Numbered from the stretch's first letter, positions 1 through 64,000 are shown. The stretch is DNA of 64,000 bases from an uncultured virus (IMG/VR IMGVR_UViG_3300025789_000033) (IMGVR_UViG_3300025789_000033); one strand, 5' to 3'. Notes: generated by a model not told the origin, from the sequence alone. Translations and numbers: made by a program.

Positions 1-242
1 CCAGGCTGTACTGATCCGGAGCAAAAAAGCCTGCCCATTTGTTCAACTTGACTAGACTTGTATATATTGGTGCCACCAAAATTAAGAAAAGCACCAGGAG
101 TAGTGGCTTGAGGAATATCCGTAGGCCCAGATAGAATTTGAACATTGTGTCCTGCCTTTCGTAAGAGAGCAGGTACATGGCGTTTCCATTCGCCAGTGTA
201 CCTTGTTTCTACAGCTTCTAAATCAACTAAGAATACGTTCAT
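1..242 (-). CDS. Glycosyltransferase (GT-B type), N-terminal part; gene runs off the left edge
   Basis: Not in the ORF track. Manual translation from the ATG at 242 gives MNVFLVDLEAVETRYTGEWKRHVPALLRKAGHNVQILSGPTDIPQATTPGAFLNFGGTNIYKSSQVEQMGRLF..., open to the edge. It resembles the N-terminus of phage GT-B glycosyltransferases as I recall them. Confidence 0.65.
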   Translation of the reverse strand, partial: MNVFLVDLEAVETRYTGEWKRHVPALLRKAGHNVQILSGPTDIPQATTPGAFLNFGGTNIYKSSQVEQMGRLFCSGSVQP

Positions 243-244
243 TA

Positions 245-493
245 TTATGCAGAAGCGTATTTAGGATTCTTGCCTTGATAAGGCTTGCGTTCACGAGTGC
301 CATCTGGACGCTTAGGTCTACGTGACTTTTCAAAGTTACGCCATGCCCAGCTTTCACGATTGTACAAATGACTTTCATCAAATGGAAACATTTCCAATCG
401 ACAAAAATCAAGATATGCCTCTAGATCATCAAAGATCTTAACTACGTCTGGGCGATTTTCAAAATATGAGTAGTCTTTGTAATTCTTAGCCAT
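245..493 (-). CDS. Hypothetical phage protein (82 aa, basic C-tail)
   Basis: ORF with an AAGGAAG RBS, tightly packed in the operon. Confidence 0.75.
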   Translation of the reverse strand: MAKNYKDYSYFENRPDVVKIFDDLEAYLDFCRLEMFPFDESHLYNRESWAWRNFEKSRRPKRPDGTRERKPYQGKNPKYASA

Positions 494-513
494 AATAGCT
501 TTCCTTGTTTATA

Positions 514-909
514 TCAATACTTAATAAAAGAACCATTTTCTCCGTCTTCGGAGACCTCAATCCAGATCTCACGATCCGGATACTTTTGTGAGATTTGAGC
601 ATATAAATCATCGCTCATCATCTCGCAACTTTTATAGTCTAGCGACAATACACCTTGTTCGCTAGAATACAACCTTTCAAGCCATCGCTTGAACTGTATG
701 AATTCCACATCTCGGTCGTTATGAGTAACTCCGAGCCATACCCTAAAGTGAAAGATATGGCGATGAGGAGTGCCAAGAAACGAAACGTCATAATAATCTC
801 CTGTTGCTAGGTTAGGGTCTGTTGCGGCGGCTGGGTAGCAATGAATGCCTTCCTTACGGAAAGTAACCCAGATCATTTTATTTGGTCGAATGTCTTGTCG
901 AATAATCAT
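514..909 (-). CDS. dpdL: QueD/PTPS-like T-fold protein, DpdL-like
   Basis: Motifs EGIHxYP, LGTPHRHIF (LxxxHRHxF), HNDRDVEF, SCE and C-terminal VSEDGENG. It is QueD-sized but lacks the CxxxHGH motif of true QueD. Confidence 0.65.
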   Translation of the reverse strand: MIIRQDIRPNKMIWVTFRKEGIHCYPAAATDPNLATGDYYDVSFLGTPHRHIFHFRVWLGVTHNDRDVEFIQFKRWLERLYSSEQGVLSLDYKSCEMMSDDLYAQISQKYPDREIWIEVSEDGENGSFIKY

Positions 910-1481
910 ACAGTTTCTTCAAAGAGTGAGTTGTAAGTTGATATAGCCATGTTTTCAAATGTTTTCATGTCTTCATCGCTTAGTCTAAAAGAATAGGACT
1001 TAGATTTTGGCAAATGCACTTGCTCAAAGTATCCATAAAAACCTTCGTATGGGGTATATCCAATATTTTCATTCATTGTAATTAATGTTTTAGCATTGTT
1101 ATATGCTTTCTCTATTAATGATTGAATGTGCGGAGCAGAAAAGTCGTAGACTCTTGCTTCAATAATTATACCATCTTTAATTTTAATTCTTAATTGTTGC
1201 TGGAATTTCTTCCATACATTTGAATTACGATAGTCATTGTTAATAATATCTTCAGGTTGCATATCAGCAATAGTTTGCGCACTAGTTGCCCCAACATCTC
1301 GAGTTTTTACTTCAAGACCGTAAACTAGTATATCTGCTCCACGACCTCGATTAATAGGAACACCCATGTATTCAAGCAAGTTTTCAACAGCTCTACCTGC
1401 ATGACCTCCAGCACTTGCTGGTACCGTTTTGCCAATTAATTGATTAGCAATTTTAAATACTTTAACTTTTGCCTTTATCAT
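906..1481 (-). CDS. PD-(D/E)xK endonuclease, MutH/Sau3AI/MvaI-BcnI-like
   Basis: GRAVENLLEYMGVPIN...ADILVYGLEVKTR gives the E...D...ExK catalytic arrangement typical of this family. 4-bp overlaps with both neighbours. Confidence 0.6.
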   Translation of the reverse strand: MIKAKVKVFKIANQLIGKTVPASAGGHAGRAVENLLEYMGVPINRGRGADILVYGLEVKTRDVGATSAQTIADMQPEDIINNDYRNSNVWKKFQQQLRIKIKDGIIIEARVYDFSAPHIQSLIEKAYNNAKTLITMNENIGYTPYEGFYGYFEQVHLPKSKSYSFRLSDEDMKTFENMAISTYNSLFEETV

Positions 1482-2002
1482 TTGATAATTTCATCATTCT
1501 TATATTGTGACCAGTCTGTAAACTTAGTTCGATCCATTAGCGTATGTAGACTGTGGGACCATACACCGGGATTAGTTGCCTTAAAATCTTTATCATCTAT
1601 TTTAAGCATTGTATTATAATTCCACAATTTAATGTAAGGAATTGGCACTCTTATTTGTGGAATAAAGTTACTATGATCGTTTAGTCCACCATCATTAAAT
1701 TCTTCCACAGCTGATAGCGGGATATCTAAACTGCACAGGTATCCATCACCTAGAAAGTATTCAATCATTTCTTCCCATTTCTTCCATCCGGCGTAGTCAT
1801 TGAATACTGGATTAAAACTATGGTTAGCTCCAAAAAAGATATGTCCACATTCATTTTTTACTGCATGAAATGCAATTTGATCAATCTCTTGGAGACCTGT
1901 AACAAACAGCGTTTTTAATCCATATGCAGGAGTATGTTCAACTTCAGTACCGACAAAGAATATAACTTTATCGCTTATACCAGTGGTGTAATCACGCTTC
2001 AT
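1478..2002 (-). CDS. Conserved-looking hypothetical protein in the modification operon
   Basis: 174 aa with motif-like segments GTEVEHTPAYG, HIFFGANHSF and DDKDFKATNPGVW. Confidence 0.8.
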   Translation of the reverse strand: MKRDYTTGISDKVIFFVGTEVEHTPAYGLKTLFVTGLQEIDQIAFHAVKNECGHIFFGANHSFNPVFNDYAGWKKWEEMIEYFLGDGYLCSLDIPLSAVEEFNDGGLNDHSNFIPQIRVPIPYIKLWNYNTMLKIDDKDFKATNPGVWSHSLHTLMDRTKFTDWSQYKNDEIIK

Positions 2003-2249
2003 TTGTGTTCTTTCCTTCTTCCCAATACTTAATCATACGAGTTACATCTTCCATACGTTCCTGTATAACATCAGGAGACGCACGTTCTAACATTTTTAGA
2101 TTGTGATAACTAGGATAATGCCTTAAGCACCAGCGAGCTTGCTCACGTATTTCTTTTGGAATACGTGGAGTTTTTTGAGGATTAAGCAAATCCGTTAGAA
2201 ACTGTTCTGTTCGTTGTATGCTTCTAAAGCGTTCGTCGGGCAATGTCAT
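1992..2249 (-). CDS. Small conserved phage protein (MTLPDER...LRHYP type)
   Basis: Start reassigned to the ATG at 2249, which removes the overlap with the upstream gene and lies directly behind a sigma70 promoter. Confidence 0.75.
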   Translation of the reverse strand: MTLPDERFRSIQRTEQFLTDLLNPQKTPRIPKEIREQARWCLRHYPSYHNLKMLERASPDVIQERMEDVTRMIKYWEEGKNTNEA

Positions 2250-2255
2250 ATATGC

Positions 2256-2284
2256 ATTATAACAATAGTTGTAAATAAAATCAA
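2256..2284 (-). promoter_or_regulatory. Sigma70-type promoter, probably giving a leaderless mRNA
   Basis: TTGATT-17 bp-TATAAT, then 6 nt, then the ATG at 2249. Confidence 0.7.
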
Positions 2285-3501
2285 TCGTTTTGGTCGAGTT
2301 CATCAAACAAAAACGGTGAACCTTTAAAATAATTATAGCCAAAGAATTCATCCATTCTAGATAAACTAAATCCTGAGAATAAAATGGGCGGTCCATTTGC
2401 AGGTAATCCCATATCATACGCACGTTGATTATATGCCATTAATTTCCTAAATTCAATATCTTGTGCTAGATTATCTTTTGAATTTTTACTAGCTTGTTGC
2501 CAAAATTCTGTATCAAATTTACTACCACCGTGGTAGATATAGTTAATAATGCGTTCTAAAGTTTGTGCCAATCGAACTTGTTCATCATTGGCTTGATTTT
2601 GATCCCATTGACCTGTAACATAGTTAAAAATTATAGTACATACATTAGTATAATGATTAATTGATGTAGCACTAATAGGTTCAAAGAAGATAGCACGATT
2701 ACCATTCTTGATAACTCTGTTATCAACTAGCTTGGTAGTATAATACGGTTTAAATTTGTACTCTTTAGTATCTAATCCATCTACGGTCACGTTCAGTAAC
2801 TCAGCCATATCAGCTTTTGCATCTTCAAGAGTGGTAATAGTATCATTAAATAAGTAGCCGTAGGTTTTTCTACTGGTCAACGGTATGCCAAACATCCATC
2901 CATTTTTAGTTGCAAAGTGTTCAGTATATTGAATAGGATCAAACTTATCAAGACTATGTACTAGACATCTATTTAGAATACTACAAGTACTCATATGATA
3001 GTCTTCAGAATAGTCTGTTGGAAATCCTCTGCAATCTACTACATAATCAAATTCTTCTGTAGTGCCATTTATTTCTACAATAGCTTTATCGGGATTATTA
3101 ATTAGATCAGTTACAGTACCTTCAATTACAGAAAACTTTTCAGGCCAGCACAGGTTTAATCTTTCAAATACAAATTCTTTCAATTTGAAATTATTAAAAT
3201 GTACTGCTACTCCGCCTTGCAGTAAGGGATTTAACCAATCTTTTTTTCGCCAGTTAATATACTTTGTTCCAAATTTAAGAGTACTATCTAATGATTCGGT
3301 ATCTTCGTACAGAGTGAATCGTGTACCTTTTTCTAATAAGGCAACAAATCCAGGATTGGTACTTTCACCAATTCCTAAAATAGGAATTGATGGGTCATAT
3401 AATGAAACAATTTCCCATTCATTACTAAGATTTGAACACAAATGAGATAAAGTCAGCACACCTGCACTGCCTACTCCTAGTACGCCAATACGCCTTTTCA
3501 T
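2281..3501 (-). CDS. Flavin-dependent tryptophan-halogenase-family protein
   Basis: GVGSAG FAD motif, GIGEST, STLKFG (candidate catalytic Lys region), DCRGF, GWMFGIPL (variant of WxWxIP) and FFEPISATSI. Confidence 0.8.
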   Translation of the reverse strand: MKRRIGVLGVGSAGVLTLSHLCSNLSNEWEIVSLYDPSIPILGIGESTNPGFVALLEKGTRFTLYEDTESLDSTLKFGTKYINWRKKDWLNPLLQGGVAVHFNNFKLKEFVFERLNLCWPEKFSVIEGTVTDLINNPDKAIVEINGTTEEFDYVVDCRGFPTDYSEDYHMSTCSILNRCLVHSLDKFDPIQYTEHFATKNGWMFGIPLTSRKTYGYLFNDTITTLEDAKADMAELLNVTVDGLDTKEYKFKPYYTTKLVDNRVIKNGNRAIFFEPISATSINHYTNVCTIIFNYVTGQWDQNQANDEQVRLAQTLERIINYIYHGGSKFDTEFWQQASKNSKDNLAQDIEFRKLMAYNQRAYDMGLPANGPPILFSGFSLSRMDEFFGYNYFKGSPFLFDELDQND

Positions 3502-5120
3502 TTTAATTGATCCTCTAATTCTTCTAACTTGCTAATTTGATCATCTGTAAACTCGCCGTCTTCCATTGACACAGTTTCATCAGTTGGATTAACTTCTTCA
3601 AATAGATTATTAAACATTGTATGTGAGTTTAATGTTTTCTTACCAGTAGCACCTCGAGTACCAATAATGCTCATCCAGAATCTGCTGTATTCTTCAACAA
3701 CTGCATCTGCTGTTCCGCGATCACTAGTAGCAAATATTGCTTCTACAACATCTTTAAAATATAGTCTGTCAAACTTTTCTTGTACTAGCATATTAGGACA
3801 GTTGCCTAGATCGTATTGACGATTAGCTTCTTGCACACTATTAACGTGCATCCACACGTTATGGCCCATCATAATCGCATAGGTAAAACTATCCCAGCTA
3901 GTACGTCCAACTTTACCAATTTTATTTTGATCAGGCATTATAATCCAATGTGCAGGATTATATGGATCTAAAATTGTGCCAGGTGTAACATTTGGATTAG
4001 GAGTACCTGCACCGTATATACAAATATCTTTTATTTGAACACCGTCCATGATTGGACTAGTTGTAAACTTAGAAAATATATTATCTTGTATTACTGCGTC
4101 TTGGAAGAGTCGTGTGTCTGTGGCATATTTTTTATCGTCTGCAGAAGCCTGCATACGGTAGACCCATTTTGTCCGATTGTCTGTTTCTGTGTTAGTGTAT
4201 ATTTGTCCGTTTGCAGTTGCAAGGAACGGACTTGCGCAATCAAAAGAGATGGTAAAGTTTTCATTATGGTATTTCCTAACAGCACGTTGAATATCGGTTA
4301 AAAGAACTGCCCACTCTAATTTAGAAGTTCCCAAGAAGTGCATCCAATCTTGCTGACCTTTTTCAAGAAGTCCATCAAATCTTAGTGCCACTAGACGTTT
4401 TAATGTCAAGTGTATATCACACATATTCTGTCCGCCCATACCCCAACCATTAAAATGCCTATCTCCATATTGCTTTGGATCGCAATATTTTTTCATGCGT
4501 TGATACCAATCTTCAGCATCAGTATGAGTTTCGCCTTGAAGAACATTTAAGAATTTACAATTGCCATTACGATTATTAACAAAGTAATCATTATTGATAT
4601 AAGTTCCTTGTACAGCTTCTGCATATGAACTAATACCAGTGGCCGCAACACCTGCAGGACTACGAGCAACCCAAGCAGGAATATCAAGACCCATGCCATA
4701 ATCCATTAGCGTATCCATCCAGGTTAGTACCTGTTGGCGCTTCTTCATTGCTTTTGGACAGTTAGGATCTTTCCAATCAGCGGGCCAAACACCTTTACCA
4801 ATCTGGAATCCACCTGAGTCACCTAATACCCAACTAGTAGCACGATTGCGATTACGGAACATGTCCTCGCTTTCGTCCGGCTTATTAAGATCTAAATTAG
4901 CATGTCCTGCTGAATACAAACAATGATCATAGTAAAATGCACCTTTGTCTGGATCTAGGTAATTAAGACTTTCAACACCGTTTTTAAAACTTGTAGGAAC
5001 GCGAGCCGGATCAACATAGTTGCTGTAGCGTTGTTTACCTACAAACGTAGAATAAAAGCCACTAGTTGCTGGTAAGAATACAGCATAGTCGTTTTGTGTT
5101 GCAGTTAAATTTTTATTCAT
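3498..5120 (-). CDS. dpdA: tRNA-guanine-transglycosylase-like protein; DpdA-family 7-deazaguanine insertase
   Basis: TGT barrel motifs in the correct order: DSGGFQ, LDIP, VLQG, GWGMGG, HFLG and FDCAS. No tRNA-TGT zinc site (CxCxxC) is evident. Confidence 0.75.
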   Translation of the reverse strand: MNKNLTATQNDYAVFLPATSGFYSTFVGKQRYSNYVDPARVPTSFKNGVESLNYLDPDKGAFYYDHCLYSAGHANLDLNKPDESEDMFRNRNRATSWVLGDSGGFQIGKGVWPADWKDPNCPKAMKKRQQVLTWMDTLMDYGMGLDIPAWVARSPAGVAATGISSYAEAVQGTYINNDYFVNNRNGNCKFLNVLQGETHTDAEDWYQRMKKYCDPKQYGDRHFNGWGMGGQNMCDIHLTLKRLVALRFDGLLEKGQQDWMHFLGTSKLEWAVLLTDIQRAVRKYHNENFTISFDCASPFLATANGQIYTNTETDNRTKWVYRMQASADDKKYATDTRLFQDAVIQDNIFSKFTTSPIMDGVQIKDICIYGAGTPNPNVTPGTILDPYNPAHWIIMPDQNKIGKVGRTSWDSFTYAIMMGHNVWMHVNSVQEANRQYDLGNCPNMLVQEKFDRLYFKDVVEAIFATSDRGTADAVVEEYSRFWMSIIGTRGATGKKTLNSHTMFNNLFEEVNPTDETVSMEDGEFTDDQISKLEELEDQLK

Positions 5121-5471
5121 TTAGATCCAATGTTGTGCTAGTACCATTAAGCTCAACCAAGCCCACATAGTATTAAATCCTACTAGCGTCGGCAATGCTT
5201 TTTTACGACTGGCCCAAATTAATGTTACGCTAGTTAATAGTGTTAAGTAATATAATTCCCAGATTTGAATACCAAAGATTAATCCGGGAATGATAATAAT
5301 AGCCTTTGCCCACCAGCTGACAAATTCTACAGTATTATAGGCAGTCCAATATTCTCGAGTAAACCACATACCGTAGCAATCTTTTATATTGCGCCAACCG
5401 GTATGTGTATAACATATTACTATTAATACTGCCCATAAGCCTACTGCTAATAATATTTGATCAGTAGTCAT
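5121..5471 (-). CDS. Small multi-pass membrane protein
   Basis: 116 aa, about four hydrophobic segments, Trp-rich, abutting both neighbours. Confidence 0.75.
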   Translation of the reverse strand: MTTDQILLAVGLWAVLIVICYTHTGWRNIKDCYGMWFTREYWTAYNTVEFVSWWAKAIIIIPGLIFGIQIWELYYLTLLTSVTLIWASRKKALPTLVGFNTMWAWLSLMVLAQHWI

Positions 5472-6202
5472 TATTTGCTCAATGCTGGTAAAATATAGTT
5501 GTATTCAGCAATACCGCTGTCTACAGTAATTTGCATAGCGCCTGAGTCTGAAATCTTCATAGACAAGTCACCTGGCAATGCCAAAATGCTTTGTACTTGT
5601 TGAACAGGCCAAGACAATGTTTGACGCAACTTACCAGTAATACCGCTTTGGAATGTAAATGATCCTGCGTGTGTGCTCGAGTCACCAAAGCTAAACACTA
5701 GATCACTGCCTTCAGTTTTAACTTGGAAACTTGTTTCTTCTGTATGTGCCGCGGCTTGATACTTCAGTTTCTGAATTGATGCAACTGTAGGCTCTACAGT
5801 AACGTCCCAACTAACGCCTTTGAACTTAACAGTTTTAAGTTTTTCATTAATAACTTCATTGTTCATGAAACGATAATCGTTTTGGAAGTCACCTGTTGCA
5901 TTTTGAAAATGCAAACCTGTTTGTACATCTTCTCCGTTGCGTTGTTGTGTAACAACATTAATGCCAGCACCTTCTTTGTACTCTGGGCACTTCAAGTGTA
6001 AGTCTAACTTGTTCAAGTTAGGCATACCAAATGTACCTTCAAAGTTCTCAATAGGCTTGTGTGTTTTTGCATTAAAGATAACTGAACGGTCTTCAGCCAT
6101 TGATTCGATTGCTGTTTCTTTATCTGTTGCTGATACTTTAACTAAAGGCAGGAAGCCCAAGCTGTGTGTATGTGCTACTAGGTCTTGTAAAAAGTCTTTC
6201 AT
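5471..6202 (-). CDS. Probable DNA polymerase sliding clamp (gp45/PCNA-like)
   Basis: 243 aa from MKDFLQ (GGAG RBS). Clamp-like size and C-terminal YNYILPA. It is near polB, and a clamp loader is present in the window. Confidence 0.6.
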   Translation of the reverse strand: MKDFLQDLVAHTHSLGFLPLVKVSATDKETAIESMAEDRSVIFNAKTHKPIENFEGTFGMPNLNKLDLHLKCPEYKEGAGINVVTQQRNGEDVQTGLHFQNATGDFQNDYRFMNNEVINEKLKTVKFKGVSWDVTVEPTVASIQKLKYQAAAHTEETSFQVKTEGSDLVFSFGDSSTHAGSFTFQSGITGKLRQTLSWPVQQVQSILALPGDLSMKISDSGAMQITVDSGIAEYNYILPALSK

Positions 6203-6222
6203 ATGATTCTCCATGTTGTGTT

Positions 6223-6250
6223 ATTATATAGGTTTTTTTGACTATGTCAA
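6223..6250 (-). promoter_or_regulatory. Sigma70-type promoter for the clamp-dpdA-halogenase operon
   Basis: Perfect TTGACA-16 bp-TATAAT. The -35 lies inside the inverted repeat TTGAC-ATA-GTCAA. Confidence 0.75.
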
Positions 6251-6253
6251 TGA

Positions 6254-7027
6254 TTATTTTCTTATTTTGTTGTTGTATTTCACCACTTCTTCTACAACGG
6301 TTATAGGTGTATTTAGGTTTTGCGCATACTTTATGAAGGCATTTGTGTCTTTAGGAAAACAAGCACCACCAAATCCAAAACTACCATCGGGTCCGGGAAC
6401 ATCCATATGGCTCAACCCAATTCTAGTATCTGCAGAGACTAACTGCTTGACTACTTGATAGTCAGCACCATTAGCTTGGCATATTTCATAAATTTGATTA
6501 AAGAACGCAACCTTTGTACTTAAGAAATTATTAATTGCGTATTTGACCATACTAGCTTCGGTAATACTGCATGGCAAATAAAACTCGCATTTCTTAAGAG
6601 CAGGCCCAAACAACGTTTCCCAGAATTGATTTACATCTTCGCCGCCGATAATCATGTATTCTTGATTTAGGAAATCTTCATTAGCAGTTGCCGCACGTAA
6701 AAACTCTGGGCTATAACAAATATTATGATTAGGATAATCAATTACTATTTGTGATAGTTGATCAGGTGGTACAGTTGACTTAATTAATATTGGCAAATTT
6801 TCTGGAGCATTTTCTAATACTGCCCGAATCTGTGAATCGTCACATACTCCGTTTGGTAAACTAGGAGTACCAACACATACAATAATACCTTTTGCTGTTG
6901 GAAAATCTGCAATGGTATTTGTATTGTACGCTGGGTCAATTATATTAATAGTGTGTATGTCTTTAAGACTATTCCAAACGGCTTTGCCTACAAAGCCGTA
7001 TCCTGCAAGTGTAATTTCTGTGGTCAT
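6254..7027 (-). CDS. ugd: UDP-glucose/GDP-mannose dehydrogenase family protein lacking the C-terminal domain
   Basis: Motifs GYGFVG, VCVGTP, IKSTVPP, SPEFLR, KYAINNFLSTKVAFFN and GFGGACFPKD. Start reassigned to MTTEIT; 257 aa. Confidence 0.85.
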   Translation of the reverse strand: MTTEITLAGYGFVGKAVWNSLKDIHTINIIDPAYNTNTIADFPTAKGIIVCVGTPSLPNGVCDDSQIRAVLENAPENLPILIKSTVPPDQLSQIVIDYPNHNICYSPEFLRAATANEDFLNQEYMIIGGEDVNQFWETLFGPALKKCEFYLPCSITEASMVKYAINNFLSTKVAFFNQIYEICQANGADYQVVKQLVSADTRIGLSHMDVPGPDGSFGFGGACFPKDTNAFIKYAQNLNTPITVVEEVVKYNNKIRK

Positions 7028-7028
7028 A

Positions 7029-9698
7029 TTAAAACTCGAATAAACTGTTAAATGTGTTTTTTTCTTCTGTACTGCGAACATCCCATTTAAGTACACCAAT
7101 AAGATTGTCTAGTTTCTTATCAATAATGGCCTGCTCCATCTCAGTATGATTAAAGGGCAAGTCTTTAAACCACTGCGGCAATCTGAGCTCATCTACTGGA
7201 TAAGCTACGCTTGTAAATCCTAATGGATTATCTTTAAGTTTGCAGACAATAACTTTTGCACCATCAGTGATGTTGGCACTGTACTTGTCATCAAACATTC
7301 GTTTGAGCGTATTCCAATTAATACTGGCTCGAACGTGTCCTGGCATGTTGGCTTTACCTGCCTTCTTTTCTTTAGCTTCATAGTCGGTAATATTGTTAGC
7401 ACGTTTAGGGCTACCTTTTTCCCAACCAGGCCGTGTTTTAAATTTAAGACGGAACTCGCTAATATGATCTAGAACAACTTGTTCGCTAGCACCTGTTAGA
7501 ACTTTTTCTAATACATCACTTAAGAAGTCTTGAATGAATTCAGGAGTATCACTACGCTTCAAGTCCAATCCCATGGCCTTGATCTTGCCTGGCTTACCAT
7601 CTACGTCACTGCGCTTGCCTTCCTTGTCATAGTACAAGACAGCATAACGCTTCTTAGTAATAAACAAGCCTTTGATAGCAACAATTTCACGACCAGCTTT
7701 AATAACTTCACCACGTGATTTAGGAACGTGGAATGAATCTAGCATGAACTGTGGAAATGTAGTATTAACTTCCTCACCAATTTGGTCGTATAGTTGTACT
7801 ACACTTTCTTTAGTCCAGGGAATTAATCCCGCTTCGATGTCCTTCTGTAAAGTGCGAAAAGCACTAAAATAACAAGAATCAGTGTCACCATATATAATTG
7901 CCTTTCCTCTATAATCATATTCGCCGGCAACAATCTCGTTGACCTTACCAGCCATGTGTTTAACAATTTGTCGACCAGTTAAGGTAGTTGATTGTCCAAT
8001 CCGCTTATCAAAGAACCTACAACCACTGTTAAGAATAGCACCATACAAACTATTCAAGTTAATCTTCTTAACGAGTTGTCGTTTGTCCCAGTATTCTTCT
8101 TCGACTTTGTTGCCTGCTTTGATTGCTTCTTTGAGTTTGGCCTGCATCTCTTTACGTTCCGCATACCAACGCTTTAGTAGTCCAGGGATAATACCTTCAT
8201 TTTCATATGAAAAGATAGTACCATTGGCGCTTAGTGTCCAAGGCTGATTACTTTCAAATATCAATCTGTAACATTCTGCGGCACTAAGAACATCACTATC
8301 TCCATTCTCCCAGTCAACTGTAATGTCTGTACCAATCTCTTGGTTCATTACGGCTGTATATTCTAACGATCCAAAGATACCTTCCCATGCCGCGGCAAAA
8401 CTTTTACCCTTGCCAATTTGTGTTTCAATGTATTCGTCAGTCATTGTTTGGCGTAACTGTCCAACAATAGTTTCTGGTCCCATGTTTAGAGCACGAATTG
8501 CTGATGGGTAAAGTGAGTTAATGTCTAATGAACCAATCCAATCGTGAATGCCTTCTTTAGGATAAGCAACATATGCACCAGCGGCACCTTCGTTGTTTTC
8601 ACGGTCATCCATTTTAGTACGATTAGGTACTTGGAATCCTCGACGATGTGCTTCATTAATAATAGCCTGTTCAGTTACAGCCACAGCACCCATTGTAGTC
8701 TGGAGCAATACAGTACACTCATGCGCTAGTGTATTGGCAAGATCCATAAACTTTAGTTTCTTATCTAGATCGTCTAATAGCTTACAGTCATTACGGTTAT
8801 ATTCAATGAATGTTTTAAAATCATTGTTGTATAATTGGTCGAGCGTACCTTCATATTGTGTTTTACGTTGACCTAACTCATATTCCGCAATGGCGTCAAG
8901 TCTATAACTGTGGCGTTCTTCATACGTATACTTACGGTACAGCTCAAGATAGTCTAAGTGAACGCGACCAATGTAGTCATAAGTTACACTATCACGACCA
9001 AACTTTTCATATTCTCTGCGTTTAGGAAATTGGTCAAATAAACAAAAACGGCGGGTATCTTCTTTTGATAATGCTTTAGTTACTCTATTTGTAGTATATG
9101 GAATATCAAAGCCTTCTGAGTTCCAACCACTTAAAATATCTGCATCTTTAATCAGATCAAGAAATACATCTAACATTTCTGCTTCTGTTTTATAAAGCAT
9201 TGTATTAGGGAACTCTTTAACTTGTTCTAACGCTTCTTCCATTGTAATAGTCTTTGGAGGAACTGCTAAACATACCATAGTTTCCATCCATTGTAGGTAG
9301 ACAGCAATCGCAGTAATTGGCATGAAAGCATCATCAGGACTTGCATAGCCACGCTCTGGATCAAAGTCTACCTCAATATCGAAAAATGCTACGTTTAGTT
9401 TAGGTGCGTCTTGATTAATGTAGTTTTCGCTTAGACAAACAAATATTGGATTAATATCAGCTTCAAACAATTGCTTACCTGAATTGATAGCTTGTTCTTT
9501 TCGTAGTTCTTTAGTGTTTTTACAAATAACCCTGTTAAGAGGATCTCCGTAAATAGATTGAAATTTGCCGCGTGGGTCTTTATAGTAAAACGTGTGCTTG
9601 ACAGGAATGTCACGGAATACACGCTCACCTTTCTTATTGCGTTCGACTACTTTAATAACATCGTTATTACGGTCAAACCATGCATCTACATAGCTCAT
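7029..9698 (-). CDS. Family B DNA polymerase (T4 gp43-like)
   Basis: Exonuclease motifs FDIE, GWNSEGFD and YNRND; polymerase motifs DINSLYPS, KINLNSLYG and YGDTDS. Confidence 0.97.
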   Translation of the reverse strand: MSYVDAWFDRNNDVIKVVERNKKGERVFRDIPVKHTFYYKDPRGKFQSIYGDPLNRVICKNTKELRKEQAINSGKQLFEADINPIFVCLSENYINQDAPKLNVAFFDIEVDFDPERGYASPDDAFMPITAIAVYLQWMETMVCLAVPPKTITMEEALEQVKEFPNTMLYKTEAEMLDVFLDLIKDADILSGWNSEGFDIPYTTNRVTKALSKEDTRRFCLFDQFPKRREYEKFGRDSVTYDYIGRVHLDYLELYRKYTYEERHSYRLDAIAEYELGQRKTQYEGTLDQLYNNDFKTFIEYNRNDCKLLDDLDKKLKFMDLANTLAHECTVLLQTTMGAVAVTEQAIINEAHRRGFQVPNRTKMDDRENNEGAAGAYVAYPKEGIHDWIGSLDINSLYPSAIRALNMGPETIVGQLRQTMTDEYIETQIGKGKSFAAAWEGIFGSLEYTAVMNQEIGTDITVDWENGDSDVLSAAECYRLIFESNQPWTLSANGTIFSYENEGIIPGLLKRWYAERKEMQAKLKEAIKAGNKVEEEYWDKRQLVKKINLNSLYGAILNSGCRFFDKRIGQSTTLTGRQIVKHMAGKVNEIVAGEYDYRGKAIIYGDTDSCYFSAFRTLQKDIEAGLIPWTKESVVQLYDQIGEEVNTTFPQFMLDSFHVPKSRGEVIKAGREIVAIKGLFITKKRYAVLYYDKEGKRSDVDGKPGKIKAMGLDLKRSDTPEFIQDFLSDVLEKVLTGASEQVVLDHISEFRLKFKTRPGWEKGSPKRANNITDYEAKEKKAGKANMPGHVRASINWNTLKRMFDDKYSANITDGAKVIVCKLKDNPLGFTSVAYPVDELRLPQWFKDLPFNHTEMEQAIIDKKLDNLIGVLKWDVRSTEEKNTFNSLFEF

Positions 9699-9709
9699 AA
9701 TTCTCCTTA

Positions 9710-9755
9710 TGTCATTTTAGGCTGACAAATACCTAGTATGCTGTTTATGGCCAGC
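9710..9755 (-). promoter_or_regulatory. Tandem hairpins immediately 5' of the polB Shine-Dalgarno (candidate translational operator)
   Basis: GCUG-GCCAUAAA-CAGC and UGUCA-GCCUAAAA-UGACA, followed directly by UAAGGAG. Confidence 0.55.
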
Positions 9756-9777
9756 TAACCTTTCTACGCAATACTTA

Positions 9778-10035
9778 TTAGATACGCTTAGTGATATCCA
9801 AAATTGCTTCAATTTCTTCCCAGTCTTCGTTATACGCTTGCCAATCGCCTTTATGTGCAATCTTAATAGCTTTGTTAATAACGCTAGGTTTAATTTGTAA
9901 TTCTTCTGCCACAGCCTTAACTGTTTCTTTTAAGCCTTCTTGTAAGTCTTCAACTTCACGTAGTACTGTACTACCTTCTGAAATCAAACGCTCGAGTTTT
10001 GCCTTTTCTTCTGCACCGTATGAACGACCGCCCAT
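9778..10035 (-). CDS. dsDNA-binding protein, T4 DsbA/GapR-like
   Basis: 85 aa, helical. The pattern LKETVKAVAEELQIKPSVINKAIKIAHK plus an acidic tail resembles T4 DsbA. Confidence 0.65.
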   Translation of the reverse strand: MGGRSYGAEEKAKLERLISEGSTVLREVEDLQEGLKETVKAVAEELQIKPSVINKAIKIAHKGDWQAYNEDWEEIEAILDITKRI

Positions 10036-10059
10036 GTAAATCTCCTAATGTATAAGCCT

Positions 10060-10088
10060 ATTATATACTACTTATCTTGTTAAAGCAA
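10060..10088 (-). promoter_or_regulatory. Sigma70-type promoter upstream of dsbA-polB
   Basis: TTGCTT-17 bp-TATAAT, with an AGGAG RBS downstream. Confidence 0.65.
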
Positions 10089-10110
10089 CCATTAAGAAAT
10101 TTTAATCGTG

Positions 10111-10135
10111 AAAATGGCAGAACTAGTCTGCCATT
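10111..10135 (-). terminator. Rho-independent terminator
   Basis: Perfect 9-bp stem AATGGCAGA-N5-TCTGCCATT with a short T run, just after the stop at 10144. Confidence 0.7.
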
Positions 10136-10143
10136 ATACTTAC

Positions 10144-11952
10144 TTAACTACCTACGCTAGTACCGTCTGGACCATTGTAGCCAGCTGCCTTAGCCATATC
10201 AGCGGCATGTGCATCCTTGGATGCTGCCGGAGCTGCCTTTGGAAGCGAATCAATTGCAGTTTGAGCAGATTGCAATGCAGTATTGATAGTTTCATCATTA
10301 CCGTCATCTGGTAACAACGCCATAGCCTTTTTAATCTCATCAACTAGTGCTAACTGCTCTGGAGTAGGACCTGCTGGTACTGCTGGAGTTGTTGGAGTTG
10401 TTGGAGTTGTTGGAGTTGTTGGAGTTGTTGGAGTACCGCCAGCACCTGTATGTCCACCTGGAGTAGTTGGAGTACCAGCAACAGCACCTGGAGTTAGTGC
10501 AAGACCTGCACCTGCGCCCAACGCCGCGGCACCTAACGCTGCCTTGCCTGGATTGTTTGCAATTGCTTTACCACCACGGAATGCCTTTGCCGCCCAAGAG
10601 TCTTTGGTTGCTTGACTAATATTTGGAAGATTTTTTAGTCTAGATGCAATTTGTGCATCGCTTGCACCTGCTGCCGTTTGTGCCGCTTTCCATTTATCTA
10701 AATCAGCGGCACTTTTAAGAGCATTTGCTTCTCCACTTGCACCTCTGAATAGATTTTTACCAACATTGAAGGTATCGGATCCTATTGCTTTAGCTCCGCT
10801 GACAATATCGCCAAAGATACCTTCATCTAATGTTACTGGTTTATTCTTTACGCTTTCCCAGATATGTTTTACTGTAGTACTATCAGTTACTACATCACCA
10901 TTGATTCTATAAAAGTTACCATCAGAACCTAAGAAATATTCTTTGTCTAATGTTGACATAGCTTCTAACATTTCTAAACGGTTACGTAGACGAACAATAG
11001 ATTCTGCGGCAGATTCTGCGGCAGGCATTGTTACACCATATTGCTTCATAGCGGCTTGAGTCATTGGACCCATTTTGCCGTCAGCTTTGATCTTAGCACC
11101 TTTCTTAATTAGCTCATTTTGCATGGCAAATACTTTAGCATCTCCGCCTGGAGGAACTGCGGCATCTGCACCACCAAATTCACCATGCTTGTAATCACGA
11201 GCCAAGTTGGCAGCATCTAAGCCTAAACTTGCGGCAGTGCCGATACCTGGAACTAAACTAGCTAGTCCACTTGCACCTGCCATCCCGGCACCTAACCAAT
11301 CGCCTTTCTTAGCACGGTTGTATGCATCAGCCGCCCCAAATGCTAGACCAACACCTGGAATAGCTTTGCCCAACATTTTACCAACACCTTTAGCGGCGCC
11401 ATATGTTCCGGCACCCACTGCAGCCTGTTGCGCTAGACTTGCTTCACTTTCTGTTTGATATCCAAAACTTTCAATCAATCTACGTGATGAAAAAGATTCT
11501 TTAACGGTAGCAGGAGTTTTTAACGATGCTTGTAATTTAGATACTAGATCGTTTAATTTTGTAAGATTTGCGGCATTAACAGTTCTACTAGTTGCATCAG
11601 CACCTGCTTGCTTAGTATTAACTGTAGTACCTTGATCAAATGAACCTAAACCGTTAATACCAAACAAGCCTTTCTTTTCTTGCTTGCCGTATGCGCTAGC
11701 ATTTCCGCCTTTGGCAGCAATAGCATCTGCAAGATCAGGAGCATAACGCTTGATCCAATCAGTTGGCATAACTTTAGCTTGAGGAGCACCGCCCATTTCT
11801 CCGCCTGCTCGATCCATATACTTAACTTTACCATCTTTACTATCGATAAAAGCTGGTAGATCTGGTTTATCGGTATACTTGGCAATAACTTCATCTGGGT
11901 TACCAGCTTCGTTAATTGTATCTAGTTTGTTCATTAAATCGCGAATGTTCAT
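10144..11952 (-). CDS. Probable virion internal/ejection protein with a peptidoglycan-binding (PGBD-like) module
   Basis: Start MNIRDLM (AGGA RBS). Contains VFAMQNELIKKG...ADGKMGPMTQAAMKQY (PG_binding_1-like), Gly/Ala-rich hydrophobic hairpins and a PTT repeat. Confidence 0.6.
   Translation of the reverse strand: MNIRDLMNKLDTINEAGNPDEVIAKYTDKPDLPAFIDSKDGKVKYMDRAGGEMGGAPQAKVMPTDWIKRYAPDLADAIAAKGGNASAYGKQEKKGLFGINGLGSFDQGTTVNTKQAGADATSRTVNAANLTKLNDLVSKLQASLKTPATVKESFSSRRLIESFGYQTESEASLAQQAAVGAGTYGAAKGVGKMLGKAIPGVGLAFGAADAYNRAKKGDWLGAGMAGASGLASLVPGIGTAASLGLDAANLARDYKHGEFGGADAAVPPGGDAKVFAMQNELIKKGAKIKADGKMGPMTQAAMKQYGVTMPAAESAAESIVRLRNRLEMLEAMSTLDKEYFLGSDGNFYRINGDVVTDSTTVKHIWESVKNKPVTLDEGIFGDIVSGAKAIGSDTFNVGKNLFRGASGEANALKSAADLDKWKAAQTAAGASDAQIASRLKNLPNISQATKDSWAAKAFRGGKAIANNPGKAALGAAALGAGAGLALTPGAVAGTPTTPGGHTGAGGTPTTPTTPTTPTTPTTPAVPAGPTPEQLALVDEIKKAMALLPDDGNDETINTALQSAQTAIDSLPKAAPAASKDAHAADMAKAAGYNGPDGTSVGS
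10384..10434. repeat. 9-bp tandem repeat (TGGAGTTGT x5.7) encoding a (PTT)n linker
   Basis: Directly visible in the sequence. Confidence 0.9.
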
Positions 11953-11953
11953 T

Positions 11954-13525
11954 TTATTTTCCTTTTTTTGGTACGCAGTTAGGTACTGACTTGCCGCCTT
12001 TTTTCTTTGTACCAACCATTTTATAACCTTTCCAACATGGGTCGTTCATCATTTCATCTATGCCAACAGGAATATTTCTACTGTTAACACCACCGGCTCG
12101 ACGCTTTGATCCTAGTTCACCTAGTCCATGACTAATTTGTTCTATGTTCATAGCAAGCTCAGGGAACAACTTAGTAATGTGTTGCCATATTCTTGGATCA
12201 TCACTTTGTGCTTGTTCTGCTAGATCTTTTAGCTGTCTACGAGCTCGCATGATACGTGCTTCTATACTAGCTGGATTAACTCCTTGATGACTATGAATAG
12301 TACTAGACATTGGATTTTCACGATCAAAGTCTAGTGGAGCTTCTGCTACATTACTTTGTAAGCCTGGACCACCAGGACCTGGTTTAAATCCCATGCTATG
12401 ACCAGGAATTTCATTTTCATTTAATCCTGGGATAGGATGTAGACCGTGCGGTATATGTCCGTTCCAATGTTGTGTATTATGATGTTTAGAAGGTAAATCT
12501 CTAACTGCATTAGGTTCTGCTAGATCGCAATGTTTTGTATGATGATGAAAAATTGTGCTACCACAATCGTAACAAGGATAGTTGTCTAGCGGACTTTCTT
12601 CTCTGCGATCTCGATTAAAATCAAACTCGTTTACAACTTTCTTTTTGCCCTTCATTGCGTTACTTAACAATGCAGTGCCTTTATCTTTCTTATTAAATTC
12701 TTTAGCAACACTAGGTTTAATGCCAATCTTTTTAGCAAACTCTGGATTATGTGCCGCGGCAGCCATAGTACGTGCTTGTTTTTCTGTAGTACTACGTTCG
12801 TCTAATTTGCTTTCCTTCATCATTACACGTTCAGCGATAGTCTGCGCATACTGCTTATAAAGATTATTTTTTTGTGTTAGTCTTTCAGCCGCATCTGTTT
12901 CAGCCTGACTAAAATATTTCTTTATACTTGATTCGCGAGTAATAGTTGGAGTTACTGGTGTTTCAACGACTGGTTGCTGGTAGTGTTGCATAGCCATTTG
13001 TACAGGCAACGAAACTTTATGCGGATTAGCGCCTTCGTTTAAACTAACTACGTCATTCTTTTTAACAATAGATAAAAACTTATCTAAGCTGTTTTCTTGT
13101 AAATCTGCCATTACTTTGGCTGTTTCTTCATCGCTCAACGGAGTTGTTGTAACTTGAGGTTCTTTAACTTGATTTTTTGGATCTAATTGTCTTAACAACT
13201 GTTGGATAACTTTGCCTTGATCTTGTTTAATAGCGGCTATGTATCCTGGACTTTTAATAGTGGTGCCCATAATAGCACCCTTCTCTTTAGTATCAGTTGC
13301 CGGCAAATCATAATATTTTGAACCGTCTGACGGATCTGTTTCAAGATACGGAGCAAGTGCGTGTTGTTGAGCTGGTGTAAGACCTGATGGAGATGGCGGT
13401 GTAGTAGCCGCACCATACATAGCGGCTTCGTCGACTACACGAAGAAATTTAGCCATGCTATTAACGCCTTCTACAGGCTTTGAAGATGCCCCATCCATCG
13501 CCTGTAAAATGCGTTTCATGTCCAT
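11954..13525 (-). CDS. Mosaic probable head-internal protein
   Basis: 523 aa built from short modules (KQARTMAAAAHNPEFAKK; CYDC...HHHTKHC; PCWKGYKMVGTKKKGGKSVPNCVP) separated by (L/I/V)xE sites. Confidence 0.6.
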   Translation of the reverse strand: MDMKRILQAMDGASSKPVEGVNSMAKFLRVVDEAAMYGAATTPPSPSGLTPAQQHALAPYLETDPSDGSKYYDLPATDTKEKGAIMGTTIKSPGYIAAIKQDQGKVIQQLLRQLDPKNQVKEPQVTTTPLSDEETAKVMADLQENSLDKFLSIVKKNDVVSLNEGANPHKVSLPVQMAMQHYQQPVVETPVTPTITRESSIKKYFSQAETDAAERLTQKNNLYKQYAQTIAERVMMKESKLDERSTTEKQARTMAAAAHNPEFAKKIGIKPSVAKEFNKKDKGTALLSNAMKGKKKVVNEFDFNRDRREESPLDNYPCYDCGSTIFHHHTKHCDLAEPNAVRDLPSKHHNTQHWNGHIPHGLHPIPGLNENEIPGHSMGFKPGPGGPGLQSNVAEAPLDFDRENPMSSTIHSHQGVNPASIEARIMRARRQLKDLAEQAQSDDPRIWQHITKLFPELAMNIEQISHGLGELGSKRRAGGVNSRNIPVGIDEMMNDPCWKGYKMVGTKKKGGKSVPNCVPKKGK

Positions 13526-13529
13526 AGGA

Positions 13530-15056
13530 TTAACCCAATAGTTTTTGTGTCAATGCACGGATGCTAGCAACTTCGCCTGATTCATTTAAAGATGCACGTT
13601 CGTTTTGATTTAAACGACCAGTTAGTTGACGCATACGTGTTAAGTCTGCAGATTCACTAATTGGATCTTTCTTACCTGCTGGAGCTGGCATCATAGAACC
13701 TAATTTTTTAGCTTCTTCTGCATCCTTGGCACCTGATGGATTTGGAACTACAGTTAAGTTTTCCTCAACATCTTTTTCTTTCTTTTTCTTCTCAGCTAGA
13801 TATGCTTGAGTTTCTTTGATGTTTTTCCACATAGCGGCAGCGGCTACTTTCTCGCCTTTCTCTTTAGAACCATACTCTTTAGCGGCTTTAGCGGCTAAAC
13901 CTTTAAAACCTTTACCTGGCTTACCGATGTCTTCACCTTTCTTAGCGGCCTTAACAGTTGCAGACTTTTTCTCTTTGCTTAAACCTGCACTTGGCGCGGC
14001 TTCTTTCATGGCTTTATCTTTAACAGCTTTCTTCATAGACTCTTTCTTGTTACCATCTTTGTCCATGTCTAAGAAGTCAGGCTTAGCTTTTGCTTCGTCA
14101 ACTTTTTTTGCTTTCTTACCAGCACGTAGGTCAGCTAGGTCGTCAGCTTCGATGTCGCCATCATGATCTACATCTAGTTTAGTTTGTTTGCCTTTTAGTT
14201 TGGCAGCTTCATTAGTAGTTTTTACACCACCTTTCATGATAGTCTGCTTGCCTGGGTTAGCTTTACCCCATGCTTTAGATTCTTTCTCGTCAGCTTTGTC
14301 CATGGCTTTCTCGCCTTTCTTTTCATCAGCTGAACGTGACTTAACTTTGCTTGCTGGCTCTGCATGTGGCTCATCGCTGAAACGAGCTGGATTATGTGAA
14401 TGACGTAGTCCAGTCTTAGTGCGAGTAATTTCGCCACCTGTTGAACTTGTTTCTTCTTCAACGTTCATTTCACTGCTATCCATACGCTTGTGAGCTGCCT
14501 TAGTAGCATTTACCATTGTGTTGTACTTGGCAACTTTGCTCTTAACATGATCTGGAATTGGTTGCGCTTCTCTGTACACCATGCCAGTGCCACCGCACTC
14601 TGAACATGTTTCTTCACCACCACGTAATGGGCCTTCCATTACTTTTTTCTCTTTAGACTTTTCAGCTTGAGTTTTCTTTAATTCTTTAATGCGCATTTTA
14701 GCCTCCGTTAGTCGAGCTTTGAGTAATTTCTTTTGACCTTCGCTCAATGTATCGGCAGAATCTAGATGCTTACCGTATTCGCTAAACTTCATTTCATATT
14801 CTAGATAATGATATACACTAGCGATGTAATCAGCGGCTTTGGTAATCTTGGCTTGTACCCATGCTTCCATTTGATCATCGTCATGAACTTGTTTGAACAA
14901 TTTCATACTGTAGTTGGCTAATTTGTACAAATCAGCTTTGGCCATTGCGCCTTCGTGATCTACTTCGTCACTGTGTAAGCCAACAACTGCTGATTGCTCT
15001 GTTGGGCTAGTTTGTGGCACCATTTCTGGGCTATTTTGGTCTAATTCTGCTGGCAT
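13530..15056 (-). CDS. Lys/Glu-rich mosaic probable head-internal protein
   Basis: Contains a DHEGAMAK...WVQAKITKA helical module, CSECGGTG, and two DxDxDG loops (DVDHDGD, DMDKDGN). Confidence 0.6.
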   Translation of the reverse strand: MPAELDQNSPEMVPQTSPTEQSAVVGLHSDEVDHEGAMAKADLYKLANYSMKLFKQVHDDDQMEAWVQAKITKAADYIASVYHYLEYEMKFSEYGKHLDSADTLSEGQKKLLKARLTEAKMRIKELKKTQAEKSKEKKVMEGPLRGGEETCSECGGTGMVYREAQPIPDHVKSKVAKYNTMVNATKAAHKRMDSSEMNVEEETSSTGGEITRTKTGLRHSHNPARFSDEPHAEPASKVKSRSADEKKGEKAMDKADEKESKAWGKANPGKQTIMKGGVKTTNEAAKLKGKQTKLDVDHDGDIEADDLADLRAGKKAKKVDEAKAKPDFLDMDKDGNKKESMKKAVKDKAMKEAAPSAGLSKEKKSATVKAAKKGEDIGKPGKGFKGLAAKAAKEYGSKEKGEKVAAAAMWKNIKETQAYLAEKKKKEKDVEENLTVVPNPSGAKDAEEAKKLGSMMPAPAGKKDPISESADLTRMRQLTGRLNQNERASLNESGEVASIRALTQKLLG

Positions 15057-15082
15057 GAGTATACTCCGTTATCTTAATATAT

Positions 15083-15646
15083 TTAGCGTCTTTTGATGAT
15101 AGGTGCTTGGATATTTTCCATAGGCCCACCGAATAAACTTACACTATTCTGGTCTAGGGCACTTACACTTTTTACTTTTTTATGTCTATGCTTGTGTCCG
15201 GTAACACTGGGATTAGGTAAACTAGCTATACTTGCACTACTAGTAGCGCCTGCTGAAGCTGTTTCATCTATACCTTTTTTCTTCTTTTTAGCAATTGCAA
15301 TGGCCGCTTGTTGTGCGGCATTGGCAGCTTCTGATACATCATCTGGTTTGCCAAAAGGGTGTACTTCAACCCACTTACCGCCCTGATTTTGAATCCATTT
15401 ACCTTTGTGATATTTGCTTCTAACAATACCATGTACTCTTAATGCGGCTTCTTGGCTATCTCTGAACCCCATATTACGTGCTTCACGTTCTTGGTGTCCT
15501 GAAATCATCAGTTGTTTAAGACGGCCTTCTTTATAGATGTACCATAGATTAGCTTCGTCATTTCCACCACGCAAATCATTTCCATCACTATCGTAGTAAT
15601 TTGTAAAACTTCCGTGTCTGCTTTCTTCTAATTCGTGCATTTTCAT
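15083..15646 (-). CDS. Hypothetical protein, probably head-internal
   Basis: MKMHELEES leader and internal VSE/IDE sites. Confidence 0.65.
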   Translation of the reverse strand: MKMHELEESRHGSFTNYYDSDGNDLRGGNDEANLWYIYKEGRLKQLMISGHQEREARNMGFRDSQEAALRVHGIVRSKYHKGKWIQNQGGKWVEVHPFGKPDDVSEAANAAQQAAIAIAKKKKKGIDETASAGATSSASIASLPNPSVTGHKHRHKKVKSVSALDQNSVSLFGGPMENIQAPIIKRR

Positions 15647-15648
15647 AA

Positions 15649-15855
15649 TTATTTTCCTACAGGTTTTTCACCAGTTAAGTATGGCTTGCTAAACCACAAC
15701 TGAAACCATTCTTGTGTTCCTGGTTGTATTTTATGTTCGCGTTGCAATATTGCTTTTTCTGTACCAGTTAAACTAATATTACTGCCACCGTAAGGTTGCA
15801 ATCCTTTGTATTCATTAATTCCTGCTAGTTTTTTAAGTTTAGCTAATTCGTCCAT
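15649..15855 (-). CDS. Small hypothetical protein
   Basis: 68 aa, tightly packed. Motifs LKKLAGINE and PGTQEWFQLWFSKPYLTGE. Confidence 0.7.
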   Translation of the reverse strand: MDELAKLKKLAGINEYKGLQPYGGSNISLTGTEKAILQREHKIQPGTQEWFQLWFSKPYLTGEKPVGK

Positions 15856-16265
15856 TATACACCGTACTTGTTCTTTTTAGGAGTAGCTACTGCACTTTTC
15901 TTATTAACATGATCAGATTCTTGACTACCTTTAGTTGATAATGCTTTTTGTTTCAACCCCATTGATTTTCTACTGTTATTAATAATGTCTGCATCAGCGT
16001 CAGTATATGCTACAGTTACAAATTCGTTAGCCGCAGGCCCAATCCGAGCCATACTTTGCTTGTCCGGGCTACCTGCCATGTGTACCCCAAATCGATACAT
16101 ATCGTAGTAGTGACTAGGCAAATCTGGATAAGTTGCCATTCCCGGAATACTAGATTGCTGGTTAGTGTCTAATCGACTACGCCCACCGGAGATACCAGAT
16201 CCACCTTGCGCAGAGACACTATCTGAGTCTGCTTCTGATTCTCTAATAAGTTCGCGTAGTCTCAT
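15855..16265 (-). CDS. Hypothetical protein, paralogous to the C-terminal domain of 16268..17566
   Basis: MRLRELIRES leader. YxMxR, (Y/M)Txxxxx(I/M)I, SxE and the C-terminal KKNxYG(V/I) are shared with the neighbour. Confidence 0.7.
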   Translation of the reverse strand: MRLRELIRESEADSDSVSAQGGSGISGGRSRLDTNQQSSIPGMATYPDLPSHYYDMYRFGVHMAGSPDKQSMARIGPAANEFVTVAYTDADADIINNSRKSMGLKQKALSTKGSQESDHVNKKSAVATPKKNKYGV

Positions 16266-16267
16266 TA

Positions 16268-17566
16268 TTATATTCCGTACTGATTTTTCTTAATTTTTGC
16301 AACTATGCTTTTAACATTTGCACCGTCTGCTTCTTTACTTGGACTAAACTTACTAATGTGTTGACCATCTGTTGGGACAGTTGCCATAGCGGCTCGAATC
16401 ATATTGTCTTCTTGCTTGGTCATCGGATGCATAGTGTTGTACTTTTCAAACCATGTTTCAGCAGGGCTATCCACAGCTTTAGTATTTTCGCCGTCTGCCA
16501 CAGCCATAGCCATCATTAAACGATTCATATGATATACACGATCGTATCCACCAACGTCACGCGAACGGGTTACACCTTTAGCTACATTCTCATGATCTTT
16601 GTGCAAATCTGTAACTTTACCTTCTCGAACAAACTCATTTGCTTTCATTTCTCTTATTACCTTGTTAGCTTCTTTAATTAAATTAAAGGCTTTTAAATTC
16701 TTTTTTGGAGTACTACTATTTACATCAACAGTGGAATTCTGTTTTGTAATAGTTCCAACGCCAGCCGCTTCTTCGTCAGTTTTAGTATAGACCTGTTGTG
16801 GTTTTTTATGGCCTTCACCTCGTGCTATATGTTCAGGATCTTTGGCTTTTTCTTTTTCAAAGTACTTGCGCATTTCTTCTGCACTAGCCGCTGGTTTCTT
16901 TTTAACAGCAGGCTTAGCCATAAAGCTCATTATACCTTCATCAGTTACCGGCTCTGCTACTGTTTTTTCTTTCTTAACTTTTTTAACTTTCTCAGGATGA
17001 GCGCCTACTGCGTCAACTACAGTATCAAAATAATGTTGGCCATTTACTTCTAAGTTAGGATCAGTACCGGCAGCACGATAAAATGCATCCATATCGCCAG
17101 CACGAGCCGCATTACGTAGATCAGTCGCTGAACTTACTCTAGGACTTGGTATGTGAATAATTTTAGCAAAATTAAAATAACCGTGTGTGCTTTCTTTACC
17201 GTTATATTGATGTAACAACTTACCAGCCCATGCCCAGTCAGTTGCATCAGTTACATATGCTACAGTTGCTCCATCTCCCACTTCTGCATATATCTTAGCC
17301 GCTAGAGTAATAACACTAGTTTCGCCTAGTATATGACCTTCAATGCTAGGATCAATAGCAGTCATCCACGCATGCTTGAGATCAAACGGTAATGGGTCGT
17401 TAGGACCGATAGTTCCGGGGTTAGTGCCAATATACCAATGTTGTCCTGCATGCTTAACAGCTTCCCATACTTTGGCATGACCTTGATGCGGAGGATTAAA
17501 TCGACCAAAGCAAAATGCCGCGGTTGCTTTAGTATGGACTGATTCTAATAGTTCTCGTAAATTCAT
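16268..17566 (-). CDS. HxGH-superfamily (cytidylyltransferase-like) nucleotidyltransferase fused to a second domain
   Basis: FGRFNPPHQGH, NDPLPF and VSSATDLR motifs; MNLRELLES leader. Confidence 0.75.
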   Translation of the reverse strand: MNLRELLESVHTKATAAFCFGRFNPPHQGHAKVWEAVKHAGQHWYIGTNPGTIGPNDPLPFDLKHAWMTAIDPSIEGHILGETSVITLAAKIYAEVGDGATVAYVTDATDWAWAGKLLHQYNGKESTHGYFNFAKIIHIPSPRVSSATDLRNAARAGDMDAFYRAAGTDPNLEVNGQHYFDTVVDAVGAHPEKVKKVKKEKTVAEPVTDEGIMSFMAKPAVKKKPAASAEEMRKYFEKEKAKDPEHIARGEGHKKPQQVYTKTDEEAAGVGTITKQNSTVDVNSSTPKKNLKAFNLIKEANKVIREMKANEFVREGKVTDLHKDHENVAKGVTRSRDVGGYDRVYHMNRLMMAMAVADGENTKAVDSPAETWFEKYNTMHPMTKQEDNMIRAAMATVPTDGQHISKFSPSKEADGANVKSIVAKIKKNQYGI

Positions 17567-18759
17567 TATGGTGTCCAGGCTGGTATAGTTCCGGACGGAG
17601 TTTCGATGTCAGTACGAGGAACTAATTTAATGTGATCATCACCTTTCTTATCGTAATGTACCCAACCTTCTGGGTTAGTTACTTTAATTTCACCAGGGTC
17701 TTTGTCTAATTGAGCAATTACGTTATTCTTTAATTGCATAATGTCATCGAACAAATTAAACATTGCAGGTAGTGCTCCTGGGAACATTCTTGCACGTTCT
17801 TGTATCTTTGCTAATTGTGTTGGACTTACAATAGTTGGATTAGCTTCCATCCACATCATAAAATTATGACCAACGTTGTGTAGTTGACCTTGTTTACTCA
17901 TAGTGTTTACATATCTGTAAACAATATTTTTAAATCCACTTACACCTGGTAAGGGAGACAAGAACTGATCAATATCAGCCGCATGTTTTTTAATTTCTGC
18001 TTCAACAATTGATATAGCTTCAGAATCAACTTCTGGTTGCATTTGTGTATAGTATGGTCCTAATACAATTAGGTCTGGAGTTGTATTGAACTCTTCAAAA
18101 CTATCTTTAGGCTGTTGTGTATGATCGGCAGCACCAAACGTATCAAAAATACCATGACCAACAACCATTGCGTGTGCTGTAGAAATTTGTTGGCCTAATT
18201 CAGTATCTTGTGCAATATGGTAAACAGTTCCACTTTTTGGATTTGGGTGCAAATTATAAATGCCATTAGCGTCCGGAGTCGGTTGACCTAAAAACAATCC
18301 ATCAGCATATACGAATCCTCTGAAGTCTGCCGGAGTAGCTTTTTCAAATACAGGATGTAAGAAACTAAATTCTCTAGCAAACTCTTTACGTTGTTCTTGT
18401 TCTTCCGGAGTCTTTGGATTACCACTTTTATTAAGAATAAAATTATAAATGCCTTGCTGAGTAGTAAATTCATCTAAGGTACTGGTACCAGTACCGCCTC
18501 TTAACCAACCATTGTGATTAGTTAGAATAAATGTTCCGTTTTTGTCTCTACCCCAGTATACTTGTGGAGCACCATCCCACTTATATCTTACACCTTTGGC
18601 ATTTTTACCTATAGCTTTAATATGTTCTAAAGCCTTAATTGCACCAGCACTGCCATTTAAGAATGTTAAATCTTCTGGGTGGTTGAATGCTCTGCCTACT
18701 TTTTTCTTAACTTCCTCAGCGGCAGGAGATTCTCTTAAAAATAACTCTCTTAATAACAC
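17566..18759 (-). CDS. Ligase-type covalent nucleotidyltransferase (RNA-ligase-like, DUF6267-like)
   Basis: HPEDL, motif I KWDG, motif IV EGWV and motif V-like KLVPR. GTG start and MLLRELFLRES leader. Confidence 0.6.
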   Translation of the reverse strand: MLLRELFLRESPAAEEVKKKVGRAFNHPEDLTFLNGSAGAIKALEHIKAIGKNAKGVRYKWDGAPQVYWGRDKNGTFILTNHNGWLRGGTGTSTLDEFTTQQGIYNFILNKSGNPKTPEEQEQRKEFAREFSFLHPVFEKATPADFRGFVYADGLFLGQPTPDANGIYNLHPNPKSGTVYHIAQDTELGQQISTAHAMVVGHGIFDTFGAADHTQQPKDSFEEFNTTPDLIVLGPYYTQMQPEVDSEAISIVEAEIKKHAADIDQFLSPLPGVSGFKNIVYRYVNTMSKQGQLHNVGHNFMMWMEANPTIVSPTQLAKIQERARMFPGALPAMFNLFDDIMQLKNNVIAQLDKDPGEIKVTNPEGWVHYDKKGDDHIKLVPRTDIETPSGTIPAWTP

Positions 18760-18761
18760 AA

Positions 18762-19133
18762 TTAGTCCTTATACTTGCCATCGGCAACATGCTTACAAGT
18801 TTCATCATGTAACTTTTTACATACTTTTTTACAAACTTCTTCTTCTAACTCGTCTGGCAATTCGCGAATTGGGAATTTTTTAATATATAATTTATAGCTA
18901 GTTTCAACAGGAACTTTAAACATACTAGGATGTGTTGCACGATCTGCTTTAACACGGTCTACACACTTAGAAATAGTTGGATAGACGTGACGACGATACA
19001 CATTATCATCATTATGCATGAAGTGGATTAAATCGTCCGGTAGATCGTAATTGATCTCCCTGCCATCTTCTTTAGGCGTGACGAAATCTAAATCGTTAAA
19101 AAGAGTGCCTTCTAATAGTTCGTTTATGCGCAT
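18762..19133 (-). CDS. Hypothetical protein
   Basis: 123 aa with an MRINELLEG leader; first gene after a TAAATA motif. Confidence 0.7.
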   Translation of the reverse strand: MRINELLEGTLFNDLDFVTPKEDGREINYDLPDDLIHFMHNDDNVYRRHVYPTISKCVDRVKADRATHPSMFKVPVETSYKLYIKKFPIRELPDELEEEVCKKVCKKLHDETCKHVADGKYKD

Positions 19134-19179
19134 TGTTAAACCCGTTTTAATAAACCAGCAGAATAAACTACGGTTAGAG

Positions 19180-19185
19180 TATTTA
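19180..19185 (-). promoter_or_regulatory. T4-late-like promoter motif (ATAAATA) heading the internal-protein cluster
   Basis: The same TAAATA hexamer recurs just upstream of many gene starts in the window. Confidence 0.55.
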
Positions 19186-19205
19186 TCGCTTTTGGAATCA
19201 ACACC

Positions 19206-19832
19206 CTATGCTTTAACGATGCGTTCTATTTTAGATATTGCACCGCCAAGGTGCATTTTAGTTAATAGTAAGGTGTTTTCGCCAGTAACGTAAAAGTGTG
19301 TACCACCCCAGGTTCTTGACTTACTAAGCTCTTTTTTGCAACTTTTAGTAAGTTTTAACTTGTCACGACCTTCGGCCCATTCAATAAATGCTTGGTAATC
19401 TTGGTTAGTTTTGCCTAAAGTTATGCGATAATCATAATTTGTCTTAGGCATTATGATTGTATTGAATGTTAAAACGCTATCTTTTGCTGGTTGTGATATG
19501 TATTTTACGTTGTCCTTGTTTAACTTGGTTAACACTTCTACATGCTTATCACTATTAGTGTATACAGAAATCCAAGGCGATTCTACTCTGACCTCTATGT
19601 CATTCATAGTTTTTAAACTTGTTGCAAGTTGAATAGAATAATCTAACTGATCTGTTGTTTTGATACTGTGAATTCTCCAAGAGTCATCCGGCTTAGGGAA
19701 TCTGGTATTGCCTAATATTTTTAAGGCAGATTCCATATCCCCTGTCCGAAATGCACTTGCGCCAGCGCATATCAGTACTATCTTGTACTGATATTTGCCT
19801 TTAAATAACCTTCTAGTTGTCTTGTACAACAT
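19206..19832 (-). CDS. Hypothetical protein
   Basis: 208-aa ORF overlapping the end of clpA. Confidence 0.75.
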   Translation of the reverse strand: MLYKTTRRLFKGKYQYKIVLICAGASAFRTGDMESALKILGNTRFPKPDDSWRIHSIKTTDQLDYSIQLATSLKTMNDIEVRVESPWISVYTNSDKHVEVLTKLNKDNVKYISQPAKDSVLTFNTIIMPKTNYDYRITLGKTNQDYQAFIEWAEGRDKLKLTKSCKKELSKSRTWGGTHFYVTGENTLLLTKMHLGGAISKIERIVKA

Positions 19833-22086
19833 CTTCTAAATTACTCTCAATTGCTAACAATGGAATTTTAGAAATCTTTGGTTTAACAATCAATGAAATT
19901 TTATCTGCTTCAACGCCAATAGTTACCCAACCACCTGTTTTCAAATCACCAAACAACATTAGACGAGCAAGGTCACGTTTAATTTCCTTGTCAATAACAC
20001 GTTGTAAAGGACGAGCACCCATTTTGCTATCAAAGCCCTTGTCAATAAGCCAATTAATAGCTTCTTTATCAATCTTGATACGGATACCTTTGTCTTTAAC
20101 TTGATCTTTAAGCTGGTCAATAAACTTGTTAACAATTTTAACCATTGTTTCTTTGCCAAGTTTATTAAATGTAACAACACCGTCTAAACGATTACGGAAC
20201 TCTGGAGTTAAAAACTTCTTCAAGTCTGCATCACTGTAGTCTTTATCCTGTTTACCAAATCCGATAGCATTTTTCTCTGCAGATTGTGCGCCAGCATTAG
20301 TAGTAAGAATAAGAACAATGTTACGACAGTCTGCTTTCTTACCATTAGATCCTGTAATAAAGCCGTTATCCATTAACTGTAGTAATACAGTCATAACATC
20401 TGGATGTGCTTTTTCAATTTCATCTAACAACAGAACAGCATTAGGTGCTTCTTGGATGCTAGTAATTAACTGACCTGCATTTTCTTCAAAGCCAACATAA
20501 CCTGGAGGGCTACCAATTAACTTACTAATGCTATGCTTCTCTTGATATTCACTCATATCAAAGCGTAGTAGTTTAACACCTAAGTTTTTAGCAAGTGATT
20601 TAGCAGTTTCAGTCTTACCTGTGCCTGTCGGGCCTATGAACACAAACGATCCAACTGGTTTATTTTCTGTTTTCAATCCAGCTTGTGCTACTACAATTTT
20701 ATCTACAATTTCAGTAATAGCAATTTCTTGACCATATACTTCTGTTTCAAGTTTAGTTTGTAGATTAATTAAATTAACACTTTCTGTTTCAGAAACTTGT
20801 TCTTCTGGAATATTAACCATCTTGCTAAGTTCGTATTGCACTTCGCGTTCACCAATAACTCGTTCGTCTGCAAGTTTTAAGTTAAAACGTGAGCAGGCAA
20901 CATCAATTAGGTCAATGGCCTTATCTGGCAACTTCTTGTCTGTTTGATATTTAACTGACAACTTAATTGCGGCATCAATAGCATCGTCCTTAATTTTTAC
21001 ATTATGGAATGTTTCGTAATACTTCTTAATACCTTTAAGAATTTGTCTAGTAACTTCAATTGTAGGCTCGTCAACAGTAATACGTTGGAAACGACGCATC
21101 AACGCACGATCCTTTTCAAAGTGCTTACGATATTCTTCCCATGTAGTACTGGCCACAACTTTAATGTTGCCTTTGCTCAGTGCCGGCTTCATCATATTAG
21201 CGAGATCGTTAGCTGAGTTGCTAGCGGATCCTGCTCCGGAGATCATATGTGCCTCGTCGATAAACAGCACAGTCTTACCTTTCTTGGTTAGAGCTTTTAG
21301 AACTTGTTTGAAACGTTCTTCAAAGTCGCCACGATATTTAGAACCAGCTAACATAGCTGAAATATCTAAGTTGTAAACTGTATAGTCTTTTAAGAAATCT
21401 GGAACAGCACCATTTACAATGTTATGCGCCATACCTTCTGCAATAGCAGTCTTACCTACACCTGGATCACCAACTAAGATAACGTTGTTCTTACTACGGC
21501 GACCTAATGCAAGTGCGATGTTTTCAAGTTCATCTACACGACCAATAACTGGGTCAATTTTATTCTTCTTAACCTGATCATTTAAATTAGTAGTAAATGC
21601 TTGTAGAGCTCGGTCCCCTGCTGAATCAGGTTGCATTTCTTCTTGCCCGTTGTCGATATTGTTATTCAAGTATTCAGCAAATTTATCTTTATCAATATTT
21701 GCTTGAGCAACATAGAATTGCGCCCAACTACGCTTCTCGCCCATCATAGCAAGGAACACATCAGTAGGCTCAATGCGTTGACGTCCGTTGAACAAGACCT
21801 GCGTGAACGCACGATTAAGTACACGTTCAACAGCTTGTGTCTTTTTAGGTTTAACTACAACATCTGGTACAGTAATTTCACTGCACTTGTTATGCAAGTA
21901 GTCTTGTAAGTTTGCTTTAAGTGCAGAAGCATCCGCACCAAACCCTTGAATACAGTTAGTAAACCCATCTTCTGCAAGCATAGCAAACAATAAATGTTCT
22001 ATTGTTAGATATTCATGGTGAAGTTTCTTAGAAGTTTCTATAGCTCTTTCAAAGACCGCTTGAAGATTATCACTAGGTTCAACCAT
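19813..22086 (-). CDS. clpA: ATP-dependent Clp protease ATPase subunit ClpA
   Basis: Clp N domain, two Walker A motifs (GDPGVGKT, GPTGTGKT), GSKYRGDFEER, GYVG pore loop, IGF ClpP-docking loop and no long middle domain. Confidence 0.95.
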   Translation of the reverse strand: MVEPSDNLQAVFERAIETSKKLHHEYLTIEHLLFAMLAEDGFTNCIQGFGADASALKANLQDYLHNKCSEITVPDVVVKPKKTQAVERVLNRAFTQVLFNGRQRIEPTDVFLAMMGEKRSWAQFYVAQANIDKDKFAEYLNNNIDNGQEEMQPDSAGDRALQAFTTNLNDQVKKNKIDPVIGRVDELENIALALGRRSKNNVILVGDPGVGKTAIAEGMAHNIVNGAVPDFLKDYTVYNLDISAMLAGSKYRGDFEERFKQVLKALTKKGKTVLFIDEAHMISGAGSASNSANDLANMMKPALSKGNIKVVASTTWEEYRKHFEKDRALMRRFQRITVDEPTIEVTRQILKGIKKYYETFHNVKIKDDAIDAAIKLSVKYQTDKKLPDKAIDLIDVACSRFNLKLADERVIGEREVQYELSKMVNIPEEQVSETESVNLINLQTKLETEVYGQEIAITEIVDKIVVAQAGLKTENKPVGSFVFIGPTGTGKTETAKSLAKNLGVKLLRFDMSEYQEKHSISKLIGSPPGYVGFEENAGQLITSIQEAPNAVLLLDEIEKAHPDVMTVLLQLMDNGFITGSNGKKADCRNIVLILTTNAGAQSAEKNAIGFGKQDKDYSDADLKKFLTPEFRNRLDGVVTFNKLGKETMVKIVNKFIDQLKDQVKDKGIRIKIDKEAINWLIDKGFDSKMGARPLQRVIDKEIKRDLARLMLFGDLKTGGWVTIGVEADKISLIVKPKISKIPLLAIESNLEDVVQDN

Positions 22087-22571
22087 TATTTAAATTTCCT
22101 TTGTTTTTTCTTTGCCATTTTTAATTTTAAATCACTTACGTATTCTGTAAATGTTATTCCATCTAAATGATCCAACTCATGTTGAAAGCATCTAGCATCA
22201 ATACCCTCAAGTTCTATTATACATTTTTTGTTTGTATTGTCAAGATACATGGCTGTAATTTTATTATGACGAGCAACTTTCAACCATAAATTAGGAAAGC
22301 TCAGACAACCTTCTTCGCCACTGACAAAGTTATTATCGCCTAACAAGATCCACGGATTAAAAAATCCCAATTCACGTCCGTCTTGCAATTTCATAACAAA
22401 CACTCTACGTAGTAATCCAACTTGGTTACCAGCAAGACCGATACCGTTAGATGCTCGCATAATCTCAAGCATTTCACGTTCGATTACTGCGGCATTAACG
22501 TGATTTTCAAAGTCCCACGGTTCGGCTTTTTGTTTTAGTATTGGATCAGGATCTTGAACTAATTTCAACAT
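22086..22571 (-). CDS. def: Peptide deformylase
   Basis: GIGLAGNQVG, EGCLS and QHELDHLDG motifs. Confidence 0.95.
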   Translation of the reverse strand: MLKLVQDPDPILKQKAEPWDFENHVNAAVIEREMLEIMRASNGIGLAGNQVGLLRRVFVMKLQDGRELGFFNPWILLGDNNFVSGEEGCLSFPNLWLKVARHNKITAMYLDNTNKKCIIELEGIDARCFQHELDHLDGITFTEYVSDLKLKMAKKKQRKFK

Positions 22572-23403
22572 TTAGTGCTTTAAGTTTTTCTACTAGACTA
22601 GGATCAGTAATTGCTGGAGTTTTAATGTTTACAACGATTACTAATCGACCTTTCTGACCAGTATTAATATTAGGGAAACCGTTACCGTTGCTGGCGAATT
22701 CTGCGCCAGACTCGATACCTGGACGAATGTCAACATCTAATTTTTGACCAGTGATTGTTTTAACACTTTTATTACAACCGATCATAGCTTCAATTGGAGA
22801 TATGTATAACGTAGTGTACATATCATCACCGGCTCTTCTAAAGTTAGCATCTGGCAAGACTACAATGGTTACATTAAGATTTCCTCTAGGAGCTCCTGGT
22901 ACACTATCGTCTCCAAGCCCGTTATATCGAATAGTTTCTCCGTGGCTTATACCAGGCGGCACATTAATGACTACTGTTTGAGTCACACCGCTTGGCATTT
23001 TGTAATTTGCTTCTAATTGTTTTCCTAGATAGCTGTCTAAAATAGATATCTGGCATTGTATATTCAAGTCTCTATTTCGACGCATTTGTCCACGCATGTT
23101 ACCGAATATATCTCCAAAAGGATGACCTTGTGGAAAGCCTTGACCAAACATATGTCCAAACGGATCAAACCCACCGGTAGTAAATCTTACTTCAGGTCCA
23201 CCGCCATACATACGTTGTTGATCGTATTCAGCTTTTTTCTGTGCGTCACTTAGTGTGTCGTATGCAACACTAATGTCTTTAAATTTGGCTTGGTCTCCAC
23301 CTTTATCTGGGTGATGTTTATTAGCCAAAGATCTGTATGCTTTTTTTATTTCTTCTGGGCTAGCACTTTCGCTAACACCTAGTGTTTGGTAATAATCAGT
23401 CAT
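22546..23403 (-). CDS. dnaJ: DnaJ-class (type II, CbpA-like) co-chaperone
   Basis: J domain with HPD, a G/F-rich region and DnaJ_C; no zinc finger. Confidence 0.92.
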   Translation of the reverse strand: MTDYYQTLGVSESASPEEIKKAYRSLANKHHPDKGGDQAKFKDISVAYDTLSDAQKKAEYDQQRMYGGGPEVRFTTGGFDPFGHMFGQGFPQGHPFGDIFGNMRGQMRRNRDLNIQCQISILDSYLGKQLEANYKMPSGVTQTVVINVPPGISHGETIRYNGLGDDSVPGAPRGNLNVTIVVLPDANFRRAGDDMYTTLYISPIEAMIGCNKSVKTITGQKLDVDIRPGIESGAEFASNGNGFPNINTGQKGRLVIVVNIKTPAITDPSLVEKLKALNVEISSRS

Positions 23404-23409
23404 AGTCGT

Positions 23410-23462
23410 AAAAAAGGCTCCGTTAATATAGTAATTATACTATCTTTAGCGGAGCCCGTCAA
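23410..23462 (-). promoter_or_regulatory. Sigma70 promoter embedded in a terminator-like hairpin
   Basis: TTGACG-17 bp-TATAAT. The stem GGCTCCG...CGGAGCC plus T6 encloses the -10 element. Confidence 0.7.
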
Positions 23463-23474
23463 GTATTTGAGTGC

Positions 23475-23645
23475 TTACTTTTTCTTTTTTGGCGCCACTG
23501 TATCTGGTTTAGTTCCGGCTACTTGTGTTCCTTCTGCTTTTTTATGATGCTTAACTTCTTTCTTAGCAGGCGCTGATTTCTTCTCGGCCATTACTGGGCT
23601 AGCTAAAAAACAACTTGCTACTAATAATGCTAATAATTTTTTCAT
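23475..23645 (-). CDS. Small secreted Lys-rich protein (56 aa)
   Basis: Below the ORF-track cutoff. MKKLLALLVASCFLASPVMA signal peptide followed by EKKSAPAKKEVKHHKKAEG...KKKK; AAGGA RBS. Confidence 0.7.
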   Translation of the reverse strand: MKKLLALLVASCFLASPVMAEKKSAPAKKEVKHHKKAEGTQVAGTKPDTVAPKKKK

Positions 23646-23656
23646 TTTATTTTCCT

Positions 23657-24349
23657 TTATAGTGCTGGTTGGTCAAAAGTTGGAATAACTTTTTTACCAC
23701 TTGCGTTTACTGTTGGGACTGCTAACGTTGTTGCTGTAGGTGTGCTTCCAAACCCGCCTCCGCCAAAGCCACTTGTTGCCGGTGCGCTTGGCGTAGTAGA
23801 CCCAAACCCTCCGGATGCTGGAGCTGGTGAACCAAAGCCACCGGTTGGTGCTCCGAATCCTCCTGTCGCAGGTGCGCCAAATGCTGAAGCCCCGCCTGTT
23901 GATGAACCGAATCCGCCATTTGATGCTCCTCCAAAACCACCGCCTGCTGGTGCGCCAAAGCCACCTGAGCTTCCGCCAAAGCCACCACCCATTCCGCCAC
24001 CACCCATGCCACCTTGCATTCCTGCTGGAACACCGGACATGTTAGTGTTGGTTGTCATTATTTGACTTGTTGCTGTTGGGTTAGCGGCTGTACCTGCTAA
24101 CTTCTCCTGTGTACGACCAAACGCACTAATACCTAATACCGCACCCATTGCAATGTGAAACAATCCTGCACCTTGTAATGTCAGTGGATTCCATTGTGTA
24201 ATTGGCATGTGCATCATTGCCTGCAACAATGACCAACATACTGGAAATACTGCCATGTCCAATAAACAGATCAGCATGTACATCCAACCCATCGCTGGAC
24301 GCCATAACTTCTGCATCCATTCGGGATCTCTTTCTTTCTTTTCTGACAT
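23657..24349 (-). CDS. Holin-like membrane protein (GTA 3TM holin family) with an FG-repeat tail
   Basis: WRPAMGW...LG...GRTQEK signature, location in the lysis cassette, and 10 FG dipeptides in the Gly-rich C-tail. Confidence 0.7.
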   Translation of the reverse strand: MSEKKERDPEWMQKLWRPAMGWMYMLICLLDMAVFPVCWSLLQAMMHMPITQWNPLTLQGAGLFHIAMGAVLGISAFGRTQEKLAGTAANPTATSQIMTTNTNMSGVPAGMQGGMGGGGMGGGFGGSSGGFGAPAGGGFGGASNGGFGSSTGGASAFGAPATGGFGAPTGGFGSPAPASGGFGSTTPSAPATSGFGGGGFGSTPTATTLAVPTVNASGKKVIPTFDQPAL

Positions 24350-24381
24350 AGTTCGCTCCTTTGTCTTTATATACGTATTTA

Positions 24382-24744
24382 TTACGGATTCGTCGGAGGT
24401 GTCTCTGGCGTTGCTAATGAGTCGTTTGGGACAACATTACCTAATGTTGGCTCAATTTGAGCAGTTGGCTGAGGAATATTTGCGGTATGTTTCAAAGCTC
24501 GTTGTTCAGCTTGCCACGCCGCATCTACTAAGTCTTCTGCTTCTTTCTTTGCTTTTTCGGCAGCCGCTATAGCCGCTTGATGTGCTTGATGTGCTAGGTC
24601 GGCTATTTTTTGTTTTTCAGAAATTAACTTTGCTTCCAATGCCTTAATAGCATCTTCAGAATCTGAAACTAATTTATCAGCATCTAAAAAAATATTTTTT
24701 AATTTGCTAGCAGTTAGTTGTTCTATTTTAGTAAAAAATCCCAT
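24382..24744 (-). CDS. Hypothetical coiled-coil protein in the lysis cassette
   Basis: 120 aa, Ala/Lys/Glu-rich helix, with an RBS. Confidence 0.7.
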   Translation of the reverse strand: MGFFTKIEQLTASKLKNIFLDADKLVSDSEDAIKALEAKLISEKQKIADLAHQAHQAAIAAAEKAKKEAEDLVDAAWQAEQRALKHTANIPQPTAQIEPTLGNVVPNDSLATPETPPTNP

Positions 24745-24755
24745 GATAATATCCT

Positions 24756-25034
24756 TTATTTTATGTTATCAAAAATCTGTTTCTGTTTTGTATACCAATC
24801 TACCCACGTATCTACTTTGTCTTTACATTCGTAATAATCACTGTAGTTATCTGTGACAGTTTCCAACACATCACTTAATTTGCTAGTTGACGTATCAACT
24901 TGTGCAAGATCCGGACATTCAATTAACAATTCTGGAGGAACATCCGGAAATTTCATTTGAACTAATACTTTAGAATTATTACTAGCACATGCTGTAAGCA
25001 TTAATAAAATTAATAGTACACTAATTAATCTCAT
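24756..25034 (-). CDS. Outer-membrane spanin (Rz1-like lipoprotein)
   Basis: Lipobox LTAC, Pro-rich segment and additional Cys residues; follows the i-spanin. Confidence 0.75.
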   Translation of the reverse strand: MRLISVLLILLMLTACASNNSKVLVQMKFPDVPPELLIECPDLAQVDTSTSKLSDVLETVTDNYSDYYECKDKVDTWVDWYTKQKQIFDNIK

Positions 25035-25522
25035 TTTTTGTCTCCGGTAACTTCTACGCTAACTGTACCTTTAGTAGTATTAGGATTTTTAGCAGCCTCA
25101 TTGATAATTTTAACTACCGCCGGATCTAATTTACATTCTGCATCAATGCGTTTTTCAACTGTTTGTATTTCTTTTTGCACAACAATTTTAGTATCGTGTA
25201 TTACTTTAACTTTTTGTTGATGTTTTTGTTCAACTAAAACATTAGTGTCTTTGCTAGCTTGTTGCGCAACTGCCATTTTTGCTTCCATTTCTTGTATTTG
25301 TTCACGATAGATAGCACTTACACCTGCACCGCCATACATGAAAATTCCAAATATTGTTAATGCCAGCCCTGCGGGTCTAAGTAAAAATGTATATGGTTTT
25401 ATTTGTGGAAAATGACTTAATACTCCTGAAAAGAAATATATTGCAAATCCACCGCCTGCAATCGCTGGCCATAACCAACTGGGCAAATCGCCTATAATCT
25501 GTTGTATGAGCCATGCAAACAT
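25031..25522 (-). CDS. Inner-membrane spanin (Rz-like)
   Basis: N-terminal TM segments, a coiled coil and a C-terminal Cys; follows the endolysin. Confidence 0.65.
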   Translation of the reverse strand: MFAWLIQQIIGDLPSWLWPAIAGGGFAIYFFSGVLSHFPQIKPYTFLLRPAGLALTIFGIFMYGGAGVSAIYREQIQEMEAKMAVAQQASKDTNVLVEQKHQQKVKVIHDTKIVVQKEIQTVEKRIDAECKLDPAVVKIINEAAKNPNTTKGTVSVEVTGDKK

Positions 25523-25524
25523 AA

Positions 25525-26154
25525 TTAACCTTGTAGTATTTGATGTGCTTGAGCTGTATGTTGCTGACGCTCTTGTAAACCTAATGTTCCGCCGTTTACT
25601 TTCTTAGTAATACCTAAAACATCGCCATTATCTGCTAGAGCATTAAGATTGTTAGCTTCCCAGAACCAGCAAGCACTTTGTACAGCACCTTCAAATGTAC
25701 CTAGGAATTCGGGAACTTGTTCTACTGGAGTATCAATGCTTTCTGCAAAACGAGCGTAGTTAGCCTTACCGGTGATTTGAATCAATCCACGCCCGCAGTA
25801 GTTCCAACCATCACCACTTGCTTCATCGCCGTTACCCATACGTCCTGCGTAGGCTCTGTTGGCAATCTTTTCTGGTTGATGTGCGTATTCATTAGCAACT
25901 TCCATACTAGGAAAGTGACTAGGCCAAATTTTAACTAATGTTTCTGGTTTGTAGTTTAAGTTTTCTACAAGTGCTTTGTATCCAGCACTTTCTACCATAG
26001 TTTGTCCTAAGAAACATGCTACACGTTCCGGTGTGTTAATGTCATAGTCTGGCAAAATTTTGCACAATGCTTCGTGCCAATGCTCTGAATATGGATTATT
26101 TTGTAGTATTGCTGTGCATTTCTCTTGTGAAAAATCAAATGTAAAATCTGCCAT
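25525..26154 (-). CDS. Endolysin, glycoside hydrolase family 19
   Basis: FLGQTMVES, ENLNY, YCGRGLIQITGKANY, SACWFW and KVNGG motifs. Start reassigned to MADFTF. Confidence 0.92.
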   Translation of the reverse strand: MADFTFDFSQEKCTAILQNNPYSEHWHEALCKILPDYDINTPERVACFLGQTMVESAGYKALVENLNYKPETLVKIWPSHFPSMEVANEYAHQPEKIANRAYAGRMGNGDEASGDGWNYCGRGLIQITGKANYARFAESIDTPVEQVPEFLGTFEGAVQSACWFWEANNLNALADNGDVLGITKKVNGGTLGLQERQQHTAQAHQILQG

Positions 26155-26155
26155 G

Positions 26156-26890
26156 TTATTTCCTTTCCAATGCAACGGCCCAGCCGCTGTTTTCAAATAT
26201 AAATTTATTACCGATTTTAGTAATATTATAGTTACCAATTACTTTAGTTAAAAACAGTACTTCTGATATATCTTTACTTTCTAACATAATAGGACCTTTT
26301 GTATTATTATACACTTGTTGCTTAGGTCCACTTTCTATAATGTTAAACTTAATTTGTTCTCCGTACATTCTTTTAAATGTAATAGATTCATCTAATAATT
26401 TTAATTCTTCTGCGTAACTATTCTTAAAAAATTCGCTAAAGTTATTTAATTTATGTTCTTCAGTTGCAATATTGTAGGCATTTTTATCTGTAGGCACAAT
26501 AGCTGATAAATTTTCTTCAGTAGCAACTTGGCTTTTAAAACTTTTAAAATAACGGAAACGCATATAGTCTAAGCCAGTTAGTAAAATTATGCCGTCAACA
26601 ATTTCTCTAATTTGTTTAGCAACATGACGATTACGTTCAAGCTCTACATATACTCGATAATTTCCATCATCAGTTTCACCTGGGGTAGCATCTGCATCTA
26701 AGACAAATTCGTAGCCCATTTCAATAAAATTTTCTAGATCTTTGGCAGCATCTTCTTGATCTACAGTAAAACTTAATACAACAATGTCTTCATCATCGCC
26801 TGTTTTACTTTTAAACGAATCAATTTCAAACACTTTTTTAACTAAGTGTTCTAAATCACCTGCTCTAAGATTTTCTGTAATATATGTCAT
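26156..26890 (-). CDS. Hypothetical phage protein
   Basis: 244-aa ORF, tightly packed. Confidence 0.75.
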   Translation of the reverse strand: MTYITENLRAGDLEHLVKKVFEIDSFKSKTGDDEDIVVLSFTVDQEDAAKDLENFIEMGYEFVLDADATPGETDDGNYRVYVELERNRHVAKQIREIVDGIILLTGLDYMRFRYFKSFKSQVATEENLSAIVPTDKNAYNIATEEHKLNNFSEFFKNSYAEELKLLDESITFKRMYGEQIKFNIIESGPKQQVYNNTKGPIMLESKDISEVLFLTKVIGNYNITKIGNKFIFENSGWAVALERK

Positions 26891-26891
26891 G

Positions 26892-27461
26892 TTATGCCGC
26901 TGGTGTAGGTGCCGCGCCCGCTGGTGCCGCTGGTGCTCCGGCTGCTGGAGGAACTCCTGCAGGTGCTCCCGCTGGTGCTCCGCCCGGAGCAGGTGCTGCC
27001 GAACTTGGAGCCTGTGATTCTTTATATTCGTTTTTCATTTTATCCATATAGCCTTTGTACACATCAAATGCTAATTTCTTTGGCATTCTGATTTCTACAA
27101 TCCAAATTGGATGGCGATCTAATCGACCTTTTTTACTGTTAGGTCTAATGTCATCTTGTGTACGAATCTTACGTGGCTCAATTAAAAAGTTCTTTTCATA
27201 CGAAATTTTACACCCTAGATCAGTTAATCTTTTGCCACCGATTGGGTCTGGCATTTTATCTTCAGGCCACATGAAACCAACAGTAATCCAATGACGATCT
27301 ACTCTAGGTCCATAGGCTAGCTCGCCTTCTTCCCAATTTTTGTAAACATACACATCTAACTCATCTAGAACCCGTTCGAAGTCCTTTAAAACAGCTAAAC
27401 TACTGTTGTTTTCGTACAAGTCCTGTATGTTTTTTATAACGTCTAATATGTCATGGTGCAT
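26892..27461 (-). CDS. Hypothetical phage protein with an Ala/Pro-rich tail
   Basis: 189-aa ORF downstream of a TAAATA motif at 27488-27493. Confidence 0.75.
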   Translation of the reverse strand: MHHDILDVIKNIQDLYENNSSLAVLKDFERVLDELDVYVYKNWEEGELAYGPRVDRHWITVGFMWPEDKMPDPIGGKRLTDLGCKISYEKNFLIEPRKIRTQDDIRPNSKKGRLDRHPIWIVEIRMPKKLAFDVYKGYMDKMKNEYKESQAPSSAAPAPGGAPAGAPAGVPPAAGAPAAPAGAAPTPAA

Positions 27462-27540
27462 GTGTTAATCCTAGGGTCTTCTATACTTATTTAGCTGGTT
27501 TAAAACGATAACGTATCACTTTATATTTCTAGGGATTTGT

Positions 27541-27614
27541 TAAATAATAGTGTAGGGCCTCTGTAGTTATCAAAGGCGGTCACTACAAGCCCTACTTTTT
27601 TATAAGAGTAGGAG
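27541..27614 (+). promoter_or_regulatory. TAAATA motif followed by a structured phoH leader
   Basis: Nested stems GTAGGGC/GCCCTAC and TGTAGT/ACTACA plus T6. CCTACT can alternatively pair with AGTAGG over the SD. Confidence 0.5.
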
Positions 27615-27623
27615 CAAACTTAG

Positions 27624-28343
27624 ATGAGTAAACAACGAGTGAAAAAGCGTTTTACATCAGAAGTTAACATAATTGACTTTCAACCATATCTTCCTCAAAA
27701 GAAACAGCGTGTAAGTCTTCATGCACGAAATTCAAACCAAAAGATTTACCTTGACAAGCTACAAGATGAAAATAAAAGCATCATCTTAGCTATCGGGCCA
27801 GCCGGCACGGGTAAAACAATGTTGGCAGTGCAAGTAGGAATTAAACTGTATCAGGAAGGTTTAGTTGATAAGATAATTGTGACAAGACCCGCCGTCTCTG
27901 TAGACGAGGATTTAGGATTTTTACCAGGTACGCTAAATGAAAAGATGGCACCTTGGACAAGACCTATATTCGACGTTCTAGGAGAGTATTACCAACAAAA
28001 AGACATAGCTAAAATGCTAGAGGATGGAACCATTGAAATAAGCCCACTTGCGTACATGCGTGGACGCACATTTAAAAATGCATACATTGTTGCAGATGAA
28101 TGCCAGAATACTACAGTCAACCAAATGAAAATGTTACTAACTCGTCTAGGCGATAATAGTAAAATGGTCGTTACTGGGGACTTAGCTCAGGCTGATCGTG
28201 TTAGTGATAATGGTTTGATAGATTTTTGTAATTTACTTTCATCCAAACCTGCTCTAAAACATATTGACATAGTACAATTCGAAGCTAAAGACATTGAACG
28301 CCATAATGCCGTGAAGGAGGTGCTTGCGGTTTATGGAGACTAA
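27624..28343 (+). CDS. phoH: PhoH-family ATPase
   Basis: GPAGTGKT, LGFLPG, YMRGRTF, DECQN and GDLAQ motifs. Confidence 0.95.
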   Translation: MSKQRVKKRFTSEVNIIDFQPYLPQKKQRVSLHARNSNQKIYLDKLQDENKSIILAIGPAGTGKTMLAVQVGIKLYQEGLVDKIIVTRPAVSVDEDLGFLPGTLNEKMAPWTRPIFDVLGEYYQQKDIAKMLEDGTIEISPLAYMRGRTFKNAYIVADECQNTTVNQMKMLLTRLGDNSKMVVTGDLAQADRVSDNGLIDFCNLLSSKPALKHIDIVQFEAKDIERHNAVKEVLAVYGD

Positions 28344-28371
28344 AAAAATAGGAGCATGGGTGCTCCTATTT
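28344..28371. terminator. Bidirectional terminator between convergent genes
   Basis: AAATAGGAGCA-TGGG-TGCTCCTATTT. Confidence 0.8.
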
Positions 28372-28390
28372 AGAATGTTATAGCAATTTG

Positions 28391-29146
28391 TTACTTAATG
28401 GGAAGTTCTATATCGTGGACATCAACGGTATAGGACTTCTTCTCTCTTATATAACGTACCCAACTGGTAAATGTCATTTCTTTAAGATAAGAAAGTGAAT
28501 TATGTCGCTTGATCATATTCTGATTGAGCTCTCCTGAAAAAGCAACAATCTCCTCACGTTTAAGAGGAATAACCTGTACCAACGGCTCACCCATTTTAAT
28601 AATTGTAGTCTTAGGCTGTTTCAACATAATGTTAATAGGTTGAACCAACGGAACTTTGTCGTGATCAATAATTCCAGGAATAGCTTCCCAATTACGAGTA
28701 TCATCGTAATAATACATAGGTTGCCAAAACAAACTGTAACCTTTTGCCGCCCATACAGTCCACGGATTATCAAGTTTAACAGGAGTTCCAAATTTAAACT
28801 TGTTACCCATAAATCCTTGTAGCGCATCTTTAGGTTGGGCACCTTCTTTGTATTTAGAATGACTATAACGAGTTACTACTCTGCCATTAGGGCCCGGTTC
28901 AATTTCAATATCACACCAAGCTGGAATAACAAACCCAGTACTGCAATAGTCAATAATGCCTGGACATGATTTAACAGTTTTGTCACTGTCAATCGGCTTC
29001 GCAGACTTTTTATAGTACAGTGCCATTTCTTTAAATGCTGGAGGCAAAAACTCGCTTGCTGGACGGATAGGAGCATGTTGTCTAATAGCCCACTCGTCAC
29101 AGGCAAAGTAAATTTGATGTTCGAGTTTTTTCTTAAATGGCCACAT
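28391..29146 (-). CDS. Hypothetical protein (DUF6065-like, possibly dUTPase-like beta fold)
   Basis: KSCPG...GFVIP...NPW...GYS...PGIID...GEPLVQVIP pattern that is common in large phages. Confidence 0.6.
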   Translation of the reverse strand: MWPFKKKLEHQIYFACDEWAIRQHAPIRPASEFLPPAFKEMALYYKKSAKPIDSDKTVKSCPGIIDYCSTGFVIPAWCDIEIEPGPNGRVVTRYSHSKYKEGAQPKDALQGFMGNKFKFGTPVKLDNPWTVWAAKGYSLFWQPMYYYDDTRNWEAIPGIIDHDKVPLVQPINIMLKQPKTTIIKMGEPLVQVIPLKREEIVAFSGELNQNMIKRHNSLSYLKEMTFTSWVRYIREKKSYTVDVHDIELPIK

Positions 29147-29148
29147 GA

Positions 29149-30063
29149 TTAAAGATGTCCGAGTCTAATTAGTGTAGCGGCTAGATTAATTTCTGGATCC
29201 ATAACTAGCGTATGATCAACTAAGCCTTGCTTAATAATAAGAATTGCCTTGTCTTGCTTGTCTTCTTCGCCAAAGATTTCTACGTTATCATACAACCAGC
29301 GATAGATTTCTTCCATCTCTTCTGGTCGAGCTTGGCTACACACTAGCTTACGTGCTTCGGTAATTTTACCAGCTGTAAATAACGCAACCATTTCAACACG
29401 ATAATCAGTACTGTCATCGGCAGCTTCGATGATTCTTAAGGTACCGTCCATACTGTTCATTTGAACGTTGTTAATAGTTTTACGTAAATCTGGGTAAGTT
29501 GCTTTGACGTAGCTATCTAATGTTTCTAAATCAAACTCAATATTTTCATCAACTAAAATTGTAGCGACTCGGGCTGTAAATTCTGTCAAGTCAGTTTTTT
29601 CGATATGCATTTTCTGGCATCGACTGTGTAACGCTGGCAGAATCTTATTAGGATAGTTACAAGTTAGAATAAATCTAACACTGTTACTATAGTCCTCCAT
29701 TAAGTTACGTAGTGCAGGCTGTACTGAATTAGGATTCATAAAGTCTGCTTCGTCAATTAAGACAACTTTAAAGTCGCCAAACGGCATAGTTTGACAAAAG
29801 CCGATTAGCTTGTCTACCCATTCAACCTTACGTGCTTCCTTAGAACCGTTAGCGTACAACACGTCACAATCTTGTACACCTAGTTTATTCAACAAAATTT
29901 TAGCTAGGGTAGTCTTACCAACTCCTGCATTTCCGCTAAACAGCAAGTGAGGAATACTACCTTCTTTGAGCCAGCCTTCGATTTGCTCACGTTGATGCGT
30001 GTCTTTAAACACATAACCGTCTAGGGTATTTGGTCGATATTTTTCAACCCATAATTCTTTCAT
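29149..30063 (-). CDS. Clamp loader ATPase subunit (RFC small/T4 gp44-like)
   Basis: LWVEKYRP, GNAGVGKT, DEAD and SRC motifs. Start reassigned to MKELW. Confidence 0.93.
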   Translation of the reverse strand: MKELWVEKYRPNTLDGYVFKDTHQREQIEGWLKEGSIPHLLFSGNAGVGKTTLAKILLNKLGVQDCDVLYANGSKEARKVEWVDKLIGFCQTMPFGDFKVVLIDEADFMNPNSVQPALRNLMEDYSNSVRFILTCNYPNKILPALHSRCQKMHIEKTDLTEFTARVATILVDENIEFDLETLDSYVKATYPDLRKTINNVQMNSMDGTLRIIEAADDSTDYRVEMVALFTAGKITEARKLVCSQARPEEMEEIYRWLYDNVEIFGEEDKQDKAILIIKQGLVDHTLVMDPEINLAATLIRLGHL

Positions 30064-30323
30064 ACTAATTCCTCGGCAATGCCTAAAATTTCTGCTAATA
30101 CTAACACAAGTCCTGCACCTTGTAAATAGGGATTCATCTCTAACCAACCACCACCTGCAAGTGCTAGACCAGCGGCAATTCTAAATCCGCTTTTAACTAA
30201 GCTGATATATAAATGTTTTTTTGGATCTGGATGCGATACTGGATTAGTTTCCGGTGTAGTAACAGAATCTAATACTTCTTTTGCTTTTTTAATATCTTGT
30301 ACTGCTTCGCCATGTGTGCTCAT
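30060..30323 (-). CDS. Small membrane protein
   Basis: Start MSTHG with an AGGAG RBS; two hydrophobic segments ending in LGIAEELV. Confidence 0.7.
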   Translation of the reverse strand: MSTHGEAVQDIKKAKEVLDSVTTPETNPVSHPDPKKHLYISLVKSGFRIAAGLALAGGGWLEMNPYLQGAGLVLVLAEILGIAEELV

Positions 30324-30329
30324 TTGAAA

Positions 30330-30381
30330 TCTCCTTTTGTGTAGTATAAAGGAGAAATCAGGATCTGTCAAGGATCCTGAT
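30330..30381 (-). promoter_or_regulatory. Sigma70 promoter overlapped by a terminator-like hairpin and an SD-sequestering hairpin
   Basis: TTGACA-17 bp-TATACT; hairpins ATCAGGATC-CTTGACA-GATCCTGAT and TCTCCTTT-N10-AAAGGAGA. Confidence 0.7.
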
Positions 30382-30391
30382 ACTCAAATGA

Positions 30392-30784
30392 TTAAAGACC
30401 AGCTGAAGGTGGGCGGAAATCAAATTCTGGAGGACTTAGGTCGATAGCCGATAAGCCGAATGAGATTTCACTAGGTTTTTCATCAGAACTCATTAGCATG
30501 CACTTGATGTCAACTCGATGAATTTTACGTTTGGTACCGTCGGGTTCGACTATTTCAATAGCTCTAGTCCAACGACCGTGTTCCATTAGAATCCACTCGC
30601 CAACTTTAACATCTTGTTGGTCCTTGCCAATAGCGTAGACTCGTCCCCATCTTGGTTTAATTCCTGAATCTTTACCATCGTCACTGGGGATATAAATTCC
30701 CCCTGCAGAAATTTGTTCGTCAAAATTCATATCTGTGACAAACACATTATCACGTATTGGAATAATTGTTCCGTAAACAGCCAT
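30392..30784 (-). CDS. groES: Co-chaperonin GroES/Cpn10-like
   Basis: PIRDNVFV, SAGGIYIP, GRVYAIG and VKVGE motifs. Confidence 0.85.
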   Translation of the reverse strand: MAVYGTIIPIRDNVFVTDMNFDEQISAGGIYIPSDDGKDSGIKPRWGRVYAIGKDQQDVKVGEWILMEHGRWTRAIEIVEPDGTKRKIHRVDIKCMLMSSDEKPSEISFGLSAIDLSPPEFDFRPPSAGL

Positions 30785-31113
30785 TATTCTTTCCCTTCAG
30801 GGTCCATGTCAACGACATTTTTTACAGGTAACGCAGTTACTGGTGATACCGGTGTGGGTGTTACTACTGGTGCAGGAGCAGGAACTTCGGTTGCACGTAC
30901 ATTGATTTGATCAGGAATACCAGTGCTACCTGCTTGTAGTTGCTCACGTTTAGCAATAATAGTACCGCCAGGCCCAAGTTTGTCCCCGCGGGCGTTAACA
31001 TTCATATTGCCAACAGCAATAGTCATTTCGTTTTGGTTCATTAGTTTGTTCATATCAACTAATTTGCCCTGCATACTGCGATGCATAGTTTGTGGTGCGT
31101 CTTTTTGAGCCAT
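30784..31113 (-). CDS. Hypothetical protein
   Basis: 109 aa, GGAG RBS, motif AVGNMNVNARGDKLGPGG. Confidence 0.75.
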   Translation of the reverse strand: MAQKDAPQTMHRSMQGKLVDMNKLMNQNEMTIAVGNMNVNARGDKLGPGGTIIAKREQLQAGSTGIPDQINVRATEVPAPAPVVTPTPVSPVTALPVKNVVDMDPEGKE

Positions 31114-31139
31114 ATTAATCTCCTAGATTATGTTAGTAC

Positions 31140-31646
31140 TTATCTCAGGAATTCGTGCCAGTCTAAATTATATTTTAAGCTATCTATGCTATGAACACCT
31201 AAAACGTACAGCACGTAACTAGCTACACTTGATCCACGTCCTACACCTCTAACAATGTTGTTAGCTTCGCAAGTATCAACAAAGTATTTTAGCCAGCGTA
31301 ATAGATCTAGCATATTCCTAGATTTGTATTCAGCCATTTCTTCCATAGCTCTAACTGTGGAAATTTGAGTTAGACATTTTGAGTACACAAAATTTTCGAT
31401 ATCTAAATTTTTGTATTCTTCGGGCATTAGCCAATTAGATTGGCATGCCTTATCGTAGTCTTCTTGATTGAAATAAGTTTCGTACGGTTCAAGGAATTTA
31501 AACCCGACAACTTTTTCTAAACCTTTTACACTATCAGTTCGTTCAACAAGCATAGTGTCGTTGACATTAAATTGATGTCCTTGATAGATAGCATCAAAAA
31601 TATCTTGCTCATTAAAAACTGGATTATTATATTTGTCTAAGTACAT
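31140..31646 (-). CDS. Stand-alone fragment resembling DNA polymerase III alpha (DnaE) palm region
   Basis: GVGRGSSVASYVLYVLGVHSIDSLKYNLDWHEFLR matches DnaE GxGRGS...LGIT.IDP..Y.L.FERFL but stops before the catalytic PDxD. Confidence 0.7.
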   Translation of the reverse strand: MYLDKYNNPVFNEQDIFDAIYQGHQFNVNDTMLVERTDSVKGLEKVVGFKFLEPYETYFNQEDYDKACQSNWLMPEEYKNLDIENFVYSKCLTQISTVRAMEEMAEYKSRNMLDLLRWLKYFVDTCEANNIVRGVGRGSSVASYVLYVLGVHSIDSLKYNLDWHEFLR

Positions 31647-31653
31647 AGACTAC

Positions 31654-31682
31654 AGTTTAATTGATATTAATTAACTTGTCAA
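31654..31682 (-). promoter_or_regulatory. Sigma70-type promoter, probably leaderless
   Basis: TTGACA-17 bp-TAAACT, 7 nt before the ATG at 31646, with no SD. Confidence 0.55.
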
Positions 31683-31887
31683 GCCCTTTGTCTCGATTAT
31701 TCATCATTTTATCGTATTCAGCGGCTTTTCTTTTGCCCAATTCTTCTTTATACGTATCTAGGATACTAGATATTTGAGCTTTAACTCCCGAGTTTGGAGT
31801 CATAAAGTATTTTCTAGTTAGCTCACTAATTTTGTTTTCTAACTCAGCATCTTTAATATTACTTAAATTTTCAACCAACGGGTGCAT
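31657..31887 (-). CDS. Small hypothetical helical protein
   Basis: Probable start MHPLV, directly after the upstream stop. Confidence 0.65.
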   Translation of the reverse strand: MHPLVENLSNIKDAELENKISELTRKYFMTPNSGVKAQISSILDTYKEELGKRKAAEYDKMMNNRDKGLDKLININ

Positions 31888-31888
31888 C

Positions 31889-32476
31889 TTAATATTCACC
31901 GCTCAGTTTAACATATACATTAGATCCGCCATCAATAGTCCATGCTTCAAGGACTTCTAATTTTGTTGATCCAATAGAACCCACATTAAATGGATTAGCA
32001 AATCCAGTTGCATAGTGTACAACACCACCATTAGCAGTAGCAAGGACAGGCGTTCTAATAGCAATAGTATCACCCTTTAGGATAACTTTAACGATTCCGT
32101 ATTGACCACTTGCTGGCCAGTTAGTGAAAGTTAAGGTAGCATTGCCTGAAAGTGTAAAACTTTGAATTCCACCGTTTAATAGACTAATGTTTGCAGTAGT
32201 TGATACTGTTCCGCCTGGGTAATATAAACTATAGAATTGATTATATGTGCCGTTAGTAATTGAGCTTTGTAATAGATTGTTTATTACAGGAGTTGAGCTA
32301 GTAGCTAAATCGGAAGCCAATAATGCGTTAGTCTGTAGCGCAGTAATTTCAGATTTAGCTACTCCTAAACCTGTGGCGATTGCTGTAAAATTATTTCTAA
32401 ATCCTTGGCTGTCGTTGTCTTGTCCTGCTACAGGGTAAGTTGTGTTAATTGAGATATAATTTATTTGGCTTGTCAT
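31889..32476 (-). CDS. Virion structural protein (baseplate/tail associated)
   Basis: N-terminal YPVAGQDNDSQGFRNNF followed by a coiled segment and a beta-rich C-terminus; lies in the structural cluster. Confidence 0.6.
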   Translation of the reverse strand: MTSQINYISINTTYPVAGQDNDSQGFRNNFTAIATGLGVAKSEITALQTNALLASDLATSSTPVINNLLQSSITNGTYNQFYSLYYPGGTVSTTANISLLNGGIQSFTLSGNATLTFTNWPASGQYGIVKVILKGDTIAIRTPVLATANGGVVHYATGFANPFNVGSIGSTKLEVLEAWTIDGGSNVYVKLSGEY

Positions 32477-35061
32477 ACAGTTATCCTATCGTTTCTAAAT
32501 ATAAGGTATTTATCGCCTAGATAACCACTGACAGAATCTATTGTGTATCTGTCTACGGTATAATCTAAGGCTGTAAAATCGAATTTACTAAATTTAATGT
32601 TTAGTAAAATGTCGTTAGCAGTGCCTACTTTACAAAAGCAAATAGGGATAGCTAGGGTATATCCTTGTTCTTGTTTTTGTCCTGTTTGAATAGTTCTCAT
32701 CCACAGCGGCAAATAATTACGTTCAGTTAGTCCTACACCAGCAAGCCTAGACTGCCAGTTAGTAACACTATTAGGGAATACAGTATTAGGGTTAGGATTT
32801 GAAACTTCAAATCCTGTGCTATCTGCAGTTATGATTGGCTCTGGACGTACTGAAGTTGGAGCATCTAAGTTTAACACATTTGTTGAATTATTCCAGAAAT
32901 TCGTACTGCTGTCAACAGTTATAGTATTAGAAGATATACCAACCTTATTAACTATTTTGTTTGGAAGAATTCCAACAGCCGGACTCAACGGATCAACCAT
33001 GTTTACATATATGACTTCGTAAAGTTCTACGCCAGTCGCTGGATCAACAGCAATTGATTTAGCTACAGAACCAAACTGGAATCTTTTACGCTTATGATTT
33101 AGTCCCATTGCACCTATATAAGCTGCCGCCTCTTTGGTTTCGATGCCACCATAAACTAGCATAGATAGATTAGATTGTATTCCAAATGTTGGATCGTTTA
33201 TTCTATAAATGCTACTAGGTGTAAAAATAGATGAGTCGTTAATAAATCCCTTCCAAATTGCTCGTTGGTTAGTCTTTAAGAATGGACGTACACTAATATT
33301 ACTATAAGCGGTTGTGTTAGGAGTATCAATGGTTAGCGTAAATGTTCTAGTGCTTGAACTATAACCATACTGGTCCTGAGCTTGTACTGTAAATGTATAT
33401 GTATGATCAAATGTAGTAGCACCGCCGTCGAACGTAGTATTACTTGTGTCGAATCTAATTAATCCAAGCTGACCACTTAACGAGTTATAGTATTGATTTA
33501 CCTTCCCAATAATTTCACCATCGAGATTTAAAGTTAACCCAGGAGGCAATGCTCCGTCTATTATATTATAGATAACAATTGAATTAGGTACTGATGATAC
33601 AGCATTAATATTTAATGTTGAATAATAGTCGGCATGCAGAGTTTCTAATACACTATCAGTGTTCCATATAACAGTACTGTCAATTTCTCCAATGATTGTA
33701 ACTGTAAATGTTTTGTATGCAGTAGTAGTATCGCCCTTATCTCCGAATCTATTAGCTACAAGGGTGAATGTATACGTTTTACTAATAGCAGGTTGATATG
33801 GAACTATACCAAAGATTTCTCCAGTGCCTACATCAAAATTAGTACCTGGAGGAAGTGTACTTAATGATCCCATATAAAATGGAATCATTTCAGGCAACGT
33901 CATTAGTAACCCTGTAGACAATGTTAGTCGATAAGCGCCGCCGCCTAAGTCTGCTACAACTGCAATTTGATACAGGTCACCTGATGCATTTGGTATGTAG
34001 TTTTCAAAATTAATCCAATGCCCAACTACCGGCGCACTTGATGCAGAAGTTACCGTTAGACTATGGCTTCCGATAATGTTGTCTAAATTAGTTATTTGTC
34101 TTGTAATTGCTCTTACTTCTTGATTTGTAGAAGATAGACTAAAAATAACATTTTTATTATCATACAACACAATAGGTAAAGTTATATAGTTATTTGCTCT
34201 AAACACTCCTAAGTTTGAATCATTAATCCAAACTGGTTCACGCAAATAAGTAGCATCAGCAGTAAACCCACTAGCACCGCCATCTAAAGTTGTTGAGTCT
34301 GCACGGAACTGATCAGTTCCTACAACAAATATTTTAAATATTCGTTGAGAATAATTTACGCCATCTGTTAGTGTAACTCGAAATTGATAATTAGCATTTA
34401 TACTATTTGGAGGATGCAACGGGCTGTTGTAGTCGTAAAATACATCGTCATATTGATAACTGTCAAAACCGTCGTTCGAAGTTGTTCCAAAATCAAATGC
34501 TACTGCATCGTAGTACCCATCGTCATAAGTTCCTGATCCGTCAACTGCTGTTATTTTATAAATTGGTTGAATAAAACCTGTAATACGTCCTGAACTTGAT
34601 AAGGTAAGACCTTTAGGTAATAATCCATCGTCACTGGCTATAAAGTATGTTAGTTTACTTCCGACTACAGTGTTTAAGTCAAATGCTTCAATTTGATAAT
34701 CAACATGGGTGTCATCTAAAACGTACAACTGCTGATGAATTCCAATTGGTAATGCCCCAGCCGCAGTTACAAATACCGGTACATTAGACCCGGTAATAGT
34801 CATAGTGAATGTTCTATCAGAAATACTTGTGCCGTCAGTGGCTCTAATACAAAATTTATAAATTGTATCATTGCTAACAATGTATGGGGATCCTAATATA
34901 CTAGATCCGTCAATTCTTAACCCGCCTGGTAGTGCTCCTGAGATTACATGAAATGTAATCCCAGAACTGTTAGATACTGGTAGTGCGTAGCTGATAGATA
35001 CGCTTTCAGGAAAACTTCCTAAACTATAACCAGTAGGTTGAGTCCAGACTGCTAACGACAT
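32473..35061 (-). CDS. Baseplate-associated protein with putative Ig-like (He_PIG) repeats
   Basis: Repeated GxLPxGLxL...G.I.G...Y.F.(V/I).A.D units. Confidence 0.7.
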   Translation of the reverse strand: MSLAVWTQPTGYSLGSFPESVSISYALPVSNSSGITFHVISGALPGGLRIDGSSILGSPYIVSNDTIYKFCIRATDGTSISDRTFTMTITGSNVPVFVTAAGALPIGIHQQLYVLDDTHVDYQIEAFDLNTVVGSKLTYFIASDDGLLPKGLTLSSSGRITGFIQPIYKITAVDGSGTYDDGYYDAVAFDFGTTSNDGFDSYQYDDVFYDYNSPLHPPNSINANYQFRVTLTDGVNYSQRIFKIFVVGTDQFRADSTTLDGGASGFTADATYLREPVWINDSNLGVFRANNYITLPIVLYDNKNVIFSLSSTNQEVRAITRQITNLDNIIGSHSLTVTSASSAPVVGHWINFENYIPNASGDLYQIAVVADLGGGAYRLTLSTGLLMTLPEMIPFYMGSLSTLPPGTNFDVGTGEIFGIVPYQPAISKTYTFTLVANRFGDKGDTTTAYKTFTVTIIGEIDSTVIWNTDSVLETLHADYYSTLNINAVSSVPNSIVIYNIIDGALPPGLTLNLDGEIIGKVNQYYNSLSGQLGLIRFDTSNTTFDGGATTFDHTYTFTVQAQDQYGYSSSTRTFTLTIDTPNTTAYSNISVRPFLKTNQRAIWKGFINDSSIFTPSSIYRINDPTFGIQSNLSMLVYGGIETKEAAAYIGAMGLNHKRKRFQFGSVAKSIAVDPATGVELYEVIYVNMVDPLSPAVGILPNKIVNKVGISSNTITVDSSTNFWNNSTNVLNLDAPTSVRPEPIITADSTGFEVSNPNPNTVFPNSVTNWQSRLAGVGLTERNYLPLWMRTIQTGQKQEQGYTLAIPICFCKVGTANDILLNIKFSKFDFTALDYTVDRYTIDSVSGYLGDKYLIFRNDRITV

Positions 35062-35070
35062 TAGTATTCC

Positions 35071-36597
35071 TTACGCACCAGCACGTGTTCTAATTACATA
35101 AAAACTATGTACGCCTGCTTCTGTAGCTGTAAATGTGTATCCGCTAATGCCTGAAGTACTTGCCATAGTGCCTGTAGCAGATCCTTTTGAAGAACCAATT
35201 GCAGTAGGAGTTGTTCCGCCACCACATAGGTACTGTGTTACAGTTCCTGAATTGTAGCAATTAACTAATATGCTTCCTGAGAAACTAGCAAACGCTACAG
35301 TTCCACCGATAGATAAAGTTACAGTAGCATTTGAACTATCGTAGTTCCAAATAGTGCCAGGTGCGCTAGTAGTTGTTATAGTACCACTATGTATTATAGT
35401 GCTGTCGTTGCCAATTTTAATAACTTGTTTTAGTGTTCCTGAAGAATTGGTTACACTAAAAATTAATGCGCCTGGTATTATACCTGAGCTAACGGCACCG
35501 TCGACAACAGCATCAATTTGGGCCGCAATAGCAACTCCAGTTGTGCTAGCAGTTGCGCCGGATAATGTTGCACCGCCTGCTTTAAGACTCATTAAATTAT
35601 CAGCAAATATAACTGGAGTCCATGATGCAAATGTTCCTCGAAATTTTTCAAACTTAACGTTTGGTCCATATGCATCGGTATAATAATTTCTAACAGCTAA
35701 TGTACTATTAGTCTGCCCAGTGGTTGTTTGTCTTACTGTGATACCGCCACTAGTAGTGTCTGAGCTTAGGTAAGGCCCAACAATCAATCGACCAGTGAAG
35801 TCAATACGAACACGAGTTTGATCCCCGCCTGTAGTGCCAGATGTACTAAAACTTAGCAATCCTGGAGCAACGCCAGTGCTAACAGTTGACGCAACACCTC
35901 CATACATACTGCCAGCTAGTACAAAGTTAGTTCCGTCATGCGCCCAATATTGGTACATACCAATCGTATCGCCAACTACCATGGTCAGTGGCGAAGCGAT
36001 AGTTCCTCGAGCTCTTCTAAATGTTTGAGTATTGTTTGTACCTACTGTTGAATTATATGTGTCTAATTGTATTTGAGGTGCACCGATTAGGGTGTCGTTG
36101 ACAACAGAATACGTACCGTTTCTTACAGCCATTCGATTGATATTGTCGTCCCAAAATACGCTAGCAGATGGACTTAATACTTGACCTGCTGTTGCATAAT
36201 ACGCAAGTGGTGATCCGTAACTTGCACTGATACCACCAGTCAGGACATTATTCACAGTAGCAGTTATTATACGTTGAGCTGAATAGCTAAACACAATTCC
36301 GTGTGCAGATGAGCTTGTTAACAACGCCGCGGCAGCATCTCGTGCTCGATTGGTTGTAAAATAGGAATTGTAAGTTCCTTCATTAACGTTGTCAGTAGTT
36401 AAGGCAACATTGCCGCTTTGACCGTTAACTGTTTGTACAGGAGCAACAGGGATTCCGCCGGCTAATAAACTACCAGTGCCACCAGTCTTGCCTCCAACAT
36501 ACAACAAATTAGTATCAGTTGTGTAGAGTAATTCACCTTCTGCAGGAGTAATTGTAGTTCGTTGACTGTTCGTCCCTCTTCTTATTTGTAATGTCAT
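35071..36597 (-). CDS. Tail fibre-like protein
   Basis: N-terminal LQIRRGT...EGELLYTTDT..LYVG adaptor module, VQTVNGQSG, and duplicated RGT.AS...V..D modules. Confidence 0.7.
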   Translation of the reverse strand: MTLQIRRGTNSQRTTITPAEGELLYTTDTNLLYVGGKTGGTGSLLAGGIPVAPVQTVNGQSGNVALTTDNVNEGTYNSYFTTNRARDAAAALLTSSSAHGIVFSYSAQRIITATVNNVLTGGISASYGSPLAYYATAGQVLSPSASVFWDDNINRMAVRNGTYSVVNDTLIGAPQIQLDTYNSTVGTNNTQTFRRARGTIASPLTMVVGDTIGMYQYWAHDGTNFVLAGSMYGGVASTVSTGVAPGLLSFSTSGTTGGDQTRVRIDFTGRLIVGPYLSSDTTSGGITVRQTTTGQTNSTLAVRNYYTDAYGPNVKFEKFRGTFASWTPVIFADNLMSLKAGGATLSGATASTTGVAIAAQIDAVVDGAVSSGIIPGALIFSVTNSSGTLKQVIKIGNDSTIIHSGTITTTSAPGTIWNYDSSNATVTLSIGGTVAFASFSGSILVNCYNSGTVTQYLCGGGTTPTAIGSSKGSATGTMASTSGISGYTFTATEAGVHSFYVIRTRAGA

Positions 36598-36611
36598 TCT
36601 ATTCTCCTACC

Positions 36612-37082
36612 TTAAAAGGTTCCTAAATCGTATGTTCCTTGCGGACTAGTAAATGTGCCTTGATCGCCAATAGTGCCGCTTAAAATTGTTTGTACTTGAT
36701 TGTTCAATGCACGAATATCAATACCCCAAACAGTAGTTTCAACATCTCCGGTACCTACAATGTTATGTCCGTTTAGAACTAAATTGCCACCTAACTGTGG
36801 ATTTGCATCGCCTTGTACGCTAGAAGACACATTGATATTAACGGTATTTGATGTAGATGTAACAGTAACACCGCCACTACCTGTTATAGTTTTAAACTGT
36901 AGAACACCATTAGAATCTACAGAAAATAAGCCTGCACCAGTACCAATATTTTGACCATTTATACCGGCAATTTGTCCCGATAAAAACGTAAAGTTATTAT
37001 TAGCTTTGGTAAAAGCCGTGCGTAAATCATCGCCTGTGCCGTCGTTAGCGTAAGATCCTAAGTTAATTGTTTGAATAGTCAT
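36612..37082 (-). CDS. Baseplate/tail protein with a T4 gp9/gp10-like N-terminus
   Basis: INLGSYANDGTGDDLRTAFTKANNNF. Confidence 0.7.
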   Translation of the reverse strand: MTIQTINLGSYANDGTGDDLRTAFTKANNNFTFLSGQIAGINGQNIGTGAGLFSVDSNGVLQFKTITGSGGVTVTSTSNTVNINVSSSVQGDANPQLGGNLVLNGHNIVGTGDVETTVWGIDIRALNNQVQTILSGTIGDQGTFTSPQGTYDLGTF

Positions 37083-37103
37083 ATTCCGCTCTCTTTAGTA
37101 TAT

Positions 37104-37733
37104 TTAGCGGTTTTCGAACAATAGCAAATGCGGTCCACGAACAGGTTTAAGAGTAGCAGAATCTAGCTCTGCACCGTCTCCTTCGCGTAGTTTAGTACCA
37201 TTTACAAAGCAAGCACCTTTAACAACATACAAATAACTAGCACCAACGATAATAGTATCAGTTAATATACCAGCACTGACCTTCATATCTTGTTTTAAGT
37301 CAACAGCAATAGGTCCAAACTCTGATGATTTTGAGATGATTTCGTAGTAGGGTTCTGTGTCCCTATATTCGTCCTTAGGCTCAATCCATAGTTGTAAGTA
37401 ACGTGCCGGTACAGTGCCTACACTGGCTTCTGTGTGCCATATTTCCCGGCCACACCACATGTGCTGTACTTGCCCTGGAACAGCACGACTGACATTACCT
37501 AGACTATCAGTATGTTCCAGCTCGCCTTCTACTAGGTATCCTAGTATATCGTAGTTGCGATGAGGATGATTAGGAACCATATTACCTGGCTGTTGTAGGT
37601 CATCGTTGATAACTTTTAAGTTACCCCAATTCATATACTTAGGATCCCAATAGCTGTTATTGCTAAATGTTCTGCGACTAACAATCCAGTTGGTAATCAA
37701 CATACCTCTGGTATCAGCTGGACGTATTTTCAT
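37104..37733 (-). CDS. Pirin-family (YhhW-like) cupin
   Basis: TFS..YWDP, LKVINDD, HPHRNYDILGY, LEHTDSLGN, IWHTE and LQLWI motifs. An alternative GTG start exists at 37739. Confidence 0.88.
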   Translation of the reverse strand: MKIRPADTRGMLITNWIVSRRTFSNNSYWDPKYMNWGNLKVINDDLQQPGNMVPNHPHRNYDILGYLVEGELEHTDSLGNVSRAVPGQVQHMWCGREIWHTEASVGTVPARYLQLWIEPKDEYRDTEPYYEIISKSSEFGPIAVDLKQDMKVSAGILTDTIIVGASYLYVVKGACFVNGTKLREGDGAELDSATLKPVRGPHLLLFENR

Positions 37734-37735
37734 AG

Positions 37736-39097
37736 TCACACTCCGTATCTACCGCGGAGTGCTGTGAAGTTTTGTGTAACTTCTGTAGGTGTTAGTGCTC
37801 TATTATAGATTTTCCAAGCACCAATAAATCCGTGAAAATACCCTGAAGTCCCACCTAGATAATCAGCACAGGGTATACCCATACTTAAAACTGTTGGACC
37901 ATTATAAGCTACAGTTGGACTTTGTTTTGCGCCTGTAGTAGTACCACCTGCTACATTGTTGACATAGGTCCTAAGCATAGACCCATCATAGGTTGTTACG
38001 ATATGATACCAAGTGTTAGCGGTCCAAGTGTTTTTGGCTATGGCGCCACCAGTATTGTAAACACCTGCTCTGATATCCACATTAGTAAATCCCATTTGTG
38101 TATCTTGCCAGCCGCCTCCTACATTTGGCGACCATTCAGCAATCAGCACTCCCGGTGTGCCAGCACTTACAGGACAGGCCCATACATCGAATGTAAATGC
38201 TGAATCTAAATCAGAACCGTATCCATCAGTTTTAGCAAAATATTGACTGCTACCATTCAACTGTAATACTGGTGTACCATTGAATATTGTAGTAGTAGGA
38301 TTATCAAATAGTGTAGCATTACGACTGTTGCCGCTTGAATCTGGGAATGTAGCAGTATTGGTTATTGCCCTAGCATCGTAGTTGGCATATAGTCCATTAG
38401 TAACAAAACTAGGATTGTTAGTATTAAAGTCGTCTAATATTTCACCAGACGTTAATGCTCTGTTGTAGATCTTTAGAGAAGCAATTTTGCCATCTAGATA
38501 AGAATCACTGCCCCAGTTACTGCGGCCTATGTAATTATTAGTTCTAGTGACATTGGCGATGCCAGCATTGGCGGCACTGGCAACCTGTTGACCATTAATG
38601 TATATTAATCCAGTTGATCCTGATTGTACTGCCACTAGCTGTACCCATTGATTGGGTGTCAATGGCTGACTGCTGTATATGTTGTCCGCTCCTGTTGTAC
38701 TGTAAGCAGGATATCCGTTTCCGCCAGTGGTTGGAGTAAGAAGTACATCGTTTGAGTTAGGGCCGTTACCAAAGTCAAATATTCTACTCCAGGACGGAAA
38801 ACTGCGAATATAAACCCAACTGATAGCTGTCATATCGTTGTTGGTAAACATCGTAGCTGGTGGGAAGTCAGCGTACTGCTGTTGTGTATAATCAAAGCTG
38901 ATGCCATCTGTATCAAAACTAGCACCATTGTGTAGTGTCACAGTATGGCCTTGCCCGCTGAGATCATACCAAGTAGTTCCTGTGCCAGGATAACTTCTTG
39001 TATCGTTGGCATTTATGTAAAATATTAGATCGGTCCTGTAACCGTATAAACTTACGCCTGGGTTAATTACTGTGCCCGGATTAATAGTTAATGCCAT
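37736..39097 (-). CDS. Virion protein with two LamG/concanavalin-A-like domains
   Basis: SYPGTGTTWYDLSG and two copies of W...V......Y.N...G.I...KIYNRALT..E(I/V). Confidence 0.85.
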   Translation of the reverse strand: MALTINPGTVINPGVSLYGYRTDLIFYINANDTRSYPGTGTTWYDLSGQGHTVTLHNGASFDTDGISFDYTQQQYADFPPATMFTNNDMTAISWVYIRSFPSWSRIFDFGNGPNSNDVLLTPTTGGNGYPAYSTTGADNIYSSQPLTPNQWVQLVAVQSGSTGLIYINGQQVASAANAGIANVTRTNNYIGRSNWGSDSYLDGKIASLKIYNRALTSGEILDDFNTNNPSFVTNGLYANYDARAITNTATFPDSSGNSRNATLFDNPTTTIFNGTPVLQLNGSSQYFAKTDGYGSDLDSAFTFDVWACPVSAGTPGVLIAEWSPNVGGGWQDTQMGFTNVDIRAGVYNTGGAIAKNTWTANTWYHIVTTYDGSMLRTYVNNVAGGTTTGAKQSPTVAYNGPTVLSMGIPCADYLGGTSGYFHGFIGAWKIYNRALTPTEVTQNFTALRGRYGV

Positions 39098-39098
39098 A

Positions 39099-40811
39099 TT
39101 ACAACAATCTCTCTACTGTGATAGCGCCATATGTAATGCCAAAATCATTTGGGTTAACTGCGCCCATGAATGTTGCTCTAAATATTCTACCAGTGTCGAT
39201 ACATTGTATACGAACCGTGACATAATCGCCTGGTTGTAGCACAGATGATAATATAACGCTACCACCTGTGTTGTTCACTTGAATCGGTGTTGCACCACTT
39301 GAACCAGCTATAGGATTAGCACTACTACTTGCGGCCAACCAAGCATCATAACTCCAAATAGTGTTATAAAGAGGATTGCCGCCAGCTCCAGCATAACTCT
39401 GTATTGTAGGATGACCGGTTCCAGGATCAAAATAGAATTGATAATCTAAGTTAGCGATTCCACCACTGCTTGGATAAGTTGTTCCCCAAGGACTTTGTGA
39501 TACTCCTTGTAGTTCAAATGCTGTTAACTGGTTTGTAGCATCTGGGAATTGAATAGAACCAGAATTAAATGTCCAACTACTGCTGTTGCTTGTAAGAACG
39601 ATTCCGCTGGTATTAACACTTACAGATGCTTGGCTTAGATAGTTCAATGTTATATAACCATAACTGTTTACATTACAGATTATGTCAATACCAGCACCGC
39701 CGTTGCCAATCTGTCCTTGACCGTTCGGTAATGTTATTATACCGGGTACTGTTAGGCTGGCATCTGTGCCAAAGCCCCAGGTGTTGCTATTAGATACTAA
39801 CTGTAGTCCATTAGTTCCACCACTTATTTGTCCGGCGCCACTGGCAGTTATAGGAACTGTTAAAATACCAGTAGTATCAAATGTCCAAGTTAATTCAGTA
39901 CCACCGCCTACCGCTGATCCAAGTTGAATAGGGCCATAAGTGTTACCAATTTGAACTGCTCCAGTTCCAGCATTAGCAGGTAATACGATACCGGCTGTAG
40001 CACCTACAACTCCTGCATTACTAATAACAATGCCATTAGTGCTTTGTATAGCACCCGGAACTACTAGATTACCGTCAGTGCCAAATGTCCAAGTACGTGT
40101 GGTAGCGCCATCGTAGCTATTAACTGTAACAGCACCTGTGCCAGCGGCAGAATCTATTTCGCCGGGAATTGTCAGTATACCGTTCTGGCCAAATACATAT
40201 AGTTTCTGTCCGTTACCGCCGCTAGCACCTATAGTAGGACTTCCACCGCCCACTGGTAATTGTAAATAGTTGGCATCATCACCAAAGAACAGATCAAAAC
40301 TTTGATCAACCTTGTTGATGTGGAAGTGTGTTGGCATACCAGGTGCCTCAAGATTATAACCAAACTGTACTGTACCACGGGCTGTGTGCATCTCAATACC
40401 ACTGCCATCGAAGTAAAGATAATTTGTATAGCTGGCTGTGCTAAGAGAAGTGGCATCAGTTAATGAACTGTCTGAGTGACCAATGATCAGTTCTTCTGCT
40501 GAAGCAATATACATAGCGCCAATAGTGCCGTGGCCTGCGGTTCCGCCTGTGCGGATAATCATATCATCATCACTGAACAATATTGCTGGATTATTTGTGT
40601 TATAGCCCGAGCCAATGCCAGCATCAGTGCCAAATGATCCTATGCTTCCGCCCCCGCCACTTATCGCATTACCGCCTGCTGTGCTACCATTGTGTAAGCG
40701 TAGTTCACCGCCGTTGGCAACAACCAGTGTGCCGTTAGGTAGTATAACATTATAACCGTCGCCCTGTACAGTTGATGTTACTACTCTATTATAAAAAATT
40801 GGGTTTGTCAT
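39099..40811 (-). CDS. Tail fibre-like protein
   Basis: Gly/Thr/Ser-rich with repeated W.F..(D/T)G.L.(V/I)P units. Confidence 0.65.
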   Translation of the reverse strand: MTNPIFYNRVVTSTVQGDGYNVILPNGTLVVANGGELRLHNGSTAGGNAISGGGGSIGSFGTDAGIGSGYNTNNPAILFSDDDMIIRTGGTAGHGTIGAMYIASAEELIIGHSDSSLTDATSLSTASYTNYLYFDGSGIEMHTARGTVQFGYNLEAPGMPTHFHINKVDQSFDLFFGDDANYLQLPVGGGSPTIGASGGNGQKLYVFGQNGILTIPGEIDSAAGTGAVTVNSYDGATTRTWTFGTDGNLVVPGAIQSTNGIVISNAGVVGATAGIVLPANAGTGAVQIGNTYGPIQLGSAVGGGTELTWTFDTTGILTVPITASGAGQISGGTNGLQLVSNSNTWGFGTDASLTVPGIITLPNGQGQIGNGGAGIDIICNVNSYGYITLNYLSQASVSVNTSGIVLTSNSSSWTFNSGSIQFPDATNQLTAFELQGVSQSPWGTTYPSSGGIANLDYQFYFDPGTGHPTIQSYAGAGGNPLYNTIWSYDAWLAASSSANPIAGSSGATPIQVNNTGGSVILSSVLQPGDYVTVRIQCIDTGRIFRATFMGAVNPNDFGITYGAITVERLL

Positions 40812-40827
40812 TGTTATATCCTAATGT

Positions 40828-43680
40828 TTAGCAGTATTGTTCGCTGGCGTTGTAGAACACTTTAGCAGTCCATATAAAGTCCAGTTGTTGAGTACTAATA
40901 GAATCGGTTCTGTAAGCTCTTAATGTGCCATTATACGGTTGCCATATATTCAAGTTGGCAAACACAACATCGCTTTGACTATTACTTTCAGTTATTGCTG
41001 ATTCTATATGGCTGACATTCATAGCATAATTTTCATTTGAAGCTATAATAATTTGTCCAGTCATACTGCCAGTATTGCCAATATTGCTACTCAATACTTG
41101 ATAGTCGATAATCATACCATTGATCCAGTTAGGGTTAATGCCCAACTGTGTGCCCACGTCGCTGAGATCTAACCATACTTGCGCCGTACTGCTTGCTCCT
41201 ACTAGACGTTTGTAACCACTAGCATTTTTTATACCCACTGGCACATTTGAGAAATTATTGCTACTGTCAGTGTTTTGAACAAGTTCACCGGTAATATTTC
41301 TACCAGTATCAGTGACCAACGTGCCATTCGATTGAAGTGTTACAGTTTTAGTACCAACTGCCAGTTGATTTGGTCTAATACCTGAATGGAACAAGGTGTA
41401 ATCTAATGTGCTGGCAGTAACACTGACAGTATCTCCTGCGGCCAGTGTTTGTGTACTTGTGGTAAATCCAAAAGTAGTATCGGTTACAGTCAAGGTCACT
41501 GGGGCGCCACTCAAAGCACTATTGGTCAATTCAAATGGTCCAATAACTTGATTATCACCGCTGGTAGTTATCTGTGCCATGACACCTATGCTATTTGTAG
41601 GATAAGGTGCTAGTACAATAATTGAGGCACCAATTAACAAATTAGTTCCATTCAATGCCAAGACTTTACCAGTGGCACCAGGACTATTCCACCCATTATT
41701 ATCTATTAATGAGTTACTGCCGGGTGCTCCAAAGAACTTTTGCCACAAGCTAGTACCGCTGGTATCATAAGCCGCTACTAATCTACTGGTCTGTGGAATG
41801 CCAGCATTACCGCCATTAGAGTTATTGTTAAATGTTGTTGCTGAAATGTAAATGTGCCCATCTGCACCAGTAGTCATACTAGAACTAACGTTAGCACATC
41901 CTTGGCCAACTTCCCTGCTCCACATGACGCTACCATCAGTGTTGCTGACCTTCATGGTTATAATGCCGTACGTACTACTTGCATCGTGTGTAGCTAATAT
42001 AGCCCAGTTACCATCTGCTAATAAACAGCAATCAGTGCCTTTAACATCATAATTATTGCCAGTTACTGAAACTTGTTTTTGCCATATGGCTGTTGGACTA
42101 GTAACGTTAAATTTAACCATCTCTAGATAGTAGTGTGCATCAGTGTTACTTTCTTTAACACCAACTAGCAAAATATCACCTGTGCTATTATTAACGGCCA
42201 AACTGTAGGCCGCTTGCTCATATTGATCACCAAATGTGCTTGTTGGCGCGGATGTATTACCGTCAGTACCAATGAATGCTATAAAGAAATCATCGGCACT
42301 ATCAGTAATATTATAAGCAGAGCCAGCAACTACAACGCCGTTGAAGCTGTTGCCACCTGAACTATACACCATGGGCACAGCCTGCATATTATTAGCCTGG
42401 TGGGAGTCATGTATATCAACTTGCCATAAGATACTGCCATCACTGCCACTGATCTTTACCAGGGTATTGTTGTATACATTACTACCAACATTTATTTGTA
42501 CAACAGCATATACATCGTTGTTGGCATCACAGCATAAACTCCAAGGGTTAACGCTGTCGTTGTTGTATAAGTCTTTGGTCCAAACTGTGTCACCGTGATT
42601 GCTTAATTTAACAATACTGGATCTAGTTTCTCCTGGGCCACTCCATGGACCTTGGTATATTAAGGCAAATGTATTACCTTGACTATCATAAGCAACGGCC
42701 TGTGTTAAAGATTGTTTAGTTGAGGATACAGCCTGTACTGCCCATACTGTGGGATCAGTAACTGTGGGTCCGGGATATGCTGTGGTCTGCACAGTTTGAT
42801 CCGGAAATATAATATTACCGTCTTTGTTAAATGTCCAGGTTTGTTCATTGGAACCTGTTGGCTGTACCCCAATGTAAGCGTATGGATGTGCATGATCGCT
42901 ATTGTCTAAGTATAGTTCAGCACCGGCAGACCCGTTATAAGTGTAAAGGTCAATAGTATTTGTATGAAGATCCAACTCAGTATCATCGCCCGCCGATGAA
43001 TTTACCTGTATGTTGATATGCTGATCCGTGACAGTACTAATATTATAGCCGTTGAATTTAATGTTACCAGTGTCACCAATTGCATCCCAAATTATAGGTT
43101 GTGGTGGAGTTACTGTTACTACAAATGTTGTGCCTGAATCAATCTCAGTAGGATCACCACTAACGTATGGAACTTGAATGCTAAATGTAACGTGATTGGT
43201 ATCATAGTTCATGGTACCCACAGCAGAAGTTCTAGTACCTTCCAACACAGGTGATGTTAATGTAACAGTACCGCTGGCCACTGCAATGTTATACAACCAT
43301 CCTGCTAGTGTTGGGTTGTCACTTACATTGAATGTAAATGCCAGATTGCCGTTTATGTTTTGACCATTTAGAACGGTTTCACTTGTTGTAAGAGTGTAAC
43401 CAGTTGGTTCTTGTGCTGAGTAGGTCGATGTACAAATAAAAGTTTTGCCGGCACCGTTGACAACAATAGTACCAGCAGTGTCGCCAGCTACCCCATTAGG
43501 AAAACTAACTTCACGGAACGCAACGTTACTGGCATAATGCAAATTTTGCCATGAAGTTACACCGTCACCGTATTTTATTCTATTAGTATCTGTTTCTAAT
43601 CCCGGTTCAGCAAGAGCTAATGTAGGGTTGGCAGCAGTCCAGTTTGCCGATGTATCTCTTTTTAATTGAATTGTTGCCAT
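40828..43680 (-). CDS. Tail fibre/receptor-binding protein with a probable beta-propeller
   Basis: N-terminal IQLKRDT.ANWT..NP.LA..E.G.ETDT..IKYGDG module and repeated K...dG...W blades. Confidence 0.7.
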   Translation of the reverse strand: MATIQLKRDTSANWTAANPTLALAEPGLETDTNRIKYGDGVTSWQNLHYASNVAFREVSFPNGVAGDTAGTIVVNGAGKTFICTSTYSAQEPTGYTLTTSETVLNGQNINGNLAFTFNVSDNPTLAGWLYNIAVASGTVTLTSPVLEGTRTSAVGTMNYDTNHVTFSIQVPYVSGDPTEIDSGTTFVVTVTPPQPIIWDAIGDTGNIKFNGYNISTVTDQHINIQVNSSAGDDTELDLHTNTIDLYTYNGSAGAELYLDNSDHAHPYAYIGVQPTGSNEQTWTFNKDGNIIFPDQTVQTTAYPGPTVTDPTVWAVQAVSSTKQSLTQAVAYDSQGNTFALIYQGPWSGPGETRSSIVKLSNHGDTVWTKDLYNNDSVNPWSLCCDANNDVYAVVQINVGSNVYNNTLVKISGSDGSILWQVDIHDSHQANNMQAVPMVYSSGGNSFNGVVVAGSAYNITDSADDFFIAFIGTDGNTSAPTSTFGDQYEQAAYSLAVNNSTGDILLVGVKESNTDAHYYLEMVKFNVTSPTAIWQKQVSVTGNNYDVKGTDCCLLADGNWAILATHDASSTYGIITMKVSNTDGSVMWSREVGQGCANVSSSMTTGADGHIYISATTFNNNSNGGNAGIPQTSRLVAAYDTSGTSLWQKFFGAPGSNSLIDNNGWNSPGATGKVLALNGTNLLIGASIIVLAPYPTNSIGVMAQITTSGDNQVIGPFELTNSALSGAPVTLTVTDTTFGFTTSTQTLAAGDTVSVTASTLDYTLFHSGIRPNQLAVGTKTVTLQSNGTLVTDTGRNITGELVQNTDSSNNFSNVPVGIKNASGYKRLVGASSTAQVWLDLSDVGTQLGINPNWINGMIIDYQVLSSNIGNTGSMTGQIIIASNENYAMNVSHIESAITESNSQSDVVFANLNIWQPYNGTLRAYRTDSISTQQLDFIWTAKVFYNASEQYC

Positions 43681-43682
43681 TC

Positions 43683-45941
43683 TTAAATTCCTTGTTCCGA
43701 GATATTAGATATATCTGTTCTTTCTAATCTATTGTGTACATAATTTTGTATGTATTCAACACTATAAGTTTGTTCTTGTAATCGTAAGCCAGTAATGTAT
43801 TTTTCATCAATGCCTGCAAATTCTTCTACACTACGTAATGCTCTATCATCCTTAACAAACTTCATGTCCACTATAGGATAGATGTTGTTAAATCTGTTAC
43901 TTGTTAATATACCATCAGCAAACAAGTTCATATGATACTGTGTCCACACGTTATAGTAACGTGTCGGCTCAATTACTCTTTCTTTACTTATCAAGGTAAC
44001 TTCTAGGCCTTGCTCGTTAAATGTAGTTGTTCCTACTGGAGTTTCTGCTAACTTCAATTTAGTAAATGCACCAGCTTGTTTATTGAACACATGGTGTCCA
44101 ACTGTGCGTAGCTGTGTGCCATCGCTAAATGTATAAACATCGTGTCCTGTGGTTTCCTCTTCAACCTTAATCCAGATAGGTTGTGCTTCACTAAACTCGC
44201 CTAGGTCAAAGTTCCAAACACGTATTAGTTCACCAGGTGTAATATCTTCAATAGCCTTGTGTGTACCATTAGCCATAGTAATCATTGTACCTTCTACCAG
44301 ACAGGGTCCGTGCGGCACTTCATATGCATCCTGTACCACTGTATAGAATGTATAACCTCTGCTATCAGTAACATAGGCTGTTATAGACGCTACTTGTTCC
44401 CACAATTGGTAATCTATAGTTGACCAGCTTAACACGTTGTCACCTTGATTAATACCGCCGGTGATTGTTTGAGTGTGGCTAACTGTTAATCCGTTAATGA
44501 TTACACCAGCGGCAGTAGCGCCAGCATCTCTAATGTTGTAAGTAACCGATCCGCTATTATCATACTGGCCTTGATCATTTTGTAATGTATATGTGGTAAT
44601 GGTAATACCTGCCGTGTTGTCAGCAACACCACCGTTGGGATTGCTACTGCCGCCGGTACTATCTGCCCATTCTGCACCACCGTTACTTGCACGAGTTAAC
44701 ACTTGACCAGTTGTACCTATGCTACCGTCCACACCTTTCAAGTAACCTGTTAGGTGTAGGCTTTCACCAGTTAAGTAACCATCATTACTAAAAATCCAAG
44801 TGTGACTATTGTTAACGATTGTAATGTTATTATTATGTGAATCAGTCGTTACAGTAAGTTGAATCGATCCGCTATCGTTTTGAGAATGAATAGATGCTTG
44901 ACCCGAAGCACCTACGGTTATTGAGGACTGTAAGGAAAAATCTGTGTCGTGATTTTCTAAAACAAGACCGTTAGTACTACTCCATTCCCCATCATTAATA
45001 ATGGAACCATCTGGCAAGGTTAATCCGCCACTTGATCCAAATGCCCAAATATTGTTATTAGAATTAATCTTGATAGCATGGTTGGAAGAAACTGTGGAAG
45101 GACTTGCAGGAGCTTGACTACACTCAACATTTGCAGTCCAACCAGCGCCGCCGGGATATTGAACATTGTCTAATACAATAGTAAGGGTATATCCAGGGAT
45201 ACCGTGAGCAGTTTGAGTAAAGTGGTAAGTATCACCAGTTTTATAACCTGGATTATTTGATATTGGAAATATCTGTGCCACTGATGTAGATACTACACCA
45301 TTAGCATCTTCAGTAAAAGTCACACTCAAAGTCCAAGCATCACCGCCATATGGGCCGATGTCTGGTGCGCCGCCGTACACTGGTAATAGTACCGCAGAAA
45401 ATGTTATTGGGAATATAGAAGATGGTAATGTTAGTCCACCGGTATTGTTAAAGTGCCATTCATATTCTGCTGTGTTATAAAGTGTGTCAACAAAGAATCC
45501 GTCACTATTTACATAGGCAAACGTATTCATGTCGTGTGTTGCAATACCAGTATAGCTGTCAGTAGTCGCTTTGATTACACTGGCCAGCGGCACTGATACA
45601 CTACCGTCTGAATTAAGAGTTAATGTAGCACTGCCGTTAACTAAACTAGAACTACTGCCACTACCGCTTTGATTGGCCCATACCAGTGTTGTACCACTAC
45701 CTGGCCAAGTTAATACTTGTCCCGTAGTGCCAGTGGCGTTTGGTAATGCGTATGCGGGCAGTACCAGTTTACCAGTAGTGTCAATTTGAACACTGTATCC
45801 ATTATTAGTTATTGAGTTAGATCCAAAAGACCCAATCGCCGCCCCTATCCATTTTACTCCATCAAATACATAGGTTGACCCATTATCGCCAGTGTATTGG
45901 TCACCAGTCTGCGGGCTATTTGGAAAATTTAAAATTGCCAT
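43683..45941 (-). CDS. Tail fibre-like protein with a C-terminal Hint (Hedgehog/intein) domain
   Basis: CLVEGTMITMANG...IEDI..GE.I at the Hint start and YYNV......NLFADGILTSN at the Hint end. Confidence 0.8.
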   Translation of the reverse strand: MAILNFPNSPQTGDQYTGDNGSTYVFDGVKWIGAAIGSFGSNSITNNGYSVQIDTTGKLVLPAYALPNATGTTGQVLTWPGSGTTLVWANQSGSGSSSSLVNGSATLTLNSDGSVSVPLASVIKATTDSYTGIATHDMNTFAYVNSDGFFVDTLYNTAEYEWHFNNTGGLTLPSSIFPITFSAVLLPVYGGAPDIGPYGGDAWTLSVTFTEDANGVVSTSVAQIFPISNNPGYKTGDTYHFTQTAHGIPGYTLTIVLDNVQYPGGAGWTANVECSQAPASPSTVSSNHAIKINSNNNIWAFGSSGGLTLPDGSIINDGEWSSTNGLVLENHDTDFSLQSSITVGASGQASIHSQNDSGSIQLTVTTDSHNNNITIVNNSHTWIFSNDGYLTGESLHLTGYLKGVDGSIGTTGQVLTRASNGGAEWADSTGGSSNPNGGVADNTAGITITTYTLQNDQGQYDNSGSVTYNIRDAGATAAGVIINGLTVSHTQTITGGINQGDNVLSWSTIDYQLWEQVASITAYVTDSRGYTFYTVVQDAYEVPHGPCLVEGTMITMANGTHKAIEDITPGELIRVWNFDLGEFSEAQPIWIKVEEETTGHDVYTFSDGTQLRTVGHHVFNKQAGAFTKLKLAETPVGTTTFNEQGLEVTLISKERVIEPTRYYNVWTQYHMNLFADGILTSNRFNNIYPIVDMKFVKDDRALRSVEEFAGIDEKYITGLRLQEQTYSVEYIQNYVHNRLERTDISNISEQGI

Positions 45942-45956
45942 TCTTTATGTCCTTGA

Positions 45957-46715
45957 TTAATAACCACCAGTTAAGGGTGATCGTTTCCATGTGTTAGTTG
46001 CTGTACAAATATATATGTAATTAGAATCATAACTTATCTGCCCAGTTGTTCCTGCGGCATTTGCGGCTTTAGTTCCTGTTGGAATAACTAAACCATTTGG
46101 GATGGTAACAACGCCAGTTGTACCTATAACTAAACTACCGCCAGCTCCAGGAATATTAAAACTCATACTGCTAGCAGTTGCATTGTATGGAACATAACCA
46201 GTTGCATTATGATTTAATGAATCATTAGCAATACCGAATGCTTCATTGCCTGTTCCTATAGCAAACACAGCTCCGGTTGTACCATTGGCAATTTTTAATG
46301 TGTAATTTGTAGCATTGGAAGTATCTGTAATTGTTTGACCGGTTGTACTGAGAGCAACATAAGTCCCATCTCCGCCGCGCGGACTAGCATCAACCCAGCT
46401 ACTATCATAATAAACATACAGCCTACCACTATTATCATCATACCATAATGTACCTTCTGGATGTGTACCGGGAGGAGTTGCACTAGCAGTAATTGGCGCC
46501 GCACTAGGAGAGGGAGTCGGAAGTGTAGACCAACTTAGTGTAGTGCCGTTGGTAGTTAAAAACTTACCACTGTTACCTGTTGGACTTGGCAAATATGTAG
46601 ATAAATTTGCATACAGTTCTGTAAAGTTAGTATTAATTTTATTAAACGCAGTACGCAATGGATCCGCACTTACGCTGTTAGCCGACGGCCCAATATTAAT
46701 TAGTTGTTGTGTCAT
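45957..46715 (-). CDS. Short tail fibre/baseplate protein with a gp9/gp10-like N-terminus
   Basis: INIG..AN....DPLRTAFNKINTNF at the N-terminus and GQISYDSNYIYIC..NTWKR at the C-terminus. Confidence 0.7.
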   Translation of the reverse strand: MTQQLINIGPSANSVSADPLRTAFNKINTNFTELYANLSTYLPSPTGNSGKFLTTNGTTLSWSTLPTPSPSAAPITASATPPGTHPEGTLWYDDNSGRLYVYYDSSWVDASPRGGDGTYVALSTTGQTITDTSNATNYTLKIANGTTGAVFAIGTGNEAFGIANDSLNHNATGYVPYNATASSMSFNIPGAGGSLVIGTTGVVTIPNGLVIPTGTKAANAAGTTGQISYDSNYIYICTATNTWKRSPLTGGY

Positions 46716-49700
46716 TATGCTCTCCCTACGGCAACTTCAATTACACCCACACTATCGTAGTCTTTGTCCTGAATAGCTTTACCAACTATGCTACCAATTT
46801 GTGGATTAGTTGCCTTGACTGCACAACCTTCTACAGCCGATGTTGTTAGTAAATCGCCTTTCTTAACTTTGCCAACTACTCGACATGGGATACGACCTGC
46901 TAGTGCTAAACAGACCTTAATACCTTTTTGTCCTTCGTTCATTACGTAAGCTGGATTAGTTGTTACTACACCAGCTAGTCTAGTGTCGTTAAATGTTGTT
47001 GTACTAGTAACTTCTTTTTCACCGCCGAACACTAACACCCATCCTTCTGGATACTCTTTGTCACCTTCGTAGAACTCAGCTAAGTCGGCATAGGTACTGC
47101 GTAATTGACTGCCTGTTGTTAAATTCCAGTTACCATCAATAGTACCAGCCGCAGTGCTTGAACCAGCTGTTAAGTTATTAGATTTTAATATACCTAGACT
47201 AAAATCAAATTGACTACTTGCAGTCAAGTACCATTGACCTTCCATTGATCCGCTAGTAGCAGGACTACCTGAAGTAAGTGTATCAGCGATTAATGTTCCG
47301 TTGCTAGTATCTAATGTACCTTGCGTAGTAATAGTTGTATTACTACCAGTAGTACCTACAGCAGTCATGTAGTAGAAAGGAGTAGACTGTTGTATGCCAC
47401 CTGGAGTACTAAATTCTACAGTAGCTCCAGAAGTTGATAGAACAGTAAATCCGCCAACTTTTAAGTTAGCAACGTCAACACTTCCGTCTGGCCCACTCTT
47501 CACTAGGCTGTTAGCACCTCGTGTTGTAGTGATACTGACAACACCATAGGTGTTATTTGCAGTATTAGATCCGTCATATCCTACAATCATAGCACCACTG
47601 GCAGCAAAAGATCCGCTGACAATACCGTTAGCTGACGATATAATTTGAGACGGAGTTATTTCAGATGGACTTGCGGCACCACTAGTTAAATTACCTAGTA
47701 ATGTGCCAGCACTCATTTGCTGTATTTTATTATAGGTAATACCTGTAGTTGGGCTAGTACTTGTTAATAAGTCAATCCAACCGCTAGTACTACTAAATGA
47801 TGAACTGTTAAAACTAGCTAGACCTAAATTAGCTTGAGTAATTCCTGTGTAGTTAACTCGTGTTGTGGCGGCATTCATTGCTAATTTGTTTTGCGCAATT
47901 GCCGCACTAGAACTAATTCCAGCGTTAGTAATTACACCAGCATTGATACTAGTAGTAATTGCTCCAGTCCCAGAGTTATAAGTTATGGCTAAATCACCAG
48001 TTGGTGCTGTTACATTTTTCCATTTACCTAATCCAGCATCATAAACTAAGAATGATCCACCAGCTACTGGACTTAAGAAGAATATAGTTCCGCTTGGGTT
48101 ACTGTTTGGATATGATCCAAGTGTAACAGTAGCAACACCGGCATTAACACTTACGCTTTGAACTGTTTGAGTTCCGTTAAAACCTGTACCATACACAGCT
48201 AGACCGTTAACAATAGTTCCAGAGATATTATTAACAGTTAATACATAACTAATACTACTTCCACTTACGTAGGTACCCTTGGCAGCAGAAATTCCCACAT
48301 CTAGTAGTTTGTAGAATGAGTTCAATGAAACTAAACTTTGGTCAACGTAATCTCTATTAGCACCGTCATACTTGCTAGTGCCGGTAGTTGGCATAGTTAC
48401 ATTGCCAATACTAAAGTTACCTAAGTTTAGGTTACCCTTCATAGCCAAGGTACCATTTAATGCTAAGTAACCTGGGCCAATTAAACTAGTTGTGGCTACT
48501 GGACTACCGCCATAATCTAGACCTAATCGATTATCAATGAAGCTACGTATTGCTGACTGCACTGGAACAATGTCCGGAGCATTATCAGTCATAGTAGGAT
48601 CTGTTGAGAATTCAGTAACAACTACACCACGTTTAAATCCTAGACCGTCCAAATTACTTAACGCAATACTTGCACTAAATGTAACAGTACCAGTACCTTG
48701 GTCAACGCTGAAGAAACGTCCTACACGGAAAATACCGTTTTCGTCTGTTGTTACATAGAACACACGTCCAACAGTTTCTTCTAATACCTGATTGGCACTG
48801 TTTGCCTGTATTGCTGGATTACCATAAATCTGCACAGGATAGTTAGTAGTAACATATCCGCCTGTACCAATGTCTAAGAAGTCATGCCCTGTAGCGCGGC
48901 AAGTACTAATACGTGTAGTAATCTGTGCGGCAGCTCCTGCAGGTCTACCAACACGCAATGTAGCATTGTTTATAGTATTAAATGGTCGGCCAATACCTAG
49001 GGTATTTCCACTGCCATTAGTTACTTCTAATGTGACAGTAGTAGCATATCCAGTATTCCATGTACCTGGATCTTCAAGATACGTTAGGGTGATAGTAGTA
49101 GAACTGCTAGCTGTACATAGATAGTAACCATTATACAATGGATTACCATTTCCTGATACAAGATAATATTTGCCTGTAGTTGGAGCAGTTGTTGTGCTGA
49201 AATTCAATACTACACTATAAGTTGGCCCACTACCGATAATAGTCTTGCTTGTAAATCCAGTCGATGCATTAATAGCATAACTAGTTCCATACCCATAGTT
49301 TGGAGTATACAATGCAAGAGCAGTTCCAACACTAACACTACCCGAAGTCAATGTTATATCGTTTCCGCCTAGTGTGGTACTAATACCAATGTATGTTCCT
49401 ACAACTCGATTGATATAATAAATTATGTTTGGTGTAATACCGTTGAATGGTGTTAGGATTGATCCAGTTCCAAACGCAGTTCCGCTAAACGATATTTGTT
49501 GCCCAACATTTAATCCAGTAGTAGATGCAACGGTTAATGCGTTTAATAAACCAGATATTGCAGTTCCTGCGTTAACAGTTTGACTTGCACTAACAGTATA
49601 ACTAGTGCCAACAATGCCAATGTTAGTGCCATTAGACGCTGCCGCGCTCAATGTAAATGGACCAGTACCGCTGGCAATATATGTTCCAGAAGGTATACCC

Positions 49701-52700
49701 GCTCCAACCAACACCATACCAATACTTGGAGTAGTACCTGACACAATAGTCAATGTAGTTGTACTTGTAATATTTCCAACAAACGATGCAGTATTAACAG
49801 CACTAATATATGTTCCAGCAGTAACTCCAGTTCCGCTTAGTACCATACCTAACGATGGTGTACCTGATGCAACGTTAGTTAAACTTAATACAGTACCTGC
49901 AATTTTACCAGTGGCGCTTACAGTACCATTAGTTGTTGCAGTAACATTTGAGTTTACTCCTGGATCTGTTGGATACAACAATCCCATAGTCACAGTGTTG
50001 TTACCAGCTGATGCAGTTGTCGTGATAGTTGCAGTAGTTGTTAATACCGGTGTAAGTATTGCTCCACCTAATGCCGGAGTTATTGTGATAGTTGGAGTAC
50101 TTGTATAACCATAGCCTGGACTTACTAGAGTGTAAGCTACGATGGCACCGTTGGCAATACTTACTGTAGCAATAGCTTGACTAGTAGCACTACCACCAGA
50201 GAATGTTATAGTTGGAGCAGTTGTGTACCCTGAACCGCCATTAGTAATTGTAATACTTTGTACAGTGGCTACTAAACTTGAACTTACAATACTACCAGCT
50301 GGGATCCAGCATGATGGACTTACTGTAAATTGTGTAGTGCTATCAATACTTTGAATAATAGTTCCTGTTGGAACATATGCACCAGTACTAGTTGAAGATA
50401 CAACCATACCTACTGATAAACTAGCAGTACTTGATACAGTTAGTTGAGTAGTATTGACAATGCTGGTAATCTGCTTAGTTCCATTGTAATTACTATTGCT
50501 GTTGCTAGTCACAGTTAGATAACTGTCAACCGCAGGTAATTGAGCTGACGGAATATAAGGAATGTTAAATGTTACAATCTTAGCTGTTGTACTACCTGTT
50601 TGGGCAACACTACTAACATAGGTCATAGCGTTTACAAGAGTGCCATCGGATGCTAAGTTGCTTAATGGATTTGGATCAATACTTAAATAACCATTGGTTG
50701 CAACACCAAAAGTAACAGTTCCAGTTGGTGGATTAACTGTAGCAGGTCCGCTTAATGTAATAGTTGCAGTAGCTACTCCACCAGGGCTAGTTATAATAAC
50801 ACTAGTTACTGTTTGTGTACCATTAAATCCTGTACTAGAACCAGTGCTGGTTAAGATTTGACCTTGACTAATGGTTCCAGCAACTCCGTTTACTACTAGA
50901 GTATATGTAGGACCTGAAGTTACAGTATAACTGACAAATAGACCTGTTGAGATAGTTGTTGGCTGAGTATAACTAATTACTCGATGAGTACGTCCACCCC
51001 AACCAACTATATATGTTCCTTTATTAATTTGGTTGACAGTTGTTGCTGAACTAATTGTTAACACAGCAATTTTATTATCACCAACTTTACTACCTTGAGT
51101 TTTGGTAGAATCTGACGGGTCTAGTTGTGTTATGTTACTTCCATCTGATACAAATTTATAGTAGGCAAAACTAGAATCAGTTTGTAGTACTGATATATTT
51201 GCGCCAAGTGTTTCGCCAGTTGCTTCAGTTAAGTTATAAGCAACTACTCGATAAATTTCAGATAAATTGTCAATGTATTGTAACGCAGTACTTGGACGTA
51301 CAGGTTTAACGTTATCAATGTTTAAAAACTTAATGTCTTGCAGAACACGAATAGTTACAGTTTGTCCGTCATACAGTGCATATTGCAAACCTGTGCTACT
51401 TGTACTGTCAGTGCCGCTAGTACTAAGAGTGATAGATAAAATGTTCTTACCATTAATAGTAACGTCGGTGTGTGCAATTGTTGATATTAGATATCTAACA
51501 ATACCACCACCTTGCACACTATGATCAATTTCTAGTTCGCTTGATCCAAACGGCAAGTAAGCATAACCAGTTACGTAAACGGTAACAGCTTGTTTAGACT
51601 GAGTAGGAGTCATTGCATTAATGAATTCGCCCTGCTTATAAACACGAGCCACTTGAACCATGTCATAGGCTAAGTTTACACTGTCAGGTAACTCAGTCAC
51701 GTCATAACCTGTTGCACGTAAACCATATACACCGTGTGAGTTAGAACCTGCAATACTTCGAACCTGACCACCGTTGTTAGCCCAATAACCTGTATAACAG
51801 TAATATGAGAACGTAGATACTTGCTCAGTTAAACCACCGTTGGTTGCAAATACACCATAACCTAAATCGTTAATTTGTGTAAAGTCGTTGGCCAACATAC
51901 TCTTATTACCGCCCATCTCAATATTAATGCCTAATCCAGCGCCTGAATTTAAGTATGATACTGCACCAGACAATAATGTTGATTTCAAACCTTGCAATAT
52001 TCCGTAATCAGCATATTCAGTTTGACTTGACCACCATGAGCTACTTGTTGGAGTAGTTCTAGTAGTTGGGTTAGTAAATACGCCATCAGCAACATAGTCT
52101 GATAAAATTCCAATTTCTGTATTAATTATTGTTGCTTCAGCTGAAGTAGCCGCAGGTAAACTAGTATTTTGACTATACGGATTTCCGGCAGCCTTGCTTA
52201 CAGTTTGATTTTGAACAACCTGTTGCATAATGGTATTTAAATGTCCGTATGCGGCAACACAATATGATTCTTCTCCTAAAATTTGACTTACACCACTACC
52301 ATAATAACTTAGCGACACATCATAAATTGCACTATTGCCGCCATATAAAATATCATAACAGATAGCATCAATAATAAATCCAGTATCTCGTTGAGATTTT
52401 ACAGCGTTGTAATTAGGAATAGTGTTTACGTTATAAGTGGCTGCAATCCATGCAGACACTTCTTGTTGCAAGAATGTTCTATTAGCCTGTAATGTGTTTA
52501 ATGCTTTAACAATGTTAGCAGTTCCGCTTACACCACTCGGTATTGGGAATGTAGTTGCCGGCACAGTTGTGACACCGTTGTTTAGCATATTAGAAATTGT
52601 AAGCAAGCTAGTAGCGATTGAAGCCTTGCCAGCTGACGACACACTTCCTAAATTAGAATTAATATATGCTAAACCTTGAGTTGTAAACAAAGTGGCTAAT

Positions 52701-55700
52701 ATGGTTAAACTATTCTGAGGGAACAAGTATGCATAACCTGAAAATAAGCTCTTGTAGTTAGAGCCAGTTACCATATCAATACCAATATTATCTATAACAC
52801 TACCTAATGATGTAGTAAATGTGCTTGTGTTGTAAAAATTTGGGGGATAGAATGGAGTACCAGTATCTATAGTTAAAACAACAGTAGCAGTCGCCGCATT
52901 AAAACTTACAACATCGTTAACTTGGAAACGATTACCTTGAATATAAAAAGCACAAGGAGTCTGCGGAGCACGTACATCGAGACCGCTGTTAGTACTACCT
53001 ACAACTGTAAGTTGAGTACCATTAACACCAGCAAGGTTTTGTGCCACGTTAGTAATAGTACCAAATAAACGACCAGTGAAGCCGTCAATAAATTGACCGC
53101 CAGCAAATCTCTTATAGTTAATACTTTGACTAAAACTGCCGCTTTCTTGAGCGTACGGGGATTTAGTTTTAATTTGACCTTCTGGATCCAACACCATAGC
53201 AAAGCCACCGTGGCCTTGCATACTTATTAGTCGAATTCGAGTAGCATCATTACATAGGAATACATCTATTAATTTGTTGTTTAATGGTGTACTTGTAATA
53301 TCTAGTGGGTTGGTCAAATAATGACGACCATAGTTAATAGTGCCATACATATGCCAAGAACCAGCCGCATATGTTGTTACGGCAGCAAACGGATATATCA
53401 CTGTTAAGTTTAATACGTTTCCGCTAATTGTGCTAACAACAGCTTTACCTGGAGTACCAGAACCGCTAGTACTGTCGGTTACTACTAGACCTAACCAACT
53501 TGATGGTGCTTGACCTGTACCTAATGTAGCAGTAATATTACCAGTAGTTCCACTAAGTGTTAAAGTTGATCCAGTAGCGGCAGCATAGTCGACACCAGAA
53601 TAATTTATAATACCTGTTTGTATACCATCAATCACTGAGTCACGATAGAAGAATACACTACGCCATGGACTTTGTGATATACGATCGCGTGGACGAATAA
53701 TAGTACGGCGGAAGTCATCACCTGCAATAGTTACGTTTGCAGAAAGTTTAATTGGATAATCTTCATAGTAGATACCACTTTCAACGTAAATGGTAATGTG
53801 TTGTTCTGGAACTGTTTCTCCGAAGTCTAATTGTTCGCCAAGTTGGAAGAATCCTGGACGAACCATACGCACAGTAATAGTGTCGTATGAATTACTTTGT
53901 CCTGGAGTATATGTTACAATTTGTCCAAAGGCATTGCTGTTGGCACCAACTAGTACCTTAGCAGGAATAATGTGTGAATCGCCGGGCTGTCCTTGGTCAA
54001 CATATCCGTTACCACCGTTGTCAAAAGTAATTGAATATAAACCAGTACCAAATGTTGGTGTAGGTGCCGCGCCGTAACCAGTAGTAATAATACTGATCAA
54101 CGTATTCATGTTAGTAGTAAATGTAGCAATTGCAGGTGCGCTTGGAGAATATGTATTGGTTATTTGTGTTACTAAACTTTGGAAACGTGTTTGTGTTGTT
54201 TTGTTAAGTACCTGAAGACCTAAGTTCTTAGCAAAGGTAATACCATCTAATGTTTCAGTTAACTGTGTTCCAATAGCAATGGCTTTTGCAGATGCATTTT
54301 TATAGTAGCTCTTACCGGCATTGATACTTTGATAAGTTCCGCCAGTTAAGATGTCAATGACCATAGCATCAATGATATAGCCTAGATCTCTATAGCAGGT
54401 TGCTTCATTATAATTAAAACCACCTGGATATGTTGCAGACAAATAAACGTTGGTTGCGTTTGCTATAGTAGTTTTATTATTATGTAAAATTACTTGAGCC
54501 GCCTGAGGAATACTTGCATATGTTGTTAGGTCTGGAAGTGATTGAGAGTATACAGTATCATTGGCAATAATGTCTGTGACAGTATTAAACAATCCGTTGA
54601 TAGTACTAGCTGCCGCAGAGCCATCAGCCCATACTGAATTAAATGTTTGTGTAACTTGGTTGCCGCTAGTTCTAGTTACAGATGAATTTGATGAGACTGC
54701 AATTGCTAAACTTTGAGCATGTGTTATTGCGGCAACTGTGGCTGTTACTTCTGCATTGGCAATTTGTCGTGTTCCTGCATACCAATATTGTAATGCGGCT
54801 TGCAGAGTCCCTGAATTTCCGCCATAGGTTAAATCATAGCAGATTGCCTCTAGTAGATAAGTTATGTCTCTACTACAAGTAGTACTACTATAAACTAGTG
54901 AAGGATAATTTAAATTAATCCAAGCAATAGTGTCAGCGGCAATAAAACTAATGTTAGCTAGGATACCAGATCGTGCGTGTGCAGTAGTAGTAACAAGTGA
55001 TGAAGGATCAACAAACGTTGGAGTAGTTCTTGAAGCAATGCCGTTGGTTAATAACGATGTGACACCGTTAAACAAACTAGTAATTGTAGAACTAATAATT
55101 GTATTGTTAATTACAGAGAATGTTGAATTAACATAGGTAACTTCAGTTGACTCAATTGTTGCTTTTTCTGCTAGAATAGCAAGTCTAGCTGTGTTTAATG
55201 TAGAGCTAGCATTACTAGTAGTTGGAGCATATAATGTTGGTGTTGGCGTACTAACACTGCCAACAATACCTGCAATAGTTGTTATGTTGTTTGCTATCGA
55301 AGTGCTAACAATGTTAGCATTACCTAATGTTTGATTGATGTATTGGTATACACTTTGTTGATAAACAGTTGAAGGTGATACGTTATTGATAATTGCTTGA
55401 CACAATGTATTAATATAATTAATAGAAGCAATAGTAGCCGTCTGCTCATATGAAGCAATTTGTAGGGTATTACCGATCCAATATTGAAGGCCTGCGTATA
55501 CGCTTTGGCTGTTACCGCCATACATAAAGTCATAGATCAAACTCCACACTATAAACTTAACATCTCGTTGGCATGTAGTTGAGCTATAACTTAATGTTGG
55601 ATAGTTGACCAATAGGAAGGCAACAATTTCAGCTTGAATAAATGATAAGTTATTCAATAATAAATCTCTTGCACTAGTCACACCAACATTTGATTGATAT

Positions 55701-58501
55701 GTTTCTATTAAGAATAATATTACGTTTGCTTGAACAGTTGATAAACCATTTAGAATAATTGTTCTTGATGAACTGTTGGCCGCATAGGTAGTACCGTTAG
55801 CATATGTTGGAACAACTAGTGTAGGCCCACTAGCAACCCCACCATTGATAATAGTAATGACGTTAGTTACTAGTGTGCTTGCGGCAGCGGTTGCAGTACC
55901 GGTTCCGGCACTTGTTGATTGTACTGTTGTATTTCCAGTGGTTCTAGAATATAATGTTCCTGGAATAACAGATGCGATTACAGAGTTCAAATGTGTATAT
56001 GCACTGGTAACTGATGAAAGTTCTGTAGAAATAGTGTTTACATTTGTGCCAGTGAAATAAGCATCGGCAGCCGCGACGGTAGCAGTATTACCACTGTAGA
56101 TTAAATCAAATGTTATAGCATCAATGATGTATCCAGTGTCACGTCGGCAATTTGCCTCGTTATACATCGAAATGCTACCAGGATTAAGGTTTGCATTGAT
56201 GTATGCAATGGTTTCATCGATTAAAAACTGTCGGTTGTTTTGTAATTGCTGAGCACTAATATTAATGCCCGCAGTAGGATTATTATAAGTCCAAGTTATA
56301 CTTGGCGCACCACTAGTGCTGACATTATTGATAATAGTAGTAATCACACTCATACTGGCTGTAATGGCAGCGATAGCGGCAGTATTAGTTGGAATCAAGC
56401 CAATGATTTCATCACGAGCAAAGTTAAGACCAGCAATAGTCTGCGCCTTTTGAGAAGATGTTACTACAGAACTATAACTTCTAATATAGGCAAACGCGGC
56501 AGTAATTGAGCGATAATTAGTACCAAATATTAAATCGTCTAGTACAGCATTAACAATAATACCAACATCTCGACTACACTTTGATTGATCAAATGTAAAT
56601 GTTGAATTATCATTAGTAGTTGGCAATGCACCAAACACAACTGCAGGAAGACTTCCACCTGCAATGATACCTTGAATAAGTGCAATACTGTTTTGTATTG
56701 ATGTAACAGCAGATGGTAGATTTGCAAAAGATGCATCTGAAGTGATAGTATTCGCAAGATCTGATAATGTTGCGGATACTTGACTTGGTCCAGTTGTAGA
56801 AACAGACATTATACCTGCATGTGTGGTAAGCACAAATGGTGATCCACCTGCTGACAAACTAATTTTAATATTTGCACTGTCTACTATAGACTGAATGTAA
56901 TAGGTTGTTCCAGAAACAATATTACCAAAACTTGTTCCTGTGAATGTAATAGGACTACCAACAATCATACCTAGTGTTGATAATACTGTTACAGTATTAG
57001 TAACTGATGTAGTGTTAACCGTTGAAGTATTAACTATAGTAGCGGCAGTGTCTAAACCAGTAGCCGCTACATTAAAGTTTCTCGCAACTTGGATGCTTCT
57101 TAGATTTGATCCAAAGATCATATCATATAGGATTGCATCAATTACTTGACCTAAGTATGTTTGAGTATTAGCAGTGCTGTAAGAAAAGTTAAGAACTTGA
57201 TTTTTAGCATAGTTAACGGCATCAATTATTTGAGTTAAATTGTTGCTAAGTATGTCACTGTTATATGCATTAAACAATATTGATGCTTGTGTTGTAGAGT
57301 TAAAATTTGTACCTAATACAGTATCATATCCAACAGCATCAACAATATTTGAAATGATGCTAGCCCATCTAGACTTGTCAAATGTAAATGTGTTTACATA
57401 TTTCTTGTTAAGATAAGCAATGGTTTCAGCTTGAATAAAAGATTTATTTGCTTCTAATATAGCTGCCGCATCTGTATAACCTACTATTCCGCTATTACCG
57501 CCAGTAAGGGTAATACTCTGTATTGTACTAAAAGTTTGTGTAGGTCCAATTGTATATGCGATTCGTTGTCGATATGGTCCAGGTTCAATTGATGATAATG
57601 CAATAAGATTTTGTGCTTGTAGAGCTGCCGCACCTACAGTTTTATAAGCATACTGCCACGCACGACCTTCGCGTCCTGCAGGAGTTCTAGTTTGTAAATC
57701 GTCTCCGTTAGTTTTAACGTATAAATTTGTTGTGCTGTAGTTTGTATTGTTATCTACATAAAATTTTGTAGCAGCCTGTAAGTCATCAGCGCCATTAGGA
57801 GTACCAGCGCCAGCCATTGAACCAGGATGATCGTTTAGATTTAATTTCCCGGTCATTGTATCGCCACCGCGATATACGGTGTGCTTACGTTGCATTGCTT
57901 CAGTACTTACATAGTTACTGGTTAAAGTTGCATCGTAATCGATATCAGATGTTTGCGGAGTAGCTGGTTCTTCACGAATTCTCAATGCCTTGGCAACTAC
58001 ACCATTATATGTTCCTACATAATTATTATCAGCATAATTCTTTGTAACTGCCAGTTGCCCAATGGTAGTAGTAATATTTTGTGAAGCATATAACGCATTG
58101 AAATCATCAACTATCTGCTGGCTTGGGTCGCCTAAATTACCAATACTAAACTGATTTGCGTTGATACTTGCACTTAGCGTTGGACTAGGATCATTGTTTA
58201 ATCGAGCACTTAGAGCCGCAATTGTAATTTTTGTAGGGTCTGAAGTAGTAATACCAATACCAGTTCCTGCAACAATAGTTCTAGCACTTAGTGATCCGCC
58301 AGTAGTATCGGCCATGATAATTTGATTGGCACTATATGTCGATGGAGCATCAGACAAATTAGTGAATCTAATAGTACCACCTGCACCAAAAATAGCATAT
58401 AACTCGTTAAAGTTACTGTTTACCTTTTGGAAACTTGTACGGATACTGTCACCAGTTCCGTCATTACCTTGTACGCCAATATCAATTATTTGTTGTGTCA
58501 T
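46715..58501 (-). CDS. Giant (3928 aa) virion structural/tail protein
   Basis: gp9/10-like N-terminus (GNDGTGDSIR), nine helical CxRD-type repeats, GSGYT..PT units and a C-terminal YADLAE...GRIPC.V.G.V.KGD chaperone-like module. Confidence 0.8.
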   Translation of the reverse strand: MTQQIIDIGVQGNDGTGDSIRTSFQKVNSNFNELYAIFGAGGTIRFTNLSDAPSTYSANQIIMADTTGGSLSARTIVAGTGIGITTSDPTKITIAALSARLNNDPSPTLSASINANQFSIGNLGDPSQQIVDDFNALYASQNITTTIGQLAVTKNYADNNYVGTYNGVVAKALRIREEPATPQTSDIDYDATLTSNYVSTEAMQRKHTVYRGGDTMTGKLNLNDHPGSMAGAGTPNGADDLQAATKFYVDNNTNYSTTNLYVKTNGDDLQTRTPAGREGRAWQYAYKTVGAAALQAQNLIALSSIEPGPYRQRIAYTIGPTQTFSTIQSITLTGGNSGIVGYTDAAAILEANKSFIQAETIAYLNKKYVNTFTFDKSRWASIISNIVDAVGYDTVLGTNFNSTTQASILFNAYNSDILSNNLTQIIDAVNYAKNQVLNFSYSTANTQTYLGQVIDAILYDMIFGSNLRSIQVARNFNVAATGLDTAATIVNTSTVNTTSVTNTVTVLSTLGMIVGSPITFTGTSFGNIVSGTTYYIQSIVDSANIKISLSAGGSPFVLTTHAGIMSVSTTGPSQVSATLSDLANTITSDASFANLPSAVTSIQNSIALIQGIIAGGSLPAVVFGALPTTNDNSTFTFDQSKCSRDVGIIVNAVLDDLIFGTNYRSITAAFAYIRSYSSVVTSSQKAQTIAGLNFARDEIIGLIPTNTAAIAAITASMSVITTIINNVSTSGAPSITWTYNNPTAGINISAQQLQNNRQFLIDETIAYINANLNPGSISMYNEANCRRDTGYIIDAITFDLIYSGNTATVAAADAYFTGTNVNTISTELSSVTSAYTHLNSVIASVIPGTLYSRTTGNTTVQSTSAGTGTATAAASTLVTNVITIINGGVASGPTLVVPTYANGTTYAANSSSRTIILNGLSTVQANVILFLIETYQSNVGVTSARDLLLNNLSFIQAEIVAFLLVNYPTLSYSSTTCQRDVKFIVWSLIYDFMYGGNSQSVYAGLQYWIGNTLQIASYEQTATIASINYINTLCQAIINNVSPSTVYQQSVYQYINQTLGNANIVSTSIANNITTIAGIVGSVSTPTPTLYAPTTSNASSTLNTARLAILAEKATIESTEVTYVNSTFSVINNTIISSTITSLFNGVTSLLTNGIASRTTPTFVDPSSLVTTTAHARSGILANISFIAADTIAWINLNYPSLVYSSTTCSRDITYLLEAICYDLTYGGNSGTLQAALQYWYAGTRQIANAEVTATVAAITHAQSLAIAVSSNSSVTRTSGNQVTQTFNSVWADGSAAASTINGLFNTVTDIIANDTVYSQSLPDLTTYASIPQAAQVILHNNKTTIANATNVYLSATYPGGFNYNEATCYRDLGYIIDAMVIDILTGGTYQSINAGKSYYKNASAKAIAIGTQLTETLDGITFAKNLGLQVLNKTTQTRFQSLVTQITNTYSPSAPAIATFTTNMNTLISIITTGYGAAPTPTFGTGLYSITFDNGGNGYVDQGQPGDSHIIPAKVLVGANSNAFGQIVTYTPGQSNSYDTITVRMVRPGFFQLGEQLDFGETVPEQHITIYVESGIYYEDYPIKLSANVTIAGDDFRRTIIRPRDRISQSPWRSVFFYRDSVIDGIQTGIINYSGVDYAAATGSTLTLSGTTGNITATLGTGQAPSSWLGLVVTDSTSGSGTPGKAVVSTISGNVLNLTVIYPFAAVTTYAAGSWHMYGTINYGRHYLTNPLDITSTPLNNKLIDVFLCNDATRIRLISMQGHGGFAMVLDPEGQIKTKSPYAQESGSFSQSINYKRFAGGQFIDGFTGRLFGTITNVAQNLAGVNGTQLTVVGSTNSGLDVRAPQTPCAFYIQGNRFQVNDVVSFNAATATVVLTIDTGTPFYPPNFYNTSTFTTSLGSVIDNIGIDMVTGSNYKSLFSGYAYLFPQNSLTILATLFTTQGLAYINSNLGSVSSAGKASIATSLLTISNMLNNGVTTVPATTFPIPSGVSGTANIVKALNTLQANRTFLQQEVSAWIAATYNVNTIPNYNAVKSQRDTGFIIDAICYDILYGGNSAIYDVSLSYYGSGVSQILGEESYCVAAYGHLNTIMQQVVQNQTVSKAAGNPYSQNTSLPAATSAEATIINTEIGILSDYVADGVFTNPTTRTTPTSSSWWSSQTEYADYGILQGLKSTLLSGAVSYLNSGAGLGINIEMGGNKSMLANDFTQINDLGYGVFATNGGLTEQVSTFSYYCYTGYWANNGGQVRSIAGSNSHGVYGLRATGYDVTELPDSVNLAYDMVQVARVYKQGEFINAMTPTQSKQAVTVYVTGYAYLPFGSSELEIDHSVQGGGIVRYLISTIAHTDVTINGKNILSITLSTSGTDSTSSTGLQYALYDGQTVTIRVLQDIKFLNIDNVKPVRPSTALQYIDNLSEIYRVVAYNLTEATGETLGANISVLQTDSSFAYYKFVSDGSNITQLDPSDSTKTQGSKVGDNKIAVLTISSATTVNQINKGTYIVGWGGRTHRVISYTQPTTISTGLFVSYTVTSGPTYTLVVNGVAGTISQGQILTSTGSSTGFNGTQTVTSVIITSPGGVATATITLSGPATVNPPTGTVTFGVATNGYLSIDPNPLSNLASDGTLVNAMTYVSSVAQTGSTTAKIVTFNIPYIPSAQLPAVDSYLTVTSNSNSNYNGTKQITSIVNTTQLTVSSTASLSVGMVVSSTSTGAYVPTGTIIQSIDSTTQFTVSPSCWIPAGSIVSSSLVATVQSITITNGGSGYTTAPTITFSGGSATSQAIATVSIANGAIVAYTLVSPGYGYTSTPTITITPALGGAILTPVLTTTATITTTASAGNNTVTMGLLYPTDPGVNSNVTATTNGTVSATGKIAGTVLSLTNVASGTPSLGMVLSGTGVTAGTYISAVNTASFVGNITSTTTLTIVSGTTPSIGMVLVGAGIPSGTYIASGTGPFTLSAAASNGTNIGIVGTSYTVSASQTVNAGTAISGLLNALTVASTTGLNVGQQISFSGTAFGTGSILTPFNGITPNIIYYINRVVGTYIGISTTLGGNDITLTSGSVSVGTALALYTPNYGYGTSYAINASTGFTSKTIIGSGPTYSVVLNFSTTTAPTTGKYYLVSGNGNPLYNGYYLCTASSSTTITLTYLEDPGTWNTGYATTVTLEVTNGSGNTLGIGRPFNTINNATLRVGRPAGAAAQITTRISTCRATGHDFLDIGTGGYVTTNYPVQIYGNPAIQANSANQVLEETVGRVFYVTTDENGIFRVGRFFSVDQGTGTVTFSASIALSNLDGLGFKRGVVVTEFSTDPTMTDNAPDIVPVQSAIRSFIDNRLGLDYGGSPVATTSLIGPGYLALNGTLAMKGNLNLGNFSIGNVTMPTTGTSKYDGANRDYVDQSLVSLNSFYKLLDVGISAAKGTYVSGSSISYVLTVNNISGTIVNGLAVYGTGFNGTQTVQSVSVNAGVATVTLGSYPNSNPSGTIFFLSPVAGGSFLVYDAGLGKWKNVTAPTGDLAITYNSGTGAITTSINAGVITNAGISSSAAIAQNKLAMNAATTRVNYTGITQANLGLASFNSSSFSSTSGWIDLLTSTSPTTGITYNKIQQMSAGTLLGNLTSGAASPSEITPSQIISSANGIVSGSFAASGAMIVGYDGSNTANNTYGVVSITTTRGANSLVKSGPDGSVDVANLKVGGFTVLSTSGATVEFSTPGGIQQSTPFYYMTAVGTTGSNTTITTQGTLDTSNGTLIADTLTSGSPATSGSMEGQWYLTASSQFDFSLGILKSNNLTAGSSTAAGTIDGNWNLTTGSQLRSTYADLAEFYEGDKEYPEGWVLVFGGEKEVTSTTTFNDTRLAGVVTTNPAYVMNEGQKGIKVCLALAGRIPCRVVGKVKKGDLLTTSAVEGCAVKATNPQIGSIVGKAIQDKDYDSVGVIEVAVGRA

Positions 58502-58503
58502 CT

Positions 58504-58827
58504 TTATACTCCGAAACTGCTACCGCAGCCGCATGTGTTTGTTGCGTTTGGATTCTTTATAGTAAAACTACTACCCATTAACTCTTCTTTATAATCTATC
58601 TCAGCACCAGTTAGATACGTCATGCTCATTGCATCTATTAGTACTCTAAATTCATCTAAGGGGATTTCAAAATCGTCTTCGTTCGCTACTTCATCTAAGG
58701 TAAAACCATAACTAAAACCGCTACACCCGCCGCCTTGCACGAAAGTTCGTAGTGCTAAATTTGGGTTTCCTTCGTCATAAAGGATATCTTTGATTTTTGT
58801 TTTTGCTGATTCTGTAATTGTAATCAC
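58504..58827 (-). CDS. erpA: A-type Fe-S cluster carrier (ErpA/IscA/HesB)
   Basis: [15 protein letters not shown] and CGCGSSF motifs; GTG start with a GAGG RBS. Confidence 0.9.
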
Positions 58828-58847
58828 ACTTGTAGCCCTCGATTGAG

Positions 58848-58884
58848 TATTTATCAATACCATTTTATAACCTTAATGTAAATA
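58848..58884. promoter_or_regulatory. Divergent pair of TAAATA late-type motifs
   Basis: Minus-strand copy at 58848-58853 and plus-strand copy at 58879-58884, each just before a gene start. Confidence 0.55.
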
Positions 58885-58889
58885 CAAGT

Positions 58890-59177
58890 ATGTACATTGG
58901 AACTGAATTTCGAGAGAATCATTACGTGCGAACTAGCAGTCGTGGGAAGACCCATACCTATAGTCGTAAAAAAACCGTATTGGTATTACGGTGTGATTGT
59001 TGCGGAGAAGTGTTTAACCGAGATAAGGGTAATATGGATCCTAATAGGTTAAACAACAACTTCTATCATGTATGTGGTGATTGTGATGCTAAGAAATTTG
59101 CACAAAGCAAAGGCATCGAAAGCAAGCATATTTGGGATATGCCTGTTAGTAGTCTTAAGACGCTAGGCCAACTCTAG
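58890..59177 (+). CDS. Zinc-ribbon-like small protein
   Basis: CDCC...HVCGDC Cys pairs. Confidence 0.7.
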   Translation: MYIGTEFRENHYVRTSSRGKTHTYSRKKTVLVLRCDCCGEVFNRDKGNMDPNRLNNNFYHVCGDCDAKKFAQSKGIESKHIWDMPVSSLKTLGQL

Positions 59178-59986
59178 CTTTTGTAATCTGGATCGCCTGG
59201 ATGTATTTGACTATATCCACGCTTCCATTCTTTTCTATATTGATCAGCTGGAATAAGTCCAGAAAAATCCAATTTCTTAGCAACTCTATCTTTGAGTTGC
59301 GGGTAAAGTTTTTGTATATACGCTTTATCTTTACTGCGAGGACCTATTGTGGTATAACTTCCCGGCTCAGTTTCATAACCTACATACCACTCGGTAGGTG
59401 CAGTCTTTCTTGGAGGATTACCGCTGGTAAATCCGTTGTCATGTATTTGTAATTTTTTAGGATCTGTATAATCGTTCTGCGGTTGGGGACCGGTATCATC
59501 AGTCGATTGAGCTAAGGGATTTTTACCTTCTTTGCGCCACGGTGTAATTTTTACACCTGTCGCACGAGCATGATCAAAAAAACCTCTGGGGATTTTTAAG
59601 TCAGGATCATATTGGATTTCGACTACAAATGGTGATTTTATAGGAATAGGTTTAAATACCTGTTCTTCTGTTTCATATTTGTAATGCATCATAGCACCGA
59701 CTTTAGGAACTACTTTGTAGCCGTGCTGACGTAGAGCATTTTTATCTATAACAAATTGAGCCACACCATGCCCGTAGGGAAAATGCAAGTATTGATTACG
59801 AGTTAGACTTATGCGTGGAATAGATTCTTCACCATTTTCTTGATCCATATCTTGATCAAAGTCAAAGGGCTCTTGAGGTTTTAAAGCACCACTTTTTAAT
59901 ATCTTCATCATAGTAGGGCCGTCTGGCACTCCGTGATATAAGAATTGATCGTTTACACCTTCGTCTAATATTTCTCGGATTTTCAT
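59174..59986 (-). CDS. Putative ADP-ribosyltransferase-fold protein with a capsid-targeting-like leader
   Basis: LYHG...ILKSG.L, ISLTR and ETEEQV fit the H / S-x-T / E strand pattern; MKIREILDEG leader. Confidence 0.55.
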   Translation of the reverse strand: MKIREILDEGVNDQFLYHGVPDGPTMMKILKSGALKPQEPFDFDQDMDQENGEESIPRISLTRNQYLHFPYGHGVAQFVIDKNALRQHGYKVVPKVGAMMHYKYETEEQVFKPIPIKSPFVVEIQYDPDLKIPRGFFDHARATGVKITPWRKEGKNPLAQSTDDTGPQPQNDYTDPKKLQIHDNGFTSGNPPRKTAPTEWYVGYETEPGSYTTIGPRSKDKAYIQKLYPQLKDRVAKKLDFSGLIPADQYRKEWKRGYSQIHPGDPDYKS

Positions 59987-59992
59987 AATATA

Positions 59993-60556
59993 TTATTTAT
60001 TTTCTAGACCAATCCTACTTGAGATAATATTCCAGTTCATAATTTTCCACTGGTTATTGAGATATGATTTTTTGTCACTTCCGTAATCGAATTGAAACGA
60101 GTGTTCCCACCAATCAATTAAGAGTACAATATCCATCTTAATTTCGTGATTTTTAATAGTTTTAATCTTACCATCGCGAGCTAGATATACCCAACCACTG
60201 CCCTGTATTTTCATTGCTTCTTTTTCAAAAGCATCTGTAAACTTATCAAAAGTCCTAAAGTGTTTAGTGATAAACTCTCCAGCAGATCCGTCTGGTTCGT
60301 TTGATCTACTAGGTTTTTGAAACTGTGTAAAGTATATGTCGTGTAAGAACGCACCAGCTTCATTAAAATCAGCATCACCTTCACCGTCATTAAAACGGGT
60401 AACATAGGCTTTATATAACTTGCCATAATGATAGTTAATAGTATCCACACTCATACTAGGTTCTAGATCGTCCTTGGCATAGGGCAACTTGGTTTGAACT
60501 AGGGTTTTAGGACTTTTACCTTCGTTTAGAGTGATATGCTTAATAAAGTTGTACAT
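59993..60556 (-). CDS. sod: Fe/Mn superoxide dismutase-like protein
   Basis: LPYAKDDLEP, YHYGK, LHDIYF, GSGWVYL and DWWEH; all four metal ligands appear to be present. Confidence 0.88.
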   Translation of the reverse strand: MYNFIKHITLNEGKSPKTLVQTKLPYAKDDLEPSMSVDTINYHYGKLYKAYVTRFNDGEGDADFNEAGAFLHDIYFTQFQKPSRSNEPDGSAGEFITKHFRTFDKFTDAFEKEAMKIQGSGWVYLARDGKIKTIKNHEIKMDIVLLIDWWEHSFQFDYGSDKKSYLNNQWKIMNWNIISSRIGLENK

Positions 60557-60561
60557 AATGA

Positions 60562-60578
60562 TATTTAGCGCATAAATA
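60562..60578. promoter_or_regulatory. Back-to-back TAAATA late-type motifs
   Basis: TATTTA-GCGCA-TAAATA between divergent genes. Confidence 0.6.
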
Positions 60579-60597
60579 TTCTACAGGAGATTTAACT

Positions 60598-60825
60598 ATG
60601 TTAAAATTTATTAAAAGTTTTTTTGCTAAAAAACAAGCGGCAGTTGCAGAAGTGCCTTACAAGGTAGAAGTTGCTCCAGTAGTAGAACCAACACTAGTTG
60701 CAGTTCAAGCTACAGAAGCAATGGTCGAATCAGTTGCACCTGCTAAAAAGCCACGTAAGCCTAAAGCAGAAAAAGCACCAGCTGTTAAAAAGCCACGTGC
60801 TCCAAAAACGCCTAAAGTAGTTTAA
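60598..60825 (+). CDS. Small Lys/Pro/Ala-rich protein
   Basis: AGGAG RBS and a KKPR-repeat tail. Confidence 0.75.
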   Translation: MLKFIKSFFAKKQAAVAEVPYKVEVAPVVEPTLVAVQATEAMVESVAPAKKPRKPKAEKAPAVKKPRAPKTPKVV

Positions 60826-61837
60826 GTTCTTTAGCCTGCTCATAAAGAGCAAAACTTGCAAGGTTTTTACCTTTGGATTCGCACATGATATCGTGCGAGT
60901 TTAAAAAGCTCAGAGCCCATTCGTTAGTACTTTTATTCCAATAGAAGTCAGAGTGTGCTCTGAGCTTTTGCTTTTTGTAACCTGCTGTTAATAGTTCAGC
61001 ATGACGGGGCATTATGCTAGTGTCATGATCCACGAGATAATCTTCACGAGATACTGAATAATGCATAGTAGGGCGCAAACCGCGCCAACTGTCCACGACA
61101 CGCATAACACGATGATCTTGGTTACTGATATATTCCCCTTCACGTATCCAATGATGGTGAATATCAAGCACAATAGGAACGATATCGCTAATAGTAAGAC
61201 AGTCATCTAACCCCCATGAGTTTTCTTCGTTTTCAATTGTAATACAGTTGCGGGCCTCTGGCGATAGTCGTTGGTACGCACGGCGGATACCATCTGGACC
61301 TTGTTTACCCGAGATGTGGACATTGATCTTAAAGTCTTGAAATGACTTACCGTAGCCCATGAACCTTGCCATATCTGCATGATATTCAAACTCCTCTATG
61401 GAGCGACCAACAATGCCTGGATTATCACTTGCCAAGACAGTAAACTGACCAGGATGAAAAGACAACCTAACATTGTGCTTACGAGCAACATCACCCACTT
61501 CTCTAAAATGCCGCTCGCAGTAGGCCACGACGTCAGCACGATGCCAAAAATAACTCCAATCAGCTTGAGTATATACAGGTAAAATATCACTACTAATACG
61601 AACCATACGTAAATGTTCATTCAAAGTTCCTACTCTAGTTACAAGTTTTCGGGTAGATTCGATGTTCTGAACCATTAGGTCCCACAGTTTTTGTTCTGCT
61701 ACTTCTTTAGTTTGGCGATTAAGCCAAGCTACTGTAGTACTGCCTGTGTTGTATTGTTTAGCATCGTCATTTTTGTCGATACCGTTAACCTGATGAGGAT
61801 GGTCAATCCATTTACATGCGAAGCCTATACGTTTCAT
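60812..61837 (-). CDS. uvsE: UV-damage endonuclease
   Basis: RIGFAC, RISSD, RLSFHPGQF, IENEE, LDIHHHW, HYS, HSD and MCESK motifs. Start reassigned to MKRIG. Confidence 0.92.
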   Translation of the reverse strand: MKRIGFACKWIDHPHQVNGIDKNDDAKQYNTGSTTVAWLNRQTKEVAEQKLWDLMVQNIESTRKLVTRVGTLNEHLRMVRISSDILPVYTQADWSYFWHRADVVAYCERHFREVGDVARKHNVRLSFHPGQFTVLASDNPGIVGRSIEEFEYHADMARFMGYGKSFQDFKINVHISGKQGPDGIRRAYQRLSPEARNCITIENEENSWGLDDCLTISDIVPIVLDIHHHWIREGEYISNQDHRVMRVVDSWRGLRPTMHYSVSREDYLVDHDTSIMPRHAELLTAGYKKQKLRAHSDFYWNKSTNEWALSFLNSHDIMCESKGKNLASFALYEQAKELKLL

Positions 61838-62019
61838 TACCAATGCCTTATGACGCCTGCGATTATAAAAGTGTTTGTAAGTACATATGATAACACAATT
61901 AGGGTACGAATGCAAGCAATTCGGTCTGATTCTTTGTCCGTATTGCCTGCTTTCTCACCTAATGCTTTGGCCCAAATGCGCCAAAAATACTTAACCTTCG
62001 TATGTAGCCGAATTAGCAC
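61837..62019 (-). CDS. Small phage membrane protein (WRIWAKALGEK...RHW); start uncertain
   Basis: Fills the queD-uvsE gap. The nearest usable start is a GTG at 62019 inside the end of queD. Confidence 0.5.
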   Translation of the reverse strand: MLIRLHTKVKYFWRIWAKALGEKAGNTDKESDRIACIRTLIVLSYVLTNTFIIAGVIRHW

Positions 62020-62518
62020 CGTGTTCAAATACTTCAACTGATTTAATCCTAACGGTTGGATTGATTGGGTAACGCATATCACCAGACGCTAAAAGCTCAG
62101 CCATTTTGTCATAGCACATTTTGGCAAACATTTCACAGCCTACTCCCGGTACAATGCGTAGATCACAGATACCTTGACGGCGGTATGGTTCAACTTGAAC
62201 ACGATCTGGATTGCCATCGTGCTCTGGATTACTGCTCCAGCCTGACATTTCTTTAAAACGATCTAACATTGGATCATCTTCTGCAATAACCAATGTGTGA
62301 TCGAACATAGAGTCTGCCCACGCTTTGAATTCTTTGAGTCCACCGAAGTCCATGCACCAGTTTTTATCATCTAGTGTGTCACATTCAAAGATTAGTTTAA
62401 TACCAATTGAATAACCATGCAATGTCGAGCAATGACTGTGTGTGGCACGCCATTGTCTAAAACAGCATGAAAGTCCGCGGTCATTACCGTATGTTTTTGT
62501 TGAGTAAAATTTTGCCAT
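61991..62518 (-). CDS. queD: 6-carboxy-5,6,7,8-tetrahydropterin synthase (QueD/PTPS family)
   Basis: SHCSTLHGYS, DFGGLK, FDH, GCE and VEVFE motifs; AGGAG RBS. Confidence 0.85.
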   Translation of the reverse strand: MAKFYSTKTYGNDRGLSCCFRQWRATHSHCSTLHGYSIGIKLIFECDTLDDKNWCMDFGGLKEFKAWADSMFDHTLVIAEDDPMLDRFKEMSGWSSNPEHDGNPDRVQVEPYRRQGICDLRIVPGVGCEMFAKMCYDKMAELLASGDMRYPINPTVRIKSVEVFEHGANSATYEG

Positions 62519-62591
62519 TGTTATCTCCTAAAAGTAGCAATGACATGCAGAGTTTATATTGCGGGATGAATGCCTAAGTCCGCATATAGTA

Positions 62592-62619
62592 ATTATACAC
62601 TTTTATAGTGTAAGGTCAA
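62592..62619 (-). promoter_or_regulatory. Sigma70-type promoter for queD-uvsE
   Basis: TTGACC-16 bp-TATAAT. It shares GTATAATTACTATAT with the dnaJ promoter. Confidence 0.65.
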
Positions 62620-62621
62620 TG

Positions 62622-64000
62622 TTATTGGTTAGCAATCATTCCAAACCCTAACCACTGACCAGGGTTACCAGCAACAGTACATACCCATCCAACATAGCTA
62701 TTGGCAGTCGGCGCAGTATTCCAGCAAATATCGCCAGCATTATAAGTACCGCTTGTTGGAGATGATGTATTATTAGTAAATCGCTTGTTGCCAAGGCTAA
62801 CATCACCGTTCACAGCAAAACTTAAACTTGGATCAGGGTTATTAACACCTACTGTTAGTGCGCCAAATACTTTAACAGTTTTGCGTGTGTTGGATTTGTC
62901 ACCTAACACAATTTGATTCATATCACTGCTTAAGATGTTAGTCTGTTGGTTAGTGATGGAAACAATTCCGCCGAAGTTAATGTTAGAAGTTGTAATATCA
63001 ACACTGTTTGTACCGTCATTCAACAACAACGATTTAACTTTAACATTGCCTTGACTTGCATCTACATCGTTGCTAAATGTGCTTGGACCTGTAACGGTTA
63101 GTGATTCTAATGATCCAACAGTGGTTAAGCTACTAGTAACAATGCTTGATCCTAATCCAGTGCTAGTAATAACACTTCGTCCACCGATCAAATAACTTTG
63201 ATCAGAGTGTAGGTCTAAACTTTCGCTACTATACAATCTATCAGGGCCAGCCATCATAATCAGCTGTCTAGGCGCACCCGTTCCGGACCACACTAATCCT
63301 AATCCGTAGATACTAGTATCACTAGTTGCTTGGAATTGTAATGGGCTAGTTCTATCAATTCTAGTATCTGCTACTAGGTTACTAACATTCAATGTACCGT
63401 AAATATTTACAACCGCATTTTGTCCAGCGGCATTTCCAAAGTTAACTTCTCCACTATTTTTTACAGTAATACGTGCAATATTGTCTGTAGTAATTTCAAG
63501 ATCGTGACTACTGTGAGTTCCGATCGAAGCTACATTAGTTCGTGGACTGCCAATTCCAATTTCAACATTGTTATCAACAATACTAAAACTTGCATTAGGC
63601 TCGTCTGTGCCAATACCGATTCTGTTATAGGTACTGTTAATAAAGACAAACTCACTAAGTGTAACGTCACCTGATACTGCTAGACTTTCTAGTGTACCTA
63701 TTGTTCTTAAACTACTGTTGACAATAGTTGAACCTAAAGTGCCGTTAGATAATACAGGCACATTGTCAATTCTAAAACTAGCATTTACATCTAAATCAAA
63801 ATTGGCATTAGTCCATAATCTAGAACCATTACGATAAACCAGCATGTTATCACTAGTGCCAGTTACCCAATGTATACCCTGTCCATTTAACTGCTGTTCA
63901 GTGTTGGCAGTGAAGTTGCCTAGCTCAAAAGCCGCACCCGATTCTGTAATTACTTGGCTAGCTTTAATAGTTTGAGCTGTTAGGGTTCCAGTGATAGTCA
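62622..64000 (-). CDS. Virion structural/tail protein, 5' end beyond the window
   Basis: The frame stays open to 64000. It has duplicated SSL.T(I/V)G.LESL.V.G units, RIGIGT.EP and a C-terminal GDICWN..P....YVGWVC...G.PG.W. Confidence 0.7.
   Translation of the reverse strand, partial: TITGTLTAQTIKASQVITESGAAFELGNFTANTEQQLNGQGIHWVTGTSDNMLVYRNGSRLWTNANFDLDVNASFRIDNVPVLSNGTLGSTIVNSSLRTIGTLESLAVSGDVTLSEFVFINSTYNRIGIGTDEPNASFSIVDNNVEIGIGSPRTNVASIGTHSSHDLEITTDNIARITVKNSGEVNFGNAAGQNAVVNIYGTLNVSNLVADTRIDRTSPLQFQATSDTSIYGLGLVWSGTGAPRQLIMMAGPDRLYSSESLDLHSDQSYLIGGRSVITSTGLGSSIVTSSLTTVGSLESLTVTGPSTFSNDVDASQGNVKVKSLLLNDGTNSVDITTSNINFGGIVSITNQQTNILSSDMNQIVLGDKSNTRKTVKVFGALTVGVNNPDPSLSFAVNGDVSLGNKRFTNNTSSPTSGTYNAGDICWNTAPTANSYVGWVCTVAGNPGQWLGFGMIANQ

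Follow-up and report, generated by a model that had tools for sequence, protein, structure and literature searches.

A short halogenase gene lies directly behind a gene for a DNA guanine transglycosylase of the DpdA3 subfamily in the genome, of about 350 kb, of an uncultured jumbo phage. The stretch analysed, hereafter the window, is 64,000 nt long, and its relevant features are collected in Table 1. A perfect sigma-70 consensus precedes the gene run w247, w116, DpdA3 and halogenase; promoter-like sites in the region as a whole show no excess (32, against a mean of 28.2 in shuffled sequence). The true start of the 85-aa gene is the ATG at 2249, and the listed ORF of 143 aa is an upstream extension of it. 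The conserved 174-aa protein has no Pfam or PHROG match and no resemblance to the epimerase-like EST35_0320 of Pseudomonas phage PA5oct.

Table 1. Features of the window at and around the DpdA3–halogenase junction
Feature	Position	Strand	Basis or remark
DpdL, proposed 7-carboxy-7-deazaguanine decarboxylase	514..909	-	PA5oct homology and signature
191-aa protein	906..1481	-	Found in some relatives
Conserved 174-aa protein	1478..2002	-	Syntenic in nearly all relatives
Conserved 85-aa protein	1992..2249	-	N-terminus MTLPDER aligns to the gene directly after DpdA3 in halogenase-less relatives
Short spacer 3' of halogenase stop	2250..2284	-	Promoter-like site TTGATT-17-TATAAT at 2284-2256, consensus match alone
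Short flavin-dependent halogenase, Trp-halogenase type, 406 aa (P0001)	2281..3501	-	PF04820, fold, K76
ATGA overlap, DpdA3 stop/halogenase start	3498..3501	-	Direct sequence reading
DpdA3-subfamily DNA guanine transglycosylase, 540 aa (P0002)	3498..5120	-	TGT fold and PA5oct homology
Conserved 247-aa protein	5471..6214	-	phrog_12062; syntenic with PA5oct EST35_0314 (annotation: virion structural protein)
Putative promoter, perfect sigma-70 consensus TTGACA-16-TATAAT	6223..6250	-	12/12 positions match
Family B DNA polymerase	7029..9698	-	phrog_262, E 6.5e-197; upstream anchor of the conserved block, synteny
QueD-like 6-pyruvoyl-tetrahydropterin synthase	61991..62518	-	PF01242, E 5.4e-16; phrog_2389; Cys kept (CSTLHGY)

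P0002 is a DpdA3-subfamily DNA transglycosylase despite having no support from profile libraries. The whole protein had no match in Pfam, PHROG, NCBIfam or the PDB sequences, a phmmer search of the PDB with residues 60-320 yielded no identification, and the Pfam TGT model PF01702 was matched neither by P0002 nor by any of the 73 family members (E up to 0.1). When a profile of the 73 sequences was compared with the PDB, nothing beyond non-significant TGT entries (E 1.8-2.8) was obtained. The published DpdA3 proteins were detected by HHpred only (PMC10516641). With the AlphaFold model (pLDDT 89.7), the best 50 Foldseek matches were all tRNA-guanine transglycosylases (best E 3.7e-7), and VIA aligned 305 residues to 2ash_B (Z 19.7, rmsd 4.5) and gave Z 19.2 to the archaeosine TGT 1iq8_A. 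In addition, PA5oct QCG76197.1, one of the proteins entered as DpdA3 in Supplementary Data S1 of PMC10516641, is 35% identical to P0002 (query coverage 99%, E 6e-84). Residues D101, S102 and G104 (GDSGGFQ) and D294 (SFDC) are invariant in the 73 relatives. We take DSGGFQ and FDC to be the catalytic Asp sites of TGT, in the roles of D102 and D280 of the Z. mobilis enzyme; this residue match comes from the motifs and a weak profile alignment (96-221 to TGT 101-234, E 1.8) rather than from a residue-level superposition. Run against the genome of Campylobacter phage CP21, in which a DpdA3 is encoded, the family profile found no match, and the subfamily assignment thus depends on PA5oct and the published table. 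The P0002 family is very large, with more than 7,700 database proteins and with 961 clusters at 50% identity.

The downstream gene encodes a true halogenase-type flavoenzyme, whose activity is predicted by homology. P0001 matches PF04820, Trp_halogenase (E 4.6e-30, 105.3 bits, gathering cut-off 21), and phrog_2928 (E 3.7e-73), and its structure model (pLDDT 92) aligned in VIA to SttH 5hy5_B over 381 residues with Z 38.9 and rmsd 3.1. Scores to BrvH, which we take to be an indole halogenase, and to PrnA were 37.1 and 35.4, and the 50 matches listed were all halogenases with Z of at least 27.8. The fold is common to SttH, AbeH, BrvH, PrnA, RebH, Thal, BorH and VirX1 over about 375 of the 406 residues (Z 30-39). 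The FAD-binding GxGxxG motif is present as GVGSAG at residues 9-14, with G9, G11 and G14 invariant. The preliminary description had called the two genes dpdA and halogenase, and both names are borne out; the active-site Lys that it had proposed to model is K76, invariant in 51/51 family members and aligned with the catalytic Lys of Thal and, in the HMMER alignment, with residue 79 (K79) of BorH 6ul2_A.

In other respects P0001 departs from the characterised Trp and indole halogenases, being about 100-130 residues shorter. The WxWxIP motif reads WMFGIP at residues 202-207, as had been noted earlier, and is thus not canonical; the second Trp is Phe throughout the family (WxFGxP, n=51), and since W202, F204, G205 and P207 are invariant, the change characterises the family and does not reflect decay. 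In the EPLES motif, S277 takes the place of the Glu, presumably equivalent to E346 of PrnA, in a column that is variable in the wider family. This Glu is typical of Trp halogenases and not of every flavin halogenase, and its loss fits a more activated ring, as with halogenases acting on pyrroles and phenols. The two motif differences would also suit a flavin monooxygenase or hydroxylase that does not halogenate, acting on deazaguanine or on another substrate, and a weak NCBIfam match to QhpG (E 5.7e-4, 18.9 bits) points the same way. We regard such an enzyme as very improbable: the QhpG match is far under its cut-off of 240, the VIA matches listed point to halogenases, and a Lys conserved without exception speaks for genuine halogenation.

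The gene is intact, and purifying selection acts on it as strongly as on DpdA3: dN/dS is 0.07 in the comparison with a relative whose protein is 89% identical, and 0.065 for DpdA3. Its GC content is 33.3%, compared with 39.0% for all coding sequence of the window; the neighbours at 906-1481 (33.9%) and 1478-2002 (35.0%) are also low, so the composition is not informative about recent import.

The product of the DpdL gene is 55% identical (E 1e-46) to PA5oct QCG76199.1, listed as DpdL in Supplementary Data S1 of PMC10516641. It carries LGTPHRHIF, which fits the LxxxHRHxF signature that replaces the CxxxHGH of QueD (PMC10516641). FolE was present in five of five related records and was adjoined by a QueE-like radical SAM gene in four of them. 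In the relatives both genes lie just past the position equivalent to the window's left end, with a phosphoribosyltransferase and a HIT protein between DpdL and FolE, and QueC was found in none of those examined. QueD is inside the window, and the phage's own FolE and QueE are predicted from a relative with 90% identical DpdA3. Judged by these genes, the window carries a 7-deazaguanine (dDG) DNA-modification cluster of the phiST/PA5oct type, and the phage probably replaces guanine in its DNA by 7-deazaguanine.

Cellulophaga phage phiST and PA5oct have a dDG system with the same set, DpdA3, DpdL, FolE, QueD and QueE without QueC (PMC10516641), and PA5oct is also alike in the placement next to the DNA polymerase. 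In E. coli, the authors of PMC10516641 did not obtain functional DpdA3 and DpdL. The DNA of PA5oct resists several restriction enzymes, in a pattern pointing to modified G (PMC12191111). With a cluster of this type C7 would be free, so the earlier expectation of a C7 left free by decarboxylation was apt, DpdL being in the window and FolE, QueD and QueE without QueC in the phage group. The window differs from phiST and PA5oct in having the halogenase directly behind DpdA3, a position occupied in PA5oct by a glycosyltransferase-like gene; the word "halogenase" is absent from PMC10516641 and its supplement. The PA5oct gene behind DpdA3, EST35_0317, was compared as a candidate halogenase homologue, and no homology was found. 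The comparison with PA5oct spans DpdA3 proteins of just 35% identity.

At the junction of the two genes, TCAT on the plus strand is read as ATGA on the coding strand, and the halogenase ATG overlaps the DpdA3 TGA. Among the other halogenase-bearing lineages with examined junctions, this ATGA is retained down to 60% identity. L013, a relative without the halogenase, has the same kind of overlap between the DpdA3 stop and the ATG of the small gene that follows. Among the 51 adjacent same-strand gene pairs of the window, 15 overlap, six of them by 4 bp, and 24 overlap or stand within 3 nt in the window gene list. Cyanophage homologues of the halogenase also overlap unrelated genes by 4 bp, gp33 in S-SSM5 and talC in S-ShM2. 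The overlap with DpdA3 does not exceed what is expected by chance or from the habit of the genome, and as the ATGA is inherited from an ancestral junction and overlaps are common, the linkage is weak evidence. The preliminary description had given the coordinates and the overlap correctly, but the coupling that it described is weak evidence of a functional link.

The DpdA3 profile recovered 80 viral loci with DpdA3 61-90% identical to that of the window, and a halogenase was found in one of them and not in the other 79, within flanks of up to 6 kb on each side. In close relatives (DpdA3 81-86% identical), DpdA3 is followed directly by the 85-aa gene. PF04820 is absent from a complete relative of 372 kb and from one that is 72% complete, and in a third, 93% complete, the halogenase (44% identical) and DpdA3 are separated by more than 200 kb. 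Seen from the halogenase, all members recovered of the subclade with at least 59% identity stand directly behind DpdA3, in 14/14 viral loci and, where metagenome loci have enough upstream sequence, in 8/8, some contigs being common to both collections. The preliminary description would have counted against a link relatives that have DpdA and no halogenase, or have it at unlinked loci, and this is largely what the 79 loci, the complete relative and the distant copy show. All DpdA3-adjoining halogenases form one clade with 99% support, and a single insertion followed by vertical inheritance explains the exclusive adjacency.

A further halogenase clade, distinct in the phylogeny, is located between QueE and the 5'-3' exonuclease in the related phages L136 and L142; in L145 just the halogenase beside the exonuclease is seen. 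The Campylobacter phages CP21 and IBB_35 encode DpdA3 together with a distant halogenase homologue (24.7% identical), which in CP21 adjoins a DNA ligase. Relatives also carry, between DpdA3 and DpdL, unrelated cargo in the form of paired GFO/MocA and Zn-ADH genes, radical SAM enzymes and a sulfate permease; this stretch is a slot where enzymes are gained and lost.

These patterns bear on the proposal that the halogenase is a tailoring enzyme, either halogenating C7 of free 7-deazaguanine before its insertion by DpdA3 or acting on dDG already in DNA. The gene lies between DpdA3 and DpdL, and a C7-H end state is expected without QueC; the whole subclade is confined to the DpdA3 position with its overlap retained, the selection is strong, and a second halogenase has been inserted independently beside QueE. 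The invariant catalytic Lys, a family lacking the Glu that Trp halogenases need and a fold that ranks close to BrvH would suit this chemistry, and the variable enzymes of relatives and the glycosyltransferase-like gene of PA5oct could be alternative tailoring steps. Halogenated pyrrolopyrimidine nucleosides such as 5-iodotubercidin are natural, and Bmp5, a decarboxylating brominase, is an example of a flavoenzyme that releases CO2 as it halogenates; neither case involves genomic DNA or DpdA. On the other hand, one insertion accounts for the adjacency, most relatives lack the gene, and the family occurs in phages without a TGT or FolE match and in bacteria without linked queuosine genes. We therefore consider tailoring rather unlikely. 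No report of a halogenated genomic base was found in the literature searched.

Two further comparisons carry little weight here. No convincing DpdA3 column marks the halogenase-bearing phages, and the sole candidate, position 256, occurs also in 44% of nearby halogenase-less sequences. DpdA enzymes accept bases with various 7-substituents (PMC10516641), so that the missing co-adaptation is weak evidence against tailoring, and the tolerance itself would favour it. The window halogenase is acidic, with a pI of 5.05 (median 5.31 for DpdA3-adjoining halogenases and 6.07 for the others), where a DNA binder might be basic; DpdA3 is acidic too, and the pI does not discriminate. Of the earlier inference of a halogenated deazaguanine, the gene identities and the free C7 stand, and the linkage is weak evidence.

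The earlier caveat, that such genes are mobile cargo, was right. The family is also found in phages without deazaguanine genes and in bacteria. The short "tryptophan halogenase" genes of cyanophages and pelagiphages (T4-like gene cluster 212; S-SSM5, S-SSM7, S-ShM2 and HTVC008M) belong to the same family as that of the window (phrog_2928), with identities of 25-41% and alignments that cover at least 84% of the protein. The cyanophage genes share tight 4-bp upstream overlaps and have frequent 2OG oxygenase neighbours. These cyano- and pelagiphages differ from the window phage in the genetic setting, the gene being located in variable islands or beside structural or metabolic genes and outside any DNA-modification cluster; TGT and FolE matches were each found in 0/5 complete cultured phages carrying the family. 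At 66 viral loci where the halogenase is not beside DpdA3, the 64 nearest-neighbour proteins analysed included 25 2OG-Fe(II) oxygenases, seven further halogenases and no TGT. In bacteria (34 loci), none of 68 neighbouring proteins belonged to a queuosine or TGT family. PMC7824862 reads a cyanophage cluster of halogenase, 2OG oxygenase and carbamoyltransferase as secondary-metabolite or capsule chemistry.

Some neighbours in other phages are nucleotide-metabolism genes, such as dCMP deaminase, RNR small subunit, 5'-3' exonuclease and RNA ligase. Homologues often lie among genes of this kind, ligases included, and this, with the phosphoribosyltransferase and HIT protein between DpdL and FolE in relatives, could suggest another nucleic-acid target (host queuosine precursors, the nucleotide pool or tRNA) and a role in host takeover or anti-defence. 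Such a target seems improbable, since in T4-like and jumbo phages these genes make up the core replication modules, and slots for cargo are frequent there.

On the observed gene identities, synteny, selection and pattern of insertion and absence, we favour on balance, with some reserve, a view in which the halogenase gene is an optional accessory whose substrate is a small molecule that has no relation to the DNA base, and its role most likely resembles that of its relatives in cyanophages, pelagiphages and bacteria. Its absence from most DpdA3 relatives, the ancestral ATGA in a window where such overlaps are typical, the 4-bp overlaps of cyanophage homologues with unrelated genes, the family's presence in phages and bacteria without deazaguanine genes, the other unrelated cargo in the same stretch, the lack of co-adaptation in DpdA3 and the published secondary-metabolite or capsule reading all favour an accessory gene. 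Its position inside the deazaguanine cluster, the subclade's constant place behind DpdA3 under purifying selection, the separate clade beside QueE, and the pairing of DpdA3 with a distant homologue in CP21 and IBB_35 count against it.

In the predicted pathway, FolE, QueD and QueE would produce 7-carboxy-7-deazaguanine, DpdL would decarboxylate it to 7-deazaguanine, and DpdA3 would exchange DNA guanine for this base. By homology, the halogenase would form hypohalous acid from FADH2 supplied by a host flavin reductase, O2 and halide, and Lys76 would steer it onto an electron-rich aromatic substrate. The halogenase gene would have been inserted a single time, precisely at the ATGA that already joined DpdA3 to the small gene, and would since have been inherited there by a minority lineage.

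Even as an accessory gene, the halogenase draws attention to a locus of wider interest: a very large unannotated protein family is placed in DpdA3, Pfam detecting none of the 73 members tested, a whole group of uncultured jumbo phages has a 7-deazaguanine DNA gene set, and the DpdA3-DpdL stretch is recognised as a variable enzyme slot. It is possible, but doubtful, that the dedicated halogenase subclade gives some freshwater-type jumbo phages, a minority lineage, DNA with 7-halo-7-deazaguanine, the variable enzymes between DpdA3 and DpdL being alternative steps of one diversifying hypermodification locus. If the halogenase does act on deazaguanine, this would be the first halogenated base in any natural genome and a chemically distinct further layer of phage restriction evasion, and the enzyme would be a source of 7-halo-7-deazapurines, which are handles for cross-coupling chemistry on DNA.

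The window has a GC content of 39%, carries almost every gene on the minus strand and belongs to a phage genome of very large size; a virus record of 39 kb, identical to it across the searched region, is rated 11% complete. The preliminary description had reported a dpdA gene and a halogenase gene joined by an ATGA overlap, and direct reading confirmed both ORFs and the shared bases. GAGGA lies ~9 nt 5' of the halogenase ATG, within the 3' end of the DpdA3 gene. A perfect sigma-70 consensus (12 of 12 positions), a predicted promoter, is located at 6223-6250 (-), just 5' of the gene run including DpdA3 and the halogenase. The UDP-glucose/GDP-mannose dehydrogenase-like ORF at 6254-7099 (-) is truncated, being confined to the N-terminal and central domains; with the listed TTG start it shares 71 nt with the end of the DNA polymerase gene, and it occurs in some relatives at 38-79% identity. 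Elsewhere, a single 3,928-aa ORF (46715-58501, -) lies amid tail and baseplate-like genes, and host-like auxiliary genes at 19813-23403, 58504-58863 and 59993-61915 encode an ATP-dependent protease with two AAA domains, peptide deformylase, DnaJ, an IscA-like Fe-S assembly protein, Fe/Mn superoxide dismutase and the UvdE UV endonuclease.

Coordinates of the deazaguanine-related and halogenase features in the window
Feature	Position	Strand	Basis
DpdA3 ORF (P0002, 540 aa)	3498..5120	-	ORF read from sequence
Halogenase ORF (P0001, 406 aa)	2281..3501	-	ORF read from sequence
ATGA common to both ORFs	3498-3501	-	direct reading
DpdL	514-909	-	55% identical to QCG76199.1 (E 1e-46); LGTPHRHIF fits LxxxHRHxF
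QueD-like gene, Cys kept	61991-62518	-	profile matches and sequence reading

The gene upstream of the halogenase encodes DpdA3, though it is unrecognised by every profile library tried. P0002 had zero matches in Pfam, PHROGs, NCBIfam and PDB sequences and belongs to a huge, unannotated family (>7,700 proteins when clustered at 90%; 961 clusters at 50% identity), with a tRNA-guanine transglycosylase (TGT) domain detected in 0 of 73 diverse members. D101, S102 and G104 (GDSGGFQ) and D294 (SFDC) are invariant in the 73-member alignment, and we take these to be the two catalytic-Asp motifs of TGT. The AlphaFold model (pLDDT 89.7) matched TGT in all of the best 50 Foldseek rows (best E 3.7e-7), and VIA gave Z 19.7 to the Thermotoga TGT (rmsd 4.5, 305 residues aligned) and 19.2 to archaeosine TGT. 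Cultured relatives are only PA5oct-like Pseudomonas jumbo phages (35% identity across 99% of the query), the Sinorhizobium phage Phosso and one Vibrio phage. Cui, Hutinet et al. 2023 list the PA5oct homologue, QCG76197.1, as a DpdA3 in their Supplementary Data S1 (PMC10516641); this homology and the TGT fold bear out the earlier dpdA call, as the PF04820 match does for the halogenase.

The same Supplementary Data S1 gives PA5oct QCG76199.1 as DpdL, whose signature is published as LxxxHRHxF (PMC10516641). The window resembles PA5oct in having homologues of DpdA3 and DpdL (35% and 55% identity), and the restriction resistance of PA5oct DNA points to modified G (PMC12191111). The block runs on past the window's left end in a relative of 223 kb with 90% identity in DpdA3; there it has genes for a phosphoribosyltransferase, a HIT protein, FolE, a QueE-like radical SAM enzyme, a 2OG oxygenase and a 5'-3' exonuclease. 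QueC scored above its cut-off in none of five related records, one of them complete (372 kb, with terminal repeats). Given DpdA3, DpdL and QueD, with FolE and QueE in the relative and no QueC in the five records, 7-deazaguanine in DNA (dDG) is therefore the expected product; as judged from gene content, the DpdA3 cluster is predicted to be of this type. The earlier remark that C7 of the base would be free is thus well founded, and 7-deazaguanine has been measured in phage phiST (PMC10516641). Between DpdL and FolE at L187:7839-9079 (relative G002) are genes for a phosphoribosyltransferase and a HIT-family protein, and in PA5oct (L002:11949-12383) a phosphoribosyltransferase adjoins QueE; a nucleotide form of the deazapurine could thus be made, beside or in place of base exchange.

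P0001 matches PF04820 (E 4.6e-30), and its predicted structure (pLDDT 92) gave VIA Z scores of 38.9 to SttH, 37.1 to BrvH and 35.4 to PrnA over ~375-381 of 406 residues. The GxGxxG motif is present, and K76, aligned to BorH K79, is invariant in 51 family members. The degenerate WxWxIP (WMFGIP) pointed out earlier was read correctly and is a fixed trait of the family, and the Glu position of EPLES is Ser277. The dN/dS is 0.07 (versus a relative with 89% amino-acid identity), and 0.065 for DpdA3. P0001 is a real halogenase of a short family, under selection, with its activity predicted from sequence and model; beside these features, a non-halogenating oxygenase is very improbable.

Across the phage group, a syntenic block comprises DNA polymerase, (UGDH-like), w247, (w116), DpdA3, an 85-aa gene, w174, (w191), DpdL and w82, where w precedes the length in aa of a window protein. 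Retrieval with the DpdA3 profile gave 80 loci, 61-90% identical, of which only one has a halogenase. Where close relatives lack it, the start codon of the 85-aa gene overlaps the DpdA3 stop in the same AAATGA (L013), and in the window the halogenase ORF and a 31-nt spacer are placed exactly between DpdA3 and the 85-aa gene. AAATGA being present at this junction without the halogenase, the "coupling" thus comes with the 3' end of DpdA3 itself, and any gene inserted at this start codon would inherit the overlap. Tight packing is the rule in the window (overlaps in 15 of 51 adjacent pairs, of 4 bp in 6), and cyanophage halogenase homologues have 4-bp overlaps with gp33 and talC. The overlap behind the proposed translational coupling is real, but not halogenase-specific.

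A search from the halogenase side gave 7 further viral loci (halogenase 60-61%, DpdA3 61-66%, DNA polymerase 85-88% identical), all seven with the gene order and ATGA of the window. In a metagenome scan, whose contigs are partly the same as the viral loci, DpdA3 was directly upstream in 8 of 8 assessable halogenase loci at at least 59% identity. Members of this halogenase clade were consistently adjacent to DpdA3, though all but one of the 80 DpdA3 loci lack a halogenase. Sequences from DpdA3-adjacent loci form one clade in the halogenase tree (99% SH-aLRT); in the DpdA3 tree, sequences from halogenase-bearing loci split into two groups (2 changes) inside a 22-sequence subclade of which 15 are halogenase-less. 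This constant adjacency is a point for tailoring of deazaguanine by halogenation, but a single old insertion with several later losses would also give the pattern, as would transfer of the two genes together as a cassette, and it is not independent evidence for a shared function; no DpdA3 residue tracking halogenase presence was found.

More suggestive of a link, and likewise a point for tailoring, is that related phages carry another, separate clade of halogenase, 41-43% identical, between QueE and the exonuclease. L136 and L142 have an extra paralogue, 22-23% identical, just upstream, and QueE is also seen at that end in L136; the stretch was halogenase-free in the window's relative. In these jumbo phages (L136:1-5300, L142:100-5010, L145:620-2790) the order is QueE, halogenase (23% identical), a 148-aa gene, a 2OG-Fe(II) oxygenase, halogenase (42% identical) and 5'-3' exonuclease. 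In other relatives (L125, L130, L135) a halogenase is inserted beside the IscA-like gene. DpdA3-encoding Campylobacter phages also have a distant halogenase homologue, a further point for tailoring, which adjoins DNA ligase in CP21; action on another nucleic-acid-related target seems decidedly unlikely.

Other records point to ordinary cargo. PF04820 had no match in two relatives, the complete 372-kb genome and one that is 72% complete. Among 49 further halogenase-holding records, those searched of 66 non-adjacent loci (17 left out), one had DpdA3, >200 kb from the halogenase, and it is the sole nearly complete record (93%). The nearest neighbours of non-adjacent halogenases were mostly 2OG-Fe(II) oxygenases (25/64), further halogenases (7/64), carbamoyltransferase and replication genes, with TGT at 0 of 64; they match a cyanophage cluster that Iyer et al. 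interpreted as serving secondary-metabolite or capsule chemistry (PMC7824862). TGT and FolE had no matches in 5 complete cultured phages carrying the halogenase family. Bacterial homologues (40-49% identical; Vampirovibrionales, Vulcanimicrobiota and Polyangiaceae MAGs) are solitary amid unrelated genes, with queuosine or TGT families in 0 of 68 neighbouring proteins at 34 loci. SulP/SLC26 transporters can carry halides, and a SulP/STAS anion permease adjoins the homologue in a Vampirovibrionales MAG (L279:6215-7876), which may be coincidence.

The DpdA3-DpdL stretch of relatives likewise holds GFO/MocA and Zn-ADH pairs, radical SAM enzymes and a sulfate permease. Its variable slot, from DpdA3 to the 174-aa gene (L025:6978-8770, L028:7785-9544, L039:7523-9297, L048:7657-12034, L060:7541-8683, L040:7707-8363), has a GFO/IDH/MocA oxidoreductase and Zn-alcohol-dehydrogenase pair at 9 loci, ADH alone at 2 more, radical SAM enzymes of 218-409 aa and one SulP-family permease (L048). 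The related 257-kb phage record behind L043 has 20 Radical_SAM matches, most within ~47 kb (G006:C1:140000-187000).

Searches of the literature turned up neither a halogenated genomic base nor a DpdA-linked halogenase. The preliminary description had proposed halogenated deazaguanine in DNA; what was largely found is DpdA3 without the halogenase, or far from it, and what stands of the proposal is the dDG context, which makes halogenation chemically plausible. On genomic grounds the case for a functional link between the two genes is weak, and tailoring of deazaguanine is unlikely. We lean towards the halogenase being accessory cargo that would act on a small aromatic substrate.
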